Of a stretch of 64,000 nt of DNA, positions 1-64,000 are shown in pieces. The translations under genes were made by a program, and so were the position numbers. Origin of the DNA: an uncultured Gammaproteobacteria bacterium. Lineage in GTDB: Bacteria; Patescibacteriota; Patescibacteriia; 2-01-FULL-39-33. Positions within the stretch are counted from its first letter, which is position 1; each line of letters begins with the position of its first letter. The stretch spans positions 3,892-67,891 of the forward strand of contig CAYVUR010000001.1 of assembly GCA_964455185.1 (NCBI GenBank). Reading direction: 5' to 3'. The notes beneath the pieces were generated by a model. It searched no databases and was not told the DNA's origin. It saw only the letters and a list, made by a program, of their open reading frames with translations.

Positions 1-275
1 ATCCTTATGATGATGATCCACAACAGATAATCAATCAAGTAGCTGAAGGAGTAATTAAAGCAGGAAAAAAAGAAAATCAAGAAGTGTTTAAAATATTAAA
101 TCGTAGAGAAGCTATTCGCCAAGCTATAAAATTAGCTCAAGCAGGAGATTTAATACTTTTAACAGGAAAAGGAGCAGAACAAGCTATTTGTATTGCAGAA
201 GGAAAAAAAGAATTCTGGGATGAAAGAGAAGTAGTAAAAGATGAATTAGCTAATTTTGGTTATAAAAATAATTAA
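1..275 (+). CDS. Mur ligase family protein (MurE/MurF-like), C-terminal fragment; 5' end lies outside the window
   Basis: Frame 3 is open from the window edge to TAA at 273-275. The tail NRREAIRQAIKLAQAGDLILLTGKGAEQAI resembles the conserved C-terminal region of Mur ligases. Confidence 0.5.
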   Translation, partial: PYDDDPQQIINQVAEGVIKAGKKENQEVFKILNRREAIRQAIKLAQAGDLILLTGKGAEQAICIAEGKKEFWDEREVVKDELANFGYKNN

Positions 276-444
276 ACAACTTTTTATTTAATTATTTATA
301 TTTGATAATGTGGATAAATTGTTTATAAAATTATATTTTTTTTAATTAATCTTTAATAATAATTATAAAATTTGTTTATTTTTAGATAAAAATTTTATAT
401 TATTTGACAAAAATTAGAAATTAGACTTAGGTGGCAAAATTATG

Positions 445-473
445 TTGACTTTAATTTTTATTTCTGCTATTAT
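445..473 (+). promoter_or_regulatory. Candidate sigma70-type promoter in the rpoB leader (TTGACT-17-TATTAT)
   Basis: Hexamers TTGACT (445-450) and TATTAT (468-473) with a 17-nt spacer. Several similar motifs occur in this AT-rich leader, so specificity is low. Confidence 0.25.
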
Positions 474-648
474 ATTGACAATAGGCGATTTTTTCGTCTT
501 GACACATTTTTTTAATTTAACACTAATAATTTCTAAATTTAGTGTCTTCCTATCAAAATAATAAAACTTAAATCATAAAACTCATTTCCTAAATTAAGTC
601 CATCAATTTAAATTAAATGGCTAAAATAAGAGAAATGAGAGTTTTTTT

Positions 649-3600
649 ATGTCCAAGAAAAATTTAAAAGTAATAGATGGCAGAGTAAATTTTGCTCCTC
701 TATTAAAACAATCCTTCATTGCTTCTGATTTGATTGAATTACAAAAAAAATCATATGATTGGTTTTGGAAAACTGGATTAAGAGAACTTTTTGATGAATT
801 TTCTCCAATTACCGATTTTATCGGACGTGATTTAGAAGTGTATTTTCAGAATTATTATTTAGATGAACCAAAGTTTGATGAAGTTGCTTCTAAAGAAAAA
901 AATATTTCTTATGAAGCGCCATTAAGAGTTAACATTAAATTAATTAACAATAAAACCGGCCAAAGTCTTGAACAAGAAATTTATTTAGGAGATTTTCCTT
1001 TAATGACAGAACGTGGAACTTTTATTGTTAATGGAGTTGAACGTGTTGTTGTTTCACAGTTAGTTCGTTCTGCTGGCGTTTTTTTTACTTCTATTTCCGG
1101 AATTGATCGTAATCTTTATGGCGCGAAAGTTATACCTAATCGTGGCTCTTGGTTAGAATTTGAAACTGATATTAATAAAGTAATTTGGGTAAAGATTGAT
1201 CGTAAAAGAAAAGTAGCTTTTACTGCTTTATTACGTGCTTTTGGTTATTCAACTAATGATGATATTTTGAAATTATTTGCTGATTATCCAGAGGCCTTAG
1301 AATTTATTGAAGCTACTTTTAAAAAGGATGCTTCAGAAAATGAAGACGAAGGTTTAATTGAAGTTTATAAACGTATTCGACCTGGTGATTTAGCTGCTCC
1401 AGATAACGCTAAACAATTAATAAACAACATGTTTTTTAATTTTTCTCGCTATGATTTTTCCGCTGTTGGTCGTTACAAATTAAATCAACGTTTTAATGAA
1501 AATAGAGAGATTAATATAGAGAATAGAGTTTTATTACGTGAAGATATTGTTAACATTATTAAAGAAATAATTCGTCTTAATATAACTCAAGATCAAGCAG
1601 ATGATATTGATCATTTAGGTAATCGTCGTGTTAAAGCAGTGGGAGAGTTAGTACAAAGTCGTTTTCGTGTTGGATTAGCTAGAATGGAAAGAATTATTCG
1701 GGATCGCATGAGTACGCTTGATGTCACTACTTTAACTCCAACCAAATTAATTAACGCTAAACCTTTAATGAGTGTAGTTAAGGAGTTTTTTATGTCTTCT
1801 CAACTCTCTCAGTTTATGGATCAAGTTAATCCTTTAGCTGAATTAGAACATAAACGTCGTTTGTCAGCGCTTGGTCCCGGCGGATTATCGCGTGAACGTG
1901 CTGGATTTGAAGTTCGTGATGTACACCCAACTCACTATGGTAGAATTTGTCCGATTGCTACTCCCGAGGGTCCTAATATTGGTTTAGTTGGTCATTTAGC
2001 TTCATTTGCTCGTATTAATGATTATGGTTTTATTGAAGCTCCTTATTATCGTGTAGTTCATGATGTTGCTAATGATGGAAAAACAGCTATTGGTGAAATT
2101 GCTAGAAATGATTATGCAGGAATAGTTAAAGCTGGAGAAATTATTTCTAAAGAAGCCGCTAAAGCTTTAGCAAATAATAAAGAAATTAAAACTATTGCTG
2201 TTAAACCTCGAGTTACTGATGAAATTGTTTATATTGATGCCTTTGAAGAATCTCGTTCAACTACTACCCCTTATTCTAATAAAATAGATGAAAAGGGTTA
2301 CTTTTTAGTTGATAAAATTGAGGCTCGTGTTAAATTAAATCCAACTTTAGCTTCCGTTGAACAAGTTGATTATATGGATGTGTCTTCCAATCAAATTGTT
2401 TCAATTGCTACTTCTTGTATTCCTTTCTTAGAACATGATGATGCTGTTCGCGCTTTGATGGGAACCAATATGCAACGTCAGGCAGTTTGTACTATTAGAC
2501 CAGAAGCCCCTATTATAGGAACAGGCATTGAAAAAATTGCTGCTCAGTATTCTGGACATGTTGTTTTAGCTAAAGAAGACGGAAAAGTAATTGCTTTACA
2601 TGGTAATAGAATTGAAATTTTAAATAAAAATAATCAGATTGATACTTATCGTTTAAATAAATATATTAGATCCAATAATTCAACTTCTATTAATCAAAAG
2701 CCAGTGGTAAAAATTGGTCAAGAAGTTAAAAAAGGAGACGTTTTAGCTGATGGCCCTGCTATTGATCATGGAGAGTTAGCTTTGGGTCAAAATATTTTAG
2801 TAGCTTTCATGCCTTGGCAAGGTTATAACTATGAAGATGCTATTATTATTTCTGAAAGATTAGTTCAAAAAGATAGATATTCTTCAGTTCATATTGAAAA
2901 TTATGTTTGTGAGGTTCGTGAAACTAAACTTGGTCCAGAAATTGTTACTTCAGATATTCCTAATGTTAGCGAGGAGAAATTAAAAGATTTAGATGAAGAA
3001 GGAATTGTTCGCATCGGAGCTTTTGTTAAATCTGGTGATATTTTGTGTGGTAAAATTACTCCCAAAGGTGAAACTGAGTTGTCAGCTGAAGAAAAGTTAT
3101 TGCGCGCTATTTTTGGTGAAAAGGCTAGAGACGTGCGTGACTCTTCACTTTATTTAGAGCATGGTTCTTCTGGTAAGGTTATTGATGTTAAAATTTTTAG
3201 TCGTGAAAATGGTGATAAGTTACCTGCGGGCATGATTAAAATGGTACAGATTACTGTAGCTTCTTTACGTAAAATTCAAGTAGGAGATAAAATGGCAGGA
3301 CGACATGGAAATAAAGGAGTTATTTCTAAAGTTGTTCCAGTTGAAGATTTACCTCATTTAGCTGATGGTACCCCGGTTGATATTATTTTATCACCTCTAG
3401 GTGTTGTTTCTCGTATGAATTTGGGACAAATTCTTGAGACTCATTTAGGTTTAGCTGCTAAAAAACTTGGATATAAGGTGGCTACCAATGCTTTTAATGG
3501 GGCAGTTGAAGAAGATATTAGGAAGCAATTAGAAGAAGCTGGATACCCTTCAGATGGACGCATTCAATTATATGATGGACGCACTGGAGAACCATTCCAC

Positions 3601-4071
3601 AAAAAGAGTACAGTTGGTATTATCTATATGTTAAAATTGAATCATTTAGTTGAAGATAAAATTCATCAGCGTTCAATTGGTCCGTACTCTTTGATTACTC
3701 AACAACCTTTGGGTGGTAAAGCACAATTCGGCGGACAAAGATTTGGAGAAATGGAAGTCTGGGCACTTGAAGCTTATGGCGCAGCTGCTACTTTGCAAGA
3801 AATTTTAACTATTAAATCAGATGATGTAGTCGGGCGTAGTAAAACTTATGAATCAATTATTAAAGGTGAACCAATCAGTAATTTATATATCCCAGAATCT
3901 TTTAATGTTTTAGTTAGAGAACTAAAAGGTTTAGGTTTGAATGTAGAATTACTTAATAATAATAAACAAATTAGCGATTTCGATAAGTCAATTGAAAAAT
4001 CAGTTCTTACTAAAGATGACGAAGAAATCAATATTTTAGAAGAAGATTCTACTTCTAATAATGAAAGCTAG
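649..4071 (+). CDS. rpoB: DNA-directed RNA polymerase subunit beta
   Basis: 1140-aa ORF with RpoB hallmark blocks (GDKMAGRHGNKGVISKV, NMQRQAV, rifampicin-cluster region) and a conserved rpoB-rpoC tandem. Confidence 0.97.
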   Translation: MSKKNLKVIDGRVNFAPLLKQSFIASDLIELQKKSYDWFWKTGLRELFDEFSPITDFIGRDLEVYFQNYYLDEPKFDEVASKEKNISYEAPLRVNIKLINNKTGQSLEQEIYLGDFPLMTERGTFIVNGVERVVVSQLVRSAGVFFTSISGIDRNLYGAKVIPNRGSWLEFETDINKVIWVKIDRKRKVAFTALLRAFGYSTNDDILKLFADYPEALEFIEATFKKDASENEDEGLIEVYKRIRPGDLAAPDNAKQLINNMFFNFSRYDFSAVGRYKLNQRFNENREINIENRVLLREDIVNIIKEIIRLNITQDQADDIDHLGNRRVKAVGELVQSRFRVGLARMERIIRDRMSTLDVTTLTPTKLINAKPLMSVVKEFFMSSQLSQFMDQVNPLAELEHKRRLSALGPGGLSRERAGFEVRDVHPTHYGRICPIATPEGPNIGLVGHLASFARINDYGFIEAPYYRVVHDVANDGKTAIGEIARNDYAGIVKAGEIISKEAAKALANNKEIKTIAVKPRVTDEIVYIDAFEESRSTTTPYSNKIDEKGYFLVDKIEARVKLNPTLASVEQVDYMDVSSNQIVSIATSCIPFLEHDDAVRALMGTNMQRQAVCTIRPEAPIIGTGIEKIAAQYSGHVVLAKEDGKVIALHGNRIEILNKNNQIDTYRLNKYIRSNNSTSINQKPVVKIGQEVKKGDVLADGPAIDHGELALGQNILVAFMPWQGYNYEDAIIISERLVQKDRYSSVHIENYVCEVRETKLGPEIVTSDIPNVSEEKLKDLDEEGIVRIGAFVKSGDILCGKITPKGETELSAEEKLLRAIFGEKARDVRDSSLYLEHGSSGKVIDVKIFSRENGDKLPAGMIKMVQITVASLRKIQVGDKMAGRHGNKGVISKVVPVEDLPHLADGTPVDIILSPLGVVSRMNLGQILETHLGLAAKKLGYKVATNAFNGAVEEDIRKQLEEAGYPSDGRIQLYDGRTGEPFHKKSTVGIIYMLKLNHLVEDKIHQRSIGPYSLITQQPLGGKAQFGGQRFGEMEVWALEAYGAAATLQEILTIKSDDVVGRSKTYESIIKGEPISNLYIPESFNVLVRELKGLGLNVELLNNNKQISDFDKSIEKSVLTKDDEEINILEEDSTSNNES

Positions 4072-4094
4072 TCAATCATCCTTAATATAAAATT

Positions 4095-7000
4095 ATGTTT
4101 GACGAAAAAACACAAAATATTCATTTTGATGCCATCAGATTGAGAATTGCTTCCCCTGATGATATTCATAGTTGGTCACATGGTGAAGTTACTCGTCCTG
4201 AAACTATTAATTATCGTACTCAAAAACCAGAGAAAGATGGATTATTTTGTGAAAAAATTTTTGGCCCAATCAAAGATTGGGAGTGTTATTGTGGTAAATA
4301 TAAGAAAATTCGTTACAAAGGTATAGTTTGTGATAAATGCGGAGTAGAAGTTACTCGTTCTATAGTTCGTCGTGAACGCATGGGACATATTGATTTATGT
4401 GCTCCAGTTGCTCATATTTGGTTTTTACGTGGCATTCCATCAAAAATTGGTTTGGCTTTAGATATGTCGGTAATGAATTTAGAAAAAGTTATTTATTTTG
4501 CTGATTTTATTATTACTTCAGTTAATGAGGATTTAAAAAATCAAACTTTTGAACAATTACGCGCTGAATATAAACAATATCGTAAACAAATTGAAAGTGA
4601 TTTCGATAATCGTATCAAACAACTTGAATCTTCTGATAAAGAAAATAAAGAAGACGCTATTAATCAATTAATTAAAGCTAAAGAAGAAAAATTGAAAGAG
4701 TTAGAAGAGACAATGATAATTGCTGAAAATGAACTTAAAGAAATTAAACCTTTAAAAATTATTTCAGAACATGTTTTTCATGAATTATCTTTGAAATATG
4801 GCCATATTTTTGAAGCAGGCATTGGCGCTGAAGCGATTCGTGAATTATTGTCTAAAATTAATTTAGAAGAAACAGTTGAAGAATTAAATAAAGCAATTGC
4901 TGAATCTGTTGGTGCTAAAAAAGATAAATTAGTGCGTCGAGCTAAATTTTTTAATAATTTAATTAAAAATAAATTGCGCCCTGAGTGGATGATTATGACC
5001 ACTATTCCGGTTATTCCTCCAGATTTAAGACCAATGGTGCCGCTTGATGGTGGACGATTTGCTACTTCAGATTTAAACGATTTATATCGCAGAGTTATTA
5101 ATCGTAATAATCGTTTAAAACAATTATTAGATTTAAATGCTCCTGAAGTTATTACTCGTAATGAGAAGCGCATGTTACAAGAAGCAGTTGATTCTTTAAT
5201 TGATAATAATGCTAGACATGGCAAGACTGTAGTTGCTTCTACAGGACAAAAAAGAAATCTAAAATCTCTCGCTGATATTTTGAAAGGTAAACAAGGACGT
5301 TTCCGTCAGAATTTACTTGGTAAGAGAATTGATTATTCAGGACGTTCAGTAATTGTTGTTGGCCCTAAATTAAAATTAGATCAGTGTGGTATTCCTAAAA
5401 TGATGGCTTTAGAATTATTTAAACCATTTATCATTTCTAAATTAATTCAACGTGGTGTAGTACATAATATTCGTAGTGCTAATAGGTATATCGAAGCTAA
5501 ACATGATGATGTTTGGGATATTTTAGAGGAAGTAGTTAAAGGATCTTATGTTTTATTGAATCGTGCTCCTACTTTACATCGTTTGGGTATTCAAGCTTTC
5601 AAGCCAGTTTTAATTGAGGGTTTGGCAATTCAAATACATCCTTTAGTTTGTCCGGCGTTTAATGCTGATTTTGATGGTGATCAAATGGCTGTTCATGTTC
5701 CTCTTACTGAAGAGGCTAATAAAGAAGCGGCTGAAAGAATGCTTTCTTCTAAAAATCTTCTTAAACCAGCTAATGGTCAACCTATCGTTACTCCACAACA
5801 AGATATTATTTGGGGATGTTATTATTTGACTACTTTAAATGAGAATGAAAAAGCTAAAATTTTTTCTTCGGTTAATGAAGCTATTTTAGCCATGGATAAA
5901 GGACTTATTACTTTACAATCAAAAATTAAATTGTTTTATAGTAAAAATATTAAAAATAAAAAAGAGATTTTAGAAACATCTTTAGGAAGAATATTTTTTA
6001 ATGAAATTTTACCGGAAAATTATCCTTTTGTTAATAAACGAGTTGGTAAAAAAGATCTTTCTAAAATTTTAGCAGATATTTTAAGAAATTTTGGTCCAGA
6101 AATAACCGTAACAACTTTAGATCAAATTAAAGATATTGGTTTTAAATATCTAACTTATTCTGCTCAATCTTTAGGTATGGATGATTTAGTAGATATTCCA
6201 GAAAGAGAAAAATTAATTGAAGAAGGTAATAAGGAAGTTGATATTATTGATAGTCAATATTTGATGGGTTTACTTACTGAAGATGAAAGACATGAAAAAA
6301 TAGTTGAGAATTGGTTAAAAATTAATAATCAAATTTTGGAAAAAGTTAAAACTTCAATGAATGAAGGTAATACTATTCTTGCTATGATCGATTCTCAAGC
6401 TCGAGGCTCTTGGGGACAATTATCACAAATGATTGGTATGAAAGGTCCAGTAGTTAATCCTAATTATGAAGTTATTGAATTGCCTGTTAAATCTAACTTT
6501 AAAAAAGGTTTTAATGTTTTGGAATTCTTTATTTCTTCCCATGGTGCTCGTAAAGGTTTATCTGATACAGCTTTGCGTACTGCTTCTGCTGGTTATTTAA
6601 CTCGTCGTTTAGTTGATGTAGCTCAAGAAGTTGTAGTTAATAGTGAGGATTGCGGTGATACTGAAGGTCTTACTATTACTAAAGAAGAAAGTGAAATTAT
6701 GGGCGATAAACTTATAAATAGAGTAATAGGACGTTATGCCGCTAAAGATATTATTGATCCTAAAACTAAAAAAATTATTGTTAAAGCAGGAGATCTTATT
6801 ACTGAAGATTTAGCAGAACAATTGTCTAAATATGATATTTCAGAAATTACTGTTAGATCAGTTATGACCTGTCGCAATGTGCGAGGTGTTTGTCGCAAAT
6901 GTTATGGTTATGATTTAGCTTATAATAAACCAGTAGAATTAGGCGTTGCAGTGGGCGTAATAGCCGCTCAATCTGTAGGTGAACCAGGTACTCAACTTAC

Positions 7001-7973
7001 CATGAGAACTTTTCATACTGGAGGAGTTGCTTCTGAAGGAGATATTACTCAAGGTTTACCTCGTGTAGAAGAAATTTTTGAAGCTCGTACACCTAAAAAT
7101 AAAGCAATAATTTCTGAAGTTGATGGAATTGTTAAAATTAAAGAACCTAGACAAAGAGAAATTATTGCCGATGATGGCCAGAGAATTGCTAAAGTTTCTG
7201 GCAAAGAAAGAATTTTAGAAATTTCTTATGAGCAAACTTTAGAGAAAAAAATTTCTATACCTAAAGGTAAAAATGTTAAATTAGAAGTAAAAGATGGTGA
7301 TAAAGTTAAAGTTGGACAAATTCTTTTAAGTAATGGAGAAAATCAAGTTACTGCTCCAATAGCTGGAGTAGTCAGATTAGAAAAATCATTTTTAATAATT
7401 TCTGGTAAAGAATTGGGAGTAAAAGAATATCTAGTGCCTTCAATTAAATCTATAATAGTTGCTGATGGAGCTAAAATTAAAGCCGGTGATCAATTAACTG
7501 AGGGAAGTCTTGATTTGCATCAATTATATAAATTGAAGGGCAAACATTTCACTCAGAAGTATATTATGAAAGAAATTCAACATATTTATTCTTCTCAAGG
7601 TCAAAAATTAAACGATAAACATGTTGAAGTTATTATTCGTCAAATGTTTTCCAAAGTTTATGTAATTGATGCAGGAGACGGAGATTTTATGCCTGGAGAA
7701 ATTTTAGAATATGTAGATGTTATTAATGCTAATGAAGAATTAGCTAAAGCTGGTAAAAAATTGGTTGAATTTGAAAGATTATTATTAGGTATTACTAAAG
7801 TTTCTCTATCTACTCGTTCTTGGTTAGCCGCAGCTTCTTTCCAAGAAACCGCCAAAGTTTTAATTAATGCTGCAATTACTGGAAAAACTGATGATTTATC
7901 TGGACTTAAAGAAAATATTATTATTGGTCGTAAAATTCCTGCTGGAACTGGTTTTGTTCCTGAAAAATTATAG
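4095..7973 (+). CDS. rpoC: DNA-directed RNA polymerase subunit beta'
   Basis: 1292-aa ORF with the N-terminal zinc-binding Cys cluster and the catalytic NADFDGDQMAVHVP motif, immediately after rpoB. Confidence 0.97.
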   Translation: MFDEKTQNIHFDAIRLRIASPDDIHSWSHGEVTRPETINYRTQKPEKDGLFCEKIFGPIKDWECYCGKYKKIRYKGIVCDKCGVEVTRSIVRRERMGHIDLCAPVAHIWFLRGIPSKIGLALDMSVMNLEKVIYFADFIITSVNEDLKNQTFEQLRAEYKQYRKQIESDFDNRIKQLESSDKENKEDAINQLIKAKEEKLKELEETMIIAENELKEIKPLKIISEHVFHELSLKYGHIFEAGIGAEAIRELLSKINLEETVEELNKAIAESVGAKKDKLVRRAKFFNNLIKNKLRPEWMIMTTIPVIPPDLRPMVPLDGGRFATSDLNDLYRRVINRNNRLKQLLDLNAPEVITRNEKRMLQEAVDSLIDNNARHGKTVVASTGQKRNLKSLADILKGKQGRFRQNLLGKRIDYSGRSVIVVGPKLKLDQCGIPKMMALELFKPFIISKLIQRGVVHNIRSANRYIEAKHDDVWDILEEVVKGSYVLLNRAPTLHRLGIQAFKPVLIEGLAIQIHPLVCPAFNADFDGDQMAVHVPLTEEANKEAAERMLSSKNLLKPANGQPIVTPQQDIIWGCYYLTTLNENEKAKIFSSVNEAILAMDKGLITLQSKIKLFYSKNIKNKKEILETSLGRIFFNEILPENYPFVNKRVGKKDLSKILADILRNFGPEITVTTLDQIKDIGFKYLTYSAQSLGMDDLVDIPEREKLIEEGNKEVDIIDSQYLMGLLTEDERHEKIVENWLKINNQILEKVKTSMNEGNTILAMIDSQARGSWGQLSQMIGMKGPVVNPNYEVIELPVKSNFKKGFNVLEFFISSHGARKGLSDTALRTASAGYLTRRLVDVAQEVVVNSEDCGDTEGLTITKEESEIMGDKLINRVIGRYAAKDIIDPKTKKIIVKAGDLITEDLAEQLSKYDISEITVRSVMTCRNVRGVCRKCYGYDLAYNKPVELGVAVGVIAAQSVGEPGTQLTMRTFHTGGVASEGDITQGLPRVEEIFEARTPKNKAIISEVDGIVKIKEPRQREIIADDGQRIAKVSGKERILEISYEQTLEKKISIPKGKNVKLEVKDGDKVKVGQILLSNGENQVTAPIAGVVRLEKSFLIISGKELGVKEYLVPSIKSIIVADGAKIKAGDQLTEGSLDLHQLYKLKGKHFTQKYIMKEIQHIYSSQGQKLNDKHVEVIIRQMFSKVYVIDAGDGDFMPGEILEYVDVINANEELAKAGKKLVEFERLLLGITKVSLSTRSWLAAASFQETAKVLINAAITGKTDDLSGLKENIIIGRKIPAGTGFVPEKL

Positions 7974-7993
7974 ATTAGATTTTTAAATAAATA

Positions 7994-8024
7994 AAAAGAC
8001 CCCATAAAAAGGGGTCTTTTTATT
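7994..8024 (+). terminator. Rho-independent terminator after rpoC
   Basis: Hairpin AAAGACCCC-ataaaaa-GGGGTCTTT followed by a T-tract, 20 nt past the rpoC stop. Confidence 0.8.
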
Positions 8025-8158
8025 TATTGATTTTAAAAATAAAGTTGAAATATTTATAGTGTGGATAATTTTATTGTCAGATAATTATAATTATTATATA
8101 ATATAAAGCATAAAGTAAAGCTAATAGCTTTATAGTTTATACTTCATAGTTTAGATTA

Positions 8159-8395
8159 ATGTCATTAGAATTAATTAAAATTGGGGAATTAGCTAAATTA
8201 GCCAAGGTTTTACCTTCTACTATTCATTATTATACTAAAGAAGGACTACTTAATTTTGCTGCTGAAACGCCAGGAGGTTATCGTCTTTATGATAAAACAA
8301 AAACCTTAAAGCGAATTCGTATTATTCAAGATTTACAATCAAAAAATCGTTTGACTATTAATGAAATTAAAAAAAAATTAAAAAATAATTTTTAG
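8159..8395 (+). CDS. MerR-family HTH transcriptional regulator (short, 78 aa)
   Basis: N-terminal IGELAKLAKVLPSTIHYYTKEGLL...GYRLYD matches the MerR-type HTH signature. Confidence 0.65.
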   Translation: MSLELIKIGELAKLAKVLPSTIHYYTKEGLLNFAAETPGGYRLYDKTKTLKRIRIIQDLQSKNRLTINEIKKKLKNNF

Positions 8396-8401
8396 GAGGT
8401 T

Positions 8402-8524
8402 ATGTCTTTTTTAACTATTGAAGTTGTTTATCAAAAAAAGAATTATAGTCGCAAGGTGGCAATTACTTTATTTTTACTTGTCGTGCCTTTGATTATACTA
8501 GCTGTTTGGGCGCTTAAAATTTAA
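8402..8524 (+). CDS. Small hydrophobic peptide (40 aa, single predicted TM helix)
   Basis: ATG at 8402 lies 6 nt after a perfect AGGAGG (8394-8399). The ORF MSFLTIEVVYQKKNYSRKVAITLFLLVVPLIILAVWALKI ends at TAA 8522-8524 and is followed by a terminator. It is below the ORF-track size cutoff. Confidence 0.4.
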   Translation: MSFLTIEVVYQKKNYSRKVAITLFLLVVPLIILAVWALKI

Positions 8525-8539
8525 CTAGATCAAACAGCA

Positions 8540-8570
8540 AAAGAGCCGATAAATTATCGGCTCTTTTTTA
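8540..8570 (+). terminator. Rho-independent terminator
   Basis: Hairpin AAGAGCCGATAA-a-TTATCGGCTCTT followed by TTTTTT. Confidence 0.75.
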
Positions 8571-8581
8571 AAATAAAAAAT

Positions 8582-8611
8582 TTGGATAAAGACTTGTTTT
8601 TATGATATAAT
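8582..8611 (+). promoter_or_regulatory. Candidate promoter with an extended -10 (TGaTATAAT) for the 8692 gene
   Basis: TTGGAT-18-TATAAT, with TG 2 nt upstream of the -10 hexamer (8603-8611). Confidence 0.4.
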
Positions 8612-8691
8612 ATTAATGTTATTTCTTATGATATTTATTTTAAAATAAGCTTGAAATTTTAATTTCAATTTTATATTTATATCTATAATTT

Positions 8692-9153
8692 ATGAAAGAA
8701 AAAAAGATTAAAAAATTAGTTAATCTTAAACAAGCTAGCGAATTATCTGGTAAAAGTTGTCAACAGTTAAGAAAAATGATAACTTCAAAAAAATTAAAAG
8801 CTGTAAAACAAGGTAGAATTTGGATGATAGATCCATTAGATTTAGATATGAGTTTTTTAGAAAAAAAAGAAATCGATGATGGTAAATTTCTCAATAAATT
8901 TCAAAATAAAATAAATAATTTTGATATAAATACAGAACAAAAGACTTTTATCAATTTTAAAATTATATCAACACAACAATTAAGTTTAATATTAATAATG
9001 GTAGTAGTTTTATTTTCTTTATCTTTGTTTTTTTCTATATTTTTAAGTAAAGGTTTGTTAGTAAAAGCTTCTTTTTCTAAATTTTCTAATCAAGAAAAGT
9101 ATATTTCTACAGAGCAAGAAAAGTTTTTAAGACGTTCTGTTTTTGGAGATTAA
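8692..9153 (+). CDS. Membrane-anchored protein with an N-terminal excisionase/MerR-superfamily-type HTH
   Basis: LKQASELSGKSCQQLRKMITSKKLKAVKQGRIWMI resembles excisionase-family DNA-binding HTHs. One strong TM helix (LSLILIMVVVLFSLSLFFSIFL). It ends 6 nt before ftsK. Confidence 0.4.
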   Translation: MKEKKIKKLVNLKQASELSGKSCQQLRKMITSKKLKAVKQGRIWMIDPLDLDMSFLEKKEIDDGKFLNKFQNKINNFDINTEQKTFINFKIISTQQLSLILIMVVVLFSLSLFFSIFLSKGLLVKASFSKFSNQEKYISTEQEKFLRRSVFGD

Positions 9154-9159
9154 AAAATT

Positions 9160-11919
9160 ATGCCAAAATATCGCCGTTCAGGTTTTTTAAATTTTAGATC
9201 ACGACGTTATCGCCGTGAAATTACCAATTTTTCTTTACCCAAAGTAAATTTTAGTTTTTGGTCAGAATTATCTCCAGAAGTTAAAAAAGGACTCTCTATA
9301 ATTTTTTTATTTGTTTTGGCAATTTTGAGCATATTAGGATTATTTGATTTGTCGGGACAATTTGGGAAATTTATTGCTTATATTTTATCTATAATATTAG
9401 GCAATGCAAAATGGTTAGTACCAATAATTTTAGGAGGTTGGGTCTTTTTCTTGCTTAATGAAGATAAATATCCTATTAAAACTATTAATTTTATTGGTGC
9501 AATATTATTTTTAATTGGTTTAGCTGGTTTAATGCATTTGCGCTTTGATTCTTGGGAAGCGCTTAAACAAGCTAAATTAGGATCTGGCGGAGGTTATTTA
9601 GGCGCTTTTGTAGTTTTACCTTTATTAAGGTTTATGAATTTTTGGGGGGCTTTAGTCATTTGTGTAGCTGTACTTTTAGTTGGTATTTTATTAGCTTTAG
9701 AGACTTCAATTTATGGTTTGATGTGGCCTCTTAAATTAATTAAGTTTTTATGGAGTAAAGTATATGATTTTTATAATTTTATAAAGATTAAAAATCAAGA
9801 GAAAAAATTAAGAGAGATTCCTGAAGAATTAGATGATAATTATGAAGAGGAAACTAATGAAGAAGATTCTGAAATTAATGAAGAAGCATTAGAAGAAAAC
9901 AACAATGAAGAAGATGATTTGCCTCAATTTACTCGTACTCAAGTTAATTTAGGATTTAGAGATCAAGAACCGGAAAAGGAAATTATTAAACCTAAAAAAT
10001 TTGGTAAAAAAATAGATTTACCTCTTAGTTTAGTTAATGCTAAATCTGGCAAACCCACTTCGGGAGATATTAAAAATAATCAAGAAATAATTAGAAAGAC
10101 TTTTGCTAATTTTGGGATTCAAGTAGAAATGGGAGATGTTAATGTTGGACCAACAATTACTCAGTATACTTTACGTCCAGCTGATGGAGTTAAACTTTCA
10201 CGATTAGTGAATCTTAGTCCAGATTTAGCGTTGGCTTTAGCGGCGCATCCAATTCGCATCGAAGCCCCAATTCCGGGAAAATCTTTAGTAGGAGTGGAAA
10301 TTCCCAATCAAATGTCAGCTAAAGTTTCAATGGGAGAAATGCTTTTAAGTAAGGAATTTAAAACACGTGATAATAATTTATCAATTGCTTTAGGTAAGGA
10401 TGTATCAGGCAAAGCCTGTTTTGCCCAATTAGATAAAATGCCACATTTATTAATTGCTGGTGCTACAGGCAGTGGAAAATCAGTTTGCGTCAATTCAATT
10501 ATTGTTAGTTTGCTATATCAAAATAGTCCCGATGAATTAAAATTTATTTTAGTTGATCCGAAACGTGTTGAGTTGCCTCATTACAATAATATTCCTTATT
10601 TATTAACTCCAGTAATTACTGATGTTAAAAAAACCGTGGGAGCATTAAAGTGGTCGATTACAGAAATGGAACGACGCTTTGAATTATTGTCAAAATTAGG
10701 ACATAGAAATATAGCTTCTTATAATAAAACTCACCCCAATGATAAAATGCCATATATTGTTATAGTTATTGATGAATTAGCAGAGTTAATGTCTGCCAAC
10801 CCTAATGATATGGAGGCAGGAATTGTCCGTTTAGCACAAATGGCTCGTGCTGTTGGTATTCATTTAATCTTGGCAACACAAAGACCATCAACCGAAGTTA
10901 TTACTGGTTTAATTAAAGCTAATATTCCCGCTCGTATTGCTTTTGCTGTTGCTTCCTCAATTGATTCTCGCACTATTTTAGATGGTACTGGAGCTGAAAA
11001 ACTTGTTGGTCGTGGTGATATGTTGTTTTTGTCGCCAGATATTTCTAAACCTAAACGTATCCAAGGGGTATTTTTATCTGATCAAGAAATTAATAATGTT
11101 ATTAATTATATTAAAAATCAAGGTGGAGCTGATTATATTGAAGAACTTTCAGGAATGTCAACTAGTATTAATGGTTTTGGTGGCGGAGTTTTTAGTGAAG
11201 ATGATGGAGACCCGCTTTTAAATGAAGCAATAGAAGTAATTCGTCAATCAGGTAAAGCTTCAGCTTCTTTATTACAAAGGCGTTTAAAATTAGGTTATGC
11301 TAGAGCGGCACGTATTCTTGATTTATTAGAAGAGAAAGGTATTATTGGTCCAGCTGATGGAGCTAAGCCACGCGAAGTATTTTTGGATAAGCTTGGTGGA
11401 GTTGGAGTAGTAGAATTTGCTGCACGAGAACATAATTTAACTGGTGAATTGCGTCCTTTAGAAGAAGAAATTAAAGAAGAAGAACCCTCTTTTACAGCTT
11501 TTACTAGAAATGAATTAACAGATGTAGATAATACTGAAATTAATGAGTTAGATAATAAAAATGATAAAGATTTAGAAACAGAAGAAAATTCTTTTTCAGA
11601 CAGTATTACTAATAATTTTGATCAATTATCGCTTAAAGAAACATCAAATTCTAATTTAACTGATTTAACAAATTTAGAAAAAGATAAATTAATCTCGGAA
11701 GTTGATGATATCAAAGAAGTTGAAGAAGAGGCTTTGGAAGAAATTGCTGAAACTCTTGATTTAATAGAAGAAATTAAAGAAGAAGTTGCTGAAAAAACTG
11801 ATAATAATCAAGAACAAGAAATTGAGACACCTCAAAAGTCTCAGATTAAACAAAAAAAAGAATCATCAAAGAATTTGCCAAAGAAAAAAAATTATTTTGA
11901 TGACGAAGAGTGGAGTTAA
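9160..11919 (+). CDS. ftsK: DNA translocase FtsK/SpoIIIE
   Basis: Four N-terminal TM helices, Walker A GATGSGKSVCVNSII, and a gamma winged-helix domain (LLQRRLKLGYARAARILDLLEEKGIIGP). A ~170-aa acidic tail follows. Confidence 0.9.
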   Translation: MPKYRRSGFLNFRSRRYRREITNFSLPKVNFSFWSELSPEVKKGLSIIFLFVLAILSILGLFDLSGQFGKFIAYILSIILGNAKWLVPIILGGWVFFLLNEDKYPIKTINFIGAILFLIGLAGLMHLRFDSWEALKQAKLGSGGGYLGAFVVLPLLRFMNFWGALVICVAVLLVGILLALETSIYGLMWPLKLIKFLWSKVYDFYNFIKIKNQEKKLREIPEELDDNYEEETNEEDSEINEEALEENNNEEDDLPQFTRTQVNLGFRDQEPEKEIIKPKKFGKKIDLPLSLVNAKSGKPTSGDIKNNQEIIRKTFANFGIQVEMGDVNVGPTITQYTLRPADGVKLSRLVNLSPDLALALAAHPIRIEAPIPGKSLVGVEIPNQMSAKVSMGEMLLSKEFKTRDNNLSIALGKDVSGKACFAQLDKMPHLLIAGATGSGKSVCVNSIIVSLLYQNSPDELKFILVDPKRVELPHYNNIPYLLTPVITDVKKTVGALKWSITEMERRFELLSKLGHRNIASYNKTHPNDKMPYIVIVIDELAELMSANPNDMEAGIVRLAQMARAVGIHLILATQRPSTEVITGLIKANIPARIAFAVASSIDSRTILDGTGAEKLVGRGDMLFLSPDISKPKRIQGVFLSDQEINNVINYIKNQGGADYIEELSGMSTSINGFGGGVFSEDDGDPLLNEAIEVIRQSGKASASLLQRRLKLGYARAARILDLLEEKGIIGPADGAKPREVFLDKLGGVGVVEFAAREHNLTGELRPLEEEIKEEEPSFTAFTRNELTDVDNTEINELDNKNDKDLETEENSFSDSITNNFDQLSLKETSNSNLTDLTNLEKDKLISEVDDIKEVEEEALEEIAETLDLIEEIKEEVAEKTDNNQEQEIETPQKSQIKQKKESSKNLPKKKNYFDDEEWS

Positions 11920-12584
11920 ATTATTTTTTTGTGAATATTTTAATAAAAAATAATCAAATTTCTAATCCTTTAGGAGATCGTCTTAGAGAAGCTAGAGAAT
12001 CTCAAGGAATTAGTTTATCAAAAGCATCTAAAGATTTAGGTATTGCTATTAAATATTTAGAAGCAATTGAAAATAATTGTCCTAATAAATTGCCGGGAGA
12101 AGAATATTTTAATTTTTTTCTTAAGAAGTATTGCCTTTATTTAAAATTGGATTATTTAATCTTAAAAGAATTAATAAATAAAAATTCAGTAAAGACATTA
12201 AATAGTAAATGTAAAAGTACAAATTTTTTTTCTTGGCATAAATTTAATCGATTCTTTTTTTCTTTTTTTGTTGTTGTAGCTTTATTAAGTTTTTTGTTTT
12301 GGAATATTGAAGCTATTTTTCGTCCTCCTGAATTAGAAATTTTTTCTCCTACTGATGGAATTATAACTTTTGAAAGACAATTAAAAGTTGAAGGAAGAAC
12401 AGCTAAAGAAGCTGAAGTTTTTATAAATAATTTTCCTGTATTAGTTGATTCTAATGGAAATTTTAATGCTTTAGTAGACTTGCAAAAAGGTTTGAATTTG
12501 ATTAAAATTAGTGCGAAGAAAAGATATAGTAGACTTTCAATAGTCGAAATTAGAGTTTTGTTTAATGAAATAACAATTGATTAA
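11910..12584 (+). CDS. XRE-family HTH protein with a TM segment (RodZ-like architecture)
   Basis: HTH LGDRLREARESQGISLSKASKDLGIAIKYLEAIENN, a later TM helix (FFFSFFVVVALLSFLFW) and a C-terminal extracytoplasmic domain. The precise start is uncertain. Confidence 0.45.
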   Translation: MELNYFFVNILIKNNQISNPLGDRLREARESQGISLSKASKDLGIAIKYLEAIENNCPNKLPGEEYFNFFLKKYCLYLKLDYLILKELINKNSVKTLNSKCKSTNFFSWHKFNRFFFSFFVVVALLSFLFWNIEAIFRPPELEIFSPTDGIITFERQLKVEGRTAKEAEVFINNFPVLVDSNGNFNALVDLQKGLNLIKISAKKRYSRLSIVEIRVLFNEITID

Positions 12585-12599
12585 TAATTTAGCTAAATT

Positions 12600-13688
12600 A
12601 TGCCTAAAAAAGCTAATGAGGAGGTAAATGATAAATTTAAAGCCGTAGAATCAGCAATTAATCAGATTAAAGAAAGATTTGGTGATGGATCTATTATGAA
12701 ATTTGGTGAAGCTCGAGCTATGGAAGTTGATGCTATTTCAACTGGGTGTTTATCTTTAGATATTGCTTTGGGAGTTGGGGGAGTGCCTCGTGGCCGTATA
12801 ATTGAAATTTTTGGACCAGAAGCGTCTGGAAAAACTACTTTAGCTCAACATATAGTAGCTGAAGTTCAAAAAGCTGGAGGTGTAGCCGCTTTTATTGATG
12901 CTGAACATGCTCTTGATCCTGATTATGCTAGAAAAATAGGAGTTAATGTTAATGAATTATTTATTTCTCAACCAGATACAGGAGAACAGGCTTTGGAAAT
13001 TGTTGAAACTTTGGTAAGATCTAATGCAGTTGATGTTATTGTAGTTGATTCAGTAGCGGCTTTGGTGCCGAAAGCAGAAATTGAAGGAGATATGGGGGAT
13101 TCTCATATGGGTCTACAAGCTAGATTAATGTCTCAAGCTTTGCGCAAACTTACAGGTTCTATTTCTAAATCAAAAACTGTTTTAATTTTTATTAATCAAA
13201 TTAGACAAAAGATAGGAGTGTTTTTTGGTAATCCAGAAACTACTACTGGAGGTAACGCTTTGAAGTTTTATTGTTCAGTTCGTATTGAAGTGCGTCGAGC
13301 AGCTCAAATTAAACAAGGAGAGAAAAATATTGGTAATCGTGTTAAAGTTAAGGTAGTAAAAAATAAAGTTGCTGCCCCATTTCAAACTTGTGAATTTGAT
13401 ATCATGTATAATGAGGGAATTTCTTTGTCTGGAGATTTATTAGATGTTGGTATTGAAAAAGGAGTAATTAAAAAATCAGGCAATACTTATTCTTATGGCG
13501 AAGAGAAATTGGGAACTGGTAGAGAAAATGTTAAAGCTTACTTAAAATCAAATCCTAGATTAATGACAAAAATTCGTCAACAGATATTAGAAGAGGTAAA
13601 AAGATCCAGAGATGCTGAATTAAAAGCGAATAATCGTATTACTGAAATTGTTAATGATAATGATAGTGAAGTATTAACTGAAGAATAA
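12600..13688 (+). CDS. recA: Recombinase RecA
   Basis: Walker [12 protein letters not shown], the L1/L2 loop regions and overall colinearity with RecA. Confidence 0.97.
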
Positions 13689-13710
13689 TATAATAATATA
13701 TTTATTTTAA

Positions 13711-13740
13711 AAACTCTCGCTTTAAAGCGAGAGTTTTTTA
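13711..13740. terminator. Bidirectional rho-independent terminator between recA (+) and efp (-)
   Basis: Palindrome AAACTCTCGCTTT-AAAGCGAGAGTTT flanked by A/T tracts on both sides. Confidence 0.75.
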
Positions 13741-13749
13741 GTTTTTTAT

Positions 13750-14319
13750 TTAATTTACTCTTTCAACGTATTCTAGTGTTTCTGTATTAACTCTAATTAT
13801 ATCTCCTTCTTTAATAAATAACGGTACTTGAATGTTTATTCCAGTTTCTAATTCAGCAGTTTTAGTAACACGTCCTTGAGCAGAATTACCTTTATCTCCT
13901 TCGGGAGCTGAAATCACCTTAAGTTCTACTTTAGGCTGTAGAGAAATAGAAACTGGATTGCCATTAAAATACAAAGCATCAACTTTATCTCCTTCTTTCA
14001 TTAAGCCAATTTTATCACCTAAAGAGTCTTTAGGTAAAGCAAATTGTTCAAAATCATCATTAGACATAAAAAACCAATTTTCTCCATCATTATATAAATA
14101 ATCAACTTTTTTTCTCATTAAGTCCGCTTCATCAATTTTATCACCCGGATGAAAATTGATTTGTGCAACTTTACCATTGAGTAGATTACGCATTTTAGTT
14201 TGCATCACTGGTTTGCGCTGTTGCATTCTGACAAAATTAGCTTCAACTACTAGATATGGTTCACCTTCGTATAAGATATTAACGCCTTTTTTAATATCAT
14301 TAAGAGTAGAAATTGCCAT
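13750..14319 (-). CDS. efp: Elongation factor P
   Basis: Colinear with EF-P across all three domains (..GEPYLVVEANFV..., C-terminal GDIIRVNTETLEYVERV). The loop normally carrying KPGKG reads RMQQRKP. Confidence 0.9.
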   Translation of the reverse strand: MAISTLNDIKKGVNILYEGEPYLVVEANFVRMQQRKPVMQTKMRNLLNGKVAQINFHPGDKIDEADLMRKKVDYLYNDGENWFFMSNDDFEQFALPKDSLGDKIGLMKEGDKVDALYFNGNPVSISLQPKVELKVISAPEGDKGNSAQGRVTKTAELETGINIQVPLFIKEGDIIRVNTETLEYVERVN

Positions 14320-14331
14320 GGTTTTTATTTA

Positions 14332-14565
14332 TTACTTAGTAACAAAAGGAAGTAGGGCCATGATTCTAGCACGTTTAATAGCATTAGATAATTGTCTTTG
14401 ATGTTTAGAACAAACACCGCTTCTTTTTCGTGAAACGATTTTAGAATAAGAGGAAATAAAACGTCTTAATAAATTAACGTTTTTGTAATCAATTTCTTTA
14501 ATATTATTGACGCAGAAAAAACAATATTTTTTTTCTGAGCTAATATTTTTTTTATTATTTACCAT
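14332..14565 (-). CDS. rpsR: 30S ribosomal protein S18
   Basis: CFFC...[14 protein letters not shown]...[22 protein letters not shown] matches the bS18 signature. Confidence 0.9.
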
Positions 14566-14577
14566 ATATTTTATTTT

Positions 14578-15051
14578 TTAGAAAGGAATATCTTCAATTT
14601 TTATTTCTTCTTCATCATTAGAAACTATTGGTTCAGTTTGATAAGTCTCATTAATATAAGTAGGAGTTTCAAAATTAGGATTTGATAAATTATTACCACC
14701 ACTACTATTATTAGGTACAACTGATGGCTTAGGTCCTAATTGAATATTTTCAGCTATAATTTCTGTTTTCCAATGTTTAGCACCAGTTTGATCAGTCCAA
14801 CTTCTTGTTTGAATTTTGCCTTCAACCATACAAAGTCTGCCTTTGGCTAAATATTGTCCAACAATATCAGCTAATTTTCCCCAAGCAACAATTGAATGAA
14901 ATTCAGCTTGTTCTTGACGTTCACCTGCTTGATTAGTCCAAACACTATTAGTAGCAATAGTGAAAGAAGCAACTGATTTTCCTGCGGGAGTTTTTCTAAT
15001 CTCAGGATTTTGTGTAAGATTGCCAATAATAATTGCTTTATTGAGATTCAT
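14578..15051 (-). CDS. ssb: Single-stranded DNA-binding protein
   Basis: OB-fold region (MNLNKAIIIGNLTQNPEIRKTPAGKSVASFTIATN...) and an acidic C-terminal tail ending DIPF. Confidence 0.9.
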   Translation of the reverse strand: MNLNKAIIIGNLTQNPEIRKTPAGKSVASFTIATNSVWTNQAGERQEQAEFHSIVAWGKLADIVGQYLAKGRLCMVEGKIQTRSWTDQTGAKHWKTEIIAENIQLGPKPSVVPNNSSGGNNLSNPNFETPTYINETYQTEPIVSNDEEEIKIEDIPF

Positions 15052-15106
15052 ATTTTTATAAATTAATGCGGAAATCCGCTTTATTATTTATTTTAATTTT
15101 TTATAA

Positions 15107-15598
15107 TTAAATAATATCTTCACCGCTAAGAATTTCATCTAACTTTTCATCTAAAGGTTTAGTTTCAACTTTTTTTTCTGTTTTTTCTTTGGTATTTATT
15201 TTTTCTTTTTTGGTAGTTTTAATTGAGTCTTTTGAAATTTCTTCTTTAGTTTCTGTTTCTTTAAACTCAGCTTCTTGCTTTTTTTGTTTTTCAATTTCTT
15301 CAAGAGTAATTTTTCTTTTAGCAATTATTTGAGCACGTAAAATTTCTTTATCTAATCTTAAGAAATTGTTAATTTCTTTTATTTTATTACTATCTTCTAA
15401 CTCAAATTCTGTTAAAATATAATAACCATGAGATACTTTATTAATTGGATAAGCTAATTTTCTTTTACCTATTAAATTTTCATAACCAATTATTCCACCA
15501 TAATTTTTAATTACTTTATCAATTTTTTCTTTGATGTTTTTTATTTCATCTTCAGTGTATTGATTAGGAATAATATAGAGCAATTCGTAATTTCTCAT
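15107..15598 (-). CDS. rpsF: 30S ribosomal protein S6 with a K/E-rich C-terminal extension
   Basis: N-terminal MRNYELLYIIPNQYTEDE...GKRKLAYPI matches bS6. It sits in a conserved rpsF-ssb-rpsR block. Confidence 0.9.
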   Translation of the reverse strand: MRNYELLYIIPNQYTEDEIKNIKEKIDKVIKNYGGIIGYENLIGKRKLAYPINKVSHGYYILTEFELEDSNKIKEINNFLRLDKEILRAQIIAKRKITLEEIEKQKKQEAEFKETETKEEISKDSIKTTKKEKINTKEKTEKKVETKPLDEKLDEILSGEDII

Positions 15599-15810
15599 AA
15601 TTTAATTGAATTAATTTTATATTTTAATTAAAAAAATCCCTAAGGCAGAGCCCGGGAATCCAATATTTTTTAGATTCTTTAGGTTAATGCCTTTTCTTGA
15701 AAACTCTAGGTTTGCAAGATAATCCTCATAATGAGGTGGGAAAGGTTGTATTTACATCCTAACTTAATTTATTTTTTTTGTCAATTATTTATTAATATTT
15801 ATAAAATATA

Positions 15811-15839
15811 TTGACAAAAAATTAAATATATGATATAAT
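15811..15839 (+). promoter_or_regulatory. Perfect-consensus sigma70 promoter motif (TTGACA-17-TATAAT) on the plus strand of the rplT-rpsF spacer; function unclear
   Basis: TTGACA 15811-15816, 17-nt spacer, TATAAT 15834-15839. The TTGACAAAAAA half is mirrored by TTTTTTTTGTCAA at 15769-15783 as an inverted repeat. Confidence 0.3.
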
Positions 15840-15869
15840 AATAAATATAGTAATTAAATAACTTAAATA

Positions 15870-15896
15870 AAAAATCGCTTAAATAAGCGATTTTTT
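15870..15896 (-). terminator. Rho-independent terminator downstream of rplT (bidirectional hairpin)
   Basis: AATCGCTT-aaata-AAGCGATT flanked by A-runs and T-runs. Confidence 0.7.
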
Positions 15897-15920
15897 ATTT
15901 ATTTAATAATTTTGTTGCAA

Positions 15921-16277
15921 TTATTTAGTAGCAGTTTTAACTTTTTCAATAATTTTAGCAAAAACTGAAGGATTTTTACTAGCTAATTCTGCTAAAACTT
16001 TACGATCTAATTCAATTTTAGCAGCCTTTAATCCAGCAATAAATTTACTGTAATTTAGATTATAGGCTCTAACAGCGGCATTAAGTTTAATTTGCCATAA
16101 AGCTCTGGCAGTACGTTTTTTCATTTTACGATCTTTATAAGCATTAGCTCCAGCTTTAATAGCAGCAGTTTTAGCTAATTTAATTAATTTTTTACGTCCA
16201 CGTTGAAAACCTTTAGTGGTTTTAAGTAAATTTTTTCTGCGTTTATTATGCATGACACCTCTTTTGACTCTTGGCAT
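15921..16277 (-). CDS. rplT: 50S ribosomal protein L20
   Basis: MPRVKRGV..KRRKNLLK..KGF.GRKK matches the bL20 N-terminus, in infC-rpmI-rplT order. Confidence 0.95.
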   Translation of the reverse strand: MPRVKRGVMHNKRRKNLLKTTKGFQRGRKKLIKLAKTAAIKAGANAYKDRKMKKRTARALWQIKLNAAVRAYNLNYSKFIAGLKAAKIELDRKVLAELASKNPSVFAKIIEKVKTATK

Positions 16278-16304
16278 ATACGATTTAGTATTTATTTATA
16301 AACT

Positions 16305-16499
16305 TTAAGCGCCAATCATCCTGCGGATGTTTTTGGCATCGGCTTTAGAAATAGATTTATCTAATCTTTTTGCTCTTTTTTGTTTGCCAGATTCTCTAGC
16401 ATTAAAATGATCTTGACCAGTAGATCGTTTAATTACTTTTTTCTTTTTAGTAACTTTAAATCTTTTAGCTACTGCTTGTCTAGTTTTTATTTTCGGCAT
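16305..16499 (-). CDS. rpmI: 50S ribosomal protein L35
   Basis: MPKIKTRQAVAKRFKVTKKKKVIKR... matches bL35. Confidence 0.9.
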   Translation of the reverse strand: MPKIKTRQAVAKRFKVTKKKKVIKRSTGQDHFNARESGKQKRAKRLDKSISKADAKNIRRMIGA

Positions 16500-16510
16500 A
16501 TCATTTATAT

Positions 16511-17071
16511 TTATAATGAAAGATTTAATGATAATTTTCCTCCTACCAAAGTAATTTCTCCTTCGGTTTTTAAAGTTTTTTCTGAACCTAATTTTTCTTT
16601 AATTTTTTCTACAATTTTTTGAATACTTTGTTTAGCTAATTCAATATGTTGATTTTCGCGTCCTCGTAATTGTAATTCTATCTTAACTTTATCGCCACCT
16701 TCTAAAAATTTAACTCCTTGATTAGCTCTAACTTCCAAATCATGTTCTCCAATACGTAAAGATAATTTAATAATTTTAATTTCAGTAGTTTTTTGTTTAG
16801 CTTTATTTTTCTTTTCTTGTTTTTCTTTTTGATATTTAAAACTACCATAATCAATAAATTTAGCAATCGGAGGATTAGCTTTAGGAAAAACTTCAACTAA
16901 ATCTAGTTCTCTATTTCTAGCTTCTTCTAAGGCTTCTGCTTTAGAAACAATTCCAAGATTATTTCCGTTTTCATCAATTACAACTAATTCCTGAGCTAAA
17001 ATTTGTTCATTAACTCGGAACTCTTTGGAGTTTTCTGATTTTTGATTGTGTCCTCTAAATGATTTACGCAT
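16511..17071 (-). CDS. infC: Translation initiation factor IF-3
   Basis: INEQI...VVIDENGNNLGIVSKAEALEEARNRELDLVEV...PPIAKFIDYGSFKYQ is colinear with IF-3. Confidence 0.93.
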   Translation of the reverse strand: MRKSFRGHNQKSENSKEFRVNEQILAQELVVIDENGNNLGIVSKAEALEEARNRELDLVEVFPKANPPIAKFIDYGSFKYQKEKQEKKNKAKQKTTEIKIIKLSLRIGEHDLEVRANQGVKFLEGGDKVKIELQLRGRENQHIELAKQSIQKIVEKIKEKLGSEKTLKTEGEITLVGGKLSLNLSL

Positions 17072-17083
17072 TTTATTTAAATG

Positions 17084-17472
17084 TGGAGATGAGGGGTAAT
17101 GAGCCCCTGTCTAAGAATAAAGGGTTTTCTTGGGTTTACAAATTTAGTTGTTTTATATTTTAAGTAATCAATAAGTTAATAAAACAACAAAATACTTATT
17201 GACCCGTCTTTTAAGTTTAACCTTTCAGTTAAAGACAAACTGTAAGGCGATCCTGATGATATAACACTGCTGGCCATTTATCAGGAATCATGGGGCAATG
17301 GCTCTTGGATTAATTAAGCAAGAGCAGGGGCGAAGGTCATGCCGCTGAAAGCGGATTTAACCTTAGCCAAAAAATTGTTGGCATTTCTGCTTTTGACAGA
17401 TTTTTAACGAGATTCTGTCAATCTCGATTTGCCCAATGAAAAATTTATTCTTATCAAAACAAAAACATCCCC
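17084..17472 (-). ncRNA. ssrA: tmRNA (ssrA), ~389 nt, between smpB and infC
   Basis: The minus-strand RNA starts GGGGATG. Its 3' end GGGG-ctcatta-CCCC-TCATCTCC-A forms a T-arm and acceptor stem pairing with the 5' end, including a G3:U70 wobble (the AlaRS identity element) and A73. The internal frame GCC AAC AAT TTT TTG GCT AAG GTT AAA TCC GCT TTC AGC GGC ATG ACC TTC GCC CCT GCT CTT GCT TAA encodes a tag ending ...FAPALA*. A P2-like hairpin CGAGATT-gacag-AATCTCG is present. smpB is adjacent. Confidence 0.75.
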
Positions 17473-17534
17473 TTCTTTTGTAAATAAGAAAAAAAAGATT
17501 AGATTAGCAGAGGAAAAGAGGATGTTTGGGAAAA

Positions 17535-17987
17535 TTATTTTTGTTTTAAAGTTCTCTTTATTTCCCTTTGAATCTCTCTTTTTTTAATGATTTCTCTTTT
17601 GTCTATTTTTGTTTTTCCTCTAACTAAAGCAATTTCTACTTTAACTAATCTCCTATTAGTATATAGGGAAATTGGTATAATTGTCAAGCCTTTTTGAGTT
17701 TTTTTACCAATTAAAGCATCTATTTCTTTATGATTTAATAGTAATTTGCGTTTTTTATATGGATTATAATTGTTTTGTTGTCCTTGAGCTGGTTTATAAG
17801 GAGCAATATAAGCATTAACTAACCAAACTTCTTTATTAGAGTCTATTTGAATAAAACTGTTTTTAAGACTAGTTTGTCCTAATTTAATAGCTTTAGTTTC
17901 TGCTCCTGATAAAACAATTCCAGCTTGCCATTTTTCTAAAATCTCATTGTTAAATAATCCTTCTTTGTTAATAATGATTGTTTTCAT
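17535..17987 (-). CDS. smpB: SsrA-binding protein SmpB
   Basis: 150 aa, colinear with SmpB (..GAETKAIKLGQTSLKNSFIQI.., basic C-terminal tail). Confidence 0.9.
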   Translation of the reverse strand: MKTIIINKEGLFNNEILEKWQAGIVLSGAETKAIKLGQTSLKNSFIQIDSNKEVWLVNAYIAPYKPAQGQQNNYNPYKKRKLLLNHKEIDALIGKKTQKGLTIIPISLYTNRRLVKVEIALVRGKTKIDKREIIKKREIQREIKRTLKQK

Positions 17988-18057
17988 TTTTTTTGCTTCC
18001 TACTTTAATTATTTTTTAGTATAATATAGATTATAAGATTAATAAAGCCGTAAAATT

Positions 18058-19107
18058 ATGGCTCCAACTAAATCAAGTAAAGTTATTGTAGATATTTCAT
18101 CAATGACTTTTTTAAAAATATTATTAATTTTTGCTGTAGCCGCTTTTCTTTTTTATGTTAAAGATATTGCTATAATGCTATTTGTTTCTTTAATTTTAGC
18201 AGCGGCTATTAATCCTTCAGTAGATTGGATGCAGAAAAATAAAGTTCCGCGTGTTTTAGGGATTGTTTTTATTTATGTTCTAATTTTATCTGCATTGTTT
18301 TTTTCTTTTTATTTAATTATTAATCCTTTAACTTTAGAAATAAAAAATCTTTCTAAAGATTTTCCAGTTTATTGGGATAAGATATCAACGGGTTGGCATG
18401 AATTTGATACTTTTTCTAAAAATCAAGGTTGGCAAAAAACAATTGAAGATTTTTTATTGTCTCTACAAGCTGGTTTAGCTTCTTTAGCTTCTAATTTTTT
18501 AGGTGGTATAGTTTCTTTTATTGGTAGTATTTTTTCTTTTTTTGTTATTTTGGTAATGACTTTTTATCTTTCACTTTATGATCAATTAATAAAAAAGAAA
18601 ATTAGATCTTTTTTACCGCCTGATAAACAACCTTATTTTTTAGCAGTAATTAATCGCATGCAAGAAAAGATTGGTTTTTGGTTGCGAGGTCAATTATTAT
18701 TGTCATTAATTATTTTTATTTTTTGTTTAATAGGTTTATTAGTTTTAGGAATTAAATATGCTTGGGTATTAGCTTTATTTGCTGGCATTACAGAGTTTAT
18801 TCCTTATCTTGGTCCATTTATTGGCGCAATACCAGCTATTTTTATAGCATTTACTCAAAATCCAAGTTTAGGTTTTTATGTTTTAGTTTTATATATAATT
18901 ATTCAACAATCAGAAAATAATATTATTGTACCATTACTAATGAAAAAAGCGGTAGGATTAAATCCTGTTGTGGTAATAGTTGCGATGTTAGTTGGCGCAA
19001 AAATTGCTGGAATTGCCGGGGTTTTATTAGCGGTGCCAGTAACCACAGCAATAGGAGTAATTATAGGAGATATTTTTAGTCAAAGCGTTGAAAAAGATAT
19101 TGTTTAG
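18058..19107 (+). CDS. AI-2E family transporter (PerM/UPF0118-type permease)
   Basis: Polytopic membrane protein with the conserved C-terminal block FIPYLGPFIGAIPAIFIAF...IIVPLLM...VG. Confidence 0.75.
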   Translation: MAPTKSSKVIVDISSMTFLKILLIFAVAAFLFYVKDIAIMLFVSLILAAAINPSVDWMQKNKVPRVLGIVFIYVLILSALFFSFYLIINPLTLEIKNLSKDFPVYWDKISTGWHEFDTFSKNQGWQKTIEDFLLSLQAGLASLASNFLGGIVSFIGSIFSFFVILVMTFYLSLYDQLIKKKIRSFLPPDKQPYFLAVINRMQEKIGFWLRGQLLLSLIIFIFCLIGLLVLGIKYAWVLALFAGITEFIPYLGPFIGAIPAIFIAFTQNPSLGFYVLVLYIIIQQSENNIIVPLLMKKAVGLNPVVVIVAMLVGAKIAGIAGVLLAVPVTTAIGVIIGDIFSQSVEKDIV

Positions 19108-19182
19108 TATAAAATATTATGTTATAATTTTATTATAATTAATAATAAAAAGGCAAAATGGCCAGAAAGGAGAGGAAATAAA

Positions 19183-19719
19183 ATGAAAATTCCTTATACT
19201 AAAAAAAATGCGGAAAATTTTTCCGAAAATGAAGAAAATAAAATAATAAATAATAATTGTTGCTCAGAATCAAATAATACTCGCAAATATTATTATATTT
19301 GGTTATTGTTGGTGGTAGTATTAGCAGTTGTTATCATGGCTTATTCAGCTTGGTCTTCAAAAATTGCTTATCCATCTAATAAGGATTGGCAAGCAGTATT
19401 TTTAGTTAATGGACAAGTTTATTTTGGTAAAGTTACTAAAGTGAGCAGTAAAACATTAACTCTCAAAGATATTTATTATTTACAATTTGTTACTAAACCG
19501 CTTCAAACTAGTCAAAGTGGAACCAATACTTCTGGAGAGCAACAAACTCAGCAAGAATTAACTTTAATTAAATTAGGTAATGAATTACATGGCCCAACTG
19601 ATTCGATGATTATTAATCGTGATCAGATACTTTTAACTGAAAAATTAGGTAAGAATTCTAAAGTTATTGAAGCTATTAATAAATATCTTAGTGAAAAAGA
19701 AGCTTCAAAAAATAAATAA
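19183..19719 (+). CDS. Hypothetical membrane-anchored protein (single N-terminal TM)
   Basis: 178-aa ORF with TM YIWLLLVVVLAVVIMAYSAW and no recognisable motif. Confidence 0.4.
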   Translation: MKIPYTKKNAENFSENEENKIINNNCCSESNNTRKYYYIWLLLVVVLAVVIMAYSAWSSKIAYPSNKDWQAVFLVNGQVYFGKVTKVSSKTLTLKDIYYLQFVTKPLQTSQSGTNTSGEQQTQQELTLIKLGNELHGPTDSMIINRDQILLTEKLGKNSKVIEAINKYLSEKEASKNK

Positions 19720-19735
19720 TTATAATAAATAGGTA

Positions 19736-19771
19736 GAACGGGAACTTCAATAGTTGTTCCCGTTTTTTTGT
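19736..19771 (+). terminator. Rho-independent terminator
   Basis: GAACGGGAAC-ttcaatagtt-GTTCCCGTT followed by TTTTTT. It overlaps the first in-frame Met of the next track ORF, which argues that gene starts at 19796. Confidence 0.65.
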
Positions 19772-19795
19772 TTTTTATGTTATACTAAATTTAGT

Positions 19796-20404
19796 ATGGA
19801 AGGATTAGATAAAAAAGAAAGATCAAAATTAATATTAAATGATTTAGTTGATGATGAATTATTATCTTTAGATGAGGCCGCTAAGTTACTTAAAGTTAGC
19901 GAATCTTATCTTTTAAGTTTAGTTAGACGTGGCAAAATTAAAGCTTTTAAATTTGATGAATATTGGTTTATTAAACTTGATTGGATAAAACAATTTCGTC
20001 AACAGATACAAGATCATATTTCAGAAATTATTACAGCAGAAAATTTTGATAATAATTATAGATGGATTAAGCCAATAAAAAAGAAAGAAAATATTAATAA
20101 TAGTTTTTTTATTTTTAGTTTTAGATTATTAAGTTTTTCTTTTTTGTTTGCTATTATGGTTTTAGCTTCAGCTTGGATGATGCCTTTTGCTAATAATTTA
20201 GCAATCAGTGATACTTATTTTTTATCAGCAGTTTTAACTGTTTCTAATATTTATACTAAACCAGTTAATTCACTTTCTAAATTGATAATTACCCAATCTA
20301 AAATTAATGACGAAGTATTAACTCTTTGGGTGCGTAGTATTTTAATTAATAATCAAGATAATATTGGACAAGTAGCTGGAACTAGTGAAGGTTTTAATGA
20401 ATAA
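19796..20404 (+). CDS. HTH (excisionase/MerR-superfamily-like) membrane protein; paralogous in architecture to the 8692 gene
   Basis: LSLDEAAKLLKVSESYLLSLVRRGKIKAFKFDEYWFI HTH, then a TM helix (FSFLFAIMVLASAWMMPF). The start was moved from the track's 19754 to Met15 because of the upstream terminator. Confidence 0.4.
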   Translation: MEGLDKKERSKLILNDLVDDELLSLDEAAKLLKVSESYLLSLVRRGKIKAFKFDEYWFIKLDWIKQFRQQIQDHISEIITAENFDNNYRWIKPIKKKENINNSFFIFSFRLLSFSFLFAIMVLASAWMMPFANNLAISDTYFLSAVLTVSNIYTKPVNSLSKLIITQSKINDEVLTLWVRSILINNQDNIGQVAGTSEGFNE

Positions 20405-20430
20405 TTTTAATATAATAATTATTTTATTTA

Positions 20431-20457
20431 ATCCGCTTAAGTAAAAGCGGATTTTGA
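20431..20457 (+). terminator. Rho-independent terminator
   Basis: ATCCGCTT-aagtaa-AAGCGGAT followed by TTTT. Confidence 0.6.
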
Positions 20458-20505
20458 CTTTTATAGGTATTTTGAGTTAAAATTTAAGAAAATTATAATA
20501 AGTTT

Positions 20506-21891
20506 ATGACTAAAAAAATAGTTGAAAAAAATGATAAAATGGAAAAAATCGTAGCTTTATGTAAACGTAGAGGTTTTATTTTTCCAGCTTGTGAAATTTA
20601 TGGAGGCTTTGCTAATGCTTATTCTTATGGACCTTATGGTGTCGAATTAAAAAATAATATTAAACGACTTTGGTGGAAAAAATTTATTGATGAACGAGAT
20701 GATATGGTTGGTTTAGATGGACCTATTTTATTACATCCTAAATTATGGGAAGCTTCAGGACATTTAGACGGCTTTAATGATGCTATGATTGATTGTAAAA
20801 ATTGTAAAATGCGTTATCGTGCTGATAACTTAATTAATGAAGTTTTAGGTATTGATTTGGAAGGTAAATTAGATGAAATGACTAAAATAATTAGAGAAAA
20901 AATTAAATGTCCTAATTGTGGTAAACAGAATTGGACTGAAGCTAGATTTTTTAACATGATGTTTAAAACAGAAATGAATGGCATTGATGAACCAGTCTAT
21001 TTAAGACCAGAAACAGCAGGAGCAATTTTTGTTGATTTTAAGAATGTAGTTGATTCTTGTCGTGTTAAGATACCGTTTGGTATTGGTCAAATTGGTAAAG
21101 CTTTTCGCAATGAAATAGTAGCACGTAATTTTATTTTTCGTGTACGTGAGTTTGAACAAATGGAAATCGAGTATTTTATTTCTCCTGATGCTGATTGGCA
21201 AACTATGTTTAATAATTGGTTAGATCTACAAGAAGAATTTGCTTATGAACTAGGAGCTAAATCAGAAGATTTGAGACGTTATGAACATCCTAAAGAAAAA
21301 TTATCTCATTATTCTAGAAAAACTGTAGATATTGAATATAATTTTCCTTTTGGATTTTCTGAATTATTTGGCTTAGCACATCGTGGTGATTTTGATTTAT
21401 CACAGCACCAAAAATTTTCTGGCACTAATTTAGAATATTTAGATCAAGCATCTGGTAAAAAATATTTACCTCATGTTTTAGAACCAACTTTTGGTGTTGA
21501 TCGTTGTGTTTTAATGGTTTTATCAGCTGCTTATAATGAAGAAGAAATTAGTGAAAATGATATTAGAACAGTTTTAAAAATTCCTCCAATAATTGCGCCG
21601 ATTAAAGCGGCTGTTTTTCCATTACTTAAAAATAAGCCGGAATTAGTAAATAAAGCAAGAAAGATTTTTAATGATTTGCGTTCTGAAATTAAATGTGAAT
21701 TTGATGATAATGGAAATATTGGTAAACGTTATCGTCGTCAAGACGAAATTGGTACGCCTTATTGTGTAACAGTTGATTTTGATACTTTAGAAAAAGAAGA
21801 AGTAACTGTTCGTGATAGAGACACTATGCAACAAGAAAGAGTAAAAGTTCAAGAACTTAAAACTTGGTTAATAAATAAAATTAATGGTTAA
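20506..21891 (+). CDS. glyQS: Glycine--tRNA ligase (dimeric class II type)
   Basis: N-terminal RGFIFPACEIYGGFANAYSYGPYG is typical of alpha2-type GlyRS. Class II motifs and an anticodon-binding C-terminus are present. Confidence 0.9.
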   Translation: MTKKIVEKNDKMEKIVALCKRRGFIFPACEIYGGFANAYSYGPYGVELKNNIKRLWWKKFIDERDDMVGLDGPILLHPKLWEASGHLDGFNDAMIDCKNCKMRYRADNLINEVLGIDLEGKLDEMTKIIREKIKCPNCGKQNWTEARFFNMMFKTEMNGIDEPVYLRPETAGAIFVDFKNVVDSCRVKIPFGIGQIGKAFRNEIVARNFIFRVREFEQMEIEYFISPDADWQTMFNNWLDLQEEFAYELGAKSEDLRRYEHPKEKLSHYSRKTVDIEYNFPFGFSELFGLAHRGDFDLSQHQKFSGTNLEYLDQASGKKYLPHVLEPTFGVDRCVLMVLSAAYNEEEISENDIRTVLKIPPIIAPIKAAVFPLLKNKPELVNKARKIFNDLRSEIKCEFDDNGNIGKRYRRQDEIGTPYCVTVDFDTLEKEEVTVRDRDTMQQERVKVQELKTWLINKING

Positions 21892-21906
21892 TTTAAATAT
21901 TTTTTA

Positions 21907-21940
21907 AAAAAGCCACTATAAAATTGGTGGCTTTTTTTAT
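21907..21940 (+). terminator. Rho-independent terminator after glyQS
   Basis: AAAAGCCAC-tataaaatt-GGTGGCTTTTTTT. Confidence 0.7.
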
Positions 21941-21980
21941 TCTTTTTTGTTAAGATTATCACATAAAATAAATTAGTTTT

Positions 21981-23234
21981 ATGTATAAAAAACAAACTCT
22001 TCAAAATGGTATTCGTTTAATTACAGCGCCGTTAAAAGAAACACAAACTGCTAGCTTATTAGTTTTAGTTAAAGTTGGTAGTCGCCAAGAAACTAAATCT
22101 ATTTATGGTATTTCTCATTTTATTGAACACATGATGTTTAAAGGAACTTTAAAACGACCAACTACTTTAGATTTATCAAAAGAACTTGATGGTATTGGGG
22201 CTGAATACAATGCTTATACTGGTAAAGATGTTACTGGTTATTATATTAAATCAGATGCCAGACATCTATCGCTAGCAATTGATATACTTTCTGATATGTT
22301 GCTTAATTCTAAATTAGAAGTTAAAGAATTAGAAAAAGAAAAAGGAGTTATTATAGAAGAAATTAATATGTATGAAGATAATCCAATGATGTTTGTTGAA
22401 GAAATTTTAGAAGAAACTATTTTTTCTGGTTCACAATTAGGACATCAAGTTATTGGCACTCGAGAAATTATTAATTCTTTAGATCGTGTTTCATTAGTTA
22501 ATTATAGAGATACTTTTTATAATGGGTTAAATATAGTAATTGCTTTAGCTGGTAAATTTTCTGATAAACATATCAAAGAAATTAAATCTAAATTTCTTAT
22601 TAAAAGAGGTAAAAAATCAAAAATTAAAGACACTATTTTAATTCAAAAACATCCTAAAGTTAATATTAAATATAAAGATACTGAGCAGGTTCATTTAGCT
22701 TTAGGTTTCCCATCTTTTTCTCAACATGATAAGCGCAATTATGCTTTACAATTAATGTCAGTAATCTTGGGTGGTAATATGAGTTCACGTTTATTTATTA
22801 ATATTAGAGAAAGAAATGGTTTATGTTATTTTATTCGTTCGTGGAATAATTTATATGAAGATATAGGAGCAACTATTATTCAAGCTGGTTTAGATAAAAG
22901 TCGTATTGATTTTGCTATTAAAGCTATTAGAAGTGAGTTAGAAAAAATTTCTTTTGGCGTTTCTGATGAAGAGTTACGACGCGCTAAAGAATTTATCGCT
23001 GGTAAATTAGCTCTAGATTTAGAGGATTCTATGTCAATTGCTCAATATTATGGTAATTTAGAATTAATTAATAAACCTTTAATTTCTCCTAAAGAAAAAT
23101 TAAAAAAGATTATGGCCGTTAAAGCTTCAGAAGTAAAAAGTGTCGCTCAGAAAATTTTTGATTTTAATAAAGCTAATTTAGCAATTATTGGTCCTTTTAA
23201 AGATGAAATTAGATTTCTTAAATTATTAAAATAG
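21981..23234 (+). CDS. M16-family zinc peptidase (pitrilysin/insulinase-like)
   Basis: Inverted zinc-binding motif HFIEHMMFKGT (HxxEH) near the N-terminus. 417 aa with two M16 halves. Confidence 0.8.
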   Translation: MYKKQTLQNGIRLITAPLKETQTASLLVLVKVGSRQETKSIYGISHFIEHMMFKGTLKRPTTLDLSKELDGIGAEYNAYTGKDVTGYYIKSDARHLSLAIDILSDMLLNSKLEVKELEKEKGVIIEEINMYEDNPMMFVEEILEETIFSGSQLGHQVIGTREIINSLDRVSLVNYRDTFYNGLNIVIALAGKFSDKHIKEIKSKFLIKRGKKSKIKDTILIQKHPKVNIKYKDTEQVHLALGFPSFSQHDKRNYALQLMSVILGGNMSSRLFINIRERNGLCYFIRSWNNLYEDIGATIIQAGLDKSRIDFAIKAIRSELEKISFGVSDEELRRAKEFIAGKLALDLEDSMSIAQYYGNLELINKPLISPKEKLKKIMAVKASEVKSVAQKIFDFNKANLAIIGPFKDEIRFLKLLK

Positions 23235-23264
23235 ATTTATTATAATTTTTTATAAAACAATAAT

Positions 23265-24455
23265 ATGCGGATAGGCATTGATTGTCGTACTATTCTTAAT
23301 CCAAATGGTGGCGAATTAGCTGGAGTTGGCCATTATACTTATTATTTAGTTAAAAATTTATTATCTATTGATAAACAAAATGATTATGTTCTTTTTTTTG
23401 ATAATAATTTTTTAGATTTTGAGCAATTTAAAGCTTATAATGTTAAAATCGTCAAATTTCCTTTTTATCAATATAAAAAATATTTACCAATTGCTTATTC
23501 GCAAATGTTAATTAGTGCTTTTTTTGCTAGAGAAAGATTAGATTTATTACATGCTCCTGCTAATGTTATACCTATTTTTTATCGTCGGCCAGCTGTTGTA
23601 ACTATTCATGATTTAGCTATTTATAAATTTCCAGATTTTTTTCCTACTAACAAAATACTTAAACAATCTTTTGCTACTAAAGTTTTGGTTCCTAATAGTA
23701 TTAATCTAGCTAAAAAAATAATTGCTGTCTCACAGAATACTAAAAATGATATCATTGATATTTTTGGTACTTCAGAAAATAAAATTGAAGTAATTTATGA
23801 AGGAGTAATTAGTCATGGCAAAAATTGTCCTCATCAAGTATCTTTTACTTCAGTTAAAGAAAAATATAATATTGGTGAAAAATATTTATTATTTTTAGGT
23901 TCAATTGAGCCTCGCAAAAATATTATTAATTTAATTAAAGCTTTTAAAAATTATAAATTATTAGAAAAAGAAAAAGCAAATGAATTACAATTAATTTTGG
24001 TTGGCAGTAAAGGTTGGAAAAATAAAGAAATTTTTGAAACCATTAAAGAGGCTAATCAGAATTTATCCGCTAAAGACAATTATCAACCAATTCGATATTT
24101 AGGTTATGTTTCTTTGCCTGAGAAACTTTCATTAATTGCAAATGCTATAGCTTTTGTTTTTCCTTCCTTTTATGAGGGGTTTGGTTTACCAGTATTGGAA
24201 GCGATGAGTATGTCAATACCGGTAATTACTTCAAAAATTTCTTCTATTCCAGAAATAACTGGGCAAGATGGGGCCCTTCTTATTAATCCTTATAAAGAAT
24301 CAGAGATTCAAGATGCTATTAGTCAAATAATTTCTGATGAAGGATTAAGAGAACAATTAGCAATTAAAGGGCATAATCGAGCTCAAGAATTTACTTGGCA
24401 GAAGTGTGCTGAAAAAACTTTAGAAATTTATTACCAGATTATAAAGAATAAATAA
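23265..24455 (+). CDS. Glycosyltransferase family 4
   Basis: C-terminal GT4 motif EGFGLPVLEAMSMSIPVITS. Confidence 0.8.
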   Translation: MRIGIDCRTILNPNGGELAGVGHYTYYLVKNLLSIDKQNDYVLFFDNNFLDFEQFKAYNVKIVKFPFYQYKKYLPIAYSQMLISAFFARERLDLLHAPANVIPIFYRRPAVVTIHDLAIYKFPDFFPTNKILKQSFATKVLVPNSINLAKKIIAVSQNTKNDIIDIFGTSENKIEVIYEGVISHGKNCPHQVSFTSVKEKYNIGEKYLLFLGSIEPRKNIINLIKAFKNYKLLEKEKANELQLILVGSKGWKNKEIFETIKEANQNLSAKDNYQPIRYLGYVSLPEKLSLIANAIAFVFPSFYEGFGLPVLEAMSMSIPVITSKISSIPEITGQDGALLINPYKESEIQDAISQIISDEGLREQLAIKGHNRAQEFTWQKCAEKTLEIYYQIIKNK

Positions 24456-24480
24456 GCCGCATTAAGCGGCTTATTTATTT
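24452..24480. terminator. Bidirectional terminator hairpin between convergent genes
   Basis: ATAAGCCGC-att-aaGCGGCTTAT followed by a T-run. Confidence 0.65.
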
Positions 24481-24498
24481 GATTTATTTTTATCAGTT

Positions 24499-25008
24499 TT
24501 ATTTAATAAAGTTTATTTCTGCTAAAGTCATAAATAAAAAAGCAAAAAGTAATATTTGCATAACAATTCCTAATTTCAAAGGAATATCATTTTTCATTTT
24601 ACCTATTAAAATGTGATGATTCCATTTATGAAAATCAAAAAACCATTTTATTTTTTTAGATTTAGTTAATACATAACTAGCTACCAAAAGATCAGGAATA
24701 ATTCCTCCAACAATTCCCCAAATAACCCCGTCATCTTTAGCAAAATAAAAGTTTTTAAACATAAATAAAAGAAAAAAAACTAATATAATATAATCAAGTA
24801 ATCCATAAGCGGCTAAAGATTTAATTTTTTCTTCTTCGCTTAATTTTTTATTTAGTAAACCAAAAAAACGTTTTCCCAATTCTTTATCTCCATGAGGTAT
24901 AATGTCCATGATAAAATGGAGTATAAAATTGATTAAAAATGATAAAATTGGATTAGTAATTTGTGTGCCAACCAATGCTCCTGTGGCGGCATGAATAGTA
25001 ATAAACAT
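24499..25008 (-). CDS. Small polytopic membrane protein, possibly DUF457/YdjM-like membrane-bound metal-dependent hydrolase
   Basis: 169 aa, 4-5 TM helices, His/Asp-rich N-terminus (HAATGALVG...HFIMDIIPHGD). The family assignment is tentative. Confidence 0.3.
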   Translation of the reverse strand: MFITIHAATGALVGTQITNPILSFLINFILHFIMDIIPHGDKELGKRFFGLLNKKLSEEEKIKSLAAYGLLDYIILVFFLLFMFKNFYFAKDDGVIWGIVGGIIPDLLVASYVLTKSKKIKWFFDFHKWNHHILIGKMKNDIPLKLGIVMQILLFAFLFMTLAEINFIK

Positions 25009-25106
25009 AGTATATTTATATTATAACAAAAAAAAGCAAAAATATTAATATTTTAATGTTTTTATTAAAAAAATAAAAAAATTCGAAAAGTGAGTTTTTA
25101 TAAGAG

Positions 25107-25178
<72 letters not shown>

Positions 25179-25191
25179 ATGAAATATTTGT

Positions 25192-25264
25192 TGCGGGGGC
25201 GGGATTTGAACCCGCGACCTCTTGGTTATGAGCCAAGCGAGCTGCCAGACTGCTCTACCCCGCG
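25192..25264 (-). tRNA. Initiator tRNA-fMet (CAT)
   Basis: CGCGGGG...GCTTGG-CTCATAA-CCAAG...GCGGG-TTCAAAT-CCCGC-CCCCGCA-A. It has a C1:A72 mismatch, G-C pairs in the anticodon stem and close similarity to canonical tRNA-fMet. Confidence 0.85.
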
Positions 25265-25278
25265 ATAATATCTGGAAA

Positions 25279-25360
25279 TGCCCGAGGAGAGATTTGAACT
25301 CTCACATATTTCTATACACGATTTTGAGTCGTGCGCGTCTACCAATTCCGCCACTCGGGC
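25279..25360 (-). tRNA. tRNA-Leu (CAA), class II with a long variable arm
   Basis: GCCCGAG-TG-GCGG..CACGA-CTCAAAA-TCGTG-TATAGAAATATG-TGAGAG-TTCAAAT-CTCTC-CTCGGGC-A. Confidence 0.8.
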
Positions 25361-25381
25361 AAAGCAAATTGGTGTTTTTAT

Positions 25382-25409
25382 TTTATATTAAAATTTAGTC
25401 TTTTGTCAA
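25382..25409 (-). promoter_or_regulatory. Candidate promoter for the tRNA-Leu/fMet/Met cluster (TTGACA-16-TATAAA)
   Basis: Minus-strand TTGACA (complement of 25404-25409) and TATAAA about 16 nt downstream, ~20 nt before the tRNA-Leu 5' end. Confidence 0.35.
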
Positions 25410-25462
25410 CTTTGATTAATTTTATAATTGTTTAATTTATATAAATTTATATTTAGTTATTT

Positions 25463-25491
25463 TTGTCAAAAGCAGATTATCATGTTATAAT
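25463..25491 (+). promoter_or_regulatory. Strong sigma70-type promoter for parAB (TTGTCA-17-TgtTATAAT)
   Basis: TTGTCA 25463-25468, 17-nt spacer, TATAAT 25486-25491 with an upstream TG, 10 nt before the parA ATG. Confidence 0.6.
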
Positions 25492-25500
25492 AATTACGTT

Positions 25501-26274
25501 ATGGGAAAAATTATTTCCATCGTAAATCAAAAAGGTGGAGTTGGTAAGACTACTACCTCAATTAATTTAGGCGCTTACTTAAGTTATTTTGGTAAGTCGG
25601 TACTTTTAGTTGATTTAGATCCTCAAAGCAATGCTACTTCCGGATTAGGCATATCTCGAGAACTAGATAAAGGAGTATATGAGGTATTAGCTGGACCTTA
25701 TTCTTTTAAAGATGTTTTAACAAAAACTAATCATGAAAATTATTTTTTAGCTCCCTCCACAACATCTTTAGCTGGAGCCAATGTTGAATTTGTTTCTCTT
25801 GATCGTAGAGAGTTTAGATTATATGATAATCTTTTAGAAATTAAAAATGATTTTAATTATATAATTATTGATTGTCCTCCATCTTTAGGTTTGCTTACTT
25901 TAAATGGCCTTACAGCGGCTGATCAGATTTTGATTCCAGTGCAAGCAGAATATTTTGCTTTAGAGGGATTGGGTCAATTAGTAGAAACAATTGGATTAAT
26001 TAAAGAAAATTTAAAACCAGAATTAGATATTTTAGGGGTAGTATTAACTATGTATGACAGTAGGTTTAAATTAGCTAATGATGTTTTACGTGAATTGTAT
26101 AGTTATTTTCCTAATAAAATTTTTCGTTCAGTAATTCCTCGTAGCGTGCGTTTATCTGAAGCCCCTAGTTATGGTCAATCAATATTACAATATAACCCTA
26201 AATCTAAAGGAGCTAAAGCTTATGAAAGATTAGCTCGTGAATTTTTACATTTAACAGAATATTATGCCAATTAA
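25501..26274 (+). CDS. parA: Chromosome partitioning ATPase ParA/Soj
   Basis: Deviant Walker A KGGVGKTTTSINLGAYL. Colinear with ParA. Confidence 0.93.
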   Translation: MGKIISIVNQKGGVGKTTTSINLGAYLSYFGKSVLLVDLDPQSNATSGLGISRELDKGVYEVLAGPYSFKDVLTKTNHENYFLAPSTTSLAGANVEFVSLDRREFRLYDNLLEIKNDFNYIIIDCPPSLGLLTLNGLTAADQILIPVQAEYFALEGLGQLVETIGLIKENLKPELDILGVVLTMYDSRFKLANDVLRELYSYFPNKIFRSVIPRSVRLSEAPSYGQSILQYNPKSKGAKAYERLAREFLHLTEYYAN

Positions 26275-27160
26275 AACTTCAGGATTAGGCAGAGGATTAG
26301 GTTCGTTAATACCTAATAAAAAAAATTTATCATTATCTGGTACGCCTAATAATTTAAGCGATTCTTTTTTTATTGAATCTTTAGAAACTAAAGAAAAAAT
26401 TTGGGATTTGCCAGTAGATAAAATTTTACCCAACCCAAATCAGCCTCGTCGCCAATTTGATGATACGTCTTTGAAAGAGCTTGCTGAATCAATTAAAGAA
26501 CATGGAGTAATTCAACCGATAATTGTCGCCAAACAAGGGGATAATTGGCAACTAATAGCAGGAGAAAGACGTTTACGAGCTTCTAAAATTGCTGGTTTAA
26601 AAACAATTCCAGCAATAATTAGAGGTTTAACGGAACAAAAGAAAATGGAGATTGCTTTATTAGAAAATTTGCAAAGAGAAAATCTTAATGCTTTAGAAAT
26701 TGCTTGGGCTTATCGCAAATTAATTGATGAATTTAATTTAACTCATGAACAATTAGCTAAAAAGGTTGGTAAAAGTGCTAGCGTAATTCATAATCATTTA
26801 CGTTTGCTTAATTTACATCCTGATGTACAAGAAGCGATTTTGGCTGGACGACTTACTGAAGGTCATGCTAGAACTTTAGGTGGTCTTCCCTTAGAAGATC
26901 AACTTGAGGGTATGAAAAATATTTTGGAAAAGAAAATGACCGTAAGAGAAGCTGAAGCTTCCGCTAGAGCTATAGTAGCGGCTAAAAAAATTAGAAATTC
27001 AAGAGTATTTGATCCCGAATTAAAAGATTATGAAGATCGAATAGCTACAGCATTAGGTACTCGAGTAGAAATTAGGAGGCGTAATGGTACGGGACAGATT
27101 ACAATAAAATTTTTCAGTAATGATGAATTAAAAGATATAGTAAATAAATTAATTAAATAA
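26264..27160 (+). CDS. parB: Chromosome partitioning protein ParB/Spo0J
   Basis: ParB box GERRLRASKIAGL and an HTH. It overlaps the parA stop. Confidence 0.93.
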   Translation: MPIKTSGLGRGLGSLIPNKKNLSLSGTPNNLSDSFFIESLETKEKIWDLPVDKILPNPNQPRRQFDDTSLKELAESIKEHGVIQPIIVAKQGDNWQLIAGERRLRASKIAGLKTIPAIIRGLTEQKKMEIALLENLQRENLNALEIAWAYRKLIDEFNLTHEQLAKKVGKSASVIHNHLRLLNLHPDVQEAILAGRLTEGHARTLGGLPLEDQLEGMKNILEKKMTVREAEASARAIVAAKKIRNSRVFDPELKDYEDRIATALGTRVEIRRRNGTGQITIKFFSNDELKDIVNKLIK

Positions 27161-27190
27161 AATAAGAACCATTACGGTTCTTATTTTTTA
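27160..27190. terminator. Bidirectional terminator between parB (+) and the RSH gene (-)
   Basis: AAGAACC-atta-cGGTTCTT followed by TTTTTT. Confidence 0.7.
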
Positions 27191-28710
27191 AGTTTAATAT
27201 TTTTTAATAATCTAAGCGGATCTTTATTGCGATTAATTCCGGCTCTGATTTTACTTTTGGCCATTGATGTTTTAGCTATCTCTAACCAATCAGGATTAGG
27301 TGCTTTACGATTTTTGTCAGTTATGATTTCTACAATATCTCCACTTTTTAATTGATAACCAAGATTAACTAACTGGTCATTAACTTTAGAACCTACACAC
27401 TTATCGCCTAAATTACTGTGTACATGATAAGCGAAATCAATAGGCGTCGCTCCTTCAGGAAGATCAATAACGTCTCCTTTAGGAGTAAAAACAAAAATTC
27501 TATTTTGAAAAATATCAAATTTTATTGTCTGTAAAAATTGATCATTATCTTTTATCTTTTTTTGCCATTCAATAAGTTCGTTAAGCCATTTCATATTTTT
27601 GGCATTTAATTTGCCACCGGTTTCTTTATAATTCCAATGAGCGGCGATACCATATTCAGCTTGTTCATGCATTTCTTTGGTACGAATTTGAAATTCTACA
27701 ATTTCACCATCATCAGCAAATACAGTAGTATGCAAAGACTGATAGCCATTAGGTTTAGGATTAGCGATATAATCTTTGATGCGTCCGGGCATAGGGCGAT
27801 ACATACTATGTAAAATTCCTAAAACACTATAGCAATCAGTTACAGTAGGGACAATTAAACGTAAAGCAATTAAATCATAAACTCGTCCAATATCACGATT
27901 AATTTCTGGACGTAAGAGTTTTTTGTATAAACTATAAAGATGTTTAGTGCGTCCTTGTAAAGAAATTTCATTGATTTTAATATTGCTTTGAGCTAGTTTT
28001 TTTATTACGTTATTTTTAATTTTTTCTAAATATTTTTCTTTAGCTCGATATTCTCCGGGTATTATTTTATTAATCCATTGGTAGTCCTCAGGATAAACAT
28101 ACTTGAAAGCTAAATCTTCTAATTCACCTTTTATTTTTCCAATAGATAAACGGTCGGCAATTGGTGCATAAATTTCTAAAGTTTCTTTAGCGATACGAAG
28201 TTGTTTTTCAGGAGGTAAGGCATCTAAAGTTTTAAGATTATGTAATCTATCAGCAAATTTTATCAAAATTACTCTAATATCATCAGACATAGCAACAAAC
28301 ATTTTTCGCAGATTTTCTGCATATCGTTCCATGCCGCGATATTTTAATTGTCCTAGTTTAGTAATTCCAGCTACTAATTTAGCAGTATCATGTCCAAAGT
28401 TTTTTTCTATTTCTTCTAAAGTTCTGTTAGTATCTTCAGGAACATCATGTAATAAACCGGCTATTATAGTAGTTATATCTAATTTCATTTCAGCTAATTT
28501 TTGAGCTGTTGCTAATGGATGAATAATATAAGGTTCTCCAGAAACTCGAGTTTGACCCTTGTGAGCTTCAAAGGCAAAATCATAAGCAAGCTTAAGCATA
28601 TCTAAATCATTTGTAATATCAGATTTAGAAATTAAATTGTCGATAACCTCATTTTTTTCAACTATTTTTAATAGTTTATCAAATTCTTTTTGAGGATTAT
28701 TTGACCACAT
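27181..28710 (-). CDS. Short RelA/SpoT homolog: (p)ppGpp hydrolase (HD) + synthetase + TGS, lacking the C-terminal regulatory domains
   Basis: HD motif HDVPEDT, a synthetase block (..RTKHLYSLYKKLLR.., DLIALRLIV) and a TGS domain ending ..SGDIVEIIT. Only 509 aa. Confidence 0.85.
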   Translation of the reverse strand: MWSNNPQKEFDKLLKIVEKNEVIDNLISKSDITNDLDMLKLAYDFAFEAHKGQTRVSGEPYIIHPLATAQKLAEMKLDITTIIAGLLHDVPEDTNRTLEEIEKNFGHDTAKLVAGITKLGQLKYRGMERYAENLRKMFVAMSDDIRVILIKFADRLHNLKTLDALPPEKQLRIAKETLEIYAPIADRLSIGKIKGELEDLAFKYVYPEDYQWINKIIPGEYRAKEKYLEKIKNNVIKKLAQSNIKINEISLQGRTKHLYSLYKKLLRPEINRDIGRVYDLIALRLIVPTVTDCYSVLGILHSMYRPMPGRIKDYIANPKPNGYQSLHTTVFADDGEIVEFQIRTKEMHEQAEYGIAAHWNYKETGGKLNAKNMKWLNELIEWQKKIKDNDQFLQTIKFDIFQNRIFVFTPKGDVIDLPEGATPIDFAYHVHSNLGDKCVGSKVNDQLVNLGYQLKSGDIVEIITDKNRKAPNPDWLEIAKTSMAKSKIRAGINRNKDPLRLLKNIKLKK

Positions 28711-28754
28711 ATTATTTGTGGTTATTATAGGTTATCTACAGAAGAAAGTCTAAT

Positions 28755-30932
28755 TTAATATTTTAACTTATCGGGTCGATGATAAGGGCAATTTTTATCA
28801 GAACATCTTTCAGGAATTGTTTTAGTTCCTTCCATCATTAATTTACCGCAGAGAGGACATAAATTACCAGTTGGCTTGCTTTTAATAATATTTTTACAAG
28901 CAGGATAATTACTACAGCTATAAAAAATTCCATAATTACCATGTTTTTCTATTATTGTACCTTTTTTACATTCAGGACACTGAATTCCAGTATCAGCCTT
29001 TTTCATTTTTTCATTTTCTTTAGTTTCATCTTTTTTAATAAATTTACATTTGGGATAATTAGAGCAAGCAATAAACTTTCCATATTTACCATCTCGTTCA
29101 ATTAAATCTCCTTTACCACATTGAGGGCAAGTTTCACCTGTTGATTTAGGAGTTTCTAAAATTTTACCATCAAGCGTCATGGCGCCATTACAATCAGGAA
29201 ATTTAGCGCAAGAATAAAATTTGCCGCCTCGTCCTAATTTAATAATCATAGCTCCGCCACAAATAGGACATTTAATATTTTCTGGAGCCTTACCTAAATC
29301 ATTAAGTTTGGGGATTGATTTTTTGCTTTTAACTTCTTCTGTAAAAGGTTTATAAAAATTTTCTAAAACATGAATATAAGTCTCTTTACCTTGAGCAATT
29401 TCGTCAAGTTCATCCTCCATTTTAGCAGTAAAATTATCAGAAATATAATTTTTGAAATTATTATTAAGAAAATCACTGACAATTTCTCCAGTTTCCGTTG
29501 GTTTTAATGTTTTATTTTCTTTAATAACATAGCCACGATCTTGAATAGTTTTAATAATAGTAGCATAAGTTGAGGGACGACCAATACCTCTTTTTTCTAA
29601 TTCTTTAACTAGTCCAGCTTCAGTATAGCGATGCGGTGGTTCTGTTTGTTTGGCTAAAGATTCTATTTTTTCTAATTTTAATTTTTCTAATTCTTTGAAT
29701 TGTGGCAGATTAATATCTTCATTTTTAGCTTTAGGATCAATTTTAAGCCAACCTTCAAAAATTATTCTACTTCCTTCTGCGATAAATTCTGGTAATTCAT
29801 CTGCTTGGGCTATTATTTTTGTTTTTAAAATTTTAGCTTCTGACATTTGAGAAGCTATAGTTCTTTGCCAAATTAATTTGTATAATTTTTGTTCTTGAGA
29901 ATTAGCTCCAGCATCAATAGTGGAAAAATTAGTAGGACGAATAGCTTCATGAGCTTCTTGCGCATTTTTGCTTTTAGTTATAAATTTTTGTGGTTTAGCA
30001 TACTCTTTGCTGTATTTTTCTATAATTAAATTATTTATTTCTTTCATTGCTTGTTCACTTAAAATTGTACTGTCAGTACGCATATAAGTGATATGGCCAG
30101 CTTCATAAAGTTTTTGTGCTAAACGCATAGTAACAGCAGGAGAATATCCTAATCTTGAAGAAGCAACTTGTTGTAAAGTAGAGGTTGTAAAAGGAGCTTT
30201 GGCTCTGCGAATTGTTTCACTTTCTTCAATTTTAACTACTTTCCAAGACGATTTTTTAGCTTTGCTTAAAATTTCTTTTGCCTCAGTTTCTGTTTTGGCT
30301 ATTTTTTGACATTTGAAATGAGCTAATTGTTTTAATTCGCCAACAAAATCAGCTTCAATTTCCCAAAATTTTTCTGGAATAAAAGCACGAATTTCTTTTT
30401 CTCTTTCTACAATAATTCTTAAAGCAGGAGATTGAACTCTTCCAGCAGAAAGTCCATAACGAAGTTTTTGCCAAATTAATCCACTTAAATCATAACCAAA
30501 AAGACGATCAAGTACGCGTCTTGCTTCTTGAGCTTCTTTAAGATTTTCATCAATTTCTCGTGGATGTTTAATTGCCTCTAAAATAGCTGGTTTAGTTATC
30601 TCATAAAAAACAACTCTTTTAGGATTTTTTAATCCTACAGTTTCTTTAATGTGCCAAGCAATTGCTTCTCCTTCACGGTCAGGATCAGTAGCTAAAATTA
30701 CTTCCTCTGCTTCTTGAGCTAGTTTTTTAATTTCAGCTACTGTTTTTTCTTTGCCGGGAGAAATTTCATAATGAGGCACAAATCCGGATTCTATATCAAT
30801 AGCGTTTTTATTTGATTTAGGAAGGTCTCTAATATGACCAATACTAGCTTTAACAATATATTCATTATCTAAATATTTTGCTATAGTTTTTGCTTTAGAA
30901 GGAGATTCAACTATCATCAATTTTTTTGACAT
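28755..30932 (-). CDS. topA: DNA topoisomerase I
   Basis: TOPRIM N-terminus (MIVESPSKAKTIAKYL...), a catalytic Tyr region and several C-terminal Cys4 zinc ribbons. Confidence 0.95.
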   Translation of the reverse strand: MSKKLMIVESPSKAKTIAKYLDNEYIVKASIGHIRDLPKSNKNAIDIESGFVPHYEISPGKEKTVAEIKKLAQEAEEVILATDPDREGEAIAWHIKETVGLKNPKRVVFYEITKPAILEAIKHPREIDENLKEAQEARRVLDRLFGYDLSGLIWQKLRYGLSAGRVQSPALRIIVEREKEIRAFIPEKFWEIEADFVGELKQLAHFKCQKIAKTETEAKEILSKAKKSSWKVVKIEESETIRRAKAPFTTSTLQQVASSRLGYSPAVTMRLAQKLYEAGHITYMRTDSTILSEQAMKEINNLIIEKYSKEYAKPQKFITKSKNAQEAHEAIRPTNFSTIDAGANSQEQKLYKLIWQRTIASQMSEAKILKTKIIAQADELPEFIAEGSRIIFEGWLKIDPKAKNEDINLPQFKELEKLKLEKIESLAKQTEPPHRYTEAGLVKELEKRGIGRPSTYATIIKTIQDRGYVIKENKTLKPTETGEIVSDFLNNNFKNYISDNFTAKMEDELDEIAQGKETYIHVLENFYKPFTEEVKSKKSIPKLNDLGKAPENIKCPICGGAMIIKLGRGGKFYSCAKFPDCNGAMTLDGKILETPKSTGETCPQCGKGDLIERDGKYGKFIACSNYPKCKFIKKDETKENEKMKKADTGIQCPECKKGTIIEKHGNYGIFYSCSNYPACKNIIKSKPTGNLCPLCGKLMMEGTKTIPERCSDKNCPYHRPDKLKY

Positions 30933-30936
30933 AATT

Positions 30937-32034
30937 TTATTTTTTAAGACTGAAATAATTTCCGCCTCCAGAATTTTTAATTAGTCCTTTTATTTCCAGT
31001 ACTGATAATATGCTTGAAAGGACATTGATTCTAATATTACAGATTTGGGCTATTTTGTCAATGTGAAGACTTTGATTTTTTAAAAGAAAAATAATATTTT
31101 TTTCTGTTTCAGTTAAATTTTGAGTATTATCGCTTGATTTTGCTTTAATTAAATGACCAAGTTTTAAATCTTCTAAAATATCTGATATTTGAGTTACAGC
31201 TTTAGCTCCTTTTTTAATTAATTCATTGGTTCCTTCACAATAATGATTATAAATATTGCCAGGCACAGCATAGACATCACGGCCTTGGTCAAGAGCGCAA
31301 TTAGCGGTTATTATAGTTCCTGATTCTTTTCCAGCTTCTATAATTAATACTGCTTTAGAAATTCCAGAAATAATACGGTTTCTTATGGCAAAATTACTTT
31401 TTAAAGTTATTGAACCTAGTGAGTTTTCTGAAATTAAACAGCCGCCTTTTTCTAAAATTTCTTGGGCTAATCGATGATTTGATTTAGGTCCAATATTTTT
31501 CCAGTTTAAATCTGAACCTAAAACAGCGGCAGTGAATCCGTTTTTAGTAATTGCTATTTTGTGAGCTAGGGCATCTATTCCAAAAGCCAAGCCAGAGATT
31601 ATACCAATATTATAATAACTCAATTGACTTACTAAATCTTCTACAACTCTTTGTCCATAAGAAGTATTTTTACGTGTACCAACTACCGCTAAACATGGTA
31701 AATAATTAATAGGTTTAATATCGCCTAAAAAATAAATAATAAAAGGCGGATCATAGATTTCTTTAAGTAATTTAGGATAATTATTATCTTCTATTGTCAC
31801 CCAATTTATTCCCAACTTTTGTAATAGTTCAATTTCTTGATTAAGATCTATTTGATTACGTTGTTTAATAATTTCCTGACAGTCATTTTCTTTGATTCCC
31901 GAAGCTAAAAGTTCTGGAAAATTAGCTTTCCAAGCTAGTTCTAAATCTCCGAAAAAATCTTTAATAAGTTTAAATTTTATTGGACCTATTTGAGGTATCT
32001 TTGAAAAACCTATAAAATATTGGTCTTTTTGCAT
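30937..32034 (-). CDS. dprA: DNA processing protein DprA
   Basis: Rossmann-like DprA core (..LAVVGTRKNTSYGQRV..IISGLAFGIDALAHKIA..) and a C-terminal winged helix. Confidence 0.85.
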   Translation of the reverse strand: MQKDQYFIGFSKIPQIGPIKFKLIKDFFGDLELAWKANFPELLASGIKENDCQEIIKQRNQIDLNQEIELLQKLGINWVTIEDNNYPKLLKEIYDPPFIIYFLGDIKPINYLPCLAVVGTRKNTSYGQRVVEDLVSQLSYYNIGIISGLAFGIDALAHKIAITKNGFTAAVLGSDLNWKNIGPKSNHRLAQEILEKGGCLISENSLGSITLKSNFAIRNRIISGISKAVLIIEAGKESGTIITANCALDQGRDVYAVPGNIYNHYCEGTNELIKKGAKAVTQISDILEDLKLGHLIKAKSSDNTQNLTETEKNIIFLLKNQSLHIDKIAQICNIRINVLSSILSVLEIKGLIKNSGGGNYFSLKK

Positions 32035-32054
32035 GATAATTTATTTGATTACCC

Positions 32055-32083
32055 TTGACATTTGGGGTTTGTTTTGTTAAAAT
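32055..32083 (+). promoter_or_regulatory. Candidate sigma70 promoter (TTGACA-17-TAAAAT) preceding a long hairpin element
   Basis: TTGACA 32055-32060, 17-nt spacer, TAAAAT 32078-32083. No plus-strand CDS follows. The 32092-32187 hairpin lies immediately downstream. Confidence 0.35.
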
Positions 32084-32091
32084 GCTAGCGT

Positions 32092-32195
32092 TAATAATGG
32101 TCATATTACTGTTTGCTAATCGGCGGTTATTGCCCCCCCTCCTGGCATTTTCTCGCCGCTTAGCAGGCAGTAATATGGCCATTATTTTATTAATT
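32092..32195 (+). ncRNA. Candidate small structured RNA: ~95-nt imperfect long hairpin followed by a U-rich tract
   Basis: 20-nt arms TAATAATGGTCATATTACTG (32092-32111) and CAGTAATATGGCCATTATTA (32168-32187) differ by one wobble. Inner arms TTTGCTAATCGGCGG and CCGCTTAGCAGG extend the stem. The apical region is C-rich. TTTTATTAATT follows. Confidence 0.3.
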
Positions 32196-32197
32196 AC

Positions 32198-32224
32198 AAA
32201 AGCCGGTAATTCCGGCTTTAGCCC
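32198..32224 (-). terminator. Terminator hairpin downstream of pth
   Basis: AAAGCCGG-taattc-CCGGCTTT is directly past the pth stop. The U-tract is modest. Confidence 0.45.
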
Positions 32225-32241
32225 TCCTTAATACTTTTAAA

Positions 32242-32817
32242 CTAATTGTATTTATTCATTGCTTTACTTATTGACGATTTAATTATTTCTATAGCTGCTT
32301 CTGTTGCTAAATTTGTTTGTGTTTCAATAATTTTTAATTCATTTTTAGTAAATCTGCTTAATACATAATCAGCGGCTCCAATAATTTTTTTTCTTTCTGT
32401 AGCTATTCCTATTTTAATACGACAAAACTTTTTTGTTCCTAAAGACTCGATAATTGATTTAATACCATTATGTCCTCCAGCTGAAGAATTAAAAGAAATT
32501 CTTATTTTTCCTAAAGGTAAATCGATATCATCATGTATAACTATAATATTATCACTTTCTATTTTGTAGAAATTAGTTATCGCCGCTACTGACTTGCCAG
32601 AATTATTCATAAAAGTTAGCGGTTTTGCTAAAATTATTTTGTCTTGATTTTCATTTTTATAGGAAACGCTGCTTATTTCAGCTAAAAATTTAGAAACTTG
32701 TTTGAATTTAGGAGCAGCTAAAAAATGAGCTATTTTATCAATAGTTATAAAACCTATATTGTGCCAAGTATTTTTATATTTAATTCCAGGATTACCTAAA
32801 CCTATTATTAATTTCAT
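32242..32817 (-). CDS. pth: Peptidyl-tRNA hydrolase
   Basis: MKLIIGLGNPGIKYKNTWHNIGF... matches the Pth N-terminal signature with its catalytic His. Confidence 0.9.
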   Translation of the reverse strand: MKLIIGLGNPGIKYKNTWHNIGFITIDKIAHFLAAPKFKQVSKFLAEISSVSYKNENQDKIILAKPLTFMNNSGKSVAAITNFYKIESDNIIVIHDDIDLPLGKIRISFNSSAGGHNGIKSIIESLGTKKFCRIKIGIATERKKIIGAADYVLSRFTKNELKIIETQTNLATEAAIEIIKSSISKAMNKYN

Positions 32818-32819
32818 AA

Positions 32820-34178
32820 TTATTTTTTATCTTCTTTCCATTTTTTTAATTCAATCTGTATTGGTGTTCCGATAATTTTAAATTTTTCTCTTAAGTTATT
32901 CTGTAAGAAACGAATATAAGAAAAATGTAAAATAGTTGGATCATTAACATAAATAATAAAATGAGGTGGATTAGTGCTGTTTTGAATAATTTCATAAATA
33001 TAAGGATTTTTTAATCCTTTGCCTCTTGAAGGTTTATGTTGTTTAATTTTTTGTTTTAAAAATTTATCTAATTGGCTATCAGTAATTTTAATTTCTCTAG
33101 CTTCTTTTATTTGTATAGCTAAATCAAGTAATTTATGAGTGCGTAAATTTTCTTTGGCAGAAATAAATATTAAAGGAGCCCACCACAAATAAGGGAAAGA
33201 TTTACGATAGAAATCTTCATACTCTTTTATAGTATTGGTTTTTTTATTTTTTATAAGATCCCATTTATTAGCGACAATAATTACTGATTTGCCTGATTCT
33301 AAAATAGTTTGAGTGATTTTTTTGTCTTGAGCATCTATTTTTTTATTACATTCAGTAATTAAAATAGCTACATCACAATTATTAAGAGCATCAAGTGATT
33401 TTTTTATAGATTTTTTTTCTAAGGAATTTGGTTTAATTTTATTTTTTTTCCTAATTCCTGCTGTATCAATGATTAAAAATTTTTTATTTTTATAAAAAAA
33501 TTCAGTATCATGAGCTTCTCGAGTAGTGTGAGCTATATCGCTGACAATAACTCTTTCTTCGCCTAAAATTGAATTAAGTAAAGATGATTTACCAACGTTA
33601 GGTTTACCAATTATAGCTATTTTAATATCTGGTTTAGTGATTTCTTTTTCTGATATTTTTTTATTAGGTAATTTTTTTAAAATTTTATCCAATAAATCTC
33701 CTGTACCAGATCCAGAAGAGGCGCTAACATTTATCGGTTCCCCTAATCCTAAACAATAAATACTATTATCGTATTTTTTAAATTTTGCTGTTTCAGCTTT
33801 ATTTCCGACAAGAATAATTTTATTTTTAAATCCTTCATTAATTAATTTTTTAGCTAAACTTTTATCAACTGGAGTGGCGCCTTCTATTAAGTCTATAACA
33901 AATAATATTAAGTCAGATTCATTTATTGCTTTTTGAGCTTGTTTAATTATTCCTTCGCTGATAGTTTTAGGAATTTTTTCATCAATATCTAATCCACCAG
34001 TATCAATTAGTTGAAATTTTTTTCCTCGCCATGAAACTAAACCAATATTGCGATCTCGAGTTGTTCCTGAAATTGAAGAAACTAAAGCTTTTTCTTGTTC
34101 AATCAATCGATTGAAAAGAGTTGATTTGCCAACATTAGCTCGTCCGATTATAGCAACTTTGGGTAAAGTTTCAGACAT
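32820..34178 (-). CDS. der: GTPase Der (EngA), with two GTP-binding domains
   Basis: Two G domains (GRANVGKSTLFN and GKPNVGKSSLLN) plus a KH-like C-terminus. Confidence 0.93.
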   Translation of the reverse strand: MSETLPKVAIIGRANVGKSTLFNRLIEQEKALVSSISGTTRDRNIGLVSWRGKKFQLIDTGGLDIDEKIPKTISEGIIKQAQKAINESDLILFVIDLIEGATPVDKSLAKKLINEGFKNKIILVGNKAETAKFKKYDNSIYCLGLGEPINVSASSGSGTGDLLDKILKKLPNKKISEKEITKPDIKIAIIGKPNVGKSSLLNSILGEERVIVSDIAHTTREAHDTEFFYKNKKFLIIDTAGIRKKNKIKPNSLEKKSIKKSLDALNNCDVAILITECNKKIDAQDKKITQTILESGKSVIIVANKWDLIKNKKTNTIKEYEDFYRKSFPYLWWAPLIFISAKENLRTHKLLDLAIQIKEAREIKITDSQLDKFLKQKIKQHKPSRGKGLKNPYIYEIIQNSTNPPHFIIYVNDPTILHFSYIRFLQNNLREKFKIIGTPIQIELKKWKEDKK

Positions 34179-34290
34179 ATAAATATAATATCAATAAATT
34201 TTAATGATAACAACTTTTTTATTTTTTTAATGATTTTTATTATTATTTTTTTATATATTAGTTTCGTGTTATAATATTAAAAATAAAAAA

Positions 34291-35253
34291 ATGGAAATAG
34301 ATTTACAACTCAATAAAAATGAATGGAATAATTTTATAACTACTATTGATAGTGATGGTAGTTTTTTACAATCTTGGGAATGGGGTGAATTTCAGCAAGA
34401 TTTAGGTAGAGATATTTTTCGAATTTCTATAAAAATTGATAAAAAAATTTCTGCTGTTGCTTTAATTATTAAACACAAACTTCCTTTAGGACAAAATTAT
34501 TTATATATACCTCGAGGTCCAATCTTAAAAGATATTAATTCTGAAAATTTTGATATAATTTTTTCTAAAATTAAACAATTAAGTATTGATAATGATTCAT
34601 TGTTTATTAGAATTGATCCAGCTTGGAAGGATGATAAAAAATTAAAATCATACGAATTTAATTTTATAGGTCAAGTTCAACCTAAAAAAACTTTAATATT
34701 ACAATTAAATAAAACACCAGAAGAATTACTTTCTTTAATGAAACCCAAAACTCGTTATAATATTAAATTAGCACAGAGACATGAAGTTTTAATAACAGAA
34801 GCAAATTTGGATAGCTTTGATTTGTTTTGGCATTTAATGGTAAAAACTTGTCTTCGTGACGGTATAAAAAGTCATTCTAAAATTTATTATCAAAAACAAT
34901 TAAAAATTCCGGGATTTAAATTAAAATTAGCTTGGTGGCAAAACAAAGTTATTGCCGGAGCTATTATAAATGATTTTGGTAATACTCGTACCTATGTGCA
35001 TGGTGCTTCTGATTATAAATTTCGTGATAAGATGGCTCCTTATTTATTACAATGGGAAATGATTTGCGAAGCGCAAAAATTAGGTTTGAAATACTATGAT
35101 TTTTGGGGTGCTGACCCTTCTAATTCTAGATGGGCAGGTGTAACAAGGTTTAAAATAGGTTTTGCTCCGCAACAAGAATTAACATCATATATTGGAGCAT
35201 ATGATTTTAAATTAAAGCCATTATTTTACCGATTATATAAATTATTAAAATAA
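34291..35253 (+). CDS. FemAB-family peptidyltransferase-like protein (peptidoglycan interpeptide bridge formation family)
   Basis: 320 aa with the FemABX-like fold pattern (..LLQWEMICEAQKLGLKYYDFWGADP...RFKIGF). Confidence 0.55.
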   Translation: MEIDLQLNKNEWNNFITTIDSDGSFLQSWEWGEFQQDLGRDIFRISIKIDKKISAVALIIKHKLPLGQNYLYIPRGPILKDINSENFDIIFSKIKQLSIDNDSLFIRIDPAWKDDKKLKSYEFNFIGQVQPKKTLILQLNKTPEELLSLMKPKTRYNIKLAQRHEVLITEANLDSFDLFWHLMVKTCLRDGIKSHSKIYYQKQLKIPGFKLKLAWWQNKVIAGAIINDFGNTRTYVHGASDYKFRDKMAPYLLQWEMICEAQKLGLKYYDFWGADPSNSRWAGVTRFKIGFAPQQELTSYIGAYDFKLKPLFYRLYKLLK

Positions 35254-35269
35254 AAGAAAGAAAAAGAAA

Positions 35270-36460
35270 ATGTTAAAGAAAATTATCAATTTAATTCCTT
35301 CTTTAATTGCTTCAAAACTTAGTAGACAGGTGCGTGAACTTTATTCAGCTACTATTATTTTGAATTTGGCTGTATCAATGATTAATATTTTTGAGCCAGT
35401 CTTTGTTTTTAATTTATTTTATTTACAGAAGGGATTAAAAGGCACTTTAGAATCAGTTTTATTTTTTTATCTCGCTGTTTATTCTATTTATATTTTTGCA
35501 ATTCCTTTGGGAGTTCGTTTTGCTAAAAAATATGGTTATGAAAATTCAATAGCTATATCTTCAGTATTTCAGATAGCTTTTTATTTTTTTCTTTTTATTT
35601 CTAGCCGATCTCTATTATTTTTACCTATAGCTGTTATTGCTTATGTTTTAGCTAAAATGTTTTATTGGCCGGCTTATCATGCAAATTTTGCTCGTTTTTC
35701 TGCTGATGAGGAGTTAGGTAGAGAAATTAGTAATCTTTGGATTTTAAGTTCTTTAGTAGTAATTATCGCTCCATTAATTGGTGGATTAATTATAGAATTT
35801 TTTGGATTTAAGGTGCTTTTTTTGGTGGCTTCTTTATTAATTTTGGCTTCCAATATTCCGATGTTGGCAACTAAAGAAGACTTTCAGCCACAAGATTTCT
35901 CTTTTTTGAAGGCTTTTAAAAATCTTTTTGATAAAAAAAATCGTCGTGAATTTTGGAGTATTTTTGGTTTTGGAGAAGAATTTATTGTTTTAGTATTGTG
36001 GCCAATATTTATGTTTCTTACAGTTTATAATTTTTTAGGTTTAGGAATTATTTCTGCTTTTTCTATATTAATTTCTACTTTAATTTTACTTTTTGTAGGA
36101 CACTGGACAGATAAAAAAGATAGAAAATCATTATTTATTTTTGGAGTAGTGAGTTATGTTTTTTCTTGGATTATGAGAATTTTAGCTCGTAATAATTTAG
36201 GTATTTTAATTGTTGATGCTTATTCTAGGATTTCTAAAAATATTATTTCTGTACCACTTATGACTAGTGTTTATACAAAAGCACATAATGGTTCAGTTAT
36301 GTCTACTATAGCTTTCTTTGAAATGTCTTTAGTTATTGGTAAGCTTACAGCAATTATTATTTGTTTATTTATTTTACAAATATTTTCTCCCGGCTGGAAC
36401 TCAATTTTTGTTCTCGGTGCCATTTTTACTTTATTTTATTTATTATTTAATACTAAATAA
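35270..36460 (+). CDS. MFS-type transporter
   Basis: 396 aa, ~12 predicted TM helices in two repeat halves separated by a cytoplasmic loop. Confidence 0.55.
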   Translation: MLKKIINLIPSLIASKLSRQVRELYSATIILNLAVSMINIFEPVFVFNLFYLQKGLKGTLESVLFFYLAVYSIYIFAIPLGVRFAKKYGYENSIAISSVFQIAFYFFLFISSRSLLFLPIAVIAYVLAKMFYWPAYHANFARFSADEELGREISNLWILSSLVVIIAPLIGGLIIEFFGFKVLFLVASLLILASNIPMLATKEDFQPQDFSFLKAFKNLFDKKNRREFWSIFGFGEEFIVLVLWPIFMFLTVYNFLGLGIISAFSILISTLILLFVGHWTDKKDRKSLFIFGVVSYVFSWIMRILARNNLGILIVDAYSRISKNIISVPLMTSVYTKAHNGSVMSTIAFFEMSLVIGKLTAIIICLFILQIFSPGWNSIFVLGAIFTLFYLLFNTK

Positions 36461-37293
36461 TGGAAATTAAAGAAATTTGTAAAAATTTTGGCATTATACC
36501 CTCTAAATCTAAAGGGCAAAATTTTTTAATTGATAAAAATATAGTTAATAAAATAATAACAGTAAGTAATCTTAGTTCTCACGATATTATTTTAGAGATT
36601 GGTCCGGGATTAGGAGTTTTAACTGATAAACTCTTAAAAGAAGCTGGTAAAGTAATAGCCGTTGAATTAGATTATAAAACATTTTTAATGCTTCAAAATA
36701 GATTTATTAAAGAAATTAATCTTGGTAAATTATTATTAATAAATGAAGATATTTTAAAAGTTAATTTTTCGACTTTTAATTTATCTGATTTTTCATTTAA
36801 ATTGATTGCTAATCTTCCTTATAATATAACTTCAAAAATTTTTAGATTATTTTTAGAGGTTGGGCCTAGGCCAAGCGAAATGATAGTTATGGTTCAAAAA
36901 GAAGTAGCTCGTCGGATAATAGCTAAACCGGGCGATATGAGTTTATTATCTCTTTCTGTTCAGTTATATAGTGAACCAGAGTTATTGTTTGATGTTAGTT
37001 CTAATTGTTTTTGGCCTGTACCAGAAGTTGATTCTTCAGTAATTAGACTTAAATTAAAACAAAAAATTAGTCCGACTGACTATAAATTAATGTTTCGTTT
37101 AGCCAGAATGGGCTTTGCTGCTAAAAGAAAACAATTACATAATAATCTTTCTGGTGGATTAAAAATAGATAATAAAATAATTAAGAAAATAATTAGTAAT
37201 TTAGGTTGGAATGAAAAAATTAGAGCCCAAGATTTATCAGTTTCTGATTGGATTGCTTTATCAAAAGCTATTAGTAATTTTTTAAAAATTTAA
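36460..37293 (+). CDS. rsmA: 16S rRNA (adenine1518/1519-N6)-dimethyltransferase RsmA/KsgA
   Basis: KSKGQNFLIDKNIVNKI and the SAM-binding motif LEIGPGLGVLT. Confidence 0.9.
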   Translation: MEIKEICKNFGIIPSKSKGQNFLIDKNIVNKIITVSNLSSHDIILEIGPGLGVLTDKLLKEAGKVIAVELDYKTFLMLQNRFIKEINLGKLLLINEDILKVNFSTFNLSDFSFKLIANLPYNITSKIFRLFLEVGPRPSEMIVMVQKEVARRIIAKPGDMSLLSLSVQLYSEPELLFDVSSNCFWPVPEVDSSVIRLKLKQKISPTDYKLMFRLARMGFAAKRKQLHNNLSGGLKIDNKIIKKIISNLGWNEKIRAQDLSVSDWIALSKAISNFLKI

Positions 37294-37354
37294 AAGATAG
37301 TTTTGATAATTTTTATTGCTTTATAAATTATATTTATGTTTTAATATAAATTAA

Positions 37355-37386
37355 TTTTTGGCCGCTTAATTAATTTATGGTATAAT
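37355..37386 (+). promoter_or_regulatory. Candidate extended -10 promoter (TGgTATAAT) upstream of the secreted-protein gene pair
   Basis: TGG at 37378-37380 immediately before TATAAT 37381-37386. The -35 is weak. Confidence 0.35.
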
Positions 37387-37412
37387 TTAATTAATGAGTT
37401 ATCCACAATTTA

Positions 37413-38321
37413 ATGGAAGAACAAAAAACAACAAATGATAACAATCTTTATAATGATAACTGGTCAAATCAAGCCTTTTTTATTGAACAAAAAAGATTGC
37501 TCCGTAAAGAAAAAATTAATTCAATAATAATTATTATAGTCGGCTTGAGTGCTTTGTTTTTTGGTTTATTTGGAATGTTAGCAAATATTTCTAATCCTTT
37601 TGCTGATATTTTAAAAATTGGCCAAGCTCAGTTAAAAGAAGAAGCAGAAAAGGAAAAAATGCAATTATTAGCATTACAAACAACCGATATTGATGGTGAT
37701 GGTTTAGTTGATTATTTAGAACTTAATAAATATGGTACCAATCCTTATTTAAAGGATAGTGATGGTGATGGAATTGATGATAGTGAGGAAATATCAAGAG
37801 GATTGGACCCTAATTGTCCTCAAGGACAACAATGTCTTAATACAAATTTTATTAATAATGTTAATAATAATAGTAGTTCTTCGGAAAATATTCCTACTTT
37901 AGTTACGGAAATTCCTTTAGAAAACGGCACTGTTGCTATTACTCCAGATTTTTTAAGACAAGTACTTATTGAAAGTGGTTTTGATAAAGAAATGCTGGCT
38001 GAAGTGCCGGATTCGGAAATTATGGCGTTGTTTCAAGAATATGTCAAAACTAATCCTGAAATAGCTAGTAAATATTTTAACACATCCGAAGGAGAACAAG
38101 TAAAAACTTCTTTGCCAGAGCCTAATGCTTCTAATGTTAATCTTTCTTCATTAGGAGTAACAAGTTTAGAAGATTTAAAAAATCTTTCAGGTAGTCAAAT
38201 TAGAACTCTAATGATACAATCTGGCGCTCCAGAAGATTTACTTAAAACAGTTTCTGATGATCAATTAAAAGAATTATTTTTGAAAAAAATAGAAGAAAAA
38301 ATTAATTCAAATAGCAATTAA
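37413..38321 (+). CDS. Secreted/membrane-anchored protein with thrombospondin-type-3/dockerin-like Ca-binding Asp repeats
   Basis: N-terminal TM IIIIIVGLSALFFGLFGMLANI, then DIDGDGLVDYLELNKYGTNPYLKDSDGDGIDDSEEI (DxDxDG repeats). It is immediately upstream of the giant protein. Confidence 0.5.
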   Translation: MEEQKTTNDNNLYNDNWSNQAFFIEQKRLLRKEKINSIIIIIVGLSALFFGLFGMLANISNPFADILKIGQAQLKEEAEKEKMQLLALQTTDIDGDGLVDYLELNKYGTNPYLKDSDGDGIDDSEEISRGLDPNCPQGQQCLNTNFINNVNNNSSSSENIPTLVTEIPLENGTVAITPDFLRQVLIESGFDKEMLAEVPDSEIMALFQEYVKTNPEIASKYFNTSEGEQVKTSLPEPNASNVNLSSLGVTSLEDLKNLSGSQIRTLMIQSGAPEDLLKTVSDDQLKELFLKKIEEKINSNSN

Positions 38322-38327
38322 TAGTTT

Positions 38328-41300
38328 ATGAATAATAAACTCAAGATATATTTTTTTGTTGTAGTGTCATTGTTTATGTTTTTGGCGTCCACAACTCGTG
38401 CAGAGGCGCAAGTCAATGAGATTTACATGGAGGGTAATAGTGTTCTCTGGACTGGTGATAATTTTTCTTTAAACGTGACTCCTTGTGTTGGTGATCAATA
38501 TATAGAAGGAACCGCTTTTACTAAAAATCAAGCTGATTGTATTGAAAAACTTATTCAAAACCTTGATAAGAATACACAAAAAACAATTCAAGCTTACATG
38601 AAAAAACGTTTACGTGAAGAGTGGTGGGATCAAATGAAAACTAAGCTTAAAGAAGCAATGGCTGGAGCATTTAAAAAGTCATTAGAAAATATAGCACGTC
38701 AAATTGGTAGAGATACTGCTGTTTGGGTTGCTTCTGGCGGTCGTGGCCAAAAGCCATTGTTTATTACTGAAGGTTGGGGTGCTTATATGAAAAATATTGC
38801 TGATGTAGCTTTAGGAGATTTTATTGACCAAATAGGACAGAGTTTTGGTGTTGATTTATGCGAACCAGATTTTAATATTAAATTAGCTATTATTCTTGGA
38901 ATAGATGATAGGCAAACGAGAAGAGTTAGATGTAGTTTTTCTAAAATTATTCAAAATTGGGAAAGTGCTATTTCTAACTTTAATTTTTCTGTAGAATATC
39001 GCGCTGCATTAAGACCAGGTGAAAATGATATTTCAGTAGCTTTAATATTGGCTGACAAAAAACATAATTATATTGCTGGAATTGTGGAAGCAGCGGCTAA
39101 AGAGGCAGAAACTCAAGGTCTTTGGGCTAATATTAAAGATATTGCAGGCAAAATTCTTACTCCCGGTAGTATGATTCATGATAAATTTAAAAGTGATATT
39201 CATGATACTTCTAAATTAGGCTGGGAAACATTTACTGATACTATTTGGGATTTAATAGGTTCATTTTTAGATACTTTAGTGGGACAATTAGCTCTTAATC
39301 TTAAAAATGGATTTTTTTCTTCCAGTCCTGTTAAAAGTGATGATAATTCAAATCTTCCTGATTTAAGTTCTTTATTTAATCCTTGGTCTTCTCCAGTAGT
39401 AGCAGGAATTAAAGGTGCTGAAGGTAAATTTAATTATCTTAAAACTTCAACCATTAAAGTTGGCGGTCAATATGATTTGCTTAATAAACTTACTGCTTGT
39501 CAAGATCCTAATAATCCGGGACCAATGGGTTGTGTGTTAGATGTTAATTTAGCTTCTGCTATTAGACAAAAAACTTTAGTTAAAGATTTACCAGAAGAAA
39601 TTTTAAATCGACCCTTTGTTCCTTTAGCTAATAAAGTTGAAAATCCTAATGAGTATTTTAGTTTACGCGGCGTAACAATTTTAAGAAAATATCGTATTGT
39701 TCCGGTTGGTTGGGAATATGCGGCTAATTTAATTTCTCAGTTAGCAGCAAAAAATCCAAATTTCAAAGCCCCGACTCTTAAACAAATAATGAACGAATTT
39801 AATAATACTAACAGTGATTACTTTGGTTTAATTGATCCTTTTTGGGTATTGAAAGCCCCAGATATGTTCTGTCGTCGCGAAGGGTATGGACCGCAAAATT
39901 CTTTTTCTGGAGATCAAAATGGAGCAATATTTAGAGATAATTATTGTGCTGACGAACAACAATGTATTAAAGAAAACGATGATGGTTCTTGTGCTGCTTA
40001 TGGTTATTGTACAGAAGAACGTCGTGTTTGGAATTTTGGTAAATCTTGCGAGCCTAGATATAATACTTGCAATACTTATGTTAATCGTTTGGGACAAACC
40101 AATTATTGGTTAACTAATACTTTGGATTTCAGAGATTGCGATCAATCAACAGTTGGTTGTCGTTGGTTTAGTATAGAATATAATCCAGTTTCGAAATATT
40201 GGGTTGGAGCATATGAAAGTAATTTTTATACAGTTAATAACGAAACTACAGAGCAACAAATAACTCTTTCTGATGATAGTGGTTGGTTAGTAAGAGAAAA
40301 TCAATATGTTAGTAATAATAAACAATTAATAATGGCTTCTCCTTGCACTGAGGTTTTATGCAAGGATCCAGCAATGAATGGTAAATGTAATTTTGTTAAT
40401 AGGGCTTGTAAATTTAACACTGGTCTTTCTTGTAGTATACCTAGTGGAGGCATCAATTGTCGTTTACCTATTTGTGATAGCCAAACTGATGCTTTTGCTT
40501 CGGGAAATGGAGGATTTGAAGAACAGGAAGGTATTTATACTGATAATGCTAAAAAATGGAGTGATGAACTTTCCTTTATTACTCTAAATAATAGAGCTTA
40601 TAGAGAAATTAATGGCGGTAAATCAGGAGCTGGTTTACGAGTTTTAGCTAATGGCTCACCATCAGATATTTTATTATTATCAGATTCTTTTAGTGTAAAT
40701 CCCGGATCGTCTTACCATTTAAAATTTGACCTGCGAGGTTCTGTGGGAAATCAGGGAAAAGTTTTTGTATTTGTTTATGGTGGAGATAAAAGAATTAATT
40801 CTAATAATTTATCTGATATTAAAATTCTTGGTTCTATAGAAATAAATGCAGGTTATATAAGTAATAATTGGACATCTTTTAGAAGTTCTGAATTTCAAGT
40901 ACAAGAGTTTTCTACAGCTACAATAGCAATTATGGCGCCACAAGGAACTTTTGCTGATATTAGATTTGATAACTTTTCTTTAAATGAAGTTAGTAGTAAA
41001 TGTTTTGAAAATTCGGTTACAGTTTTTTCTTCAATAAAGCAAGAAGATAGGGAAAATATTAAAGATATTTATTTTGATCGAGATGCAGAATCTTGTTCAC
41101 CGGATTCTGCTGGATGTAGTCAATTTTTACGCTTGAAGGCTGGGATTGGTACTAATTTAGTTTATGATGGAGGTTTTGAATATGGTGATTTTGATTGGAA
41201 TAGTTATTGGGGGGGTAGTAAATTAAGTCCGATAGCAGAAATTAAAGATGGTAAAGCAAAATTAAGATATTCAACTGCATCTTATAGTACATATAAACCT

Positions 41301-44300
41301 ATAAATGTAGAACCAAATGATTATTATACAGTTTCTTTTGATGCCGCTCAAACATCAGATACTAATCATCATGAAATAAAATTTGAGATGGCTTTTGTTA
41401 GTGATATAAATTATGCTGGAAAATATCATTATGAAGTTAAAGATACTAATTGTAGCCAAACTGGAGATAACACAATTACTTTAATTTTTACTCCAGAATC
41501 TACTAATATGAAGCGTCAATCTTGTTGGTTTAAGGTACCTAGTGGAGCTAAGATATTACTATTTAAACCTTTTGCTTCATCTGAAACAGCTGAAATTTAT
41601 TTTGATAATTTAAAGATAGAGAAAGTTAATTATCCTTCTCTTACTCCAACTGCTTATACTCCTTATAATTTAGAAGATATTCAAAATCAACAAGTTACTT
41701 ATTTAAGAAAGGCTCCTGATTATTTCAATTGTTATTATTATACAGCAGAAGGAGTTAAGCGTTGGCCTATAACACCAAGTGAATTAAATTCAGTATTGGC
41801 CAATCGTAGTTTAGCTTGTTCGCAGTTTGCGGGAGTTTGTGCGCCATATGAAGTAGGGTGCGAATTATATAAACCACTTAATGGTGATCCTACTGTGCCG
41901 GGTGTTGCTAATGATATTGATGTTTGTCCAGCTGAATGCGCTGGTTATCAAGTTTATAAACAAGAAGTCACTAGATTTGTAAATGATAAATATCGTCAAT
42001 TTATAACTGACAATAAAATTAAATATTGTTCGGCTTCTTATGCTGGTTGTGATGAATTTACTAATCTAGATGAATTAGGCAGAGGAGCGGAAGCTAAAGA
42101 ATATTATTCAGCTATTCGCGCTTGTCAAAAACCAGACATTGATGATGGCGCTTTTTATACTTGGGAAGGAAGCGATGTTACAGGTTATCAGCTTAAAGCT
42201 TATAATTTAAAAAAATCTACTAGTACAGATCCCGACCCCAATGGAATCGGTGGAATTGCTCCTTGTACCAATCTTTTTTATGACAATCAAGGTAAACCTA
42301 AATGTAATGATCCTAGTACATGGCCTACTTCTTCCGAGGAACTTGAAAAGGCTGGTTTCTGTACTGTTAACGATTTAGTTACTAACGCTGATTGTCGTCA
42401 ATTTTATGATGTTGAAGGTAATGTTCATTATAGATTATTATCTCGTACTATTTCAGTATCTAATAATTGTCATCCTTATCGTCGTACTATGACACAAAAT
42501 TCTACGGCAGAAACTGAAGAAGATTGTAAAAGTCATAGTGGTTGGTGGAATAGTAATAACGAATGTATTTACATGGCAATTCCAGGAGAAGGAATGAAAT
42601 GTCCGGCCTCAGCTAAAGGTTGTCGCGCTTATACGGGAAATAAAGGTAATAATGTTCGTAATATAATAGAAGTTGCTAATTTTGGTTTGCAGTCTTCAAC
42701 TACTGGAAGTTGGGTAGGAGCAGACGGTACGTCTAATGGATTATTCGTGTCTTCCGAATCAACCTTTCCCGGTGGCAATTCTTTGATGAATCGAGGTACC
42801 ACAGTTATTAAGCATCCAGTAAAGATAAAGAAAGGTAAAACTTATATTTTAAGTTTCTGGGCTAAAGGCAGTGACAATTTTAGTATGGATTCGATAAAGT
42901 TTACTGGCGCTGGTACAGATACTTCTAAATATTTTGCCGTTAAACAAATTCGAGATGATAATTTGCTTTCTAATCGTCCTAACTTTAAACAAGATTGGAA
43001 TTTATATCAATTAGGGCCGGTTTTTGTTGATTGGGAGCCATCAGATAATGAATATTTAGAATTTAATTTACCAACTGGAGCAGGAATTACTGCTTATAAC
43101 ATTTATTTAGATAATGTAATTCTAAAAGAAATTGTTAATAATGTTTATGCTATTGAGAATTCTTGGTATACTCCTGTTTCTTGTGATAATAAATTAGATG
43201 ATCCTGACGGATCAAAGAGTATAACTACTGGAAGTTGTCAAGATTCAGCTTCAGGTCGTTGTTCAATTGGAGAAATGTTGGGTTGTACTGGTTATACTAA
43301 TAGAGCTAATCAAACTGTTTATTTAAAATCTTTTGCTTCATTGTGTCGTTCTGAAGCAGCGGGTTGTGAAGCTTTAATTGATACTAAAAATAATAATACT
43401 TCTTTAGCTAAGAGTTATCATGTAGGTGATAATTCACAAGTTAATGTTTCCGCTGATGAACAAGTTTATTTAGTAAATAGTCCACAATTTTCATGTCCTG
43501 CTTCTGATAAAGGTTGTACTCCATATGGATTGCCAATTATTGATCAGCAAGATAATGTTATAAGTTATCAAAGTGTTTTTATTAAGAATCAACCGGATAA
43601 ATACGAAATTGATCTTTGTTATGCTAAAAATCTTTGGTGTGAAGAATACTCTGCTAATGGAGGAGCAAAATATTTCAAAGACCCACACAACAAAATTTGT
43701 GTTTATGGTTCCACTAGAACCTCTACTTCTGCTATTTGGTATAAAATTGGCACTAATGGTGATCCTTGTGATGTAACATTTAATCAAACTTATGGTACTG
43801 GTTATGGTAGTTTAGAAAAGAAATTACAACCAGTAGGAGTAGTTTCGGGAGCTACTTATTCAAGTAGTGGAGAACCGGTTTATACGGGTTGGGCAGGAGC
43901 TTGTTCTCAGGATCAATCTGGTTGTACAGAATTTGTTGATCCACTTACAGAGATGTATAAGGAGGAGCTAGGAAAACTTAATTCCGATAATTCCGTTTCT
44001 TATTTACTCAAAGCAAATACTTTATATTCTATTTCTAATGATAGTTTTTATAAAATAAATATAAATTCAGATAATTGTGAATTTATTCCTCAAGACATTA
44101 CTTATTCTCGTCCAGGAGATACTAGTAGTGGCTATCTTTATTATGCTAAACCTAATTCAGATGATAAGTATTGTAATGTTACTATTTCATCATCTGATAA
44201 TAAAATTAAAGTAGCTAAAGCGGGTGTTTATTATAAGATAGCTAATTCAGTTGATAAATCAAGTTGTAATGGTTTAGTTGATTTTGGTACAGGCTGTGTA

Positions 44301-47300
44301 TTATTCAATGACCGTAGTGGAATTGATTATTCTACTACTACCATGTTTGGTAGAAATAAGTATCTCAATTTTGATGCTAATTATACTTATTTTATTCAAG
44401 GATATCCTTTTTCTTCTCAAAAAGTAGGACCAAAAACCGCTCAAGAAGCATTAAATAGTGGTAGCACACAAAATAGTAATAATACAGATATTATTTTACA
44501 AGTTAAACCAGATAGAACTTGTTCTAATTGGCTTGCTTGTACTTCTTATATTAAAGGCGATGGCAATTCTAGTAATGAGAAGTTTGGTGAGAAAGATTAT
44601 TGTTTAAGTGTTAATGCTTGCGATGAATTAAGCGAAGATAATCAATGTAGTCATTTAGTTTCCACTAACAAAGAAATTATTGACCTTACAAGTACAACAA
44701 CGAGATTATCTTATTTAAATAAAACAGGTTATTCTGTTCCCGGACTTTATCCTGTTGATCAAATGAAATATGAGGGCCAAGGTGCTAATGTTGGTAATGG
44801 TAATTTTGAAGTAAAACTTAATAGTGGCAAACCATTAAGTTGGGTTAATTGGTCACAGAATATAGCTTGGGATCCATCAATGTTTAGTGTTGTTTATGAT
44901 CCTAAAAATGCTCCAGAAGGAAGTAATTATTTAAGGATTAATTTTAAATCAACAGCAAAGTCAGAGATAATAGATGTAATTTCTGGACAAGATTATTATT
45001 TATCAGCTTGGATAAATACTGAATCTTTAAAATCTTCTTCTTCACCATTAAAAGAAAGAGCTGAAATAGTAGTAATGAATGCAGAGAAAGATGAAGAAAT
45101 AAATAGAGTTATGGTTTCTGCTGGATTGCCTTGGGCTCGAGTTACTCGTAAATTTACTGCTAATGCTAAATCAATTTATTTACTTTTAAGAAATTCTCCA
45201 GATGGTCCCCCATTTAGTACTAGTAATACTGGTCAACCAGTAGGTTATTCTCTTTTTGATGATATACAAATTACTCCTGTACTTAATGATAATGGAGATG
45301 GTTTAATGCTTCCTAAAACTTGTCGTATCTATCCATCGGCAGATGCTCCAGCTTGTAAATATAGTTCTGGTAATACTAATTATTATGGTTGGTATGGCTA
45401 TTGTTTAACTCCCGATCCTAATCGTCGTAGCGATTGTTTACAATGGTTTCCTGTTGATAAAATTAAAGGTGAATTTAGTAGTGACTACGCTTTAGGTTAT
45501 GATAATCGAGCGCCTTTGTATTATTGTATAGATTGGGACATTGTCTCTTTTAATATTAATGATTTAGGAGTAATTGGAAATATTGGAGAAGACGTTAAAG
45601 CAAAATATAGACAAAAAGTAAGTGCAATAATAACTGATAATAGAAAAGTAACACCGATTGCTTTTAATATTGATCCTGAATATGCTGGAATGTTTCGTTA
45701 TCCTTATATTTATAGATTTATTTTTGTAGGAGCATTTGGTGGACTTCAAAGAGATAATAATTTTAAACTTTTACCAATACTCACTTTTATGTATCCAAAG
45801 TGTGCGGTAGGATTTTTTGGATATCTGCCAATTTTTCATGGTAGTGATTGTAAAGATATTTTTAAATCACATTCAATTTTTAGTAGTAGCACAGAAGAAG
45901 AAATTAAAAACGAAGTTTGGATAAAAGATATTTTTGAAAGTTGTTTAGCTCCTGAGTTTAAGAAAGGTGGAAATGAAGGTTTTTGGATGGATAAAATGTG
46001 TGGAGATGGATTGGAAAATGGAGAGTATTGGCATGGTAAACAAATTGGTAAAAGTAGTAATCAAACATATAAAGGAACATATAAAGGCTCTTTATATTTT
46101 TCTTCTTCTCTTCCTCTTTCTTCTCCTTCTTCTTCAAGCACTGATTTAATAGAATTTACATCTAATAATTCTAAGACTGAAATTGCTGATTTTGATGGTA
46201 GTATAGATGGATATATGGATGATTATACATATAAAAATGATGGTAAAAGAATTGATTATTATCAATGTCTTAATAGAGAAAAAAAAGTTTGGGATTGGGA
46301 CAATAATGATTGTTCAGTAGAAGTATATGATTTTTGTTATTATAAAAATACTTTTTGTGAACTAGATAATCCAAATAATTATGAAGGCGAGAGTAGTTGT
46401 AGAGAATTTTGTTTTGGTACTCTTGATAGTATTGATGACGAAATAGAAAGTTGTATTAAAGAAAAAGTTCAACAAGCCAAAGCAGACAGAGGAGATTGCA
46501 ATTTTGCCGGCTTAAATATAAGCCAATGGATTAGATGTGTAGTTAATAAATTAGTAAACATAATTTCAAGTATATGGCTCAGTGTATCAAATATTGCTTG
46601 GAACGACACTGAAGATGTTTGGGGTGGTTTTGGAGCTTTTGGTTTTGTTATAGAAGGTATAGATATTAAACCATTAGTATTTCCCACTACTTTTTCTGGG
46701 GCTTTGAATGCTCCTAATATAATATTCGCTATAGAATTAGTAGCTAATGCTATTAAAGCAATTGGAGGCCAAGCTACAGAAAATATATTTATTGGAGTAG
46801 GTGCTTCAGGAGTTAAAATTATAACTGATCAAGATTCAAAGTATGCCAGTTCTTTGACTGATCCCGATCCTAATGTTTCTGGAAATGTTTTGGGTTATGC
46901 TTGGTTTTTAAATACATCAGAATTAAAAGGTGCTGGATTAGTTGGTCATTTTGAAGGATATATGAATATTCCTTATTGTAAAAAATTTGTTAAAGTTGTA
47001 ACAGCTTCAGGACAGAATAAAGCTTATTATAGTAAAGTGGGATTAGGTTCTAATTATAGTTATACTGTTAACGCTCAATCTTTTGGACCAAATCCAGCTT
47101 CAACTGCGACTTTTACTTATAATATGGATTATATGCCTTTTGGAGCTATTGTGCCGCCGTCATCTGGTAATATAGATGAACCAATAACTTGGGATAGTAA
47201 AACACTTTCTAGTATTGATCAGGGAAATATTAATTTACCAGGTGTAAATGTTTCTGGATTACAATTAATACAACCTACAGTTATAGGAGTTAATTATTCA

Positions 47301-48194
47301 GCAACTAAACAACCTTTATTTTTTGAAACGCCGGTATTAAGTTATGGTAATCCATATCAAGCTAGAGCTGGTGGAAGCGTTATAGAAAATAGTAAAGCTA
47401 ATTTTTTTAATAATAGTTTTAAAAGGATAGCGGTATTTTTAAATACTACAACAACACTTCAACAACTTTTTGCTAAAAGTTATGGTATTTTTATTTGGCA
47501 TTGGGATGAAATTAATATTTTTAATCCGAATTTAATATTAAAAGAATGGTTATTTTTTACTAATTCAAATGACAATACTAATTGTGTTCAAGATAATGGA
47601 AATAAGATTTGTACTCCTGTAAATGGTGTAAATGGTTCAGGGGGAAGTTATAAAGAAGAATTAGCAAGCCTTGATAATTGGGATAATGTAAGTGCAAAAG
47701 GTTTAGGATCAATAATTGATAATATTAAACTTGAAATAATTAGTAAATATGAAACTATTTCTTTAGCTAAATTAAGCTTTAATGTTACAATACCAGTTGA
47801 TCAATTACCAATCAAATCTTATACCATTGCTTGGGGCGATGGAACAGTTGATACTTTTTCAGGTGCTTCTCTTAATGATAAGCCAAACTCGTCCAGTACT
47901 TTTACGGTTTATCATACTTATGATTTCAATAAACTTAAGGATATTTCTATTTCTGGCTCCAATTTTAATTTATCAATGCCCTGTTGTGTAAAGAGTGGAT
48001 CATATGAGTGTACTGAGCAGTTGTCTATTGTGCCAAATGCTCCTGTTTCATCTGCATGTACCAACGCTACCTGTACAGCTACCATCTATATTTCGGTTAG
48101 AGATAATTGGGATAAAGTTAATTATTGTAATATTACTACAACCACTCAAGGAATAAATTATAATTATGCAACTGTAAGTATAAGTTCAAATTAA
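38328..48194 (+). CDS. Giant (3288 aa) secreted Cys-rich multi-domain surface protein with CBM4/9-like jelly-roll modules and a C-terminal PKD-like domain
   Basis: Signal peptide MNNKLKIYFFVVVSLFMFLASTTRAEAQ. At least four galactose-binding-like modules (GGFEEQEG.., YDGGFEYGDFDWNSYWGG.., LQSSTTGSWVGADGTSNG.., GNFEVKLNSGKPLSWVNW..). At least 8 recurrences of a Cys hairpin C-x2-3-[SA]-x-G-C-x2-[FY]. A PKD-like IAWGDGTVDTF..VYHTY motif near the C-terminus. Confidence 0.7.
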   Translation: MNNKLKIYFFVVVSLFMFLASTTRAEAQVNEIYMEGNSVLWTGDNFSLNVTPCVGDQYIEGTAFTKNQADCIEKLIQNLDKNTQKTIQAYMKKRLREEWWDQMKTKLKEAMAGAFKKSLENIARQIGRDTAVWVASGGRGQKPLFITEGWGAYMKNIADVALGDFIDQIGQSFGVDLCEPDFNIKLAIILGIDDRQTRRVRCSFSKIIQNWESAISNFNFSVEYRAALRPGENDISVALILADKKHNYIAGIVEAAAKEAETQGLWANIKDIAGKILTPGSMIHDKFKSDIHDTSKLGWETFTDTIWDLIGSFLDTLVGQLALNLKNGFFSSSPVKSDDNSNLPDLSSLFNPWSSPVVAGIKGAEGKFNYLKTSTIKVGGQYDLLNKLTACQDPNNPGPMGCVLDVNLASAIRQKTLVKDLPEEILNRPFVPLANKVENPNEYFSLRGVTILRKYRIVPVGWEYAANLISQLAAKNPNFKAPTLKQIMNEFNNTNSDYFGLIDPFWVLKAPDMFCRREGYGPQNSFSGDQNGAIFRDNYCADEQQCIKENDDGSCAAYGYCTEERRVWNFGKSCEPRYNTCNTYVNRLGQTNYWLTNTLDFRDCDQSTVGCRWFSIEYNPVSKYWVGAYESNFYTVNNETTEQQITLSDDSGWLVRENQYVSNNKQLIMASPCTEVLCKDPAMNGKCNFVNRACKFNTGLSCSIPSGGINCRLPICDSQTDAFASGNGGFEEQEGIYTDNAKKWSDELSFITLNNRAYREINGGKSGAGLRVLANGSPSDILLLSDSFSVNPGSSYHLKFDLRGSVGNQGKVFVFVYGGDKRINSNNLSDIKILGSIEINAGYISNNWTSFRSSEFQVQEFSTATIAIMAPQGTFADIRFDNFSLNEVSSKCFENSVTVFSSIKQEDRENIKDIYFDRDAESCSPDSAGCSQFLRLKAGIGTNLVYDGGFEYGDFDWNSYWGGSKLSPIAEIKDGKAKLRYSTASYSTYKPINVEPNDYYTVSFDAAQTSDTNHHEIKFEMAFVSDINYAGKYHYEVKDTNCSQTGDNTITLIFTPESTNMKRQSCWFKVPSGAKILLFKPFASSETAEIYFDNLKIEKVNYPSLTPTAYTPYNLEDIQNQQVTYLRKAPDYFNCYYYTAEGVKRWPITPSELNSVLANRSLACSQFAGVCAPYEVGCELYKPLNGDPTVPGVANDIDVCPAECAGYQVYKQEVTRFVNDKYRQFITDNKIKYCSASYAGCDEFTNLDELGRGAEAKEYYSAIRACQKPDIDDGAFYTWEGSDVTGYQLKAYNLKKSTSTDPDPNGIGGIAPCTNLFYDNQGKPKCNDPSTWPTSSEELEKAGFCTVNDLVTNADCRQFYDVEGNVHYRLLSRTISVSNNCHPYRRTMTQNSTAETEEDCKSHSGWWNSNNECIYMAIPGEGMKCPASAKGCRAYTGNKGNNVRNIIEVANFGLQSSTTGSWVGADGTSNGLFVSSESTFPGGNSLMNRGTTVIKHPVKIKKGKTYILSFWAKGSDNFSMDSIKFTGAGTDTSKYFAVKQIRDDNLLSNRPNFKQDWNLYQLGPVFVDWEPSDNEYLEFNLPTGAGITAYNIYLDNVILKEIVNNVYAIENSWYTPVSCDNKLDDPDGSKSITTGSCQDSASGRCSIGEMLGCTGYTNRANQTVYLKSFASLCRSEAAGCEALIDTKNNNTSLAKSYHVGDNSQVNVSADEQVYLVNSPQFSCPASDKGCTPYGLPIIDQQDNVISYQSVFIKNQPDKYEIDLCYAKNLWCEEYSANGGAKYFKDPHNKICVYGSTRTSTSAIWYKIGTNGDPCDVTFNQTYGTGYGSLEKKLQPVGVVSGATYSSSGEPVYTGWAGACSQDQSGCTEFVDPLTEMYKEELGKLNSDNSVSYLLKANTLYSISNDSFYKININSDNCEFIPQDITYSRPGDTSSGYLYYAKPNSDDKYCNVTISSSDNKIKVAKAGVYYKIANSVDKSSCNGLVDFGTGCVLFNDRSGIDYSTTTMFGRNKYLNFDANYTYFIQGYPFSSQKVGPKTAQEALNSGSTQNSNNTDIILQVKPDRTCSNWLACTSYIKGDGNSSNEKFGEKDYCLSVNACDELSEDNQCSHLVSTNKEIIDLTSTTTRLSYLNKTGYSVPGLYPVDQMKYEGQGANVGNGNFEVKLNSGKPLSWVNWSQNIAWDPSMFSVVYDPKNAPEGSNYLRINFKSTAKSEIIDVISGQDYYLSAWINTESLKSSSSPLKERAEIVVMNAEKDEEINRVMVSAGLPWARVTRKFTANAKSIYLLLRNSPDGPPFSTSNTGQPVGYSLFDDIQITPVLNDNGDGLMLPKTCRIYPSADAPACKYSSGNTNYYGWYGYCLTPDPNRRSDCLQWFPVDKIKGEFSSDYALGYDNRAPLYYCIDWDIVSFNINDLGVIGNIGEDVKAKYRQKVSAIITDNRKVTPIAFNIDPEYAGMFRYPYIYRFIFVGAFGGLQRDNNFKLLPILTFMYPKCAVGFFGYLPIFHGSDCKDIFKSHSIFSSSTEEEIKNEVWIKDIFESCLAPEFKKGGNEGFWMDKMCGDGLENGEYWHGKQIGKSSNQTYKGTYKGSLYFSSSLPLSSPSSSSTDLIEFTSNNSKTEIADFDGSIDGYMDDYTYKNDGKRIDYYQCLNREKKVWDWDNNDCSVEVYDFCYYKNTFCELDNPNNYEGESSCREFCFGTLDSIDDEIESCIKEKVQQAKADRGDCNFAGLNISQWIRCVVNKLVNIISSIWLSVSNIAWNDTEDVWGGFGAFGFVIEGIDIKPLVFPTTFSGALNAPNIIFAIELVANAIKAIGGQATENIFIGVGASGVKIITDQDSKYASSLTDPDPNVSGNVLGYAWFLNTSELKGAGLVGHFEGYMNIPYCKKFVKVVTASGQNKAYYSKVGLGSNYSYTVNAQSFGPNPASTATFTYNMDYMPFGAIVPPSSGNIDEPITWDSKTLSSIDQGNINLPGVNVSGLQLIQPTVIGVNYSATKQPLFFETPVLSYGNPYQARAGGSVIENSKANFFNNSFKRIAVFLNTTTTLQQLFAKSYGIFIWHWDEINIFNPNLILKEWLFFTNSNDNTNCVQDNGNKICTPVNGVNGSGGSYKEELASLDNWDNVSAKGLGSIIDNIKLEIISKYETISLAKLSFNVTIPVDQLPIKSYTIAWGDGTVDTFSGASLNDKPNSSSTFTVYHTYDFNKLKDISISGSNFNLSMPCCVKSGSYECTEQLSIVPNAPVSSACTNATCTATIYISVRDNWDKVNYCNITTTTQGINYNYATVSISSN

Positions 48195-48216
48195 ACATTT
48201 TAAATTTTTTCACTTT

Positions 48217-51200
48217 ATGTTTTCTAGAAGAAAGAACAAAATTTTGATAAATATTGTGGCTACAATAATAATAGTCGCAATGTGTTTTGGTGTAGCTAGG
48301 CCGGTTAGAGCTGGTTGGCTGAATAATTTAGGTGCTTTTGGTGGTTTTGTTGGAACAGTTGCTGCTGGAGCAGCTATTGGAAGCTTATTTGCTATTAGTG
48401 CGCCGGTTTCTGTTCCGGTGGCTTTAATTGGTGGAACGATTTTGACTGCTGTGACTGAAGCTGGCGTCATGTATGTCATAAGTAGTAGAAAAGTTCAAGA
48501 ATCTGCTAATTCAATAGTAACTCCTATAGTTATGAATGCTGCGTTAACTGATACCTCCATTGGAACTTATGTTGCTGGTACTAACTTGCCCGAAAGTACA
48601 GGGGGAGTTTTAGAAACGTCTGCAAAAGCAATTGAGAGAGGAGTTAAAAAAGAAGATGTACAAGCGGCTATAGGAGGCATGAATTACAGTTATCAGCAAA
48701 CCGAGGCACTAAAAGCATCTAACCAGCAAATAAAAGATGATCCCAAGAATTCAACCATAGGTGATATTATTGCTCGCATGTTTGCTTGGCTTTTGTATTA
48801 CATAGCCGTAGGATTGGGTTGGGTTTTAATGTTGATTAGTTTTGTAATGCTTAAAATTGCTGTTTATAATAATTTTCTTAGAGAAGACGCAATACATTTA
48901 GGTTGGCAAATTATCAGAGATATTTGTAATAATTTTTTTATCATTTTATTACTTATTACTGCAATTAGTACTATGTTGCGTCAAGGAGACTTTAAAGATT
49001 GGCGTAGTATGTTACCTAAAATTTTAGTTGCTGCAGTAATAATTAATTTTTCTTTATTAATGTGTGGTATTTTTATTGATGTTTCACAAATTTTTACTCT
49101 TACTTTTGCTAGCCCGCTTAATTCTATTACAGGATACAATGTTATTTTAGCGGCTATGGGTATACCAAGCAGTATGCAATTAAGCAATCTTTCTTCAGAA
49201 GTAGGTACCACTGGAATTGAAAATATAGATCTAATAGCGGCTTTAATTTATGCGACAATAATAACTTTTGTTACAATAATAGTTATTACAGCAATAACAG
49301 TATTACTAGCTTATCGTATTATTATGTTATGGTTTTTAGTAATACTTTCTCCTTTACCTATTCTTTTATCTCTCTTAAAGAGAGGAGCTAGTTATGTTAA
49401 TTTATGGTGGGAAGAATTTTTTAAATATCTAATAGTAGGACCTGCAGTGATGTTTTTCTTATATTTATCCTTTATGTTTATGGGTAAAATGAATAATACA
49501 GGAACAGCTGGAAATACTTCTAATGTTTTAAATATTAATACTCAAAGTCTACCAACAGGTGCAACTATAGGTAGCGGCTCTAATGTAACTTTAACTTCAG
49601 GTAAAGATACTGTTAGTTTGTCTAATGCCGCTAGCCCTAATGGAGTCATTAATTTTTTAATTGTTATTAGTTTAATGGCCGGGTCTTTATTAATGGCTCA
49701 AAAAATTGGAACAAAAGGTTCTAAATTTGCTGGACAAAGTTTAACTTGGCTACAAAATCAAGGTAAGCGTTGGAGTGGATTTAATTTAGCTAAAAATTTA
49801 GCAAAATCAGCACCTAGAACTGTTGGCACCGCCATTGATGATAAATTGGGCCTTCGTCAAAAATTGTATGGAACAGCTTTTGCTGCTGGTGGTAAATATA
49901 TTCCTTTTGTTGGACAGGATTTAGGTAAAAGAATTGGCGTATTGGAAGAAGGAACACAGAGAAGAATTAATGCAAAATATAGTGATTTAGCTAAAGGTTA
50001 TCAAATTGATAAAATGAATGAAGAACAATTAAGAAAATTAGCTTCTAAAGGTGGATCTGCTGGAGTGGTGGCTACTCAAGCTTTAATGAAGAAAGGTTTA
50101 TTTAGAGATGATGATGAATTAAATAGAGCAAATAATATTGATATTATTAAGAAAGCTAGAGAGGCACTTAAAGGAACTGATTTAGGTAATACTTTTGATG
50201 AAAATCTTAAAAAATATAATCCTAGTTTAGCTTTTTCTACTATTTATGATGGTAAATTAGATAAATTACGTAGCGATTTAAAACTTGGAAAAATTGATAT
50301 TGATAAGTTAATGGCTGGTATGACTCCCGAGCAGATCAATAAACTCAAAGCGGATTTGGGTGGTGGCAATGGCGCTGTAGCTAAGTTTATTTTGAGTAAT
50401 TCTAGTGATATTGGTAAAACCTTAAAAGGTATGAATAAACAAAGTCGAGAATTGGTCACTCAAGAAATTGATCATAAAACTTTTGCTAAGCGCATCAATC
50501 CTGATGGTACGATTGCTGAATATGATGATGAGACTAGAAGGAAATATTTATCTTCAAAACCTGCTGATATTATGAAGATTTTTGATATGAATGACAAAAC
50601 TGAATTAGAAAAGGCTAGAAAACAATTTAGTAAGAATAGAGAGACTATTTTGAGGGAAATGGATCCAGAAGGTATGACCTCTGAATTTATTAAGAATTTT
50701 GGAGATTTATTTAATTTTAAAGAATTAGAGAAAAATTTCTCTGATCGAAGTTCTGAACATAAAACTGCTGCGACTAGAGCTTTGCAAGAACATCTTGATG
50801 CTTCACTAAAAGAGGTGAACTTTGAACAATTGGCTCAAAATTTGGCTCGAGCTATAGCCAGTGGAGATAAAGTTGCTATAGAAAAAGCTAAGAAAGAGCA
50901 AGCAGATATGGATGAATTAGTTAAGAAAAATTTATTGGCCCAAGGAAATTTATCACCATCAGTTATTAAAGCTTCTGGCTCTGATGATGCTTTAGAGAGG
51001 ATTTTGGGTAATCTTAATGGCGATGATGCTAGTAAAATTAATTGGGGTAATTTATCTGATCAAGAGAAAAATATTATATCTCAACATATTAATCCTAATG
51101 CTCTTAAATTGTTAGCAACTAGAGGAGATAATAATGAGTTGATAAGGGGAGTTCGCGATAATATTAGAACTAGAGCGAAGATAGATAATGATAATGAACA

Positions 51201-51537
51201 GATATTTAATAACGCTAAACAAAGATATAATGAAGCTAGAGGAAATCTTGAATCTTTAAGAAAAGAAATAACAGATTTAAGTAATGAGGCTGATGATGCG
51301 AAAAAAGCAGGAGATTCAATGACATATCAAAAGTTACAAAGCAAGATAAATAGATTGAAAAGTCAGGAAGCTACTTTACAAGCAAATTTATCTAAAGCGG
51401 AAAATGAATATAATCAGGCGTTAAATAATTATGCTTCTAATTTAGATGATAACAAGAATTGGAAAGAGACTGATTTGCAAAAACGAGAAAAAGAAATTAT
51501 TGGTAAAAAAAGTAAAAATAATAATAAAGAAGATTAA
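48217..51537 (+). CDS. VirB6/TrbL-like polytopic membrane protein with a ~600-aa helical cytoplasmic C-terminal extension
   Basis: The N-terminal ~500 aa hold about 8 TM helices interrupted by a large loop, the VirB6/TrbL topology. The C-terminal half is K/E-rich and predicted coiled-coil. It precedes VirB3/VirB4-like genes. Confidence 0.45.
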   Translation: MFSRRKNKILINIVATIIIVAMCFGVARPVRAGWLNNLGAFGGFVGTVAAGAAIGSLFAISAPVSVPVALIGGTILTAVTEAGVMYVISSRKVQESANSIVTPIVMNAALTDTSIGTYVAGTNLPESTGGVLETSAKAIERGVKKEDVQAAIGGMNYSYQQTEALKASNQQIKDDPKNSTIGDIIARMFAWLLYYIAVGLGWVLMLISFVMLKIAVYNNFLREDAIHLGWQIIRDICNNFFIILLLITAISTMLRQGDFKDWRSMLPKILVAAVIINFSLLMCGIFIDVSQIFTLTFASPLNSITGYNVILAAMGIPSSMQLSNLSSEVGTTGIENIDLIAALIYATIITFVTIIVITAITVLLAYRIIMLWFLVILSPLPILLSLLKRGASYVNLWWEEFFKYLIVGPAVMFFLYLSFMFMGKMNNTGTAGNTSNVLNINTQSLPTGATIGSGSNVTLTSGKDTVSLSNAASPNGVINFLIVISLMAGSLLMAQKIGTKGSKFAGQSLTWLQNQGKRWSGFNLAKNLAKSAPRTVGTAIDDKLGLRQKLYGTAFAAGGKYIPFVGQDLGKRIGVLEEGTQRRINAKYSDLAKGYQIDKMNEEQLRKLASKGGSAGVVATQALMKKGLFRDDDELNRANNIDIIKKAREALKGTDLGNTFDENLKKYNPSLAFSTIYDGKLDKLRSDLKLGKIDIDKLMAGMTPEQINKLKADLGGGNGAVAKFILSNSSDIGKTLKGMNKQSRELVTQEIDHKTFAKRINPDGTIAEYDDETRRKYLSSKPADIMKIFDMNDKTELEKARKQFSKNRETILREMDPEGMTSEFIKNFGDLFNFKELEKNFSDRSSEHKTAATRALQEHLDASLKEVNFEQLAQNLARAIASGDKVAIEKAKKEQADMDELVKKNLLAQGNLSPSVIKASGSDDALERILGNLNGDDASKINWGNLSDQEKNIISQHINPNALKLLATRGDNNELIRGVRDNIRTRAKIDNDNEQIFNNAKQRYNEARGNLESLRKEITDLSNEADDAKKAGDSMTYQKLQSKINRLKSQEATLQANLSKAENEYNQALNNYASNLDDNKNWKETDLQKREKEIIGKKSKNNNKED

Positions 51538-51544
51538 TTAATTC

Positions 51545-52963
51545 ATGGCGGAAAATAATCAAAATAAAATTCAAGATTTAGAAGAAATTAAGCAATCTAA
51601 TCCCTGGATTGTTGATTTCGGTTTATCTGATGCAGAAATAGTTGCCATTGTTAATCTTATTGGTCAAGTTATCTGGGGCGATATTGATTTGCAGGAATAT
51701 TCAGAAATGATTAAAAAAGTAATTCTTAAAGACCCTCAAATAAAGCGTCAAATTGAAATTGCCATCGCTAAAAATAGGCTTATGGCGTTTAAGGACGAGA
51801 TTGATGGAGTTGAGGATTATATTCGTTCATTAGGTATAACGGTTTTAGAAGTCAGACCGCCTCAAAAAGAAGAGAGTAGTCTTGAAGGTTTACCAGAAAT
51901 CAAATCTGATACTGCCAGATCTTCATCCGGCATGGCCTTTTCTATGTCTGATGAAAAAGAAATTCAATCAATAAAAGTTCCTGATTATGAAGAAAAAATT
52001 GATTGGGGTAGCCAAATAAAGTCTATAATTTCTCAATTTGGTTTTCGCGAATCAGATCCTGTTATTGTTAAACGTTTAGAAAATATTATTATAGCTAGAC
52101 TTAAAGATATTCGTGATGATTTAGAAACTTTTGATATTTTAACTCGATCACGTAAAATTGGAGGTATGGAATTTAGTGATACTCAAGCTGAGCAATTACT
52201 TTCTTTAATAAGAAATCAAGATTCTTTTAAGGTGGCAAAAATAGAAAATGATTTAACTTTAGCAAGTAAGCCTAAATCATCGGTAATCTCACCTAAAATA
52301 GAAATAGAAGATGGTTTACCTGTAGTTCGCTTACCGGATGATTTAATAGTTAAACCGGAATTATTAAATGAAAAAGAATTAGAAGAAGAATTAATTTTTC
52401 AAAAATCAAAAGAAACAGCTTCTAATATTGAAATCAATAATAATAAGGAGAAAGAATCTAACTTAGAAATTAAAAAAGAAGAAATTAATAAATCTAGTGA
52501 TAATAAAATTGTCACTAATTCTTTTACAACAATTACTCCTAAACCTGAGCCTTTTTTAGCATCTAAAAAAATACCATCAATTACTAATATTAAAAATTCT
52601 TCAAAACCACATCTTGATGGTATTAAAATAACTAAAACAATAATGGGGCCAATTGATGAATTAGAAGCAATGACCTTAATAGAATTTCGTCGTCTTTCTT
52701 CTGACCCTTTTGAAGCAATTAAAAAAATTCAAGAAGATATTGAGCTTATTAGTAAAGAAGGATTTGATCGGCGTAATGAAGCCATTGCCGCTTGGCATCG
52801 TAGTGAAGTTAGTAAGTTTTATCGTCTTTTAGGGCAACTTGCTATGTCAGAAGGAAAAAGTGTATCTTCAGTAATAGAAGAAAGATTAATTTCTGGCAAA
52901 CCAACTTTATCAATGAATGAATTTGAAGCGATCACAGAACTTAATAAATTAATTAGATTTTAA
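51545..52963 (+). CDS. Hypothetical soluble protein within the T4SS-like cluster
   Basis: 472 aa with no TM helices and no recognisable NTP-binding motif. It is translationally coupled to its neighbours. Confidence 0.4.
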   Translation: MAENNQNKIQDLEEIKQSNPWIVDFGLSDAEIVAIVNLIGQVIWGDIDLQEYSEMIKKVILKDPQIKRQIEIAIAKNRLMAFKDEIDGVEDYIRSLGITVLEVRPPQKEESSLEGLPEIKSDTARSSSGMAFSMSDEKEIQSIKVPDYEEKIDWGSQIKSIISQFGFRESDPVIVKRLENIIIARLKDIRDDLETFDILTRSRKIGGMEFSDTQAEQLLSLIRNQDSFKVAKIENDLTLASKPKSSVISPKIEIEDGLPVVRLPDDLIVKPELLNEKELEEELIFQKSKETASNIEINNNKEKESNLEIKKEEINKSSDNKIVTNSFTTITPKPEPFLASKKIPSITNIKNSSKPHLDGIKITKTIMGPIDELEAMTLIEFRRLSSDPFEAIKKIQEDIELISKEGFDRRNEAIAAWHRSEVSKFYRLLGQLAMSEGKSVSSVIEERLISGKPTLSMNEFEAITELNKLIRF

Positions 52964-52966
52964 ATT

Positions 52967-53416
52967 ATGCAACAAGTAGTTGTACCACAATTTTTAGATG
53001 TAGAAGATAAAATTATTGGGCCAATTACAGTACGTCAATTTATTGAATTAGTAATTGGAGCTATTTTTATCGCTATACTTTATAAATTGCTTTATTTACC
53101 TTATTTTTTAGTTGCTGGTTTTATCGTTTTTGGTATTACCATGATTATAGCTTTTGCTAAAATAAATGGGCAGGTTTTTCATATTTTTATGCTTAATTTT
53201 TTTCAGACAATGATAAATCCTAAATTAAAAATTTGGCGAAAAAGAGTAACTCTTAAAGAAATAAAAGCCGATTTATCTAAACCTAAAGAAGAAAATTTAC
53301 AATTAGTAAAAATGTCTCATCGACCAATAAGTTCTTCGCGACTTTCAGAAATCGCCTTAATTATAGATACGGGAGGAGTTTATCAAGGAGAAGAAAATAA
53401 TAATTTAATAAAATAG
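52967..53416 (+). CDS. PrgI/VirB3-like small membrane protein
   Basis: PQFLDVEDKIIGPITVRQFIELVIGAIFIAILYKL then a second TM, the PrgI-family pattern. It is immediately upstream of VirB4. Confidence 0.5.
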   Translation: MQQVVVPQFLDVEDKIIGPITVRQFIELVIGAIFIAILYKLLYLPYFLVAGFIVFGITMIIAFAKINGQVFHIFMLNFFQTMINPKLKIWRKRVTLKEIKADLSKPKEENLQLVKMSHRPISSSRLSEIALIIDTGGVYQGEENNNLIK

Positions 53417-53419
53417 TTT

Positions 53420-54100
53420 ATGGCAGGAAGAAAAGCTAACAATTCAACACCATCAACCCAAAGTTTTCTTCAAATTTCTGAAATAAAAGATGATACAATA
53501 GTAATGAAGGATGGTAGTTTGCGGGCAGTCTTATTAGTTTCAAGTATTAATTTTGCGCTTAAATCGGAAGATGAACAAAATGCAATTATTGCTGGTTATG
53601 TCAGTTTTCTTAATTCTTTAGAATCACCTTTACAAATAGTTATTCAATCACGCAAATTAGATTTAGATCAATATTTAGAGTTTCTTAAAGAAATTGAAGA
53701 AAAACAACAAAACGATTTATTAAAAATACAAATGACTGAATATCGTCAATATATTCAAGAATTGATTGAATTAGGCAATATTATGACCAAAAGATTTTAT
53801 GTTATAGTTCCTTATTCAGTTTTTGGAGAAAAAAAAAGAAGTTTTTGGCAAAGATTAAGTGATATTCTTGCTCCTGCTTCGGTGATAAATTTGGATCAAG
53901 AACGTTTTTTACAAAGACAAAAAGATTTATTTGTTATAGTTGATAGAGTTATGACTGGTTTGGCTAGTATGGGTTTACGTTCACAAATTTTGGATACTCA
54001 ATCACTAATTGAATTATTTTATAATACTTATAATCCGACAGTTTCTAGATATGAGAAATTACAAGATATTAATAAATTAATGATGGAACAAAAAATGTAA
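53420..54100 (+). CDS. VirB4-like ATPase, N-terminal fragment (split or frameshifted)
   Basis: FLQISEIKDDTIVMKDGSLRAVLLVSSINFALKSEDEQNAIIAGYVSFLNSLESPLQIVIQS resembles N-termini of Gram-positive VirB4/TraE proteins. It stops at an A6 tract (54090-54095) 4 nt before the next ORF, in a different frame. Confidence 0.5.
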   Translation: MAGRKANNSTPSTQSFLQISEIKDDTIVMKDGSLRAVLLVSSINFALKSEDEQNAIIAGYVSFLNSLESPLQIVIQSRKLDLDQYLEFLKEIEEKQQNDLLKIQMTEYRQYIQELIELGNIMTKRFYVIVPYSVFGEKKRSFWQRLSDILAPASVINLDQERFLQRQKDLFVIVDRVMTGLASMGLRSQILDTQSLIELFYNTYNPTVSRYEKLQDINKLMMEQKM

Positions 54101-54104
54101 TTTT

Positions 54105-56027
54105 ATGTTTAATCCTCAAGAAATAGAAAAAAATAATCAGTCACAACAAACTTTTGGTTATACTCCTCCACCACCTCTTAAAGGTGCTCAGAGATTAGCT
54201 GTAGAAACTAAAGAACTTGCTTTATCCAAAGAAGCTTTGGAAGAAGAAAAAATTTATCGCCGAGGAGTAGTTTCGGTTAGAGATTTAATAGCTCCCTCAG
54301 CCTTAGAAGTTAATCCTAATTATATTAAGTTGGGGGAACTTTTTGTTCGTACTATTTTTGTTTATGAATATCCTAGATATATTGCCGTAGGTTGGTTTGC
54401 TCCCATAATTAATATGGATATTACCGCAGATATTGCTATGTTTTTTTATCCAGTTAAGGCCGCGGTGATACTTAAACAGCTTAAGAAAAAGGTAGGTGTT
54501 TTAGAAGCAGGAATTATTTCTGCCGCTGAAAAAGGTGCGCCACGTGATCCTTTAGCAGAAACAGCGCTTAGAGACATGGAAAAATTACGTGATGACTTAA
54601 CTCAAGGAATAGAACATTTTTTTCAGATTTCTCTTTATGTAACTATTTATGCTAAGACTCTTGAAGAATTAGATAGAACTTCTGAAAGAATAGAAAATTT
54701 TTTTGGTTCAACGCTTATTTATTCAAGACGTGTTTTTTATCAAGCGGAACAAGGATTTAATTCTACTTTACCGATTGCATTAGATGAAATGCAAGTTTTT
54801 ATTAATATGAATTCTTCTCCAGCGGCGTCAGCTTTTCCTTTTGTTTCATCAGATCTTACTTCTGATCATGGAATTCTTTATGGGATTAATCGTCATAATA
54901 ATAGTTTAATATTATTTGATAGATTTTCTTTACAAAATGCTAACGCAGTGGTTTTTGCTACTTCTGGAGCTGGTAAATCTTATGCAATAAAACTTGAAGT
55001 GTTACGTAGTTTAATGATGGGAACAGAAGTGATAATTATTGATCCAGAACGTGAATATAATCATCTTTGTCAAGCTGTAGGAGGTACTTATATTGATATT
55101 TCACTTAATTCAGAAGGTAAGATTAATCCTTTTGATTTACCGCGTGCTGTTGGTGAAGATGCTAAAGCCGGAGATATTATTAGAAACGCAGTCATTACGG
55201 TTAAAGGTTTAGTTAGATTAATGATTGGAAACGTTACTCCTGAAGAAGATTCAATTATTGATCGAGCGCTTTTAGAAACTTATGCTAAAAAAGATATAAC
55301 TCCTGATGCTGATTTACGTTACGTTGAACCGCCGATTATGCAAGATTTTCAAGATATACTAGAAGGCATGGAGGGCGGAGAAAATATTGTTTTACGTTTA
55401 AAAAAATATACCGAAGGGACTTTTGCTGGCTTACTTAATAATCCAACTAATGTTAAACTTGATAATCAATTAGTAGTATTTTCTGTTCGAGATTTAGAAG
55501 ATGAACTTAAACCGTTAGCTATTTATACTATCGTTAATTATATTTGGAATATAGTTAGAAGCGAACTTAAGAAAAGAATTTTAGTAGTTGATGAAGCTTG
55601 GTGGTTAATGCAACGAGAAGATTCAGCTAAATTTATTTTTGCTTTAGTTAAACGTTGCCGTAAATATTATTTAGGAGTTACCACAATTACCCAAGATGTT
55701 AATGATTTTCTTACTTCTTCTTATGGACAGGCGATAGTTAATAATTCTTCAATACAATTATTGTTAAAGCAGTCACCGGCTGCAATTGATTTAGTTAAAA
55801 AAACTTTTTTACTTACTGAAGGAGAAAAGTATTTATTATTAGAATGCGGTGTTGGTGAAGGAATTTTTTTTGCTGGAGCTAAACATGTAGCGATTAAAAT
55901 TGTTGCTTCTTATTCTGAAGATCAACTTATTACTTCTGATCCGCGCCAATTATTAGAAATAGAGCGAGCTAAAAAAGAATTTGCTGAAGCTATGATGCAA
56001 GAAGAAAATATGCCTAAAAAAGAATAA
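54105..56027 (+). CDS. VirB4/TrbE-family T4SS ATPase (middle and C-terminal ATPase domains)
   Basis: Walker A FATSGAGKSYAIKLE, Walker B ILVVDEAWWLM, and upstream VirB4-family blocks (YIKLGELFVRTIFVYEYPRYIAVGW). Confidence 0.8.
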   Translation: MFNPQEIEKNNQSQQTFGYTPPPPLKGAQRLAVETKELALSKEALEEEKIYRRGVVSVRDLIAPSALEVNPNYIKLGELFVRTIFVYEYPRYIAVGWFAPIINMDITADIAMFFYPVKAAVILKQLKKKVGVLEAGIISAAEKGAPRDPLAETALRDMEKLRDDLTQGIEHFFQISLYVTIYAKTLEELDRTSERIENFFGSTLIYSRRVFYQAEQGFNSTLPIALDEMQVFINMNSSPAASAFPFVSSDLTSDHGILYGINRHNNSLILFDRFSLQNANAVVFATSGAGKSYAIKLEVLRSLMMGTEVIIIDPEREYNHLCQAVGGTYIDISLNSEGKINPFDLPRAVGEDAKAGDIIRNAVITVKGLVRLMIGNVTPEEDSIIDRALLETYAKKDITPDADLRYVEPPIMQDFQDILEGMEGGENIVLRLKKYTEGTFAGLLNNPTNVKLDNQLVVFSVRDLEDELKPLAIYTIVNYIWNIVRSELKKRILVVDEAWWLMQREDSAKFIFALVKRCRKYYLGVTTITQDVNDFLTSSYGQAIVNNSSIQLLLKQSPAAIDLVKKTFLLTEGEKYLLLECGVGEGIFFAGAKHVAIKIVASYSEDQLITSDPRQLLEIERAKKEFAEAMMQEENMPKKE

Positions 56028-56040
56028 AATAAAATATTAT

Positions 56041-56625
56041 ATGTTTATGTTAGACAATAGACAAAAAATAATTATAAGTTTATTAATCAGCGTTGCTATA
56101 TTAATAGTAGCTTTTTTTCTGTGGTTATTATTTAAGCCTAAAGAAGCTCCAATAAATTTAGTACAAACTCCAACTTCAACCATTCAAATCGGACAATCAG
56201 TAGTTGAACCCGTTGTTTTAGAACCCGCTAATCCATCTAGAATAGAAAATGAAAAACAATATCCTTTAGGGTCTAAACAGGTTGCTATGATTTTCGCTGA
56301 AAGATATTCTAGTTATTCAACTGATGAACCAATCAAAAATATTCAAGATCTTCAATCTTTAACTACGTCAGAGTTTTATTCGGCGATTATTTCTGAAGCA
56401 AAAAATAGACAATTTCCTGATATTTTTTATGGTTATTCAGCTAAAGCTCTAGCAGCTAATCTTATAGAAGTTAGCCAAACAAAAGCCAAAATAGCAGTTA
56501 ATTTACAAATAGAACAAACTATAGGTGATGGACAAAATAGTAATATTTTATATCGCACTTTAAATGTTAATTTAATTAAATTGAGAGAAGAATGGAAAGT
56601 AAATGGAGCCTCTTGGCAACAATAA
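56041..56625 (+). CDS. Bitopic membrane protein (N-terminal TM + ~150-aa extracytoplasmic domain); possibly VirB8-like
   Basis: TM IIISLLISVAILIVAFFLWLLF. The size and topology fit VirB8-type T4SS subunits, but no motif-level support. Confidence 0.3.
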   Translation: MFMLDNRQKIIISLLISVAILIVAFFLWLLFKPKEAPINLVQTPTSTIQIGQSVVEPVVLEPANPSRIENEKQYPLGSKQVAMIFAERYSSYSTDEPIKNIQDLQSLTTSEFYSAIISEAKNRQFPDIFYGYSAKALAANLIEVSQTKAKIAVNLQIEQTIGDGQNSNILYRTLNVNLIKLREEWKVNGASWQQ

Positions 56626-57251
56626 GTAATTATTTAATTGATTTAATTTTTCCTAAAATTTGTGTTTCCTGTGGCCAGCCAAATGAAAATTTGTGTAATT
56701 ATTGTAAACAATCAGTTAACCCTGTTTTTGGGACTAAATCGGTTCCTAATATTGACCAATTAATTTTTATTTGGCGTTACGATAACCAAGTAGTAAAATC
56801 ATTAATTAAATCTTTGAAATACGATTTTATTACTAGTCTTGAAAATGATTTACGATTTCTTTTTAATCAGCAAAATTATATTGAAAAAATTAGAGATTTT
56901 TGTTCTTCTGGATATTTAATACCAATTCCTTTACATAAAAAACGTGAACTTTGGCGAGGTTTTAATCAGTCAGTAATAATAGCTCAAATTATTTCAGAAA
57001 TAACTTGTTTACCAGTAAAAGATAATTTAATTAAAAGAATAATATTTACTAAACAGCAAGCTCATTTAGAACTGAATGATAGATTATTAAATTTAAAAAA
57101 TGTTTTTTTAGCAACTAAATGCTCAACTATTGATAAGACAGCGATATTAATTGATGATGTTGTAACTACGGGAGCAACTTTATCAGCTGCCGCTCAAGAA
57201 CTTAAAAGAAAAGGATTTTTATATGTTAAAGCTTTAGTTCTCGCTGCTTAA
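56592..57251 (+). CDS. comFC: Competence protein ComFC (phosphoribosyltransferase-domain, ComF family)
   Basis: N-terminal 4-Cys zinc finger (CVSCGQPNENLCNYCKQ) and the PRTase PRPP-binding motif ILIDDVVTTGATL. Confidence 0.85.
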   Translation: MESKWSLLATISNYLIDLIFPKICVSCGQPNENLCNYCKQSVNPVFGTKSVPNIDQLIFIWRYDNQVVKSLIKSLKYDFITSLENDLRFLFNQQNYIEKIRDFCSSGYLIPIPLHKKRELWRGFNQSVIIAQIISEITCLPVKDNLIKRIIFTKQQAHLELNDRLLNLKNVFLATKCSTIDKTAILIDDVVTTGATLSAAAQELKRKGFLYVKALVLAA

Positions 57252-57263
57252 TTTTAGAGACCT

Positions 57264-57292
57264 TTACAAAAACACTTTATTTATGCTAAAAT
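57264..57292 (+). promoter_or_regulatory. Candidate promoter for the tRNA-Ser pair (TTTACA-17-TAAAAT)
   Basis: TTTACA 57264-57269 and TAAAAT 57287-57292, ~38 nt upstream of tRNA-Ser. Confidence 0.45.
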
Positions 57293-57329
57293 ATGGGGGC
57301 TATGGGTAGTTTTAAAAATTTTTAATCTT

Positions 57330-57420
57330 TGGAGAGGTGGCTGAGTGGCTGAAAGCGGCGGTTTGCTAAACCGTTGAACGTCTATTTGGGCGTTCCGGGG
57401 GTTCGAATCCCCCCTTCTCC
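57330..57420 (+). tRNA. tRNA-Ser (GCT), class II long variable arm
   Basis: GGAGAGG-TG-GCT..GCGGT-TTGCTAA-ACCGT-[21-nt variable arm]-CGGGG-GTTCGAAT-CCCCC-CTTCTCC-G. Confidence 0.85.
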
Positions 57421-57438
57421 GAATATTTTGATATATTA

Positions 57439-57525
57439 AGGAGAGGTGGCAGAGTGGTTGAATGCGTCAGTCTTGAAAACTGAAGTCCCCTTAAAAGGAC
57501 CGCGAGTTCGAATCTCGCCCTCTCC
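57439..57525 (+). tRNA. tRNA-Ser (TGA), class II long variable arm
   Basis: GGAGAGG-TG-GCA..TCAGT-CTTGAAA-ACTGA-[variable arm]-GCGAG-TTCGAAT-CTCGC-CCTCTCC-G. Confidence 0.85.
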
Positions 57526-57556
57526 GCAAGAATTTTTTCAAAAATATAATAATTAT

Positions 57557-58054
57557 ATGTCAGAAAAAACAAACAACCCGGCTTTAACTGAAGCTTTATT
57601 TTATTGGCAACATCCGGATTATGTGGTTTATCACAAAAGTTTTAAATGGTATGCAATTTCTTTGATATTATTAGTTTTTGCTGTTATATGGACGATTATA
57701 GATGCCAATTATATGTTTGGTGTTTTCTTGGTTTTATTTTATTTAATACTTTTATTATTTGAAAATCGTCCTCCGGAAATGGTAGAATTTGCCATTACTC
57801 CAGAAGGAATTAAAAGTGGTAAAAAATTTCATTATTATCGTGATATTGATTGTTTTTATATTATTTATCGTGCCGAAGGAATAAAAAATCTTTATTTTGA
57901 GTTTCGTAACCCTTTAAAAGGAAGATTAGTTATTCCTCTTGATGGTCAAAATGCTGTTGCTATTAGAGATTATTTGATTAGTGTTTTGCGTGAAGATTTA
58001 GAAAGAGAAGCAGAACCATTAACTGAGCAATTACGCCGTTGGTTAAAAATATAA
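57557..58054 (+). CDS. Hypothetical small membrane protein (two TM helices)
   Basis: The track ORF 57446-58054 overlaps tRNA-Ser(TGA). The first Met after the tRNA (MSEKTNNPALTEALFYWQHPDY...) is the likely start. It has two adjacent hydrophobic helices. Confidence 0.4.
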   Translation: MSEKTNNPALTEALFYWQHPDYVVYHKSFKWYAISLILLVFAVIWTIIDANYMFGVFLVLFYLILLLFENRPPEMVEFAITPEGIKSGKKFHYYRDIDCFYIIYRAEGIKNLYFEFRNPLKGRLVIPLDGQNAVAIRDYLISVLREDLEREAEPLTEQLRRWLKI

Positions 58055-58068
58055 TATTTTTATATTAA

Positions 58069-58141
58069 GTGCCCGTAGCTCAGGGGATAGAGCGCCAGCT
58101 TGCGGAGCTGTAGGTCGCAGGTTCAATTCCTGCCGGGCACG
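58069..58141 (+). tRNA. tRNA-Arg, anticodon read as GCG
   Basis: GTGCCCG-TA-GCTC-AGGGGATA-GAGC-G-CCAGC-TTGCGGA-GCTGT-AGGTC-GCAGG-TTCAATT-CCTGC-CGGGCAC-G. G3:C70 rules out Ala. The 7-nt loop TTGCGGA places GCG at positions 34-36. Confidence 0.65.
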
Positions 58142-58155
58142 TATTAATTTTTTTC

Positions 58156-60213
58156 ATGGCTGCTTTATCGGATAAAATCGGAGAATTAAATCCGTTTGCC
58201 AAGAAATTATCAAAAAAATTACAACGTTTAGGAATTGAGACCATAGAAGATCTCATTTTTTATTATCCTTATCGTTATGAAAATTTTTCAGTGTTATCTG
58301 AAATTTCAAAATTAACAATAGGACAAGAAGCTGTTGTTTGGGGAAGATTAGAACTTATTGCTTCACGACGTAGTTTACGTCAACGTAAATATCTTACAGA
58401 AGCAGTAATTTCTGACACTTCTGGGTCAATAAAAATAATTTGGTTTAATCAACCTTGGCTAACTAAAACACTCAAACCCGGAGATCGTTTATTGGTTTAT
58501 GGAAAGATAGCGGGAGATGTTTTTAATATTTATTTTAATTCTCCTAATTGGCAAAAAGTTGATTTTAATAAAAAACCAGAACCCCTAGGAATTTTACCAG
58601 TTTATCCATTAACCGCCGGCATAACTTCTAAACAGATTTTTTCTTTAGTAGAAACAGCTTTAATAAAGTATAAAGAGTTTATTAAAGATTTTTTACCACA
58701 AAAGATAATTGAAGACTATAAACTTAAAGAATTGTTTTGGTCTATTAAACAAATACATAAACCTACTAATTTAGATAATTTATCTTTAGCGCAATATCGA
58801 CTTTCTTTTGATGAACTTTTATTTTTACAATTAAAATCACAATTATCACGACGAAAATTAAAAGCATTAAAAGCACCACAAATTAATTTTAATGAAGCAA
58901 AAACTAAAGAATTAGTTAATTCTTTGCCTTTTAATTTAACTGCTGATCAAAAAAAGTCAGCTTGGGAAATAATTAAAGATATTGGTAAAACTGAACCGAT
59001 GAACCGATTACTTGAAGGAGATGTTGGTTCTGGTAAAACTTTAGTTGCTATAATATCTATGCATGCTACTTTTGTTGCTGGTTGGCAAACTGCTTTAATG
59101 ACTCCCACAGAAATATTAGCAACCCAACATTATCAAACAATTAGAAAGGTTTTAAAATTTTCTGGCGCCAAAATTGGTTTATTAACTGCTAACAGAAAAA
59201 TTATTAATGATGTTAAGGTAAATAAAAAAGATTTTTTGCAAGCTTGTTTATTAGGTGAAATAGATATAATAATAGGAACTCATTCTTTAATACAATCAGA
59301 AATTAATTTCAAAAAATTAGCTTTAGTTATTGTTGATGAACAACATCGTTTTGGCGTTAGACAAAGACAAGAATTAAAAAATAAAGGAGAATTAACCCCT
59401 CATTTTCTATCTTTAACTGCTACGCCTATACCTCGAACTATGGCATTAATTGCTTATGGAGATTTAGATATTTCTTTAATTAAACAACCACCTCAAGGTA
59501 GATTACCAATTATTACTAAAGTTGTTTCGCCGCAACAAAGAAATATGGCTTACGATTTTATTAATAAACAGGTAGCTCGGGGTAGACAAGTTTTTGTTAT
59601 TTGTCCTTTGATTGATCCCTCTGATAAATTAGGAGTTAAATCAGTAAAAGAAGAATATATGAAGTTAGATAAAGAAGTATTTCCTCATTTTTCAGTGGGC
59701 TTGTTACATGGCCGTTTGAAGCCTTCAGAAAAGGAACAAATAATGAATGATTTTACTGCTGGAAAAATTAAAATTTTAGTAGCAACTTCCGTAATTGAGG
59801 TTGGTGTAGACGTTCCTAATGCTACTGTTATGATGATTGAAGGAGCAGAGCGATTTGGTTTAGCTCAACTACATCAATTTCGTGGACGTGTAGGAAGAGG
59901 AAAATTTCAATCTTATTGTTTTTTATTTACCAATTCTTCAGATGAAAAAACAATTAAACGTCTTAATTTTATTGCTCATAATAATGATGGTTTTTCTTTA
60001 GCAGAATATGATTTAAAATTAAGAGGCTCAGGAAATTTATATGGCGTAGAACAATCAGGATTTATTTCCGGACTAAAATTAGCTGATATTAATAATGTAG
60101 CATTAATAAAACAAGTTTCAAACGTTGCTAAAGAGTTGATTGATAAAATAAACAATTTTCCTGAATTATTAGATAAAATAGAAAAATTAGGATTAATTGA
60201 TCATTGGGAGTAA
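58156..60213 (+). CDS. recG: ATP-dependent DNA helicase RecG
   Basis: Wedge/OB N-terminal domain and helicase motifs (GDVGSGKT, DEQHRFGV, TATPIPRTMA, LHGRLK). Confidence 0.93.
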   Translation: MAALSDKIGELNPFAKKLSKKLQRLGIETIEDLIFYYPYRYENFSVLSEISKLTIGQEAVVWGRLELIASRRSLRQRKYLTEAVISDTSGSIKIIWFNQPWLTKTLKPGDRLLVYGKIAGDVFNIYFNSPNWQKVDFNKKPEPLGILPVYPLTAGITSKQIFSLVETALIKYKEFIKDFLPQKIIEDYKLKELFWSIKQIHKPTNLDNLSLAQYRLSFDELLFLQLKSQLSRRKLKALKAPQINFNEAKTKELVNSLPFNLTADQKKSAWEIIKDIGKTEPMNRLLEGDVGSGKTLVAIISMHATFVAGWQTALMTPTEILATQHYQTIRKVLKFSGAKIGLLTANRKIINDVKVNKKDFLQACLLGEIDIIIGTHSLIQSEINFKKLALVIVDEQHRFGVRQRQELKNKGELTPHFLSLTATPIPRTMALIAYGDLDISLIKQPPQGRLPIITKVVSPQQRNMAYDFINKQVARGRQVFVICPLIDPSDKLGVKSVKEEYMKLDKEVFPHFSVGLLHGRLKPSEKEQIMNDFTAGKIKILVATSVIEVGVDVPNATVMMIEGAERFGLAQLHQFRGRVGRGKFQSYCFLFTNSSDEKTIKRLNFIAHNNDGFSLAEYDLKLRGSGNLYGVEQSGFISGLKLADINNVALIKQVSNVAKELIDKINNFPELLDKIEKLGLIDHWE

Positions 60214-60223
60214 AAATATACAA

Positions 60224-61561
60224 TTATTTTAAGATATTAATTGCTTTTTTAATATTATTTAAATTTTCAATTTTTATTTTAGATTTTGAAAAAAAGTTTT
60301 TTAATTGAGGTATTAAAGCGGAAACAAAACCCATTTTTTCTGCCTCAATTATTCTTTTTTCTAGTTGTGATACTGATCTAATTTCTCCTGATAAACCTAC
60401 TTCTCCTAAGATTATAGTTTTAGCAGGTAGAGTTTTTTCTAAAAAAGCAGAAACGATAGCTAAACAAACAGCTAAATCAGCAGCAGTTTCTTTAATTTTG
60501 AAACCGCCAGCAACATTGATATAAACATCGTAATTATTAAGATTTATTTTAGAATTTTTTGATAAAACAGCTAAAAGCATTTGTAAACGATTAAGATCAA
60601 ATCCATTAGCTCGGCGTTGCGGATAGCCAAAAAAAGTTTTAGCTGTTAACGCTTGAATTTCTATAAGAAATGGTCTGCTTCCTTCTATAACTATAGTAGT
60701 GGCTATTCCGCATCTATTAATATCTAATTCTTTATCTATAAAAGCTTGGCTAGGATTATTAATTTCTAATAGTCCTGTTGTAGACATTTCAAAAACGCCA
60801 ATTTCGCCAGTTGATCCAAAACGATTTTTTACTGATCTAAGTATACGATAAAAATTATTATTATCATTTTCTAAATAGAGTACAACGTCAACTAAATGTT
60901 CTAAAGTTTTAGGTCCAGCCACATACCCATCTTTAGTAACATGTCCAATAACTAAAATTGGTATGTTTTGAGTTTTAGCTAAGCTTATTAATTTAGTTGT
61001 ACAAGCAGTTATTTGTGATACACTCCCAACTGAACCAGAAACTTCTTGGGAGTAGATTGTTTGTATTGAATCTATAATTAAAAATTGAGGTTTAATTTTA
61101 TTAGTTGTAGCTATTATTTTATCAATATCAGTTTGTGCTAAAAAATTTATTTTTTTAGTATCAATTCCTAATCTAATTACTCGAGAAGCAACTTGTGAAG
61201 CAGACTCTTCTCCTGAAACATAAAGAGCATTGTTTAAGTTTTGAATTATTTGTAGAGCTAAAGTAGATTTACCAATTCCCGGATCTCCGCCAAGTAAAAT
61301 AAAAGATCCTAAAACTATACCCCCACCAAGAACTCGGTCAACTTCTTTTATTTTAGTGGTTAAGCGAAAATTTTCTGTTTCAGTTAAAGAAGCTAAATTA
61401 ATTGGAGTTTCTGGTGAGATTAAATTTTTAGTTTTAGGTTTTGTAGAAATAATTTCTTCATTAAGAGTTCCCCAAGAACCACATTCTAAACAGCGTCCTT
61501 GCCATTTAAGATATTGAGCGCCACATTTAGAGCAGAAAAAAATAGTTTGATTATTTTTCAT
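60224..61561 (-). CDS. radA: DNA repair protein RadA/Sms
   Basis: N-terminal C4 zinc finger (CSKCGAQYLKWQGRCLECGSWGT), RecA-like Walker A GDPGIGKST, a KNRFG motif and a Lon-like C-terminal domain. Confidence 0.93.
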   Translation of the reverse strand: MKNNQTIFFCSKCGAQYLKWQGRCLECGSWGTLNEEIISTKPKTKNLISPETPINLASLTETENFRLTTKIKEVDRVLGGGIVLGSFILLGGDPGIGKSTLALQIIQNLNNALYVSGEESASQVASRVIRLGIDTKKINFLAQTDIDKIIATTNKIKPQFLIIDSIQTIYSQEVSGSVGSVSQITACTTKLISLAKTQNIPILVIGHVTKDGYVAGPKTLEHLVDVVLYLENDNNNFYRILRSVKNRFGSTGEIGVFEMSTTGLLEINNPSQAFIDKELDINRCGIATTIVIEGSRPFLIEIQALTAKTFFGYPQRRANGFDLNRLQMLLAVLSKNSKINLNNYDVYINVAGGFKIKETAADLAVCLAIVSAFLEKTLPAKTIILGEVGLSGEIRSVSQLEKRIIEAEKMGFVSALIPQLKNFFSKSKIKIENLNNIKKAINILK

Positions 61562-61568
61562 GAAATTA

Positions 61569-62423
61569 TTATCCTTGATCTATGTGCCAACAATTATTTT
61601 CCGGTTTATATTCATTAATAATTCTTATTGTTGGATAAATAGTTCCTCCTATATTAACATTATTTAAAATATATCCCGGTTGCCCTTTATATTGAAAGTC
61701 TGGAGTTTCATTGGCGATAAGATTTCCAAAATATTGATTTGTTTGCTCATTTCTAGGAAAGTCAGCCGCTGTTCCATGAGCATGTCTTGAGCCAGTATCA
61801 TAAGGTCTAAAAACTGAAGTTGGATTAGCTCCAGTAGCCGAGCTTATAGTTTTAATTATTGCTTGAGTTTCTGGCGTAGCTCCAGTTAAATTTAATGGGA
61901 CATTGCTATTAATATTTCCTTCATGTTCGTATTTACCAATACTTTCTTCATGTTTTTGACTCATCACATCATAATTACTCGTGACTTGAATATCTTTTAT
62001 CTCTGGCATATTAATATTAGTCAAAGAAGGATTAATTAAACTAATAATTAAATAAGAACCAAAAGCTAATACTAACCCAGTAACAGCAGAAAAAATAGTA
62101 TCTTGAGCATCACTAATTTGTTTAGGGTCACCTCTAGAAGCCAACCATTTAAAGCCGCCCCACATTATTATAATAGTAGCAATAATGCCAACTGTTCCCA
62201 GTAAAAGATTGTACCAAGCTTTAAAATAATCTCCTAATAATGAACCCTTAACTTGTCCACCAGTAACATTGCCAACAGGAACATTGAGTTGAATTGAAAT
62301 ATCGTTATAATTGTTGTCAGTTTGGCTCTTTGATGAAGCTTTTGCTGGTGGATCTAATGCTAAAACTGTTGTAGCAGGAATTAATAAATAAAAAATAAAT
62401 ATTGTTAAAATTATTTTTTTCAT
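61569..62423 (-). CDS. Pilin-like (VirB2/TrbC-topology) membrane module fused to an M15-family zinc peptidase (VanY/DD- or LD-peptidase-like)
   Basis: Signal peptide plus two TM helices separated by a short basic loop (..YFKAWYNLLLGTVGIIATIIIMWGGFKWLASRGDPKQISDAQDTIFSAVTGLVLAFGSYLIISLI..). The C-terminal SRHAHGTAADF (SxHxxGxAxD) and terminal CWHIDQG are M15 zinc-site signatures. Confidence 0.6.
   Translation of the reverse strand: MKKIILTIFIFYLLIPATTVLALDPPAKASSKSQTDNNYNDISIQLNVPVGNVTGGQVKGSLLGDYFKAWYNLLLGTVGIIATIIIMWGGFKWLASRGDPKQISDAQDTIFSAVTGLVLAFGSYLIISLINPSLTNINMPEIKDIQVTSNYDVMSQKHEESIGKYEHEGNINSNVPLNLTGATPETQAIIKTISSATGANPTSVFRPYDTGSRHAHGTAADFPRNEQTNQYFGNLIANETPDFQYKGQPGYILNNVNIGGTIYPTIRIINEYKPENNCWHIDQG
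61958..62322 (-). repeat. Copy A of a ~365-nt perfect direct repeat (the shared N-terminal module of the two paralogs)
   Basis: Nucleotide-identical by eye to 63050-63412, from ..GACTCATCACATCATAATTACTCGTGACTTG.. through ..GAATTGAAATATCGTTATAATTGTTGTCAG. The flanks diverge. Confidence 0.8.
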
Positions 62424-62426
62424 ATT

Positions 62427-63482
62427 TTATTGACAATTAACCCCAGCTTGTTCTATTAATTTATCATTTCCCTCAGCTTCACTAGCCGCCATAATATCAG
62501 CATTCATTTGGGGTCTACCTGTTTTTTGTAACTGAATATAATATTGGCTGTTTAATATTTCTTTTCCAGCTTGTTCAAAATTATTTTCTCTAATAGCTGT
62601 CCACATATTATTGAAATTATTAAGTGAGGCTCCTCCCATATTATAAGCCATATCAGTTAGAACAACTTGTCTTCCAGCTGAAAGATTATCAAAATTGACT
62701 CCATGTTCGCTAGCTATTTCTCTAGCTTGATTTTGATATTTTTCGTAATCACTTGCTAGAATTTTTCTTGCTTCCTCTTCTGTGCCATTAAAAGTTTCTC
62801 CTGGCTGTATTTGATGTCCAAAATAAATATCTTGAGTGTCTGTTTGGATTGGGTCAGTATAAGGAGTAGTGCTATAACCTTCATGAGAAGCAATATAGGC
62901 CATGCCATAATTTCTCTCTCCTTTATCATTTTGTGGACAAGGTACTTTAGGTCCATTATTTTTATTTTCTGGCGTGGATTGTCCTAATTGACCATTAGTT
63001 GGAGTTGTTTGGGATAAAGAATTGTAATTATTACCTTTACTATAACCTTGACTCATCACATCATAATTACTCGTGACTTGAATATCTTTTATCTCTGGCA
63101 TATTAATATTAGTCAAAGAAGGATTAATTAAACTAATAATTAAATAAGAACCAAAAGCTAATACTAACCCAGTAACAGCAGAAAAAATAGTATCTTGAGC
63201 ATCACTAATTTGTTTAGGGTCACCTCTAGAAGCCAACCATTTAAAGCCGCCCCACATTATTATAATAGTAGCAATAATGCCAACTGTTCCCAGTAAAAGA
63301 TTGTACCAAGCTTTAAAATAATCTCCTAATAATGAACCCTTAACTTGTCCACCAGTAACATTGCCAACAGGAACATTGAGTTGAATTGAAATATCGTTAT
63401 AATTGTTGTCAGCAGCTAACACTCTTAATAGTGGTGGAATTAATAATAACAAAGTAATTAATACAAAAAATATTTTTTTCAT
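62427..63482 (-). CDS. Pilin-like (VirB2/TrbC-topology) membrane module fused to a GH24 phage-type lysozyme (muramidase)
   Basis: The N-terminal ~125 aa are identical to the 61569-62423 paralog. The C-terminal domain aligns with T4/P22 lysozymes: catalytic IASHEGYSTTPYTDP..IYFGHQ (E...D...T block), VVLTDMAYNMGGASL and NNFEQAGKEILNSQYY blocks. Confidence 0.65.
   Translation of the reverse strand: MKKIFFVLITLLLLIPPLLRVLAADNNYNDISIQLNVPVGNVTGGQVKGSLLGDYFKAWYNLLLGTVGIIATIIIMWGGFKWLASRGDPKQISDAQDTIFSAVTGLVLAFGSYLIISLINPSLTNINMPEIKDIQVTSNYDVMSQGYSKGNNYNSLSQTTPTNGQLGQSTPENKNNGPKVPCPQNDKGERNYGMAYIASHEGYSTTPYTDPIQTDTQDIYFGHQIQPGETFNGTEEEARKILASDYEKYQNQAREIASEHGVNFDNLSAGRQVVLTDMAYNMGGASLNNFNNMWTAIRENNFEQAGKEILNSQYYIQLQKTGRPQMNADIMAASEAEGNDKLIEQAGVNCQ
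63050..63412 (-). repeat. Copy B of the ~365-nt perfect direct repeat
   Basis: See copy A. It is identical across the signal-peptide-proximal to linker-coding region. Confidence 0.8.
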
Positions 63483-63492
63483 AGATAGTTTA

Positions 63493-64000
63493 TTATAAAG
63501 GTAGATTTATTTGATAAATTCTATTATCGTTTTTTTCTGAAAAAAAGATTTTTCCCGGATTAGAATTTGAATACATAATATTTTCTATTGTTTTAGTGCC
63601 TTGTGGCTTAGCTATCATTTTCATATCTCCAGTTGCCAGATCTATTAGCCAAATATCATCTTGTACTTTATCAACCTCAGATCTATTAAGTCCAGCTCCA
63701 ATTGGCATTTCTTCTGGTACGCCGCAAAAAACAAAACGATCTTCTGCAAAAGTACATTTATCAACAAAAGTTTTGAGTGGTATAGGACTTCTGAAAGCTC
63801 CAATATTTTCTCCTGAAGCCGCTGAAATCCACAGAGATGGGCGATAATAATCATTTACATCATAAGTGCTATAAAGCATATAATTTCCTGAGGGTGACCA
63901 TTTTCCTGCAAACCCTCTACCTTGAACAATCATTGATTTAAAATTTTCTTTGTTTTGTCCAATAAAATAAACTTCTGAACGAGAGCTATCTTTGCCTTCA
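63493..64000 (-). CDS. TolB-like beta-propeller (PD40/WD40-like repeat) protein, C-terminal part; the ORF runs off the window end
   Basis: GKWSPSGNYMLYSTYDVN.. and ..DDIWLIDLATGDMKMI.. resemble TolB/PD40 blades. The reading frame stays open upstream of the track's Met to position 64000. Confidence 0.45.
   Translation of the reverse strand, partial: EGKDSSRSEVYFIGQNKENFKSMIVQGRGFAGKWSPSGNYMLYSTYDVNDYYRPSLWISAASGENIGAFRSPIPLKTFVDKCTFAEDRFVFCGVPEEMPIGAGLNRSEVDKVQDDIWLIDLATGDMKMIAKPQGTKTIENIMYSNSNPGKIFFSEKNDNRIYQINLPL

Follow-up and report, generated by a model that had tools for sequence, protein, structure and literature searches.

The window, i.e., the whole 64-kb stretch of DNA analysed here, has a G+C content of about 30% and carries on its minus strand five genes of the translation apparatus in the order smpB-ssrA-infC-rpmI-rplT, which code for the protein partner of tmRNA, a one-piece tmRNA, initiation factor IF3 and the ribosomal proteins L35 and L20, respectively (Table 1). 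The nearest relatives of the SmpB protein belong to the Patescibacteria, the best of them being a Candidatus Buchananbacteria sequence with 70% identity. An earlier note on this DNA had placed a tmRNA on the minus strand between smpB and infC and had remarked on the lack of any open reading frame in the roughly 460-nt spacer; indeed, none of 60 aa or more is found in these 463 nt. The ssrA gene begins 62 nt downstream of smpB, and the infC ATG follows at 9 nt from the Rfam match and at 12 nt from the discriminator base. Scanning of this strand revealed no terminator-like site between smpB and rplT.

Table 1. Features of the smpB-rplT region in the order in which they are read (positions refer to the window)
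Feature	Positions	Strand	Description and support
smpB, protein partner of tmRNA	17535..17987	-	Pfam SmpB, 156.3 bits
Candidate sigma-70-type promoter, smpB codons 100-110	17658..17687	-	TTGACA 17687-17682, 18 nt, TATACT 17663-17658; 11/12 matches
ssrA (one-piece tmRNA)	17081..17472	-	Rfam RF00023; encoded mature RNA 17084-17472, CCA not encoded
Acceptor stem, 5' strand GGGGAUG (G1 = 17472)	17466..17472	-	sequence reading; 7/7 pairs with 17085-17091
D-loop equivalent (positions 8-17), UUUUUGUUUU	17456..17465	-	single G, without consensus GG; Rfam alignment against consensus AucuGGaUUC
PK1: stem 1 CGAGAU/AUCUCG, stem 2 UGACAGA/UCUGUCA	17394..17426	-	sequence reading; stem 2 modelled by Rfam
Tag frame: resume codon GCC 17382-17380, 22 codons, stop TAA 17316-17314	17314..17382	-	encodes ANNFLAKVKSAFSGMTFAPALA*
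T-arm: 5-bp stem AGGGG/CCCCU (17108-17104, 17096-17092), 7-nt loop CUCAUUA (17103-17097)	17092..17108	-	
Acceptor stem, 3' strand CAUCUCC 17091-17085, and discriminator A 17084	17084..17091	-	sequence reading and Rfam
ssrA-infC junction CAUUUAAAUAAA	17072..17083	-	no SD, promoter or terminator; identical in two independent assemblies
infC (IF3), AUG start, ATG 17071-17069	16511..17071	-	Pfam IF3_N and IF3_C
rpmI (L35)	16305..16499	-	Pfam Ribosomal_L35p
rplT (L20)	15921..16277	-	Pfam Ribosomal_L20
Terminator-like hairpin after rplT, first 3' of ssrA on this strand	15864..15901	-	17-bp stem and T-rich tail

The tmRNA gene is matched over its full length by the Rfam tmRNA model RF00023 at 17081-17472 on the minus strand (119.7 bits, the gathering threshold being 47; E 3.5e-46; all 374 model positions covered), and this is the only tmRNA returned by the Rfam search of the 64-kb window. 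ARAGORN, run on the whole window, reported six tRNAs and no tmRNA; the check by tmRNA finders recommended in the earlier note was consequently answered in the affirmative by the Infernal-type search and in the negative by ARAGORN. The fold put forward in that note is borne out in its main elements. All seven pairs of the acceptor stem (GGGGATG/CATCTCC in the DNA) can form, and both alanine identity elements are present, namely G3:U70 within this stem and A73 at position 17084. The predicted GGGG/CCCC T-arm can be read as the core of a 5-bp stem. From an alignment of eight sequences (the window, L001, L002, L003 and four metagenome contigs found by their exact T-arm sequence), RNAalifold recovered the acceptor stem, helix 2, the T-arm and the hairpins of the tag and of the pseudoknots. 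Compensatory changes, in which both sides are altered and pairing is kept, occur in 52 of the 92 pairs predicted from this alignment. PK1 lies just 5' of the resume codon, and relatives carry compensating variants of it such as GGCGG/UCGCC, GAUAG/CUAUU and GGCA/UGCC. The 3' end of the gene reads ACAU and so does not encode CCA. The structural and coding hallmarks of RF00023 membership that were tested are all present, except for the T-loop sequence and the GG of the D-loop; a canonical UUCRAnY T-loop is a consensus feature of the family rather than a condition of membership. That the smpB-infC gap holds a genuine one-piece tmRNA of a Patescibacteria (Buchananbacteria-like) bacterium is practically certain, and the comparative evidence makes it very probable that this tmRNA is functional.

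The internal tag frame proposed earlier, ANNFLAKVKSAFSGMTFAPALA followed by a stop codon, holds as well. Its hydrophobic C-terminus, ...APALA, ends with a GCU codon immediately before the UAA, and its length of 22 codons is shared by all eight aligned sequences, among which variation affects 12, 9 and 21 of the 22 columns at the first, second and third codon position, respectively. Homologous tags are printed by ARAGORN for other relatives (e.g., ANLFSRVKDAFRVLTPAYALA and AKNTLAKVKAAFSMPAFAPVAA), and the program gives ANNFLAKVKSAFSGMTFAPALA as the tag at positions 91-159 of the window's gene once the loops have been repaired in silico (see below). A constant frame of 22 codons, drift at third positions and homologous tags together argue for a translated and selected tag rather than a decaying gene; as judged from the alignment, the frame is under purifying selection.

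The two departures from the family consensus both concern the elbow of the tRNA-like domain. The T-loop CUCAUUA, which the earlier note had singled out as odd, is real, and it proved to be one instance of a wider pattern. Compared with the canonical UUCRAnY, it keeps only the equivalents of U55 and C56, and the T-arm of the window recurs unchanged in L001 and seven metagenome contigs. Among the tRNAs of the window itself, the T-arms are of the ordinary GGUUCAAUUCC type. A survey of 36 Patescibacteria tmRNAs (the window and 35 Rfam matches) divided them into 19 with a canonical T-loop, all 19 of which also have the D-loop GG, and 17 with a non-canonical T-loop, all 17 of which lack it (Fisher p = 1.2e-10, n = 36, a value that ignores phylogeny). 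The non-canonical T-loops include, besides CUCAUUA, the sequences UGCGAAU, CGCACUA and UGCAAGA and 6-nt loops such as UUCAUC and UCCAAU. Structurally, nothing in the present analysis is more unusual than this combined absence of the two elbow motifs from many tmRNAs that appear to be functional.

This altered elbow also explains the negative answer of ARAGORN. The program missed 15 of the 17 non-canonical and three of the 19 canonical Patescibacteria tmRNAs, so that half of the 36 were found, and it detected the window's gene when T-loop and D-loop were repaired together in silico. Repairs made singly, i.e., of the T-loop (in four versions), of the D-loop or of the CCA end, left it negative. 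Some columns of the SmpB alignment are specific to one group (e.g., residues 11, 71 and 75 of the window's SmpB), none of them being common to both non-canonical groups, one of which is a single clade, and no signature of SmpB residues accounting for the joint loss was found. Watson-Crick pairing between variant T-loops and D-loops was considered by eye and set aside, as the G·A pairs that top helix 2 would be incompatible with it.

Turning to the other end of the gene, the 466-nt stretch from the smpB stop to the infC start recurs without change in two independent public assemblies (ENA ERZ27245800 and Logan SRR5580902), which indicates that the junction is not an assembly artefact. The AUG start of infC is supported by the conservation of the N-terminus MR[KR]SFRG in relatives and by agreeing public gene calls. 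The gap of 9-12 nt leaves no room for a terminator or a promoter between ssrA and infC. The short distance and the missing terminator had been reported in the earlier note as unusual; both are real, and the arrangement itself is widespread, since a survey by tblastn with the window's IF3, L35 and L20 found the order smpB-ssrA-infC-rpmI-rplT at 24 of 38 Patescibacteria loci versus none of 42 loci from other phyla (counts over loci, not corrected for phylogeny). In 14 relatives, no more than about 35 nt separate the tmRNA from the first in-frame candidate infC start, the gap being, for example, 14 nt in L004 (ATG), 3-12 nt in L070 and L074 (ATT), 5-14 nt in L030 and 13 nt in L058. Among the contigs that share the window's T-arm, the gap is about 19 nt in L086 and L087 and about 95-105 nt in L001, L084 and L085. 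Elsewhere in the phylum a tRNA-Leu gene follows the tmRNA at 6 nt (L024) or 16 nt (L026), which suggests that the tmRNA can belong to a multi-RNA precursor. At the 5' side, the smpB stop codon of several relatives lies inside the tmRNA acceptor strand. Sequence comparison thus shows that the tight ssrA-infC junction recurs across the phylum and is not peculiar to the genome at hand.

Signals that could serve infC from closer by were sought upstream of the gene. In the 150 nt preceding infC, no conserved promoter emerged from 17 loci: the best sigma-70-like sites mostly match 7-8 of 12 consensus positions (10/12 in one case), their positions vary, and three loci have no site. The best site of the window, TTGTAA-16-TATTCT (8/12), is located inside the 3' part of ssrA and ends 42 nt before infC, and the scan of the longer ssrA-infC spacer of L001 detected neither a promoter-like nor a terminator-like site. 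An L20 leader or another cis-regulatory RNA near infC was considered and discarded, as Rfam at E <=1 returned only the tmRNA and two chance-level matches. A leader-trailer stalk of the kind known from rRNA operons was likewise discarded: the best pairing of 17651-17473 with 17083-17000, at -15.8 kcal/mol, was matched by 20% of shuffles. An SD-like core precedes only four of the 42 genes of the window, and -10 boxes lie close to start codons: the 40 nt ahead of these contain 26 copies of TAnAAT against an expectation of 6.9, often at a distance of 5-22 nt; upstream of infC, no TAnAAT is present within 40 nt. A short, SD-less infC leader is normal for this genome.

A stronger promoter candidate is found further upstream, within the smpB coding sequence itself. 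The pair TTGACA-18-TATACT combines, as in sigma-70 sites, hexamers near consensus with a spacing in the range of 16-18 nt, and the same promoter-like site occupies the same smpB codons in L001. The spacing of 18 nt is one above the optimal 17, and the -10 hexamer reads TATACT. A codon alignment across Patescibacteria revealed that the hexamers are fixed at synonymous positions, with the six codons between them drifting freely. The leucine of the site is encoded by TTG in 32 of 38 cases versus a usage of 24% elsewhere in the same genes (binomial p 8e-15), and the neighboring threonine by ACA in 25 of 35 versus 26% (binomial p 2e-8); in the -10 hexamer, the residue after the tyrosine is in Patescibacteria either threonine, encoded by ACT in 19 of 20 cases versus 34% elsewhere in the same genes (binomial p 2e-8), or asparagine (AAT), which gives TATACT or TATAAT. 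A score of at least 11/12 is reached by 25 of 39 Patescibacteria versus none of 42 controls from other phyla, most of which keep the G-L-T...Y residues and have phenylalanine or leucine after the tyrosine. The motif also follows the gene order. It is lost at all four Patescibacteria loci without ssrA directly downstream (L006, L031, L034 and L075) and kept at 9/12 or better at 31 of the 34 loci with ssrA downstream (Fisher p = 4.7e-4, computed, like the other promoter counts, over loci without phylogenetic correction). The loci with ssrA downstream and no motif are L061, L070 and L074, of which L070 and L074 are identical in sequence in every comparison. The 62-nt smpB-ssrA spacer of the window yielded no convincing promoter when scanned, and at 16 of the 34 loci the spacer measures from -18 to +15 nt, in which case a promoter cannot sit there.

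Taken together, these comparisons make it quite probable that the smpB coding sequence harbors a conserved ssrA promoter; ssrA is probably independent of the promoter of smpB. An embedded promoter would define ssrA-infC-rpmI-rplT as the core transcription unit, to which read-through from smpB is optional. Read-through from ssrA into infC is itself likely, judging from the lack of room in the 9-12 nt gap, the lack of a conserved infC promoter, the recurrent gene order and the tRNA-Leu genes found behind the tmRNA. The co-transcription of the five genes that the earlier note had deduced therefore remains the best reading by comparison as far as ssrA-infC-rpmI-rplT is concerned, and what probably does not stand, given the candidate promoter in smpB, is the reliance of ssrA on transcription from upstream of smpB.

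As a whole, the observations are best explained by a functional tmRNA carried on a transcript that starts at the smpB-embedded promoter and runs through infC-rpmI-rplT, and from which the tmRNA is excised, an explanation that we regard as likely. Transcription would begin near 17651 and yield a leader of about 180 nt, to be cut off by RNase P at G1 (17472). Meeting no terminator, RNA polymerase would transcribe infC, rpmI and rplT as far as the hairpin at 15901-15864. The tmRNA would then be freed by an endonucleolytic cut placed at the discriminator or immediately behind it and would receive CCA, and the same cut would release an infC-rpmI-rplT mRNA with the A/U-rich, SD-less leader CAUUUAAAUAAA of about 12 nt. 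In Bacillus subtilis, tRNA precursors without CCA are cut by RNase Z after the discriminator, and CCA is then added. As CCA is encoded neither by the tmRNA gene nor by any of the six tRNA genes of the 64-kb window, a cut of the RNase Z type with subsequent addition of CCA is plausible here; the identity of the 3' processing enzyme as an RNase Z-type nuclease is, by this analogy, a tentative proposal. In E. coli, the 5' end of pre-tmRNA is matured by RNase P and its 3' end by endo- and exonucleases (PMC3968760).

The principal alternative accepts the tmRNA and has its 3' end and the 5' end of infC made independently, with infC-rpmI-rplT transcribed from a promoter of their own in the 3' part of ssrA, or with a leaderless infC message started from a cryptic -10 box in the junction. 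Precedents can be invoked in its favor, as infC of E. coli has promoters within the upstream thrS gene, and short or leaderless mRNAs look common in the present genome; the weak TTGTAA-16-TATTCT site would be available in the window, and the spacers of L001, L084 and L085 are long enough to accommodate signals. However, the sites upstream of infC are poor and inconstant next to the 11-12/12 of the smpB site, nothing promoter-like occurs in the spacer of L001, no TAnAAT box lies within 40 nt of the window's infC, and the 3' part of the tmRNA is tightly constrained by structure. Independent ends are accordingly considered unlikely. A different alternative keeps all five genes in a single operon served only by a promoter upstream of smpB and attributes the conserved motif within smpB to mRNA structure or codon context. 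The absence of a terminator from smpB to rplT, the abutting or overlapping smpB and ssrA genes of many relatives, and -10-like boxes (TATAAT and TATACT) in the divergent region upstream of smpB would all suit such an operon. It would leave unexplained, however, why two hexamers that fit the sigma-70 consensus, at a permitted distance from each other, are held constant at synonymous positions on either side of drifting codons, and why the motif is lost precisely at the loci without ssrA downstream and is not kept by controls with the same amino acids. This reading is regarded as quite improbable, more so than separate ends.

The last alternative denies the tmRNA its function and takes it for a decaying gene whose elbow motifs have been destroyed. 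An RNA lacking both conserved motifs could in principle be impaired, given that the T-loop and D-loop deviate from motifs needed for SmpB binding in E. coli, and the rejection of the gene by ARAGORN would fit. A decaying gene, however, would not be expected alongside a T-arm identical in L001 and seven metagenome contigs, helices with compensatory changes, a tag frame that keeps its length while its third positions drift, and an intact adjoining smpB; moreover, the loss of both motifs is common to 17 of the 36 Patescibacteria tmRNAs. Decay is held to be extremely improbable, and a functional, excised tmRNA transcribed from within smpB continues to be the favored account.

Beyond a gene missed by one tool, the interest of the locus lies in the linked loss of both elbow motifs in about half of the sampled Patescibacteria tmRNAs, in the conserved, probable ssrA-infC operon and in the candidate promoter fixed within a coding sequence. 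In a survey of 2031 bacterial genome projects, BRUCE/ARAGORN identified 1983 tmRNAs versus 2037 for Rfam, i.e., about 97% (PMC4131195). With a detection of 18 out of 36, pipelines based on ARAGORN would wrongly call about half of such Patescibacteria genomes tmRNA-less, and false absence of tmRNA matters for claims of gene loss in reduced genomes. If the interpretation is true, about half of the tmRNAs of the phylum gave up the otherwise universal contact between D-loop GG and T-loop UUC at the elbow, which would imply that SmpB and tmRNA have another way to hold the elbow; natural tmRNAs lacking both motifs offer a direct route to testing the role of this contact. The arrangement further suggests the joint production of tmRNA, IF3, L35 and L20. 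Excision, if it occurs as proposed, would yield a nearly leaderless IF3 message and tie the supply of ribosome rescue to that of an initiation factor, and, where the smpB stop lies inside the tmRNA, processing would turn the smpB mRNA into a non-stop message and create a possible feedback loop. A promoter in a coding sequence and an RNA excised 9-12 nt before a start codon would illustrate how signals are packed in very small, SD-poor genomes. The broadest form of the proposal, in which Patescibacteria have rewired trans-translation by combining a smpB-embedded promoter and an excised tmRNA with the abandonment of the elbow contact and, in some members, a non-stop smpB feedback, is possible and somewhat short of an even chance.

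With respect to known systems, the RNA resembles the standard one-piece tmRNA exemplified by SsrA of E. coli in its G3:U70 pair, A73, 5-bp T stem, long helix 2, PK1 and GCN resume codon, in the hydrophobic ...APALA end of its tag and in the presence of an SmpB gene alongside. It differs from this standard by its CUCAUUA T-loop, the absence of the D-loop GG and of an encoded CCA, the length of its tag (22 residues instead of the 10-11 of the E. coli SsrA tag), and a gene that has neither its own terminator nor an intergenic promoter. The adjacency of smpB and ssrA is already well known: ssrA, ratA/rnfH and the RNase R gene are listed as frequent neighbors of smpB, infC not being named among them, and for Carsonella an overlap of smpB with ssrA was described that would leave the smpB mRNA without a stop codon (Hudson, Lau and Williams, 2014; PMC4131195). 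The relatives whose smpB stop codon is in the acceptor strand of the tmRNA resemble Carsonella in this respect, unlike the window, where the two genes are 62 nt apart. The same study describes no embedded promoter and no infC link (PMC4131195), and within the incomplete coverage of our literature search no description was found of an ssrA-infC linkage, of a promoter inside smpB or of elbow variants in Patescibacteria.

The downstream half of the locus has counterparts of its own. The thrS-infC-rpmI-rplT region of E. coli has the same trio of genes in the same order, fed by transcription from the gene upstream; in the window, the upstream gene is ssrA instead of thrS, and such feeding is the likely reading. 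The infC start codon of E. coli is an autoregulatory AUU, whereas that of the window is AUG; AUU, AUA or AUC are candidate infC starts in several relatives. Unlike in Bacillus, no L20 leader (RF00558) was found in the window region at E <=1. As for the excision proposed here, the closest parallel is offered by the thrU-tyrU-glyT-thrT-tufB operon of E. coli, in which tRNAs are cut from a transcript that continues into the gene of a translation factor. On the one hand, both arrangements would place a stable tRNA-like RNA, to be excised, ahead of a translation-factor gene, a likeness that for the window is deduced from its sequence. On the other hand, the RNA to be released in the window is a tmRNA, the message that follows is infC-rpmI-rplT, and the gap between the two is only 9-12 nt.

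The smpB gene of the window carries within its own codons a predicted sigma-70-type promoter, and the synonymous positions of this motif (TTGACA-18-TATACT/TATAAT) are fixed throughout Patescibacteria at the codon-aligned site of the related public smpB loci (L001 to L076). The motif is gone in Patescibacteria loci without ssrA downstream, and no such motif was found in the loci of other phyla compared.

Translation starts were surveyed in the regions upstream of 42 ORFs of the window. Shine-Dalgarno (SD) sequences are hardly used in this genome, an SD-like core preceding only 4 of these ORFs, and TAnAAT boxes are enriched about 3.8-fold within 40 nt of start codons, frequently lying 5-22 nt from them. 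Taken together, the scarcity of SD cores and the proximity of TAnAAT boxes suggest that very short or absent leaders are the norm in this organism. Translation initiation factor IF3, the infC product, is known to regulate its own synthesis through its start codon. For infC of many relatives, the first in-frame candidate start codon is AUU, AUA, AUC or UUG rather than AUG, which fits such autoregulation. In locus L022, the tmRNA's 3′ end is overlapped (4773-4792) by an IF3-like frame that lacks a standard start codon.

In L001, the closest relative, direct repeats about 454-469 nt apart are common to both spacers that flank ssrA, so the leader and trailer of the tmRNA are paralogous in that locus; no counterpart of these repeats occurs in the window. 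In two other loci, L024 and L026, a tRNA-Leu gene lies downstream of the tmRNA gene across a gap so narrow that a shared precursor of both RNAs is implied. Neither the tmRNA gene nor any of the six tRNA genes of the window encodes a 3′ CCA; hence, to judge from these genes, the organism must need a CCA-adding enzyme.

Several of these public records, namely L003, L004 and L027, are MAG records named “uncultured Gammaproteobacteria” despite a smpB-ssrA-infC locus of the Patescibacteria type, and the tags (peptides encoded in tmRNA) of records so titled belong to the same family as those of other Patescibacteria-type loci; these Gammaproteobacteria titles look like taxonomic mislabels. The title “Saccharibacteria” is borne by L017, L022, L030 and others. 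Elsewhere in the window, the ATPase domain of a 640-aa protein is of a type seen in conjugation or type IV secretion.

Location of features in the window and in related smpB loci (L numbers)
Feature	Location	Strand	Remarks
Predicted sigma-70-type promoter	window 17658-17687	-	smpB codons 100-110
Direct repeats, ssrA-flanking spacers	L001 4443-4519 and 4913-4985		24 nt, 71% identity; 28 nt, 86%; 13 nt, 100%
infC non-AUG start candidates	L070/L074, L030, L028, L017, L021/L015		just after tmRNA
smpB/tmRNA gene overlap	L015, L022, L028: 4443-4450		8 nt
smpB/tmRNA gene overlap	L035 2947-2954		8 nt
smpB/tmRNA gene overlap	L016 4421-4438		18 nt
tmRNA to tRNA-Leu gene gap	L024 2309-2315		6 nt
tmRNA to tRNA-Leu gene gap	L026 4875-4891		16 nt
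Six tRNA genes	window 25106-25361 and 57330-58141
Giant ORF, 3288 aa	window 38328-48194	+	sole match, carbohydrate-binding CBM_4_9
1106-aa ORF, after the giant ORF	window 48217-51537	+	no Pfam match
640-aa protein	window 54105-56027	+	TraG P-loop / AAA_10 / HerA-like ATPase domain

In five relatives, the smpB reading frame enters the tmRNA gene, and the acceptor strand GGGGGUGA of the tmRNA contains the smpB stop codon TGA. Since the stop lies inside this strand, cleavage by RNase P at G1, the first nucleotide of the 5′ strand of the acceptor stem, would turn the smpB mRNA into a non-stop message, which could constitute a feedback. A comparable overlap of smpB with ssrA has been reported in Carsonella (PMC4131195).

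Follow-up and report, generated by a model that had tools for sequence, protein, structure and literature searches.

The giant open reading frame at the center of our window (the whole stretch of 64,000 nucleotides that was analyzed) encodes a member of a Patescibacteria-only protein family with a fixed architecture. It is not a loose or fast-evolving repeat adhesin: the family is rigidly conserved, has a single architecture and goes with a T4SS operon, a pattern that suggests a host-contact subunit associated with the apparatus. Judged from sequence, the chances are about even that the giant protein serves the chromosomal T4SS of Patescibacteria (CPR), a monoderm-type (MPF-FATA-like) system, as its extracellular host-contact subunit, and the adhesin role proposed in the initial annotation is plausible. 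That annotation did not include the family-wide conservation and synteny across Patescibacteria, and we found no description of the family in the literature. Much of bacterial diversity falls within the Patescibacteria, which live attached to other cells. A chromosomal T4SS is widespread among them and is essential in the sole species tested; in Saccharibacteria the essential system has no assigned function (PMC10633639), and a 2025 survey reported no adhesin near the T4SSs of Patescibacteria (PMC12102498). A conserved, CBM-bearing giant exoprotein with a Ca-binding membrane partner, found with T4SS genes in hundreds of lineages, is a concrete candidate for host recognition and docking.

A giant exported protein conserved across Patescibacteria

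We found 115 homologs of 1,876–3,989 aa, only two of them not exceeding 2,300 aa; all those with an organism name came from Patescibacteria. The N-terminal domain is carried by 1,419 cluster representatives and was located at the N-terminus in 150/150 of the matches listed, in proteins mostly of 2,000–3,900 aa. The N-terminal domain and the Cys cores evolve most slowly, while CBM2, CBM4 and aa 2406–2750 evolve fastest. The clean signal peptide noted initially was borne out: the sole strong hydrophobic segment spans aa 5–23 and is followed by RAEA and then Q, and a similar N-terminal segment is present in 108/116 family members. Neither a C-terminal TM-like segment (0/116) nor a sortase anchor, sought as LPxT[GAS] within the last 60 aa (0/116), was found in the family, consistent with a protein that is secreted without a covalent or transmembrane anchor.

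Linkage to T4SS genes

Ultrasmall Patescibacteria almost always carry the family beside their T4SS genes, from which we infer that the giant protein probably grips the host cell. In the window, the gene context described earlier was confirmed, with a Ca-binding TSP3 protein encoded upstream, T4SS genes downstream and all on one strand (Table 1). Across loci, the TSP3 gene adjoins the giant gene upstream in 61 of 62, the VirB6-like gene lies downstream in 45 of 49 (not found in 4/49), and the order KsgA-TSP3-giant-VirB6L-x-PrgI-TrsD-VirB4 is retained in homologs down to 27–28% identity. With T4SS gene clusters defined by the virB4 neighborhood as in PMC12102498, the giant gene is co-located and co-oriented with virB4, prgI and virB6-like genes, with exceptions. 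At least one ortholog (P0087) retains the KsgA-TSP3-giant order but has unrelated genes after it. Given this exception and the 4/49 loci, the T4SS linkage is strong but not obligatory.

Gaps within the operon are 3–22 bp, with no intergenic terminator-like site. The promoter-like site falls in a 119-bp AT-rich gap 5′ of the operon, and such sites are not above shuffle expectation in the region. The TSP3 protein, separated from the giant ORF by 6 bp, has one TM (aa 38–56); it does not share the Cx6C motif of the giant protein, as its motif is Cx5C and Cx6C occurs in 0/69 TSP3 orthologs. The VirB6-like protein has several hydrophobic helices (roughly seven) in its first ~500 aa and a ~600-aa hydrophilic C-terminal half, and an ortholog matches TrbL_3 weakly. 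VirB4 is split between a TrsD/N-terminal-like gene and an ATPase gene. The 194-aa protein, a possible candidate for a VirB8-like role, and the ComFC-like gene both have counterparts at the matching position in three other loci (L001, L085 and L086). A VirB2-like pilin array in the operon was ruled out because the named ORFs fill all of its space. No relaxase or coupling protein was found in the window, where the sole FtsK/VirD4-type ATPase found was FtsK. A mobile-element origin was likewise rejected: there was no plasmid match, housekeeping genes flank the locus, and distant genomes show it in the same chromosomal setting.

Table 1. Features of the giant ORF and the surrounding operon, with positions in the window.
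Feature	Position	Strand	Remark
Promoter-like site, TTGGCC-17-TATAAT, TG extended -10	37358..37386	+	Consensus match only
TSP3 protein, 302 aa, bitopic membrane, bacterial thrombospondin-type-3 (Ca-binding) repeats	37413..38321	+	Pfam TSP3_bac E 4e-8
Giant ORF, 3,288 aa	38328..48194	+	ORF confirmed as real
Signal peptide, aa 1-27, ending ...TTRAEA before Q	38328..38408	+	Cleavage probable
N-terminal region, aa 28-386	38409..39485	+	Long helices predicted, low confidence
Small alpha domain, aa 387-512, ILRKYRIVPVGWE motif	39486..39863	+	AF2 pLDDT 73-88
Cys knot, aa 513-616, nine invariant Cys, Cx6C at 574 and 604	39864..40175	+	AF2 confidence low
CBM-like module 1 (CBM1), aa 723-889	40494..40994	+	In ~45% of homologs
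Cx6C motif CSPDSAGC, aa 923-930, CBM1-CBM2 interval	41094..41117	+	
CBM-like module 2 (CBM2), aa 941-1102	41148..41633	+	Best Pfam CBM_4_9 match
Cys-rich conserved core 1, aa 1103-1450; Cx6C at 1164, 1171, 1234, 1425	41634..42677	+	
CBM-like module 3 (CBM3), aa 1451-1604	42678..43139	+	In all aligned homologs
Cys-rich conserved core 2, aa 1605-2133; Cx6C at 1673, 1723, 1764, 1859	43140..44726	+	
CBM-like module 4 (CBM4), aa 2134-2318	44727..45281	+	Without Pfam match of its own
Conserved five-Cys cluster, aa 2319-2405	45282..45542	+	
Lineage-specific hypervariable region, aa 2406-2750	45543..46577	+	
C-terminal region, aa 2751-3135	46578..47732	+	Conserved in ~45% of homologs
C-terminal PKD-like/Ig-like module, aa 3136-3288, WGDG...YHTY...DNW	47733..48194	+	Motif conserved
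VirB6-like polytopic protein, 1,106 aa	48217..51537	+	NCBIfam Mbov_0396 ICE TM family E 3e-5, below cut-off
472-aa protein, no known family	51545..52963	+	Conserved operon position
PrgI (VirB3-like)	52967..53416	+	
TrsD / VirB4 N-terminal-like protein	53420..54100	+	
VirB4 ATPase	54105..56027	+	CD1110 family, 355.7 bits vs cut-off 325
194-aa protein, N-terminal TM helix	56041..56625	+	
ComFC-like protein, double zinc ribbon and PRTase	56592..57251	+	34-bp overlap with preceding gene

A conserved cysteine scaffold

All eight copies of the Cys motif reported initially were recovered as C-x5-G-C, compared to 0.22 expected (500 shuffles, shuffle maximum 3), and two more Cx6C copies without the Gly were found at aa 574 and 1764. 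The motif is regular: in an alignment of the query with the 115 homologs, the spacing is exactly 6 at all ten sites in 114–116 of the 116 sequences. Conservation is ≥89% for about 56 Cys in homologs that are 25–40% identical. Because the Cys are invariant and even-numbered, we infer ~28 disulfides. The motifs had been taken for short connectors between modules; this did not hold, as they are embedded in Cys-rich regions of 350–530 aa, where the giant protein evolves most slowly. Core 1 contains a confident beta domain at aa ~1259–1429 in the AF2 model, while core 2, with two Cx5C pairs (2065 and 2092), was predicted with poor confidence; confidence was low across most Cys-rich regions and the N-terminal helices. 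A large repeat combining a Cys domain with a CBM was partly supported, in that only a ~80-aa unit of two putative hairpins is duplicated, with one copy after CBM2 and one after CBM3. A DsbA-like gene was observed near the ortholog in one locus (L087). The family thus brings a new fixed-spacing motif, C-x5-G-C, with putative disulfide loops, and several domains that lack structural relatives.

The N-terminal region and a possible role in the conduit

From aa ~100 onward, every homolog conserves the N-terminal region, which carries the highly conserved motif ASGGxGQKPLFITEGWG, and the small alpha domain that follows contains near-invariant residues. The region had no family, PDB or fold match. 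Pfam and NCBIfam searches with the whole giant protein and ten overlapping pieces gave no match outside the CBMs, and the whole-family profile matched CBMs only among PDB sequences. Two AF2 models, each built with 28 sequences and together covering aa 28–2320, returned jelly-roll matches only in fold searches; the N-terminal helices, Cys knot and Cys core 2 were predicted too poorly for a meaningful fold search. Searches of Pfam and NCBIfam, PDB profiles and folds detected no homology to a known T4SS subunit or adhesin (VirB2, VirB5, PrgA, PrgB, PrgC and others).

These results bear on whether the giant protein goes beyond an accessory adhesin and forms part of the conduit, as a "stalk and tip" replacing VirB5/VirB2, with its N-terminal helices on the VirB6-like platform and its disulfide-locked body bridging the gap to the host. 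The giant gene lies directly 5′ of the VirB6-like gene with a gap of 22 bp, the protein shows an extreme conservation of core architecture that would be unusual in an adhesin, and long helices are predicted in the N-terminal region; moreover, the operon is without a pilin array, in contrast to the VirB2-like arrays at Saccharibacteria T4SS loci (PMC12102498). We nevertheless consider such a role unlikely, since neither sequence nor fold searches matched the giant protein to VirB5/TraC or any pilin, the helical region has a pLDDT of 30–50, no known channel component resembles a monomer of 3,288 aa with four CBMs, and the family can occur without T4SS genes alongside.

Four carbohydrate-binding-type modules

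The four CBM-type jelly-rolls of the initial annotation stood, having the beta-sandwich jelly-roll fold of the CBM4-9-16-22 class and being mutually homologous (hhalign probability 91–98%). The "Y.LS.W" pattern read as the module end proved to be an internal strand, and modules end instead in Y/F-x-D-[DN]-[IVL]. The residues GxFE, W, Y.LSFW and Y.DN are conserved and resemble core more than cleft residues. The whole protein scored 43.8 bits against CBM_4_9 (PF02018; cut-off 25.9) in 2 stretches. Among 420-aa pieces, the one with CBM1 and most of CBM2 scored 29.9 bits, above threshold and with its best stretch in CBM2, the one with CBM3 scored 20.7 bits, below threshold, and CBM4 gave no CBM_4_9 match. 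CBM-type folds serve also in enzymes, toxins and protein-protein recognition.

The modules could belong to a secreted or wall-associated protein that binds or processes glycans in nutrient scavenging or envelope remodeling, with its place in the operon reflecting co-regulation only. CBM4/9/16/22 modules are typically attached to glycoside hydrolases, the gene of one ortholog is not near T4SS genes, and Saccharibacteria encode essential glycan-binding surface proteins outside the T4SS locus (PMC10633639). However, searches of Pfam, NCBIfam, PDB profiles and folds found no catalytic domain in the >2,000 non-CBM residues, and synteny with the TSP3 and VirB6-like genes is near-invariant over deep divergence, making this possibility somewhat less probable than a part in the conduit.

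The fold searches also raised a toxin-like possibility, that of a Cry/Vip3-like factor perforating the host membrane, whose N-terminal helices would insert after the jelly-rolls bind receptors. The top Foldseek matches include full-length Cry1, Cry8 and Vip3 toxins, the N-terminal helical region is followed by jelly-rolls, and one homolog has a faint Endotoxin_C match. The Cry/Vip3 matches have TM ~0.1, however, and are accounted for by the jelly-rolls in common; model 1 is entirely without the helical region, and the N-terminal domain, modeled with low confidence (pLDDT 30–50), has no hydrophobic helix >1.3 on the Kyte-Doolittle scale. We regard a perforating function as very improbable.

The C-terminal part

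Identity in the hypervariable region is 29% among relatives sharing 59–67% overall, and 7% in relatives at mid-distance. No known domain was found in aa 2751–3135. The PKD-like end proposed earlier survived as a motif: the query carries IAWGDG...YHTY...DNW, 66/116 members carry WGDG...HxY, and the family string is L.F..vD..QLPL..Y.IDWGDG...YH.Y...DNWG. No score against a PKD profile reached threshold. PF00801 and PF18911 gave no match to the whole protein, its pieces or the precomputed Pfam annotation of the 115 homologs, and PKD_4 reached at best E 0.084 (13.4 bits vs 27) in 1 of 9 C-terminal modules scanned against Pfam. The family profile matched no PKD chain in the PDB, and the C-terminal sequence stayed below threshold against the PDB. 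With hhalign, a verified PKD1 domain (1b4r) aligned over 18 columns around WDFGDG at a probability of 11.6%, compared to ≤0.7% for shuffles.

The least credible alternative is that the protein is a general scaffold of the CPR envelope or S-layer and plays no specific part in host contact. This would be in keeping with a large, Cys-abundant, secreted, single-architecture protein and with the many large Cys-rich surface proteins in CPR genomes (PMC4736985, PMC8080830), but target-specific selection is suggested by both the hypervariable region and the optional CBMs, and the operon partnership with T4SS genes would be left unexplained.

A model for host contact

As a host-contact subunit, the giant protein would be exported by Sec, probably with cleavage of the signal peptide, and would remain cell-bound although it has neither a covalent nor a transmembrane anchor. 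Its ~28 putative disulfides, including ten Cx6C-closed loops, would lock a long rigid scaffold. Synteny suggests that the N-terminal domain may dock to the TSP3 protein and/or the VirB6-like protein. The four CBM4/16/22-type jelly-rolls, whose fold is clear, may bind host-envelope glycans, and evolutionary rates hint that the optional CBM1/CBM2 and the hypervariable region (about aa 2460–2760) tune host specificity. The T4SS channel would thereby be brought up to the host surface, where macromolecules would be transferred. Separable parts of the protein are its CBMs, its hypervariable region and the putative N-terminal docking domain, and the protein could serve as a marker for host-range prediction from metagenomes.

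A more far-reaching version of the model, which we think improbable as a whole, is that in Buchanan-, Falkow-, Uhr- and Komeilibacteria and Parcubacteria the ~3,000-aa disulfide-locked protein and its Ca-binding partner are the missing extracellular organelle of the essential T4SS. Docked on the VirB6-like protein by its N-terminal helices, the giant protein would replace both pilus and adhesin, with exchangeable CBM and hypervariable modules setting host range. The ComFC-like gene, transcribed with the others at the end of the operon, would point to nucleic acid imported from the host as the cargo.

Comparison with known systems

Among known systems, PrgB (aggregation substance) and other surface adhesins of Gram-positive conjugative T4SS operons (pCF10 type) are, like the giant protein, large, exported to the surface by Sec and encoded together with a monoderm MPF-FATA-type T4SS, and both kinds of protein are presumed to bind partner-cell polymers so that the channel engages. 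The two differ in several respects: they have no sequence or domain homology, the giant protein is without an LPxTG sortase anchor (0/116), it is rich in Cys, built on CBMs and 2.5 times larger, and its locus lies on the chromosome and appears to be non-conjugative. With VirB5/TraC, the pilus-tip adhesin of Gram-negative T4SSs, it would have in common an extracellular position in the T4SS, a helical domain, a gene beside virB6 and, as proposed here, contact with the target cell. In the Agrobacterium operon virB5 precedes virB6, and in the R388 T4SS structure VirB5 sits on VirB6. VirB5, however, is ~220 aa long and without CBMs or a disulfide scaffold, and no sequence or fold similarity was detected.

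The large Cys-rich or giant proteins of other CPR, described from Peribacteria (PMC4736985) and Vampirococcus (PMC8080830), resemble the giant protein in having a signal peptide, thousands of residues and high Cys content, and attachment to other cells was proposed for them as it is here. Those surface proteins are heterogeneous, with integrin, FG-GAP, PKD, WD40 and other domains (PMC4736985, PMC8080830), and the reports describe neither a T4SS link nor a conserved family, whereas here one family has a fixed architecture and fixed neighbors. Related folds of the CBM4/9/16/22 type occur in xylanase and laminarinase CBMs, the CBM16 of an S-layer-associated endoglucanase, Bacteroides SGBP-B and phage receptor-binding proteins. 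Compared to multi-modular proteins of this type, the giant protein has no catalytic domain, and its modules sit in a conserved scaffold rich in putative disulfides. Lastly, the T4SS of S. epibionticum (SEML1_0006-0019) is also chromosomal, is essential in that organism and has the common Patescibacteria core of VirB4, TrsD, PrgI and a VirB6-like protein; its locus carries an essential VirB2-like pilin array, whereas the operon described here has no array and carries the TSP3 and giant protein pair.

Architecture of the giant protein and its family

The 38328-48194 reading frame, in a window that averages ~30% GC, was confirmed as real. The sole strong hydrophobic segment of its product (aa 5-23), followed by TTRAEA|Q, bears out the signal peptide proposed in the initial annotation; a similar N-terminal segment is found in 108/116 family members (the query and 115 homologs), and the leader is of the secreted type. 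A C-terminal TM helix and an LPxTG motif were each found in 0/116. The homologs are 1,876-3,989 aa long, all but two >2,300 aa, and those with an organism name are all Patescibacteria (Buchanan-, Falkow-, Komeili-, Uhrbacteria or Parcubacteria). Nearly all are annotated as hypothetical, two as "carbohydrate binding domain-containing protein" and one, in UniRef, as "MAM domain-containing". HMMER, run exhaustively with aa 90-625 (the N-terminal domain) as query, returned 1,419 cluster representatives, of which 853 had E<1e-30; the domain was N-terminal in all 150 among the matches listed. These are mostly 2,000-3,900-aa proteins; about 20 are shorter and probably fragments. Scanning GTDB species representatives for a pattern yielded 396 confirmed stretches. 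Plasmids gave no match to the N-domain. The architecture is fixed throughout this very large family, with a slowly evolving core and fast-evolving modules.

Features of the operon, the giant protein and the surrounding window
Feature	Position	Remarks
Operon gene 1, TSP3 Ca-binding protein	37413-38321 (+)	302 aa; bitopic, TM aa 38-56
Operon gene 2, giant protein	38328-48194 (+)	3,288 aa
Operon gene 3, VirB6-like protein		polytopic
Operon gene 4, 472-aa protein	51545-52963	acidic, Cys-free
Operon gene 5, PrgI (VirB3-like)		
Operon gene 6, TrsD/VirB4-N-like protein	53420-56027 (with gene 7)	226 aa
Operon gene 7, VirB4 ATPase	53420-56027 (with gene 6)	640 aa; CD1110 family, 355.7 bits
Operon gene 8, single-TM protein		194 aa
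Operon gene 9, ComFC-like protein	56592-57251 (+)	double zinc ribbon + phosphoribosyltransferase fold; overlaps preceding T4SS operon gene
Signal peptide	N-terminus	first element
N-domain	aa ~100-620	conserved; long helices at low model confidence
Small alpha domain of N-domain	aa 387-512	confident
Nine-Cys knot of N-domain		
CBM1	aa 723-889	optional, about 45% of homologs
CBM2	aa 941-1102	optional, about 70% of homologs
Cys core 1		essentially all homologs
CBM3	aa 1451-1604	essentially all homologs
Cys core 2		essentially all homologs
CBM4	aa 2134-2318	essentially all homologs
Five-Cys cluster		essentially all homologs
Hypervariable stretch	aa 2406-2750	29% identity where relatives are 59-67% overall
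Gly-rich stretch	aa ~2755-2830 (46590-46820)	Kyte-Doolittle 1.35-1.43
C-terminal region closing with PKD-like module	last element	about 45%
RodZ-like arrangement	11910-12584	224 aa; N-terminal HTH_25, C-terminal Glucodextran_B-like domain
RecA	12600-13688	
SSB	14578-15051	
ParA/ParB pair	25501-27160	about 10 kb upstream of operon
DprA	30937-32034 (-)	

Exactly four modules have a CBM fold, where the initial annotation had proposed at least four. CBM_4_9 was the only Pfam family found above its threshold, and module profiles built from the family alignment match one another (domain E-values mostly 1e-5 to 1e-11, CBM4 weaker; pairwise hhalign probability 91-98%). The Y.LS.W pattern, earlier taken as the module end, sits instead in an internal strand. 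The proposed PKD-like end may be a PKD domain at the level of the motif: L.F..vD..QLPL..Y.IDWGDG...YH.Y...DNWG is conserved, with WGDG...HxY in 66/116 members, but no PKD profile reached its cut-off, either in the query or in the Pfam domains precomputed for the 115 homologs. Nine C-terminal modules scanned singly gave PKD_4 once (E 0.084) and Big_9 once (E 0.012), and hhalign against a verified PKD1 domain (1b4r) aligned only 18 columns, those surrounding WDFGDG, with a probability of 12% (shuffles <=0.7%). Just after the hypervariable region, a Gly-rich, moderately hydrophobic and partially conserved stretch, VWGGFGAFGFVIEG...ALNAPNIIFAIELVANAIKAIGG, may be a membrane-active or interaction segment.

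All eight reported copies of the Cys motif were recovered; C-x5-G-C occurs 8 times against 0.22 expected and a maximum of 3 in 500 shuffles, with two further Cx6C copies lacking the glycine (aa 574, 1764) and the consensus C-[SP]-x-x-x-x-G-C-x-x-[FY]. In the alignment of all 116 sequences (homologs at 25-98% identity), ~56 cysteines are >=89% conserved. The refuting condition named in the initial annotation, irregular spacing, fails because all ten Cx6C pairs (aa 574, 604, 923, 1171, 1234, 1425, 1673, 1723, 1764 and 1859) keep exactly six intervening residues in 114-116/116. The motifs are not simple connectors, however, but are embedded in Cys-rich regions of 350-530 aa, where the protein evolves most slowly, and an ~80-aa unit with two motifs (aa ~1150-1236) has a second copy at aa ~1644-1722 (hhalign probability 91% over 77 columns). 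AF2 models several motifs as a short helical turn between both cysteines, then a strand; since confidence there is <50, we only infer a disulfide hairpin.

Operon context

Successive genes from 37413 to 56625 are separated by 6, 22, 7, 3, 3, 4 and 13 bp; the ComFC-like gene then overlaps the last of them by 34 bp. The only intergenic extended -10 promoter-like site lies in the 119-bp gap ahead of the first gene, and no terminator-like site was found between operon genes. After FemAB-MFS-KsgA, the order is kept in homologs at 38%, 39%, 38%, 28% and 27% identity. In a set of 80 loci taken from species-representative genomes, the giant gene has the TSP3 gene directly upstream in 61/62 and a VirB6-like gene downstream in 45/49; for the window, the initial annotation had described a Ca-binding repeat protein upstream and T4SS-like genes downstream. 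TSP3 is the most constant neighbour, more so than the T4SS genes, and 43/69 TSP3 orthologs have exactly two cysteines (CPQGQQC, Cx5C, in the window copy). The pairing of the giant gene with genes for a Ca-binding membrane protein and for a T4SS of monoderm type is near-invariant. The 472-aa protein between the VirB6-like gene and PrgI matches no Pfam or NCBIfam family, and tblastn finds a counterpart at the same position in most loci reaching far enough. A VirB2-like pilin array would not fit into the operon. The split VirB4 matches the TrsD + VirB4 arrangement that is reported to be typical of Patescibacteria (PMC12102498).

The ComFC-like gene, followed by RecG, occupies the corresponding place in three distant genomes (L001 30918-31559, L085 26915-27565, L086 26946-27668); together with DprA, RecA and SSB in the window, this hints at a link between the T4SS and nucleic-acid uptake or processing. 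The rest of the window is housekeeping chromosome. A ParA/ParB pair and a protein of RodZ-like arrangement are also found in the window. Patescibacteria T4SS loci are frequently close to the replication origin (PMC12102498); no origin is evident here, since cumulative GC skew climbs monotonically over most of the window. Many TPA metagenome-assembled genomes with the cassette (L010, L013, L016-L018, others) bear the title "uncultured Gammaproteobacteria bacterium"; on genomes with a Patescibacteria-specific cassette, this is almost certainly a placeholder or mislabel.

Proposed function and comparison with known systems

We put at about even the chance that the giant protein is the host-contact subunit of the T4SS. 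Disulfides would lock the protein, the N-domain would hold it non-covalently on TSP3 and/or the VirB6-like protein, putative glycan binding would act on the host envelope, and CBM1, CBM2, CBM4 and the hypervariable region might tune host range. The stronger reading, that it is itself the extracellular conduit or tip, seems unlikely. Less likely again is a putative glycan-binding protein independent of the T4SS. In favour of that reading, one ortholog (P0087, L087 10001-17788) keeps KsgA-TSP3-giant and is followed by unrelated genes, including adenosine deaminase and NUDIX, instead of T4SS genes, and essential glycan-binding surface proteins in a Saccharibacteria genome are encoded elsewhere than the T4SS (PMC10633639). 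The same locus carries a DsbA/thioredoxin-like gene (3282-4061, -) about 6 kb upstream of P0087. Toxin-like and envelope-scaffold readings are more doubtful still; Cry, Vip3, reelin and GH101 rank high as structural matches because jelly-roll arrays are common to both, yet TM is ~0.1.

The 2025 survey of Patescibacteria T4SS describes VirB4, TrsD, VirB3, VirB6, VirB8, VirB1 and VirB2-like arrays, detected no adhesins such as PrgB, and does not mention a giant protein (PMC12102498). The Saccharibacteria T4SS is essential and of unknown function (PMC10633639, PMC11665869, PMC12857230). Earlier reports on CPR mention large Cys-rich or giant surface proteins in general terms and do not connect them with a T4SS (PMC4736985, PMC8080830). 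We found no published description of this family in the literature. The Cx6C scaffold, the unmatched N-terminal and core domains and the fixed TSP3-giant-VirB6 cassette appear undescribed; the CBM folds, Cys-rich CPR exoproteins and adhesins of monoderm T4SS operons are known kinds.

Follow-up and report, generated by a model that had tools for sequence, protein, structure and literature searches.

A relaxase-free, chromosomal type IV secretion locus of monoderm type beside comF, recG and radA in ABY1-class Patescibacteria

What kind of machine is encoded by a compact type IV secretion system (T4SS) gene cluster that ends in comFC, and does it take up DNA? The cluster lies in a 64-kb (64,000-nucleotide) stretch of DNA, here called the window. 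The initial annotation described it as seven contiguous same-strand genes at 48217-57251 and proposed T4SS-mediated, ComB-like DNA uptake; all seven ORFs are indeed present on the plus strand, separated by 7, 3, 3, 4 and 13 nt up to the last pair, which overlaps by 34 nt (Table 1). The locus is a monoderm-type (MPF_FATA-related), chromosomal T4SS and not a conjugative element. Very probably, this T4SS is native to ABY1-class (Buchananbacteria-like) Patescibacteria/CPR and was inherited vertically, as a member of the "Patescibacteria clade", which came from monoderm MPF_FATA conjugation machinery. This kind has already been described, comF, recG and radA neighbours included (Quinonero-Coronel et al., 2025, Microb Genom, PMC12102498).

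Table 1. Features of the T4SS locus and its flanks, in window coordinates.
Feature	Coordinates	Strand	Basis or remark
302-aa membrane-anchored protein, bacterial TSP3 repeat	37413..38321	+	PF18884, E 4e-8; TM residues 33-60
Giant 3288-aa secreted protein	38328..48194	+	signal peptide, 95 Cys, one CBM_4_9 domain
VirB6-like polytopic membrane protein, extended	48217..51537	+	sub-threshold family matches, TM scan
U472, soluble	51545..52963	+	conserved locus member
PrgI/VirB3-like small membrane protein	52967..53416	+	PF12666, TM hairpin
TrsD-like, detached VirB4 N-terminal domain, 226 aa	53420..54100	+	VirB4_plasma, TrsD/TraD, PF26593
VirB4 ATPase, MPF_FATA-related Patescibacteria clade	54105..56027	+	NF045971 above cut-off
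VirB8-like bitopic protein	56041..56625	+	N-terminal TM helix, then NTF2-like domain
ComFC (ComF family), last gene of array	56592..57251	+	TIGR00201
Two tRNA-Ser genes	57330-57422, 57440-57527	+	end of T4SS-comF transcription unit
U165, conserved two-TM protein	57557..58054	+	in 34 loci, always adjoins recG
recG, conserved neighbour	58156..60213	+	profile match; tRNA-Arg just before
radA, last gene of pilin-module array	60224..61561	-	profile match
VirB2-like pilin module + C-terminal domain	61569..62423	-	PF18895, 31.3 bits (gathering score 26.6)
VirB2-like pilin module + phage-lysozyme domain	62427..63482	-	PF18895, 30.5 bits; PF00959, 31.2 bits; both above gathering scores
U414, membrane-anchored, directly upstream of pilin-module genes	63493..64000, cut by window end	-	414 aa in locus L001

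The VirB4 ATPase passes the cut-off of NCBIfam NF045971 ("VirB4-like, CD1110 family"; 355.7 bits against 325, E 5e-106), a likeness to the MPF_FATA conjugative T4SSs (CTn2 CD1110). The split of VirB4 that was annotated initially is correct because the two proteins cover the profile in complementary fashion: the alignment of the 640-aa protein begins at CD1110 position 153, and matches of the 226-aa ORF are confined to the N-terminal part of VirB4 profiles (CD1110 positions 2-119; VirB4_plasma positions 97-233, E 8.8e-12), with further matches to TrsD/TraD (E 2e-9) and the TraC-like PF26593. The PrgI/VirB3-like call likewise holds, with PF12666 at 27.7 bits (gathering score 27.0) and a hairpin in the TM scan, and the bitopic VirB8-sized protein proves to have a VirB8-like fold that matches PrgL, TraH, TraM and TcpC, the type found in MPF_FATA systems. 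The VirB6/TrbL-like call stands in part. Topology in the TM scan (TM region at about residues 6-500, then a cytoplasmic tail at residues 500-1106 with coiled-coil matches only) and sub-threshold matches to membrane-protein families of monoderm conjugation systems (Mbov_0396, E 3.4e-5 in the window and at best 5.6e-10 among relatives; MMCAP2_0566, pLS20_p028, CD3337/EF1877) suggest a VirB6-like identity, but the profile search gave no match to Pfam TrbL/VirB6. U472 has three confident small helical-bundle domains with disordered linkers between them.

ComFC closes this operon-like array, as first annotated, with a TIGR00201 match over profile positions 1-189 of 190 (E 2.8e-27, below the curated cut-off) and visible CxxC...CxxC and PRT motifs. 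The comF frame opens with an ATG placed 34 nt within the virB8-like gene and preceded by a GAGAGAAGA Shine-Dalgarno-like motif. A promoter-like site follows at 57263-57292, and three tRNA genes, the third of them tRNA-Arg (58069-58141), separate comF from recG. A 202-aa ORF 3' of comF in fact reads through a tRNA-Ser gene. U165, for which the profile search returned no family match, is counted as a neighbour only.

Beyond radA, on the minus strand, lie two VirB2-like pilin-module genes that had been overlooked. The radA start is 7 nt past the nearer of them; pilin-radA adjacency recurs in 14 relatives, with gaps mostly of 17 nt or less, and in either orientation radA comes immediately after pilin-module genes. 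The C-terminal domain of the nearer product had no match in profile searches and is possibly an M15/LAS-type peptidase; VanY or M15_3 domains occur on pilin-module proteins of the same array in relatives. The lysozyme-fused module would provide a VirB1-type cell-wall hydrolase function, and across relatives the hydrolase domains fused to pilin modules include SLT, VanY/M15, lysozyme, GDSL and C39. U414, possibly a beta-propeller, lies between or beside the pilin genes in 16 relatives.

At the other end, the giant Cys-rich surface protein noted initially is a conserved part of the T4SS locus: its ORF ends 22 nt before the VirB6-like gene, and its C-terminal part is encoded directly upstream of that gene in 26 related loci. 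This secreted, carbohydrate-binding protein is a candidate adhesin or host-contact component. A gap of 6 nt separates the giant ORF from the preceding gene for the 302-aa protein, with which the array may begin.

The setting is that of a chromosome, with rpoB/C, ftsK, recA, efp, parAB, relA, topA, dprA and ksgA around the T4SS in the window; the dprA, topA, recA, ssb, radA and recG calls were all confirmed. The dprA-topA and rpsF-ssb pairs are the usual housekeeping arrangements, which counts against reading them as signs of a DNA importer. Relaxase, VirD4/TcpA and integrase families had no match among the scanned window ORFs of at least 90 aa, in agreement with the initial report of no relaxase or VirD4 there, and relaxases and coupling proteins (T4CPs) were absent from the 25 most frequent families in 120 flank ORFs of relatives. 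The earlier judgement against conjugation is upheld.

The relatives were 80 GTDB species representatives, the closest by VirB4 among 588 species-level hits, compared with 10-kb flanks. The order VirB6L-U472-PrgI-TrsD-VirB4-VirB8L is preserved in essentially all 80 loci; the VirB6-like gene was recorded as conserved in 40, the PrgI family in 72 and the TrsD-like protein in 78. VirB4 is better conserved than its housekeeping neighbours, with a median identity of 75% against 52% for RadA and 50% for RecG in the same loci, although these were picked by VirB4 identity. The expected conservation of the comFC linkage was found in part: of the 59 informative ABY1 species, 31 have comF immediately next to virB8, but most other informative species carry the comF-U165-recG/radA-pilin block in inverted orientation, which breaks the comF linkage in about 45% of sampled species. 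Direct virB8L-comF adjacency was counted in 37 loci, 20 of them with overlapping frames; against a functional reading of these overlaps, unrelated genes often overlap in compact genomes. After inversion, comF lies directly behind the T4SS-associated U414 in two loci (L044, L067), and in a more distant lineage (L083) comF, recG and radA are all missing within 10 kb. The VirB4 homologues of the 80 species (71-94% identity) come from organisms named Buchananbacteria or Falkowbacteria, which belong to class ABY1 (PMC12102498, Table S1).

Several known systems offer comparisons. The MPF_FATA reference sets, TrsC-TrsD-TrsE...TraH/TraM of pGO1/pIP501 and PrgH-PrgI-PrgJ-PrgK-PrgL of pCF10, reside on plasmids and ICEs of Gram-positives. 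The order VirB6-VirB3-(TrsD)-VirB4-VirB8 is collinear with PrgH-I-J-(K)-L of pCF10. Unlike those systems, the locus has no relaxase, T4CP or oriT context, is not on a mobile element, contains VirB2-like pilin modules, which are absent from Gram-positive systems, and adds the conserved U472 and giant adhesin-like protein. The ComB T4SS of Helicobacter pylori, which has neither relaxase nor VirD4, works with ComEC, ComF and DprA in transformation; it is a diderm VirB2-4/6-10 system for outer-membrane passage, whereas here there are no VirB7/9/10 homologues, no outer membrane and a different VirB4 clade. The Ced system of Sulfolobales (CedA/CedB) has a VirB4/HerA-like ATPase and imports DNA between cells, but Ced is archaeal, the CedB profile match seen here (E 1.8e-11) is far weaker than the VirB4 matches, and no CedA-like component was identified here.

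From the published ABY1 systems the locus shows no essential difference: it shares an MPF_FATA-related VirB4, a separate TrsD, PrgI/VirB3 and a VirB6-like protein, VirB2-like pilins nearby, a VirB8 homologue (a part reported almost exclusively from ABY1), chromosomal location, absence of a relaxase, a nearby ksgA, and comF, recG and radA as part of the locus (PMC12102498). The portion of that report consulted here does not mention the overlap of the virB8L and comF frames, the position of radA right after pilin-module genes, the comF..pilin block inversion, pilin-hydrolase fusions, or conserved U472, U414 and giant proteins. The sole member of the kind with genetics is the T4SS of Southlakia epibionticum ML1 (SEML1_0006-0019; Wang et al., 2023, Cell, PMC10633639), which is also monoderm-type, with pilin genes and without coupling protein or relaxase, and has peptidase and lysozyme homologues near virB4 (PMC12102498). 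It differs in belonging to class Saccharimonadia, in having six free pilins in its array instead of two pilin-module fusions, and in that no VirB8 structural homologue was detected (PMC12102498) and no comF/recG/radA neighbourhood has been reported for it.

Within the initial proposal, DNA import as the function remains a hypothesis, unlike the monoderm T4SS with comF as its last gene. A dedicated ComB-like or Ced-like importer would draw DNA from the environment or an attached host cell through the envelope; membrane-co-translated ComFC would hand single strands to DprA/RecA, and RadA and RecG would complete recombination or feed nucleotide salvage. For this speak comF inside the operon-like array with its overlapping frames, radA behind the pilin-module genes at very short gaps, the enclosure of comF, recG and radA by T4SS genes on both sides in the window, and the weak CedB similarity; DNA export is unlikely because neither relaxase nor T4CP was found in window ORFs or relatives' flanks. 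Importing T4SSs have precedents, of which Ced has been named, and the idea is not new, since Quinonero-Coronel et al. published the hypothesis of import of DNA or other macromolecules (PMC12102498). Against it, inversion has removed the adjacency from roughly half of the ABY1 species sampled, the comF/recG/radA linkage is ABY1-specific (PMC12102498) and absent from L083, and monoderm-like cells have no outer membrane to cross, while type IV pili and ComEC for uptake are general in CPR genomes (PMC10633639). Epibiotic growth of S. epibionticum requires the T4SS, yet ComEC, ComF and DprA are dispensable (PMC10633639; PMC12857230), which disfavours a dedicated ComB-like role; transformation there is ComEC-dependent (PMC10633639), and a 2025 review concludes that an interaction with ComEC cannot account for the essentiality of the T4SS (PMC12857230). 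DNA import by the T4SS is thus plausible, though rather doubtful.

Host-directed protein export, in which the T4SS would secrete or display effectors, including pilin-tethered hydrolases, for attachment to a host cell and for breaching and exploiting it, with comF, recG and radA as unrelated neighbours, is similarly unlikely. Wang et al. took the missing coupling protein and relaxase to indicate protein export or some other role (PMC10633639), and the varied hydrolase domains, the Cys-rich giant protein and a DsbA-like gene 3' of the virB8-like gene in several relatives fit it. However, the T4CP that would recruit cytoplasmic substrates was not found in the window ORFs or relatives' flanks, the repeated operon positions of comF and radA are left unexplained, and the hydrolase fusions and giant protein may be exported without the T4SS because the TM scan gives them hydrophobic, signal-peptide-like N-terminal segments. 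An integrated conjugative element or remnant, a mobile MPF_FATA T4SS with its relaxase and coupling protein outside the window, is highly improbable despite a best VirB4 match to a conjugative-transposon family (CD1110) and large serine recombinases in a few relatives (3 of 120 flank ORFs): only housekeeping and T4SS genes lie in the 48 kb before the cluster and the 7-9 kb after it, base composition is native, with no break between locus and window, FtsK (9160-11919) is built like the chromosome-segregation enzyme, with 4TM, alpha, motor and gamma domains, the same locus and context recur in 80 distinct species (588 species-level hits overall), and a relaxase lies near only 15 of 2,474 Patescibacteria VirB4 genes (PMC12102498).

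Our leading guess, a tentative one, is that the machine takes up host material, DNA included. The VirB4 ATPase, the separate TrsD N-domain and the VirB3/PrgI, VirB6-like and VirB8-like proteins could form a cytoplasmic-membrane translocon that would act at host-cell contact: the giant protein may bind the host, pilin-tethered hydrolases may make a passage through peptidoglycan, and the VirB4/TrsD motor would power macromolecule transfer via the VirB3/6/8 channel. A relaxase-free chromosomal T4SS cluster is typical of ultrasmall ABY1-class Patescibacteria. Because comF follows the virB8-like gene and radA the pilin-module genes in ABY1, these pairs are probably co-transcribed; single-strand DNA handling would therefore be expressed alongside the machine.

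The locus is a native Patescibacteria type IV secretion system (T4SS) in the layout of the class ABY1; it is relaxase-less, of monoderm type and not a conjugative element. The kind has already been described, together with its comF, recG and radA neighbors and the hypothesis that it imports DNA. Its seven core genes lie on one strand at the positions assigned in the initial annotation (see the table), separated by only 7, 3, 3, 4 and 13 nt, with the final pair sharing 34 nt. The ORF of a giant 3288-aa secreted protein stops 22 nt 5' of this array, and just 6 nt separate the giant ORF from the preceding gene, which encodes a 302-aa TSP3-repeat protein.

VirB4 scores 355.7 bits against NCBIfam NF045971 ("VirB4-like conjugal transfer ATPase, CD1110 family"; cut-off 325), a sequence match that makes its assignment as a VirB4 unambiguous and relates it to MPF_FATA, the monoderm conjugation class; its nearest homologs are Patescibacteria without exception. 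The "split VirB4" is the known TrsD + VirB4 pair, because the two ORFs match successive parts of VirB4 profiles: the 226-aa TrsD, encoded just ahead of virB4 (gap 4 nt), resembles TrsD/TraD and, in VirB4 profiles, covers the N-terminal region only (positions up to 120-230), and the alignment of the 640-aa ORF to the CD1110 profile begins at position 153. Many more distant VirB4 representatives are 790-1260 aa long and align with the query from about residue 230; they are tentatively read as unsplit versions. PrgI/VirB3 reaches 27.7 bits against PF12666 (gathering score 27.0), which is borderline for a single sequence; the family is kept in 72 related loci, and its member in L083, a more distant locus found by its VirB4, scores 33.7 bits.

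The VirB6-like protein (VirB6L) combines more than five transmembrane (TM) segments with a hydrophilic coiled-coil tail of 600 residues behind them, and its family yields only sub-threshold, mutually consistent matches to monoderm conjugation membrane proteins, namely Mbov_0396 (best E 5.6e-10), MMCAP2_0566, pLS20_p028 and CD3337/EF1877. By topology and these matches, it would fit what PMC12857230 calls an "extended VirB6". VirB8L (194 aa) drew only scattered NTF2-clan noise from Pfam and no meaningful match in a profile search against PDB sequences; where sequence profiles failed, fold comparison settled its identity. The protein is bitopic, and the nearest structural neighbors of its C-terminal NTF2-like domain are VirB8 proteins. 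U472 is a family-specific T4SS component: structure prediction gives three small helical bundles with high confidence (residues 10-100, 150-235 and 365-472), linked by disordered, low-complexity stretches, and every homolog detected is an unnamed "hypothetical", those with an organism name coming from Patescibacteria or Buchananbacteria. ComF covers the full TIGR00201 profile (E 2.8e-27) at a score under the curated equivalog cut-off, its DZR_2 and Pribosyltran Pfam matches fall slightly below gathering scores, and its sequence has no match in PDB; the motifs CVSC...CNYC (a four-Cys zinc ribbon) and ILIDDVVTTG (PRT) mark it at the sequence level as a standard ComFC, a zinc ribbon with a phosphoribosyltransferase-type domain. 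The earlier calls of a split VirB4, a PrgI/VirB3-like protein, a bitopic VirB8-sized protein and a terminal ComFC hold, and that of a VirB6/TrbL-like protein with a long tail is tentative, drawn from topology and from profile matches below threshold.

Features of the T4SS locus and its surroundings (window coordinates unless a related locus is named)
Feature	Position	Strand	Remark
tRNA-Met/Met/Leu cluster	25106-25361	-	
parA-parB	25501-27160	+	
TSP3-repeat protein gene	37413-38321	+	302 aa
Giant secreted protein gene	38328-48194	+	3288 aa
virB6L	48217-51537	+	
U472	51545-52963	+	472 aa
prgI	52967-53416	+	
trsD	53420-54100	+	226 aa
virB4	54105-56027	+	640 aa
virB8L	56041-56625	+	194 aa
comF	56592-57251	+	
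tRNA-Ser(gct)	57330-57422	+	between comF and recG
tRNA-Ser(tga)	57440-57527	+	between comF and recG
U165	57557-58054	+	probable start at ATG 57557
tRNA-Arg(gcg)	58069-58141	+	between U165 and recG
recG	58156-60213	+	
radA	60224-61561	-	
Pilin-module gene	61569-62423	-	284 aa
Pilin-module gene	62427-63482	-	fused phage-lysozyme domain
Direct repeat, copy 1	61956-62255		300 nt
Direct repeat, copy 2	63048-63347		300 nt
U414	63493-64000	-	
Block found in both orientations among relatives	56592-63493		comF-U165-recG/radA-pilin-pilin
DsbA/thioredoxin-like gene	L023:4172-4915		related locus
DsbA/thioredoxin-like gene	L028:3752-4513		related locus
DsbA/thioredoxin-like gene	L032:12685-13464		related locus
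DsbA/thioredoxin-like gene	L044:12509-13276		related locus; similar genes in others

The surroundings of the T4SS are those of a chromosome. The window, which lies in a 440-kb metagenomic contig, otherwise carries housekeeping genes (rpoB/C, ftsK, recA, efp, ssb with rpsF, rplT, infC, smpB, parAB, relA/spoT, topA-dprA, pth, der and ksgA), and GC content and GC skew of the T4SS region are uniform with the rest. Among the ORFs scanned in these 64 kb, no relaxase, VirD4/TcpA-type coupling protein or integrase family was matched, in line with the initial annotation, which had seen neither of the first two; the sole FtsK-family protein is a complete chromosome-segregation FtsK with its gamma domain. 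Within the window, the VirB7, VirB9 and VirB10 families have no match, and the machinery that is encoded is monoderm-type. Exact look-ups of two other window proteins gave no recorded entry. The same chromosomal context recurs in 80 species. The lack of relaxase, type IV coupling protein and integrase matches in the window, the uniform composition and the shared context rule against a conjugative T4SS or ICE, a reading that we consider highly improbable. About 21 kb separate the T4SS from the tRNA-Met/Met/Leu cluster and parA-parB on its upstream side, and ksgA is found directly 5' of the array; this fits the observation in the literature that T4SS loci of Patescibacteria tend toward origin-proximal housekeeping regions.

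This system was described by Quinonero-Coronel et al. (2025; PMC12102498). In their analysis, VirB4 proteins of Patescibacteria form a monophyletic clade inside MPF_FATA that 2,407 of 3,035 genomes possess, and it is accompanied by TrsD, PrgI/VirB3, VirB6 and VirB2-like pilins; VirB8 homologs are almost confined to ABY1, and relaxases are almost never nearby. The window shares with this clade the MPF_FATA-related VirB4, TrsD, PrgI/VirB3, VirB2-like pilins near virB4, the lack of a relaxase or coupling protein match in the window and the chromosomal housekeeping context. It also has the ABY1-type neighborhood, with comF, recG and radA in the locus, in agreement with that paper.

VirB4 has thousands of close homologs, and a search through GTDB, with each species represented by one genome, returned 588 stretches matching it; the best 80 of these are 71-94% identical and come from genomes named Buchananbacteria, Falkowbacteria or Parcubacteria, names that belong to class ABY1 in Table S1 of PMC12102498. 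The core order VirB6L-U472-PrgI-TrsD-VirB4-VirB8L is essentially universal among these loci. Median identity across them is 75% for VirB4 vs 52% for RadA and 50% for RecG, a comparison biased upward because the loci were picked by VirB4 identity. In L083, which belongs to a more distant lineage (VirB4 44% identical), PrgI-TrsD-VirB4 sits amid housekeeping genes and none of comF, recG and radA lies within 10 kb; this was the one locus returned by a metagenome scan with a distant VirB4, so the absence of the linkage outside ABY1 rests here on n=1 and otherwise on the literature. Other ORFs flanking the relatives' loci (n=120) encode SAM synthetase, AdoHcy hydrolase, DsbA-like proteins and a few serine recombinases; relaxase and coupling-protein families are absent from the 25 most frequent families. 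About 8-9 relatives encode SAM synthetase, S-adenosylhomocysteine hydrolase and a kinase of the PfkB family close to the T4SS, and large serine recombinases account for three flank ORFs, a hint of occasional mobile insertions beside the locus. Some relatives, which form one group, have a gene between virB8L and radA for a DsbA/thioredoxin-like protein that is anchored in the membrane and has a CxxC motif; DSBA/Thioredoxin_4 matches make up 9 of the 120 flank ORFs, and the window's cluster has no such gene. The DsbA-like gene may be connected with the Cys-rich proteins that the locus encodes for secretion.

The linkage of the T4SS to comF is confined to a lineage and partly stable. Among the 59 ABY1 species whose locus is informative, with 2.5 kb or more of sequence beyond virB4, 31 have comF directly 3' of virB8L; as the sampled genomes are related, these cases are not independent and come down to a handful of events. 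When shorter loci are included, 37 adjacent pairs are available, and the reading frames overlap in 20 of them. In most non-adjacent loci, the downstream block is reversed: pilin-module genes, or in some loci the DsbA-like gene, follow virB8L, then radA, and recG, U165 and comF are on the opposite strand. Related species thus differ in how the block is oriented to the T4SS core, and both orientations exist (comparison partners L023, L028, L031-L035, L041, L043, L044 and others), and a single inversion with breakpoints at virB8L-comF and pilin-U414 interconverts the layouts and accounts for the loci with pilin-module genes after virB8L; loci of the DsbA type are not fully explained by it. In the reversed layout, comF was traced only in L044 and L067, about 8 kb off and directly behind a U414 homolog. 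The orientation state changes at least five times on a rough VirB4 neighbor-joining tree. A programmed inversion was considered; its sought sign, inverted repeats, was not found at the two breakpoints in the window, where only AT-rich chance matches occur. Synteny of virB4 with comFC, proposed as a check of the initial annotation, therefore holds for neighborhood membership, which is kept, and fails for strict virB8L-comF adjacency, which is not (31/59 species; missing in L083).

Within the block, U165, a two-TM protein with no family match, occurs in 34 related loci and always adjoins recG, in either block orientation. A mechanical ORF at 57446-58054 (202 aa) starts within tRNA-Ser(tga) and is hence partly tRNA read-through; the true product is probably 165 aa long. 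Promoter and terminator scans scored no better than on shuffled sequence.

Past radA, the minus strand holds two genes, overlooked in the initial annotation, each of which encodes a VirB2-like pilin module as the N-terminal half of its product (PF18895, 31.3 and 30.5 bits for the radA-proximal and distal gene, respectively; gathering score 26.6). Both modules are encoded by a 100% identical direct repeat; since identity in published Patescibacteria pilin arrays is reported to reach at most 54%, the pair looks recently duplicated or homogenized. The C-terminal domain of the 284-aa protein has no family match and carries the motif SRHAHGTAADF...CWHID; an M15/LAS peptidase nature, suggested by VanY/M15_3 domains in homologs, is a guess that neither Pfam nor a PDB sequence search confirmed. 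PF18895 was found in 30 of 32 pilin-module homologs of ABY1 relatives (from L004, L010, L011, L013, L014, L034, L041, L043, L045, L052, L055, L058, L060, L073, L076, L078, L080 and L081). These proteins are 277-705 aa long and carry SLT (4), VanY (3), Peptidase_M15_3, lysozyme, GDSL lipase or Peptidase_C39_2 domains, so that the pilin module itself seems to bring along a fused cell-wall hydrolase function of VirB1 type; such domains may be the source of the literature's "missing VirB1". The pilin-module genes belong to a second tight array, U414-pilin-pilin-radA (gaps 10, 3 and 7 nt), in which the gene of U414, a 414-aa membrane protein, lies upstream and radA is last; radA directly follows pilin-module genes in 14 relatives as well. 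The pilin-radA pair is a second junction of T4SS and recombination genes, besides virB8L-comF.

The initial annotation proposed ComB-like DNA uptake; a relaxase-less monoderm T4SS, distinct from conjugative elements, has been borne out, and the uptake role is plausible. Import of DNA is favored by the overlap of the comF frame with virB8L, the placement of radA behind pilin-module genes and the persistence of comF beside T4SS-associated genes after inversion, yet the comF linkage is restricted to a lineage and only partly stable. ComB has an outer-membrane core of VirB7/9/10, whereas the window locus has no such match; ComB exists to cross an outer membrane, and such a membrane is absent here. 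Saccharibacteria genetics also argues against import, since T4SS essentiality is independent of com genes (PMC10633639; PMC12857230). In S. epibionticum, T4SS genes, including pilins, are essential for epibiotic growth, and ComEC, ComF and DprA are non-fitness genes; transformation needs ComEC (Wang et al., 2023; PMC10633639). A FEMS review (2025; PMC12857230) adds that T4SS essentiality cannot stem from interaction with ComEC, and the literature search found no later functional study. We rate DNA import as less likely than not, and export of proteins or hydrolases at about the same level.

A more specific form of the import reading, which we hold to be rather unlikely, is that the ABY1 T4SS has turned from conjugation into a contact-dependent importer working by "reverse conjugation". 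Pilin-tethered hydrolases and the giant protein, acting as an adhesin, would breach the host wall; the VirB4/TrsD motor would draw in host DNA; and ComFC, translationally coupled to VirB8L, would process it with RadA and RecG, feeding recombination or nucleotide salvage. If true, such an importer would be to monoderm bacteria what ComB and Ced are in their own hosts. The T4SS is among the few machines that Patescibacteria retain under extreme genome reduction, and in the one tractable species it is essential for life on the host. No genomic hint of a DNA cargo is stronger than the ABY1 layout, in which comF closes the core operon and radA follows the pilin-module genes, and such loci are therefore well suited to tests of the hypothesis of import already in print.
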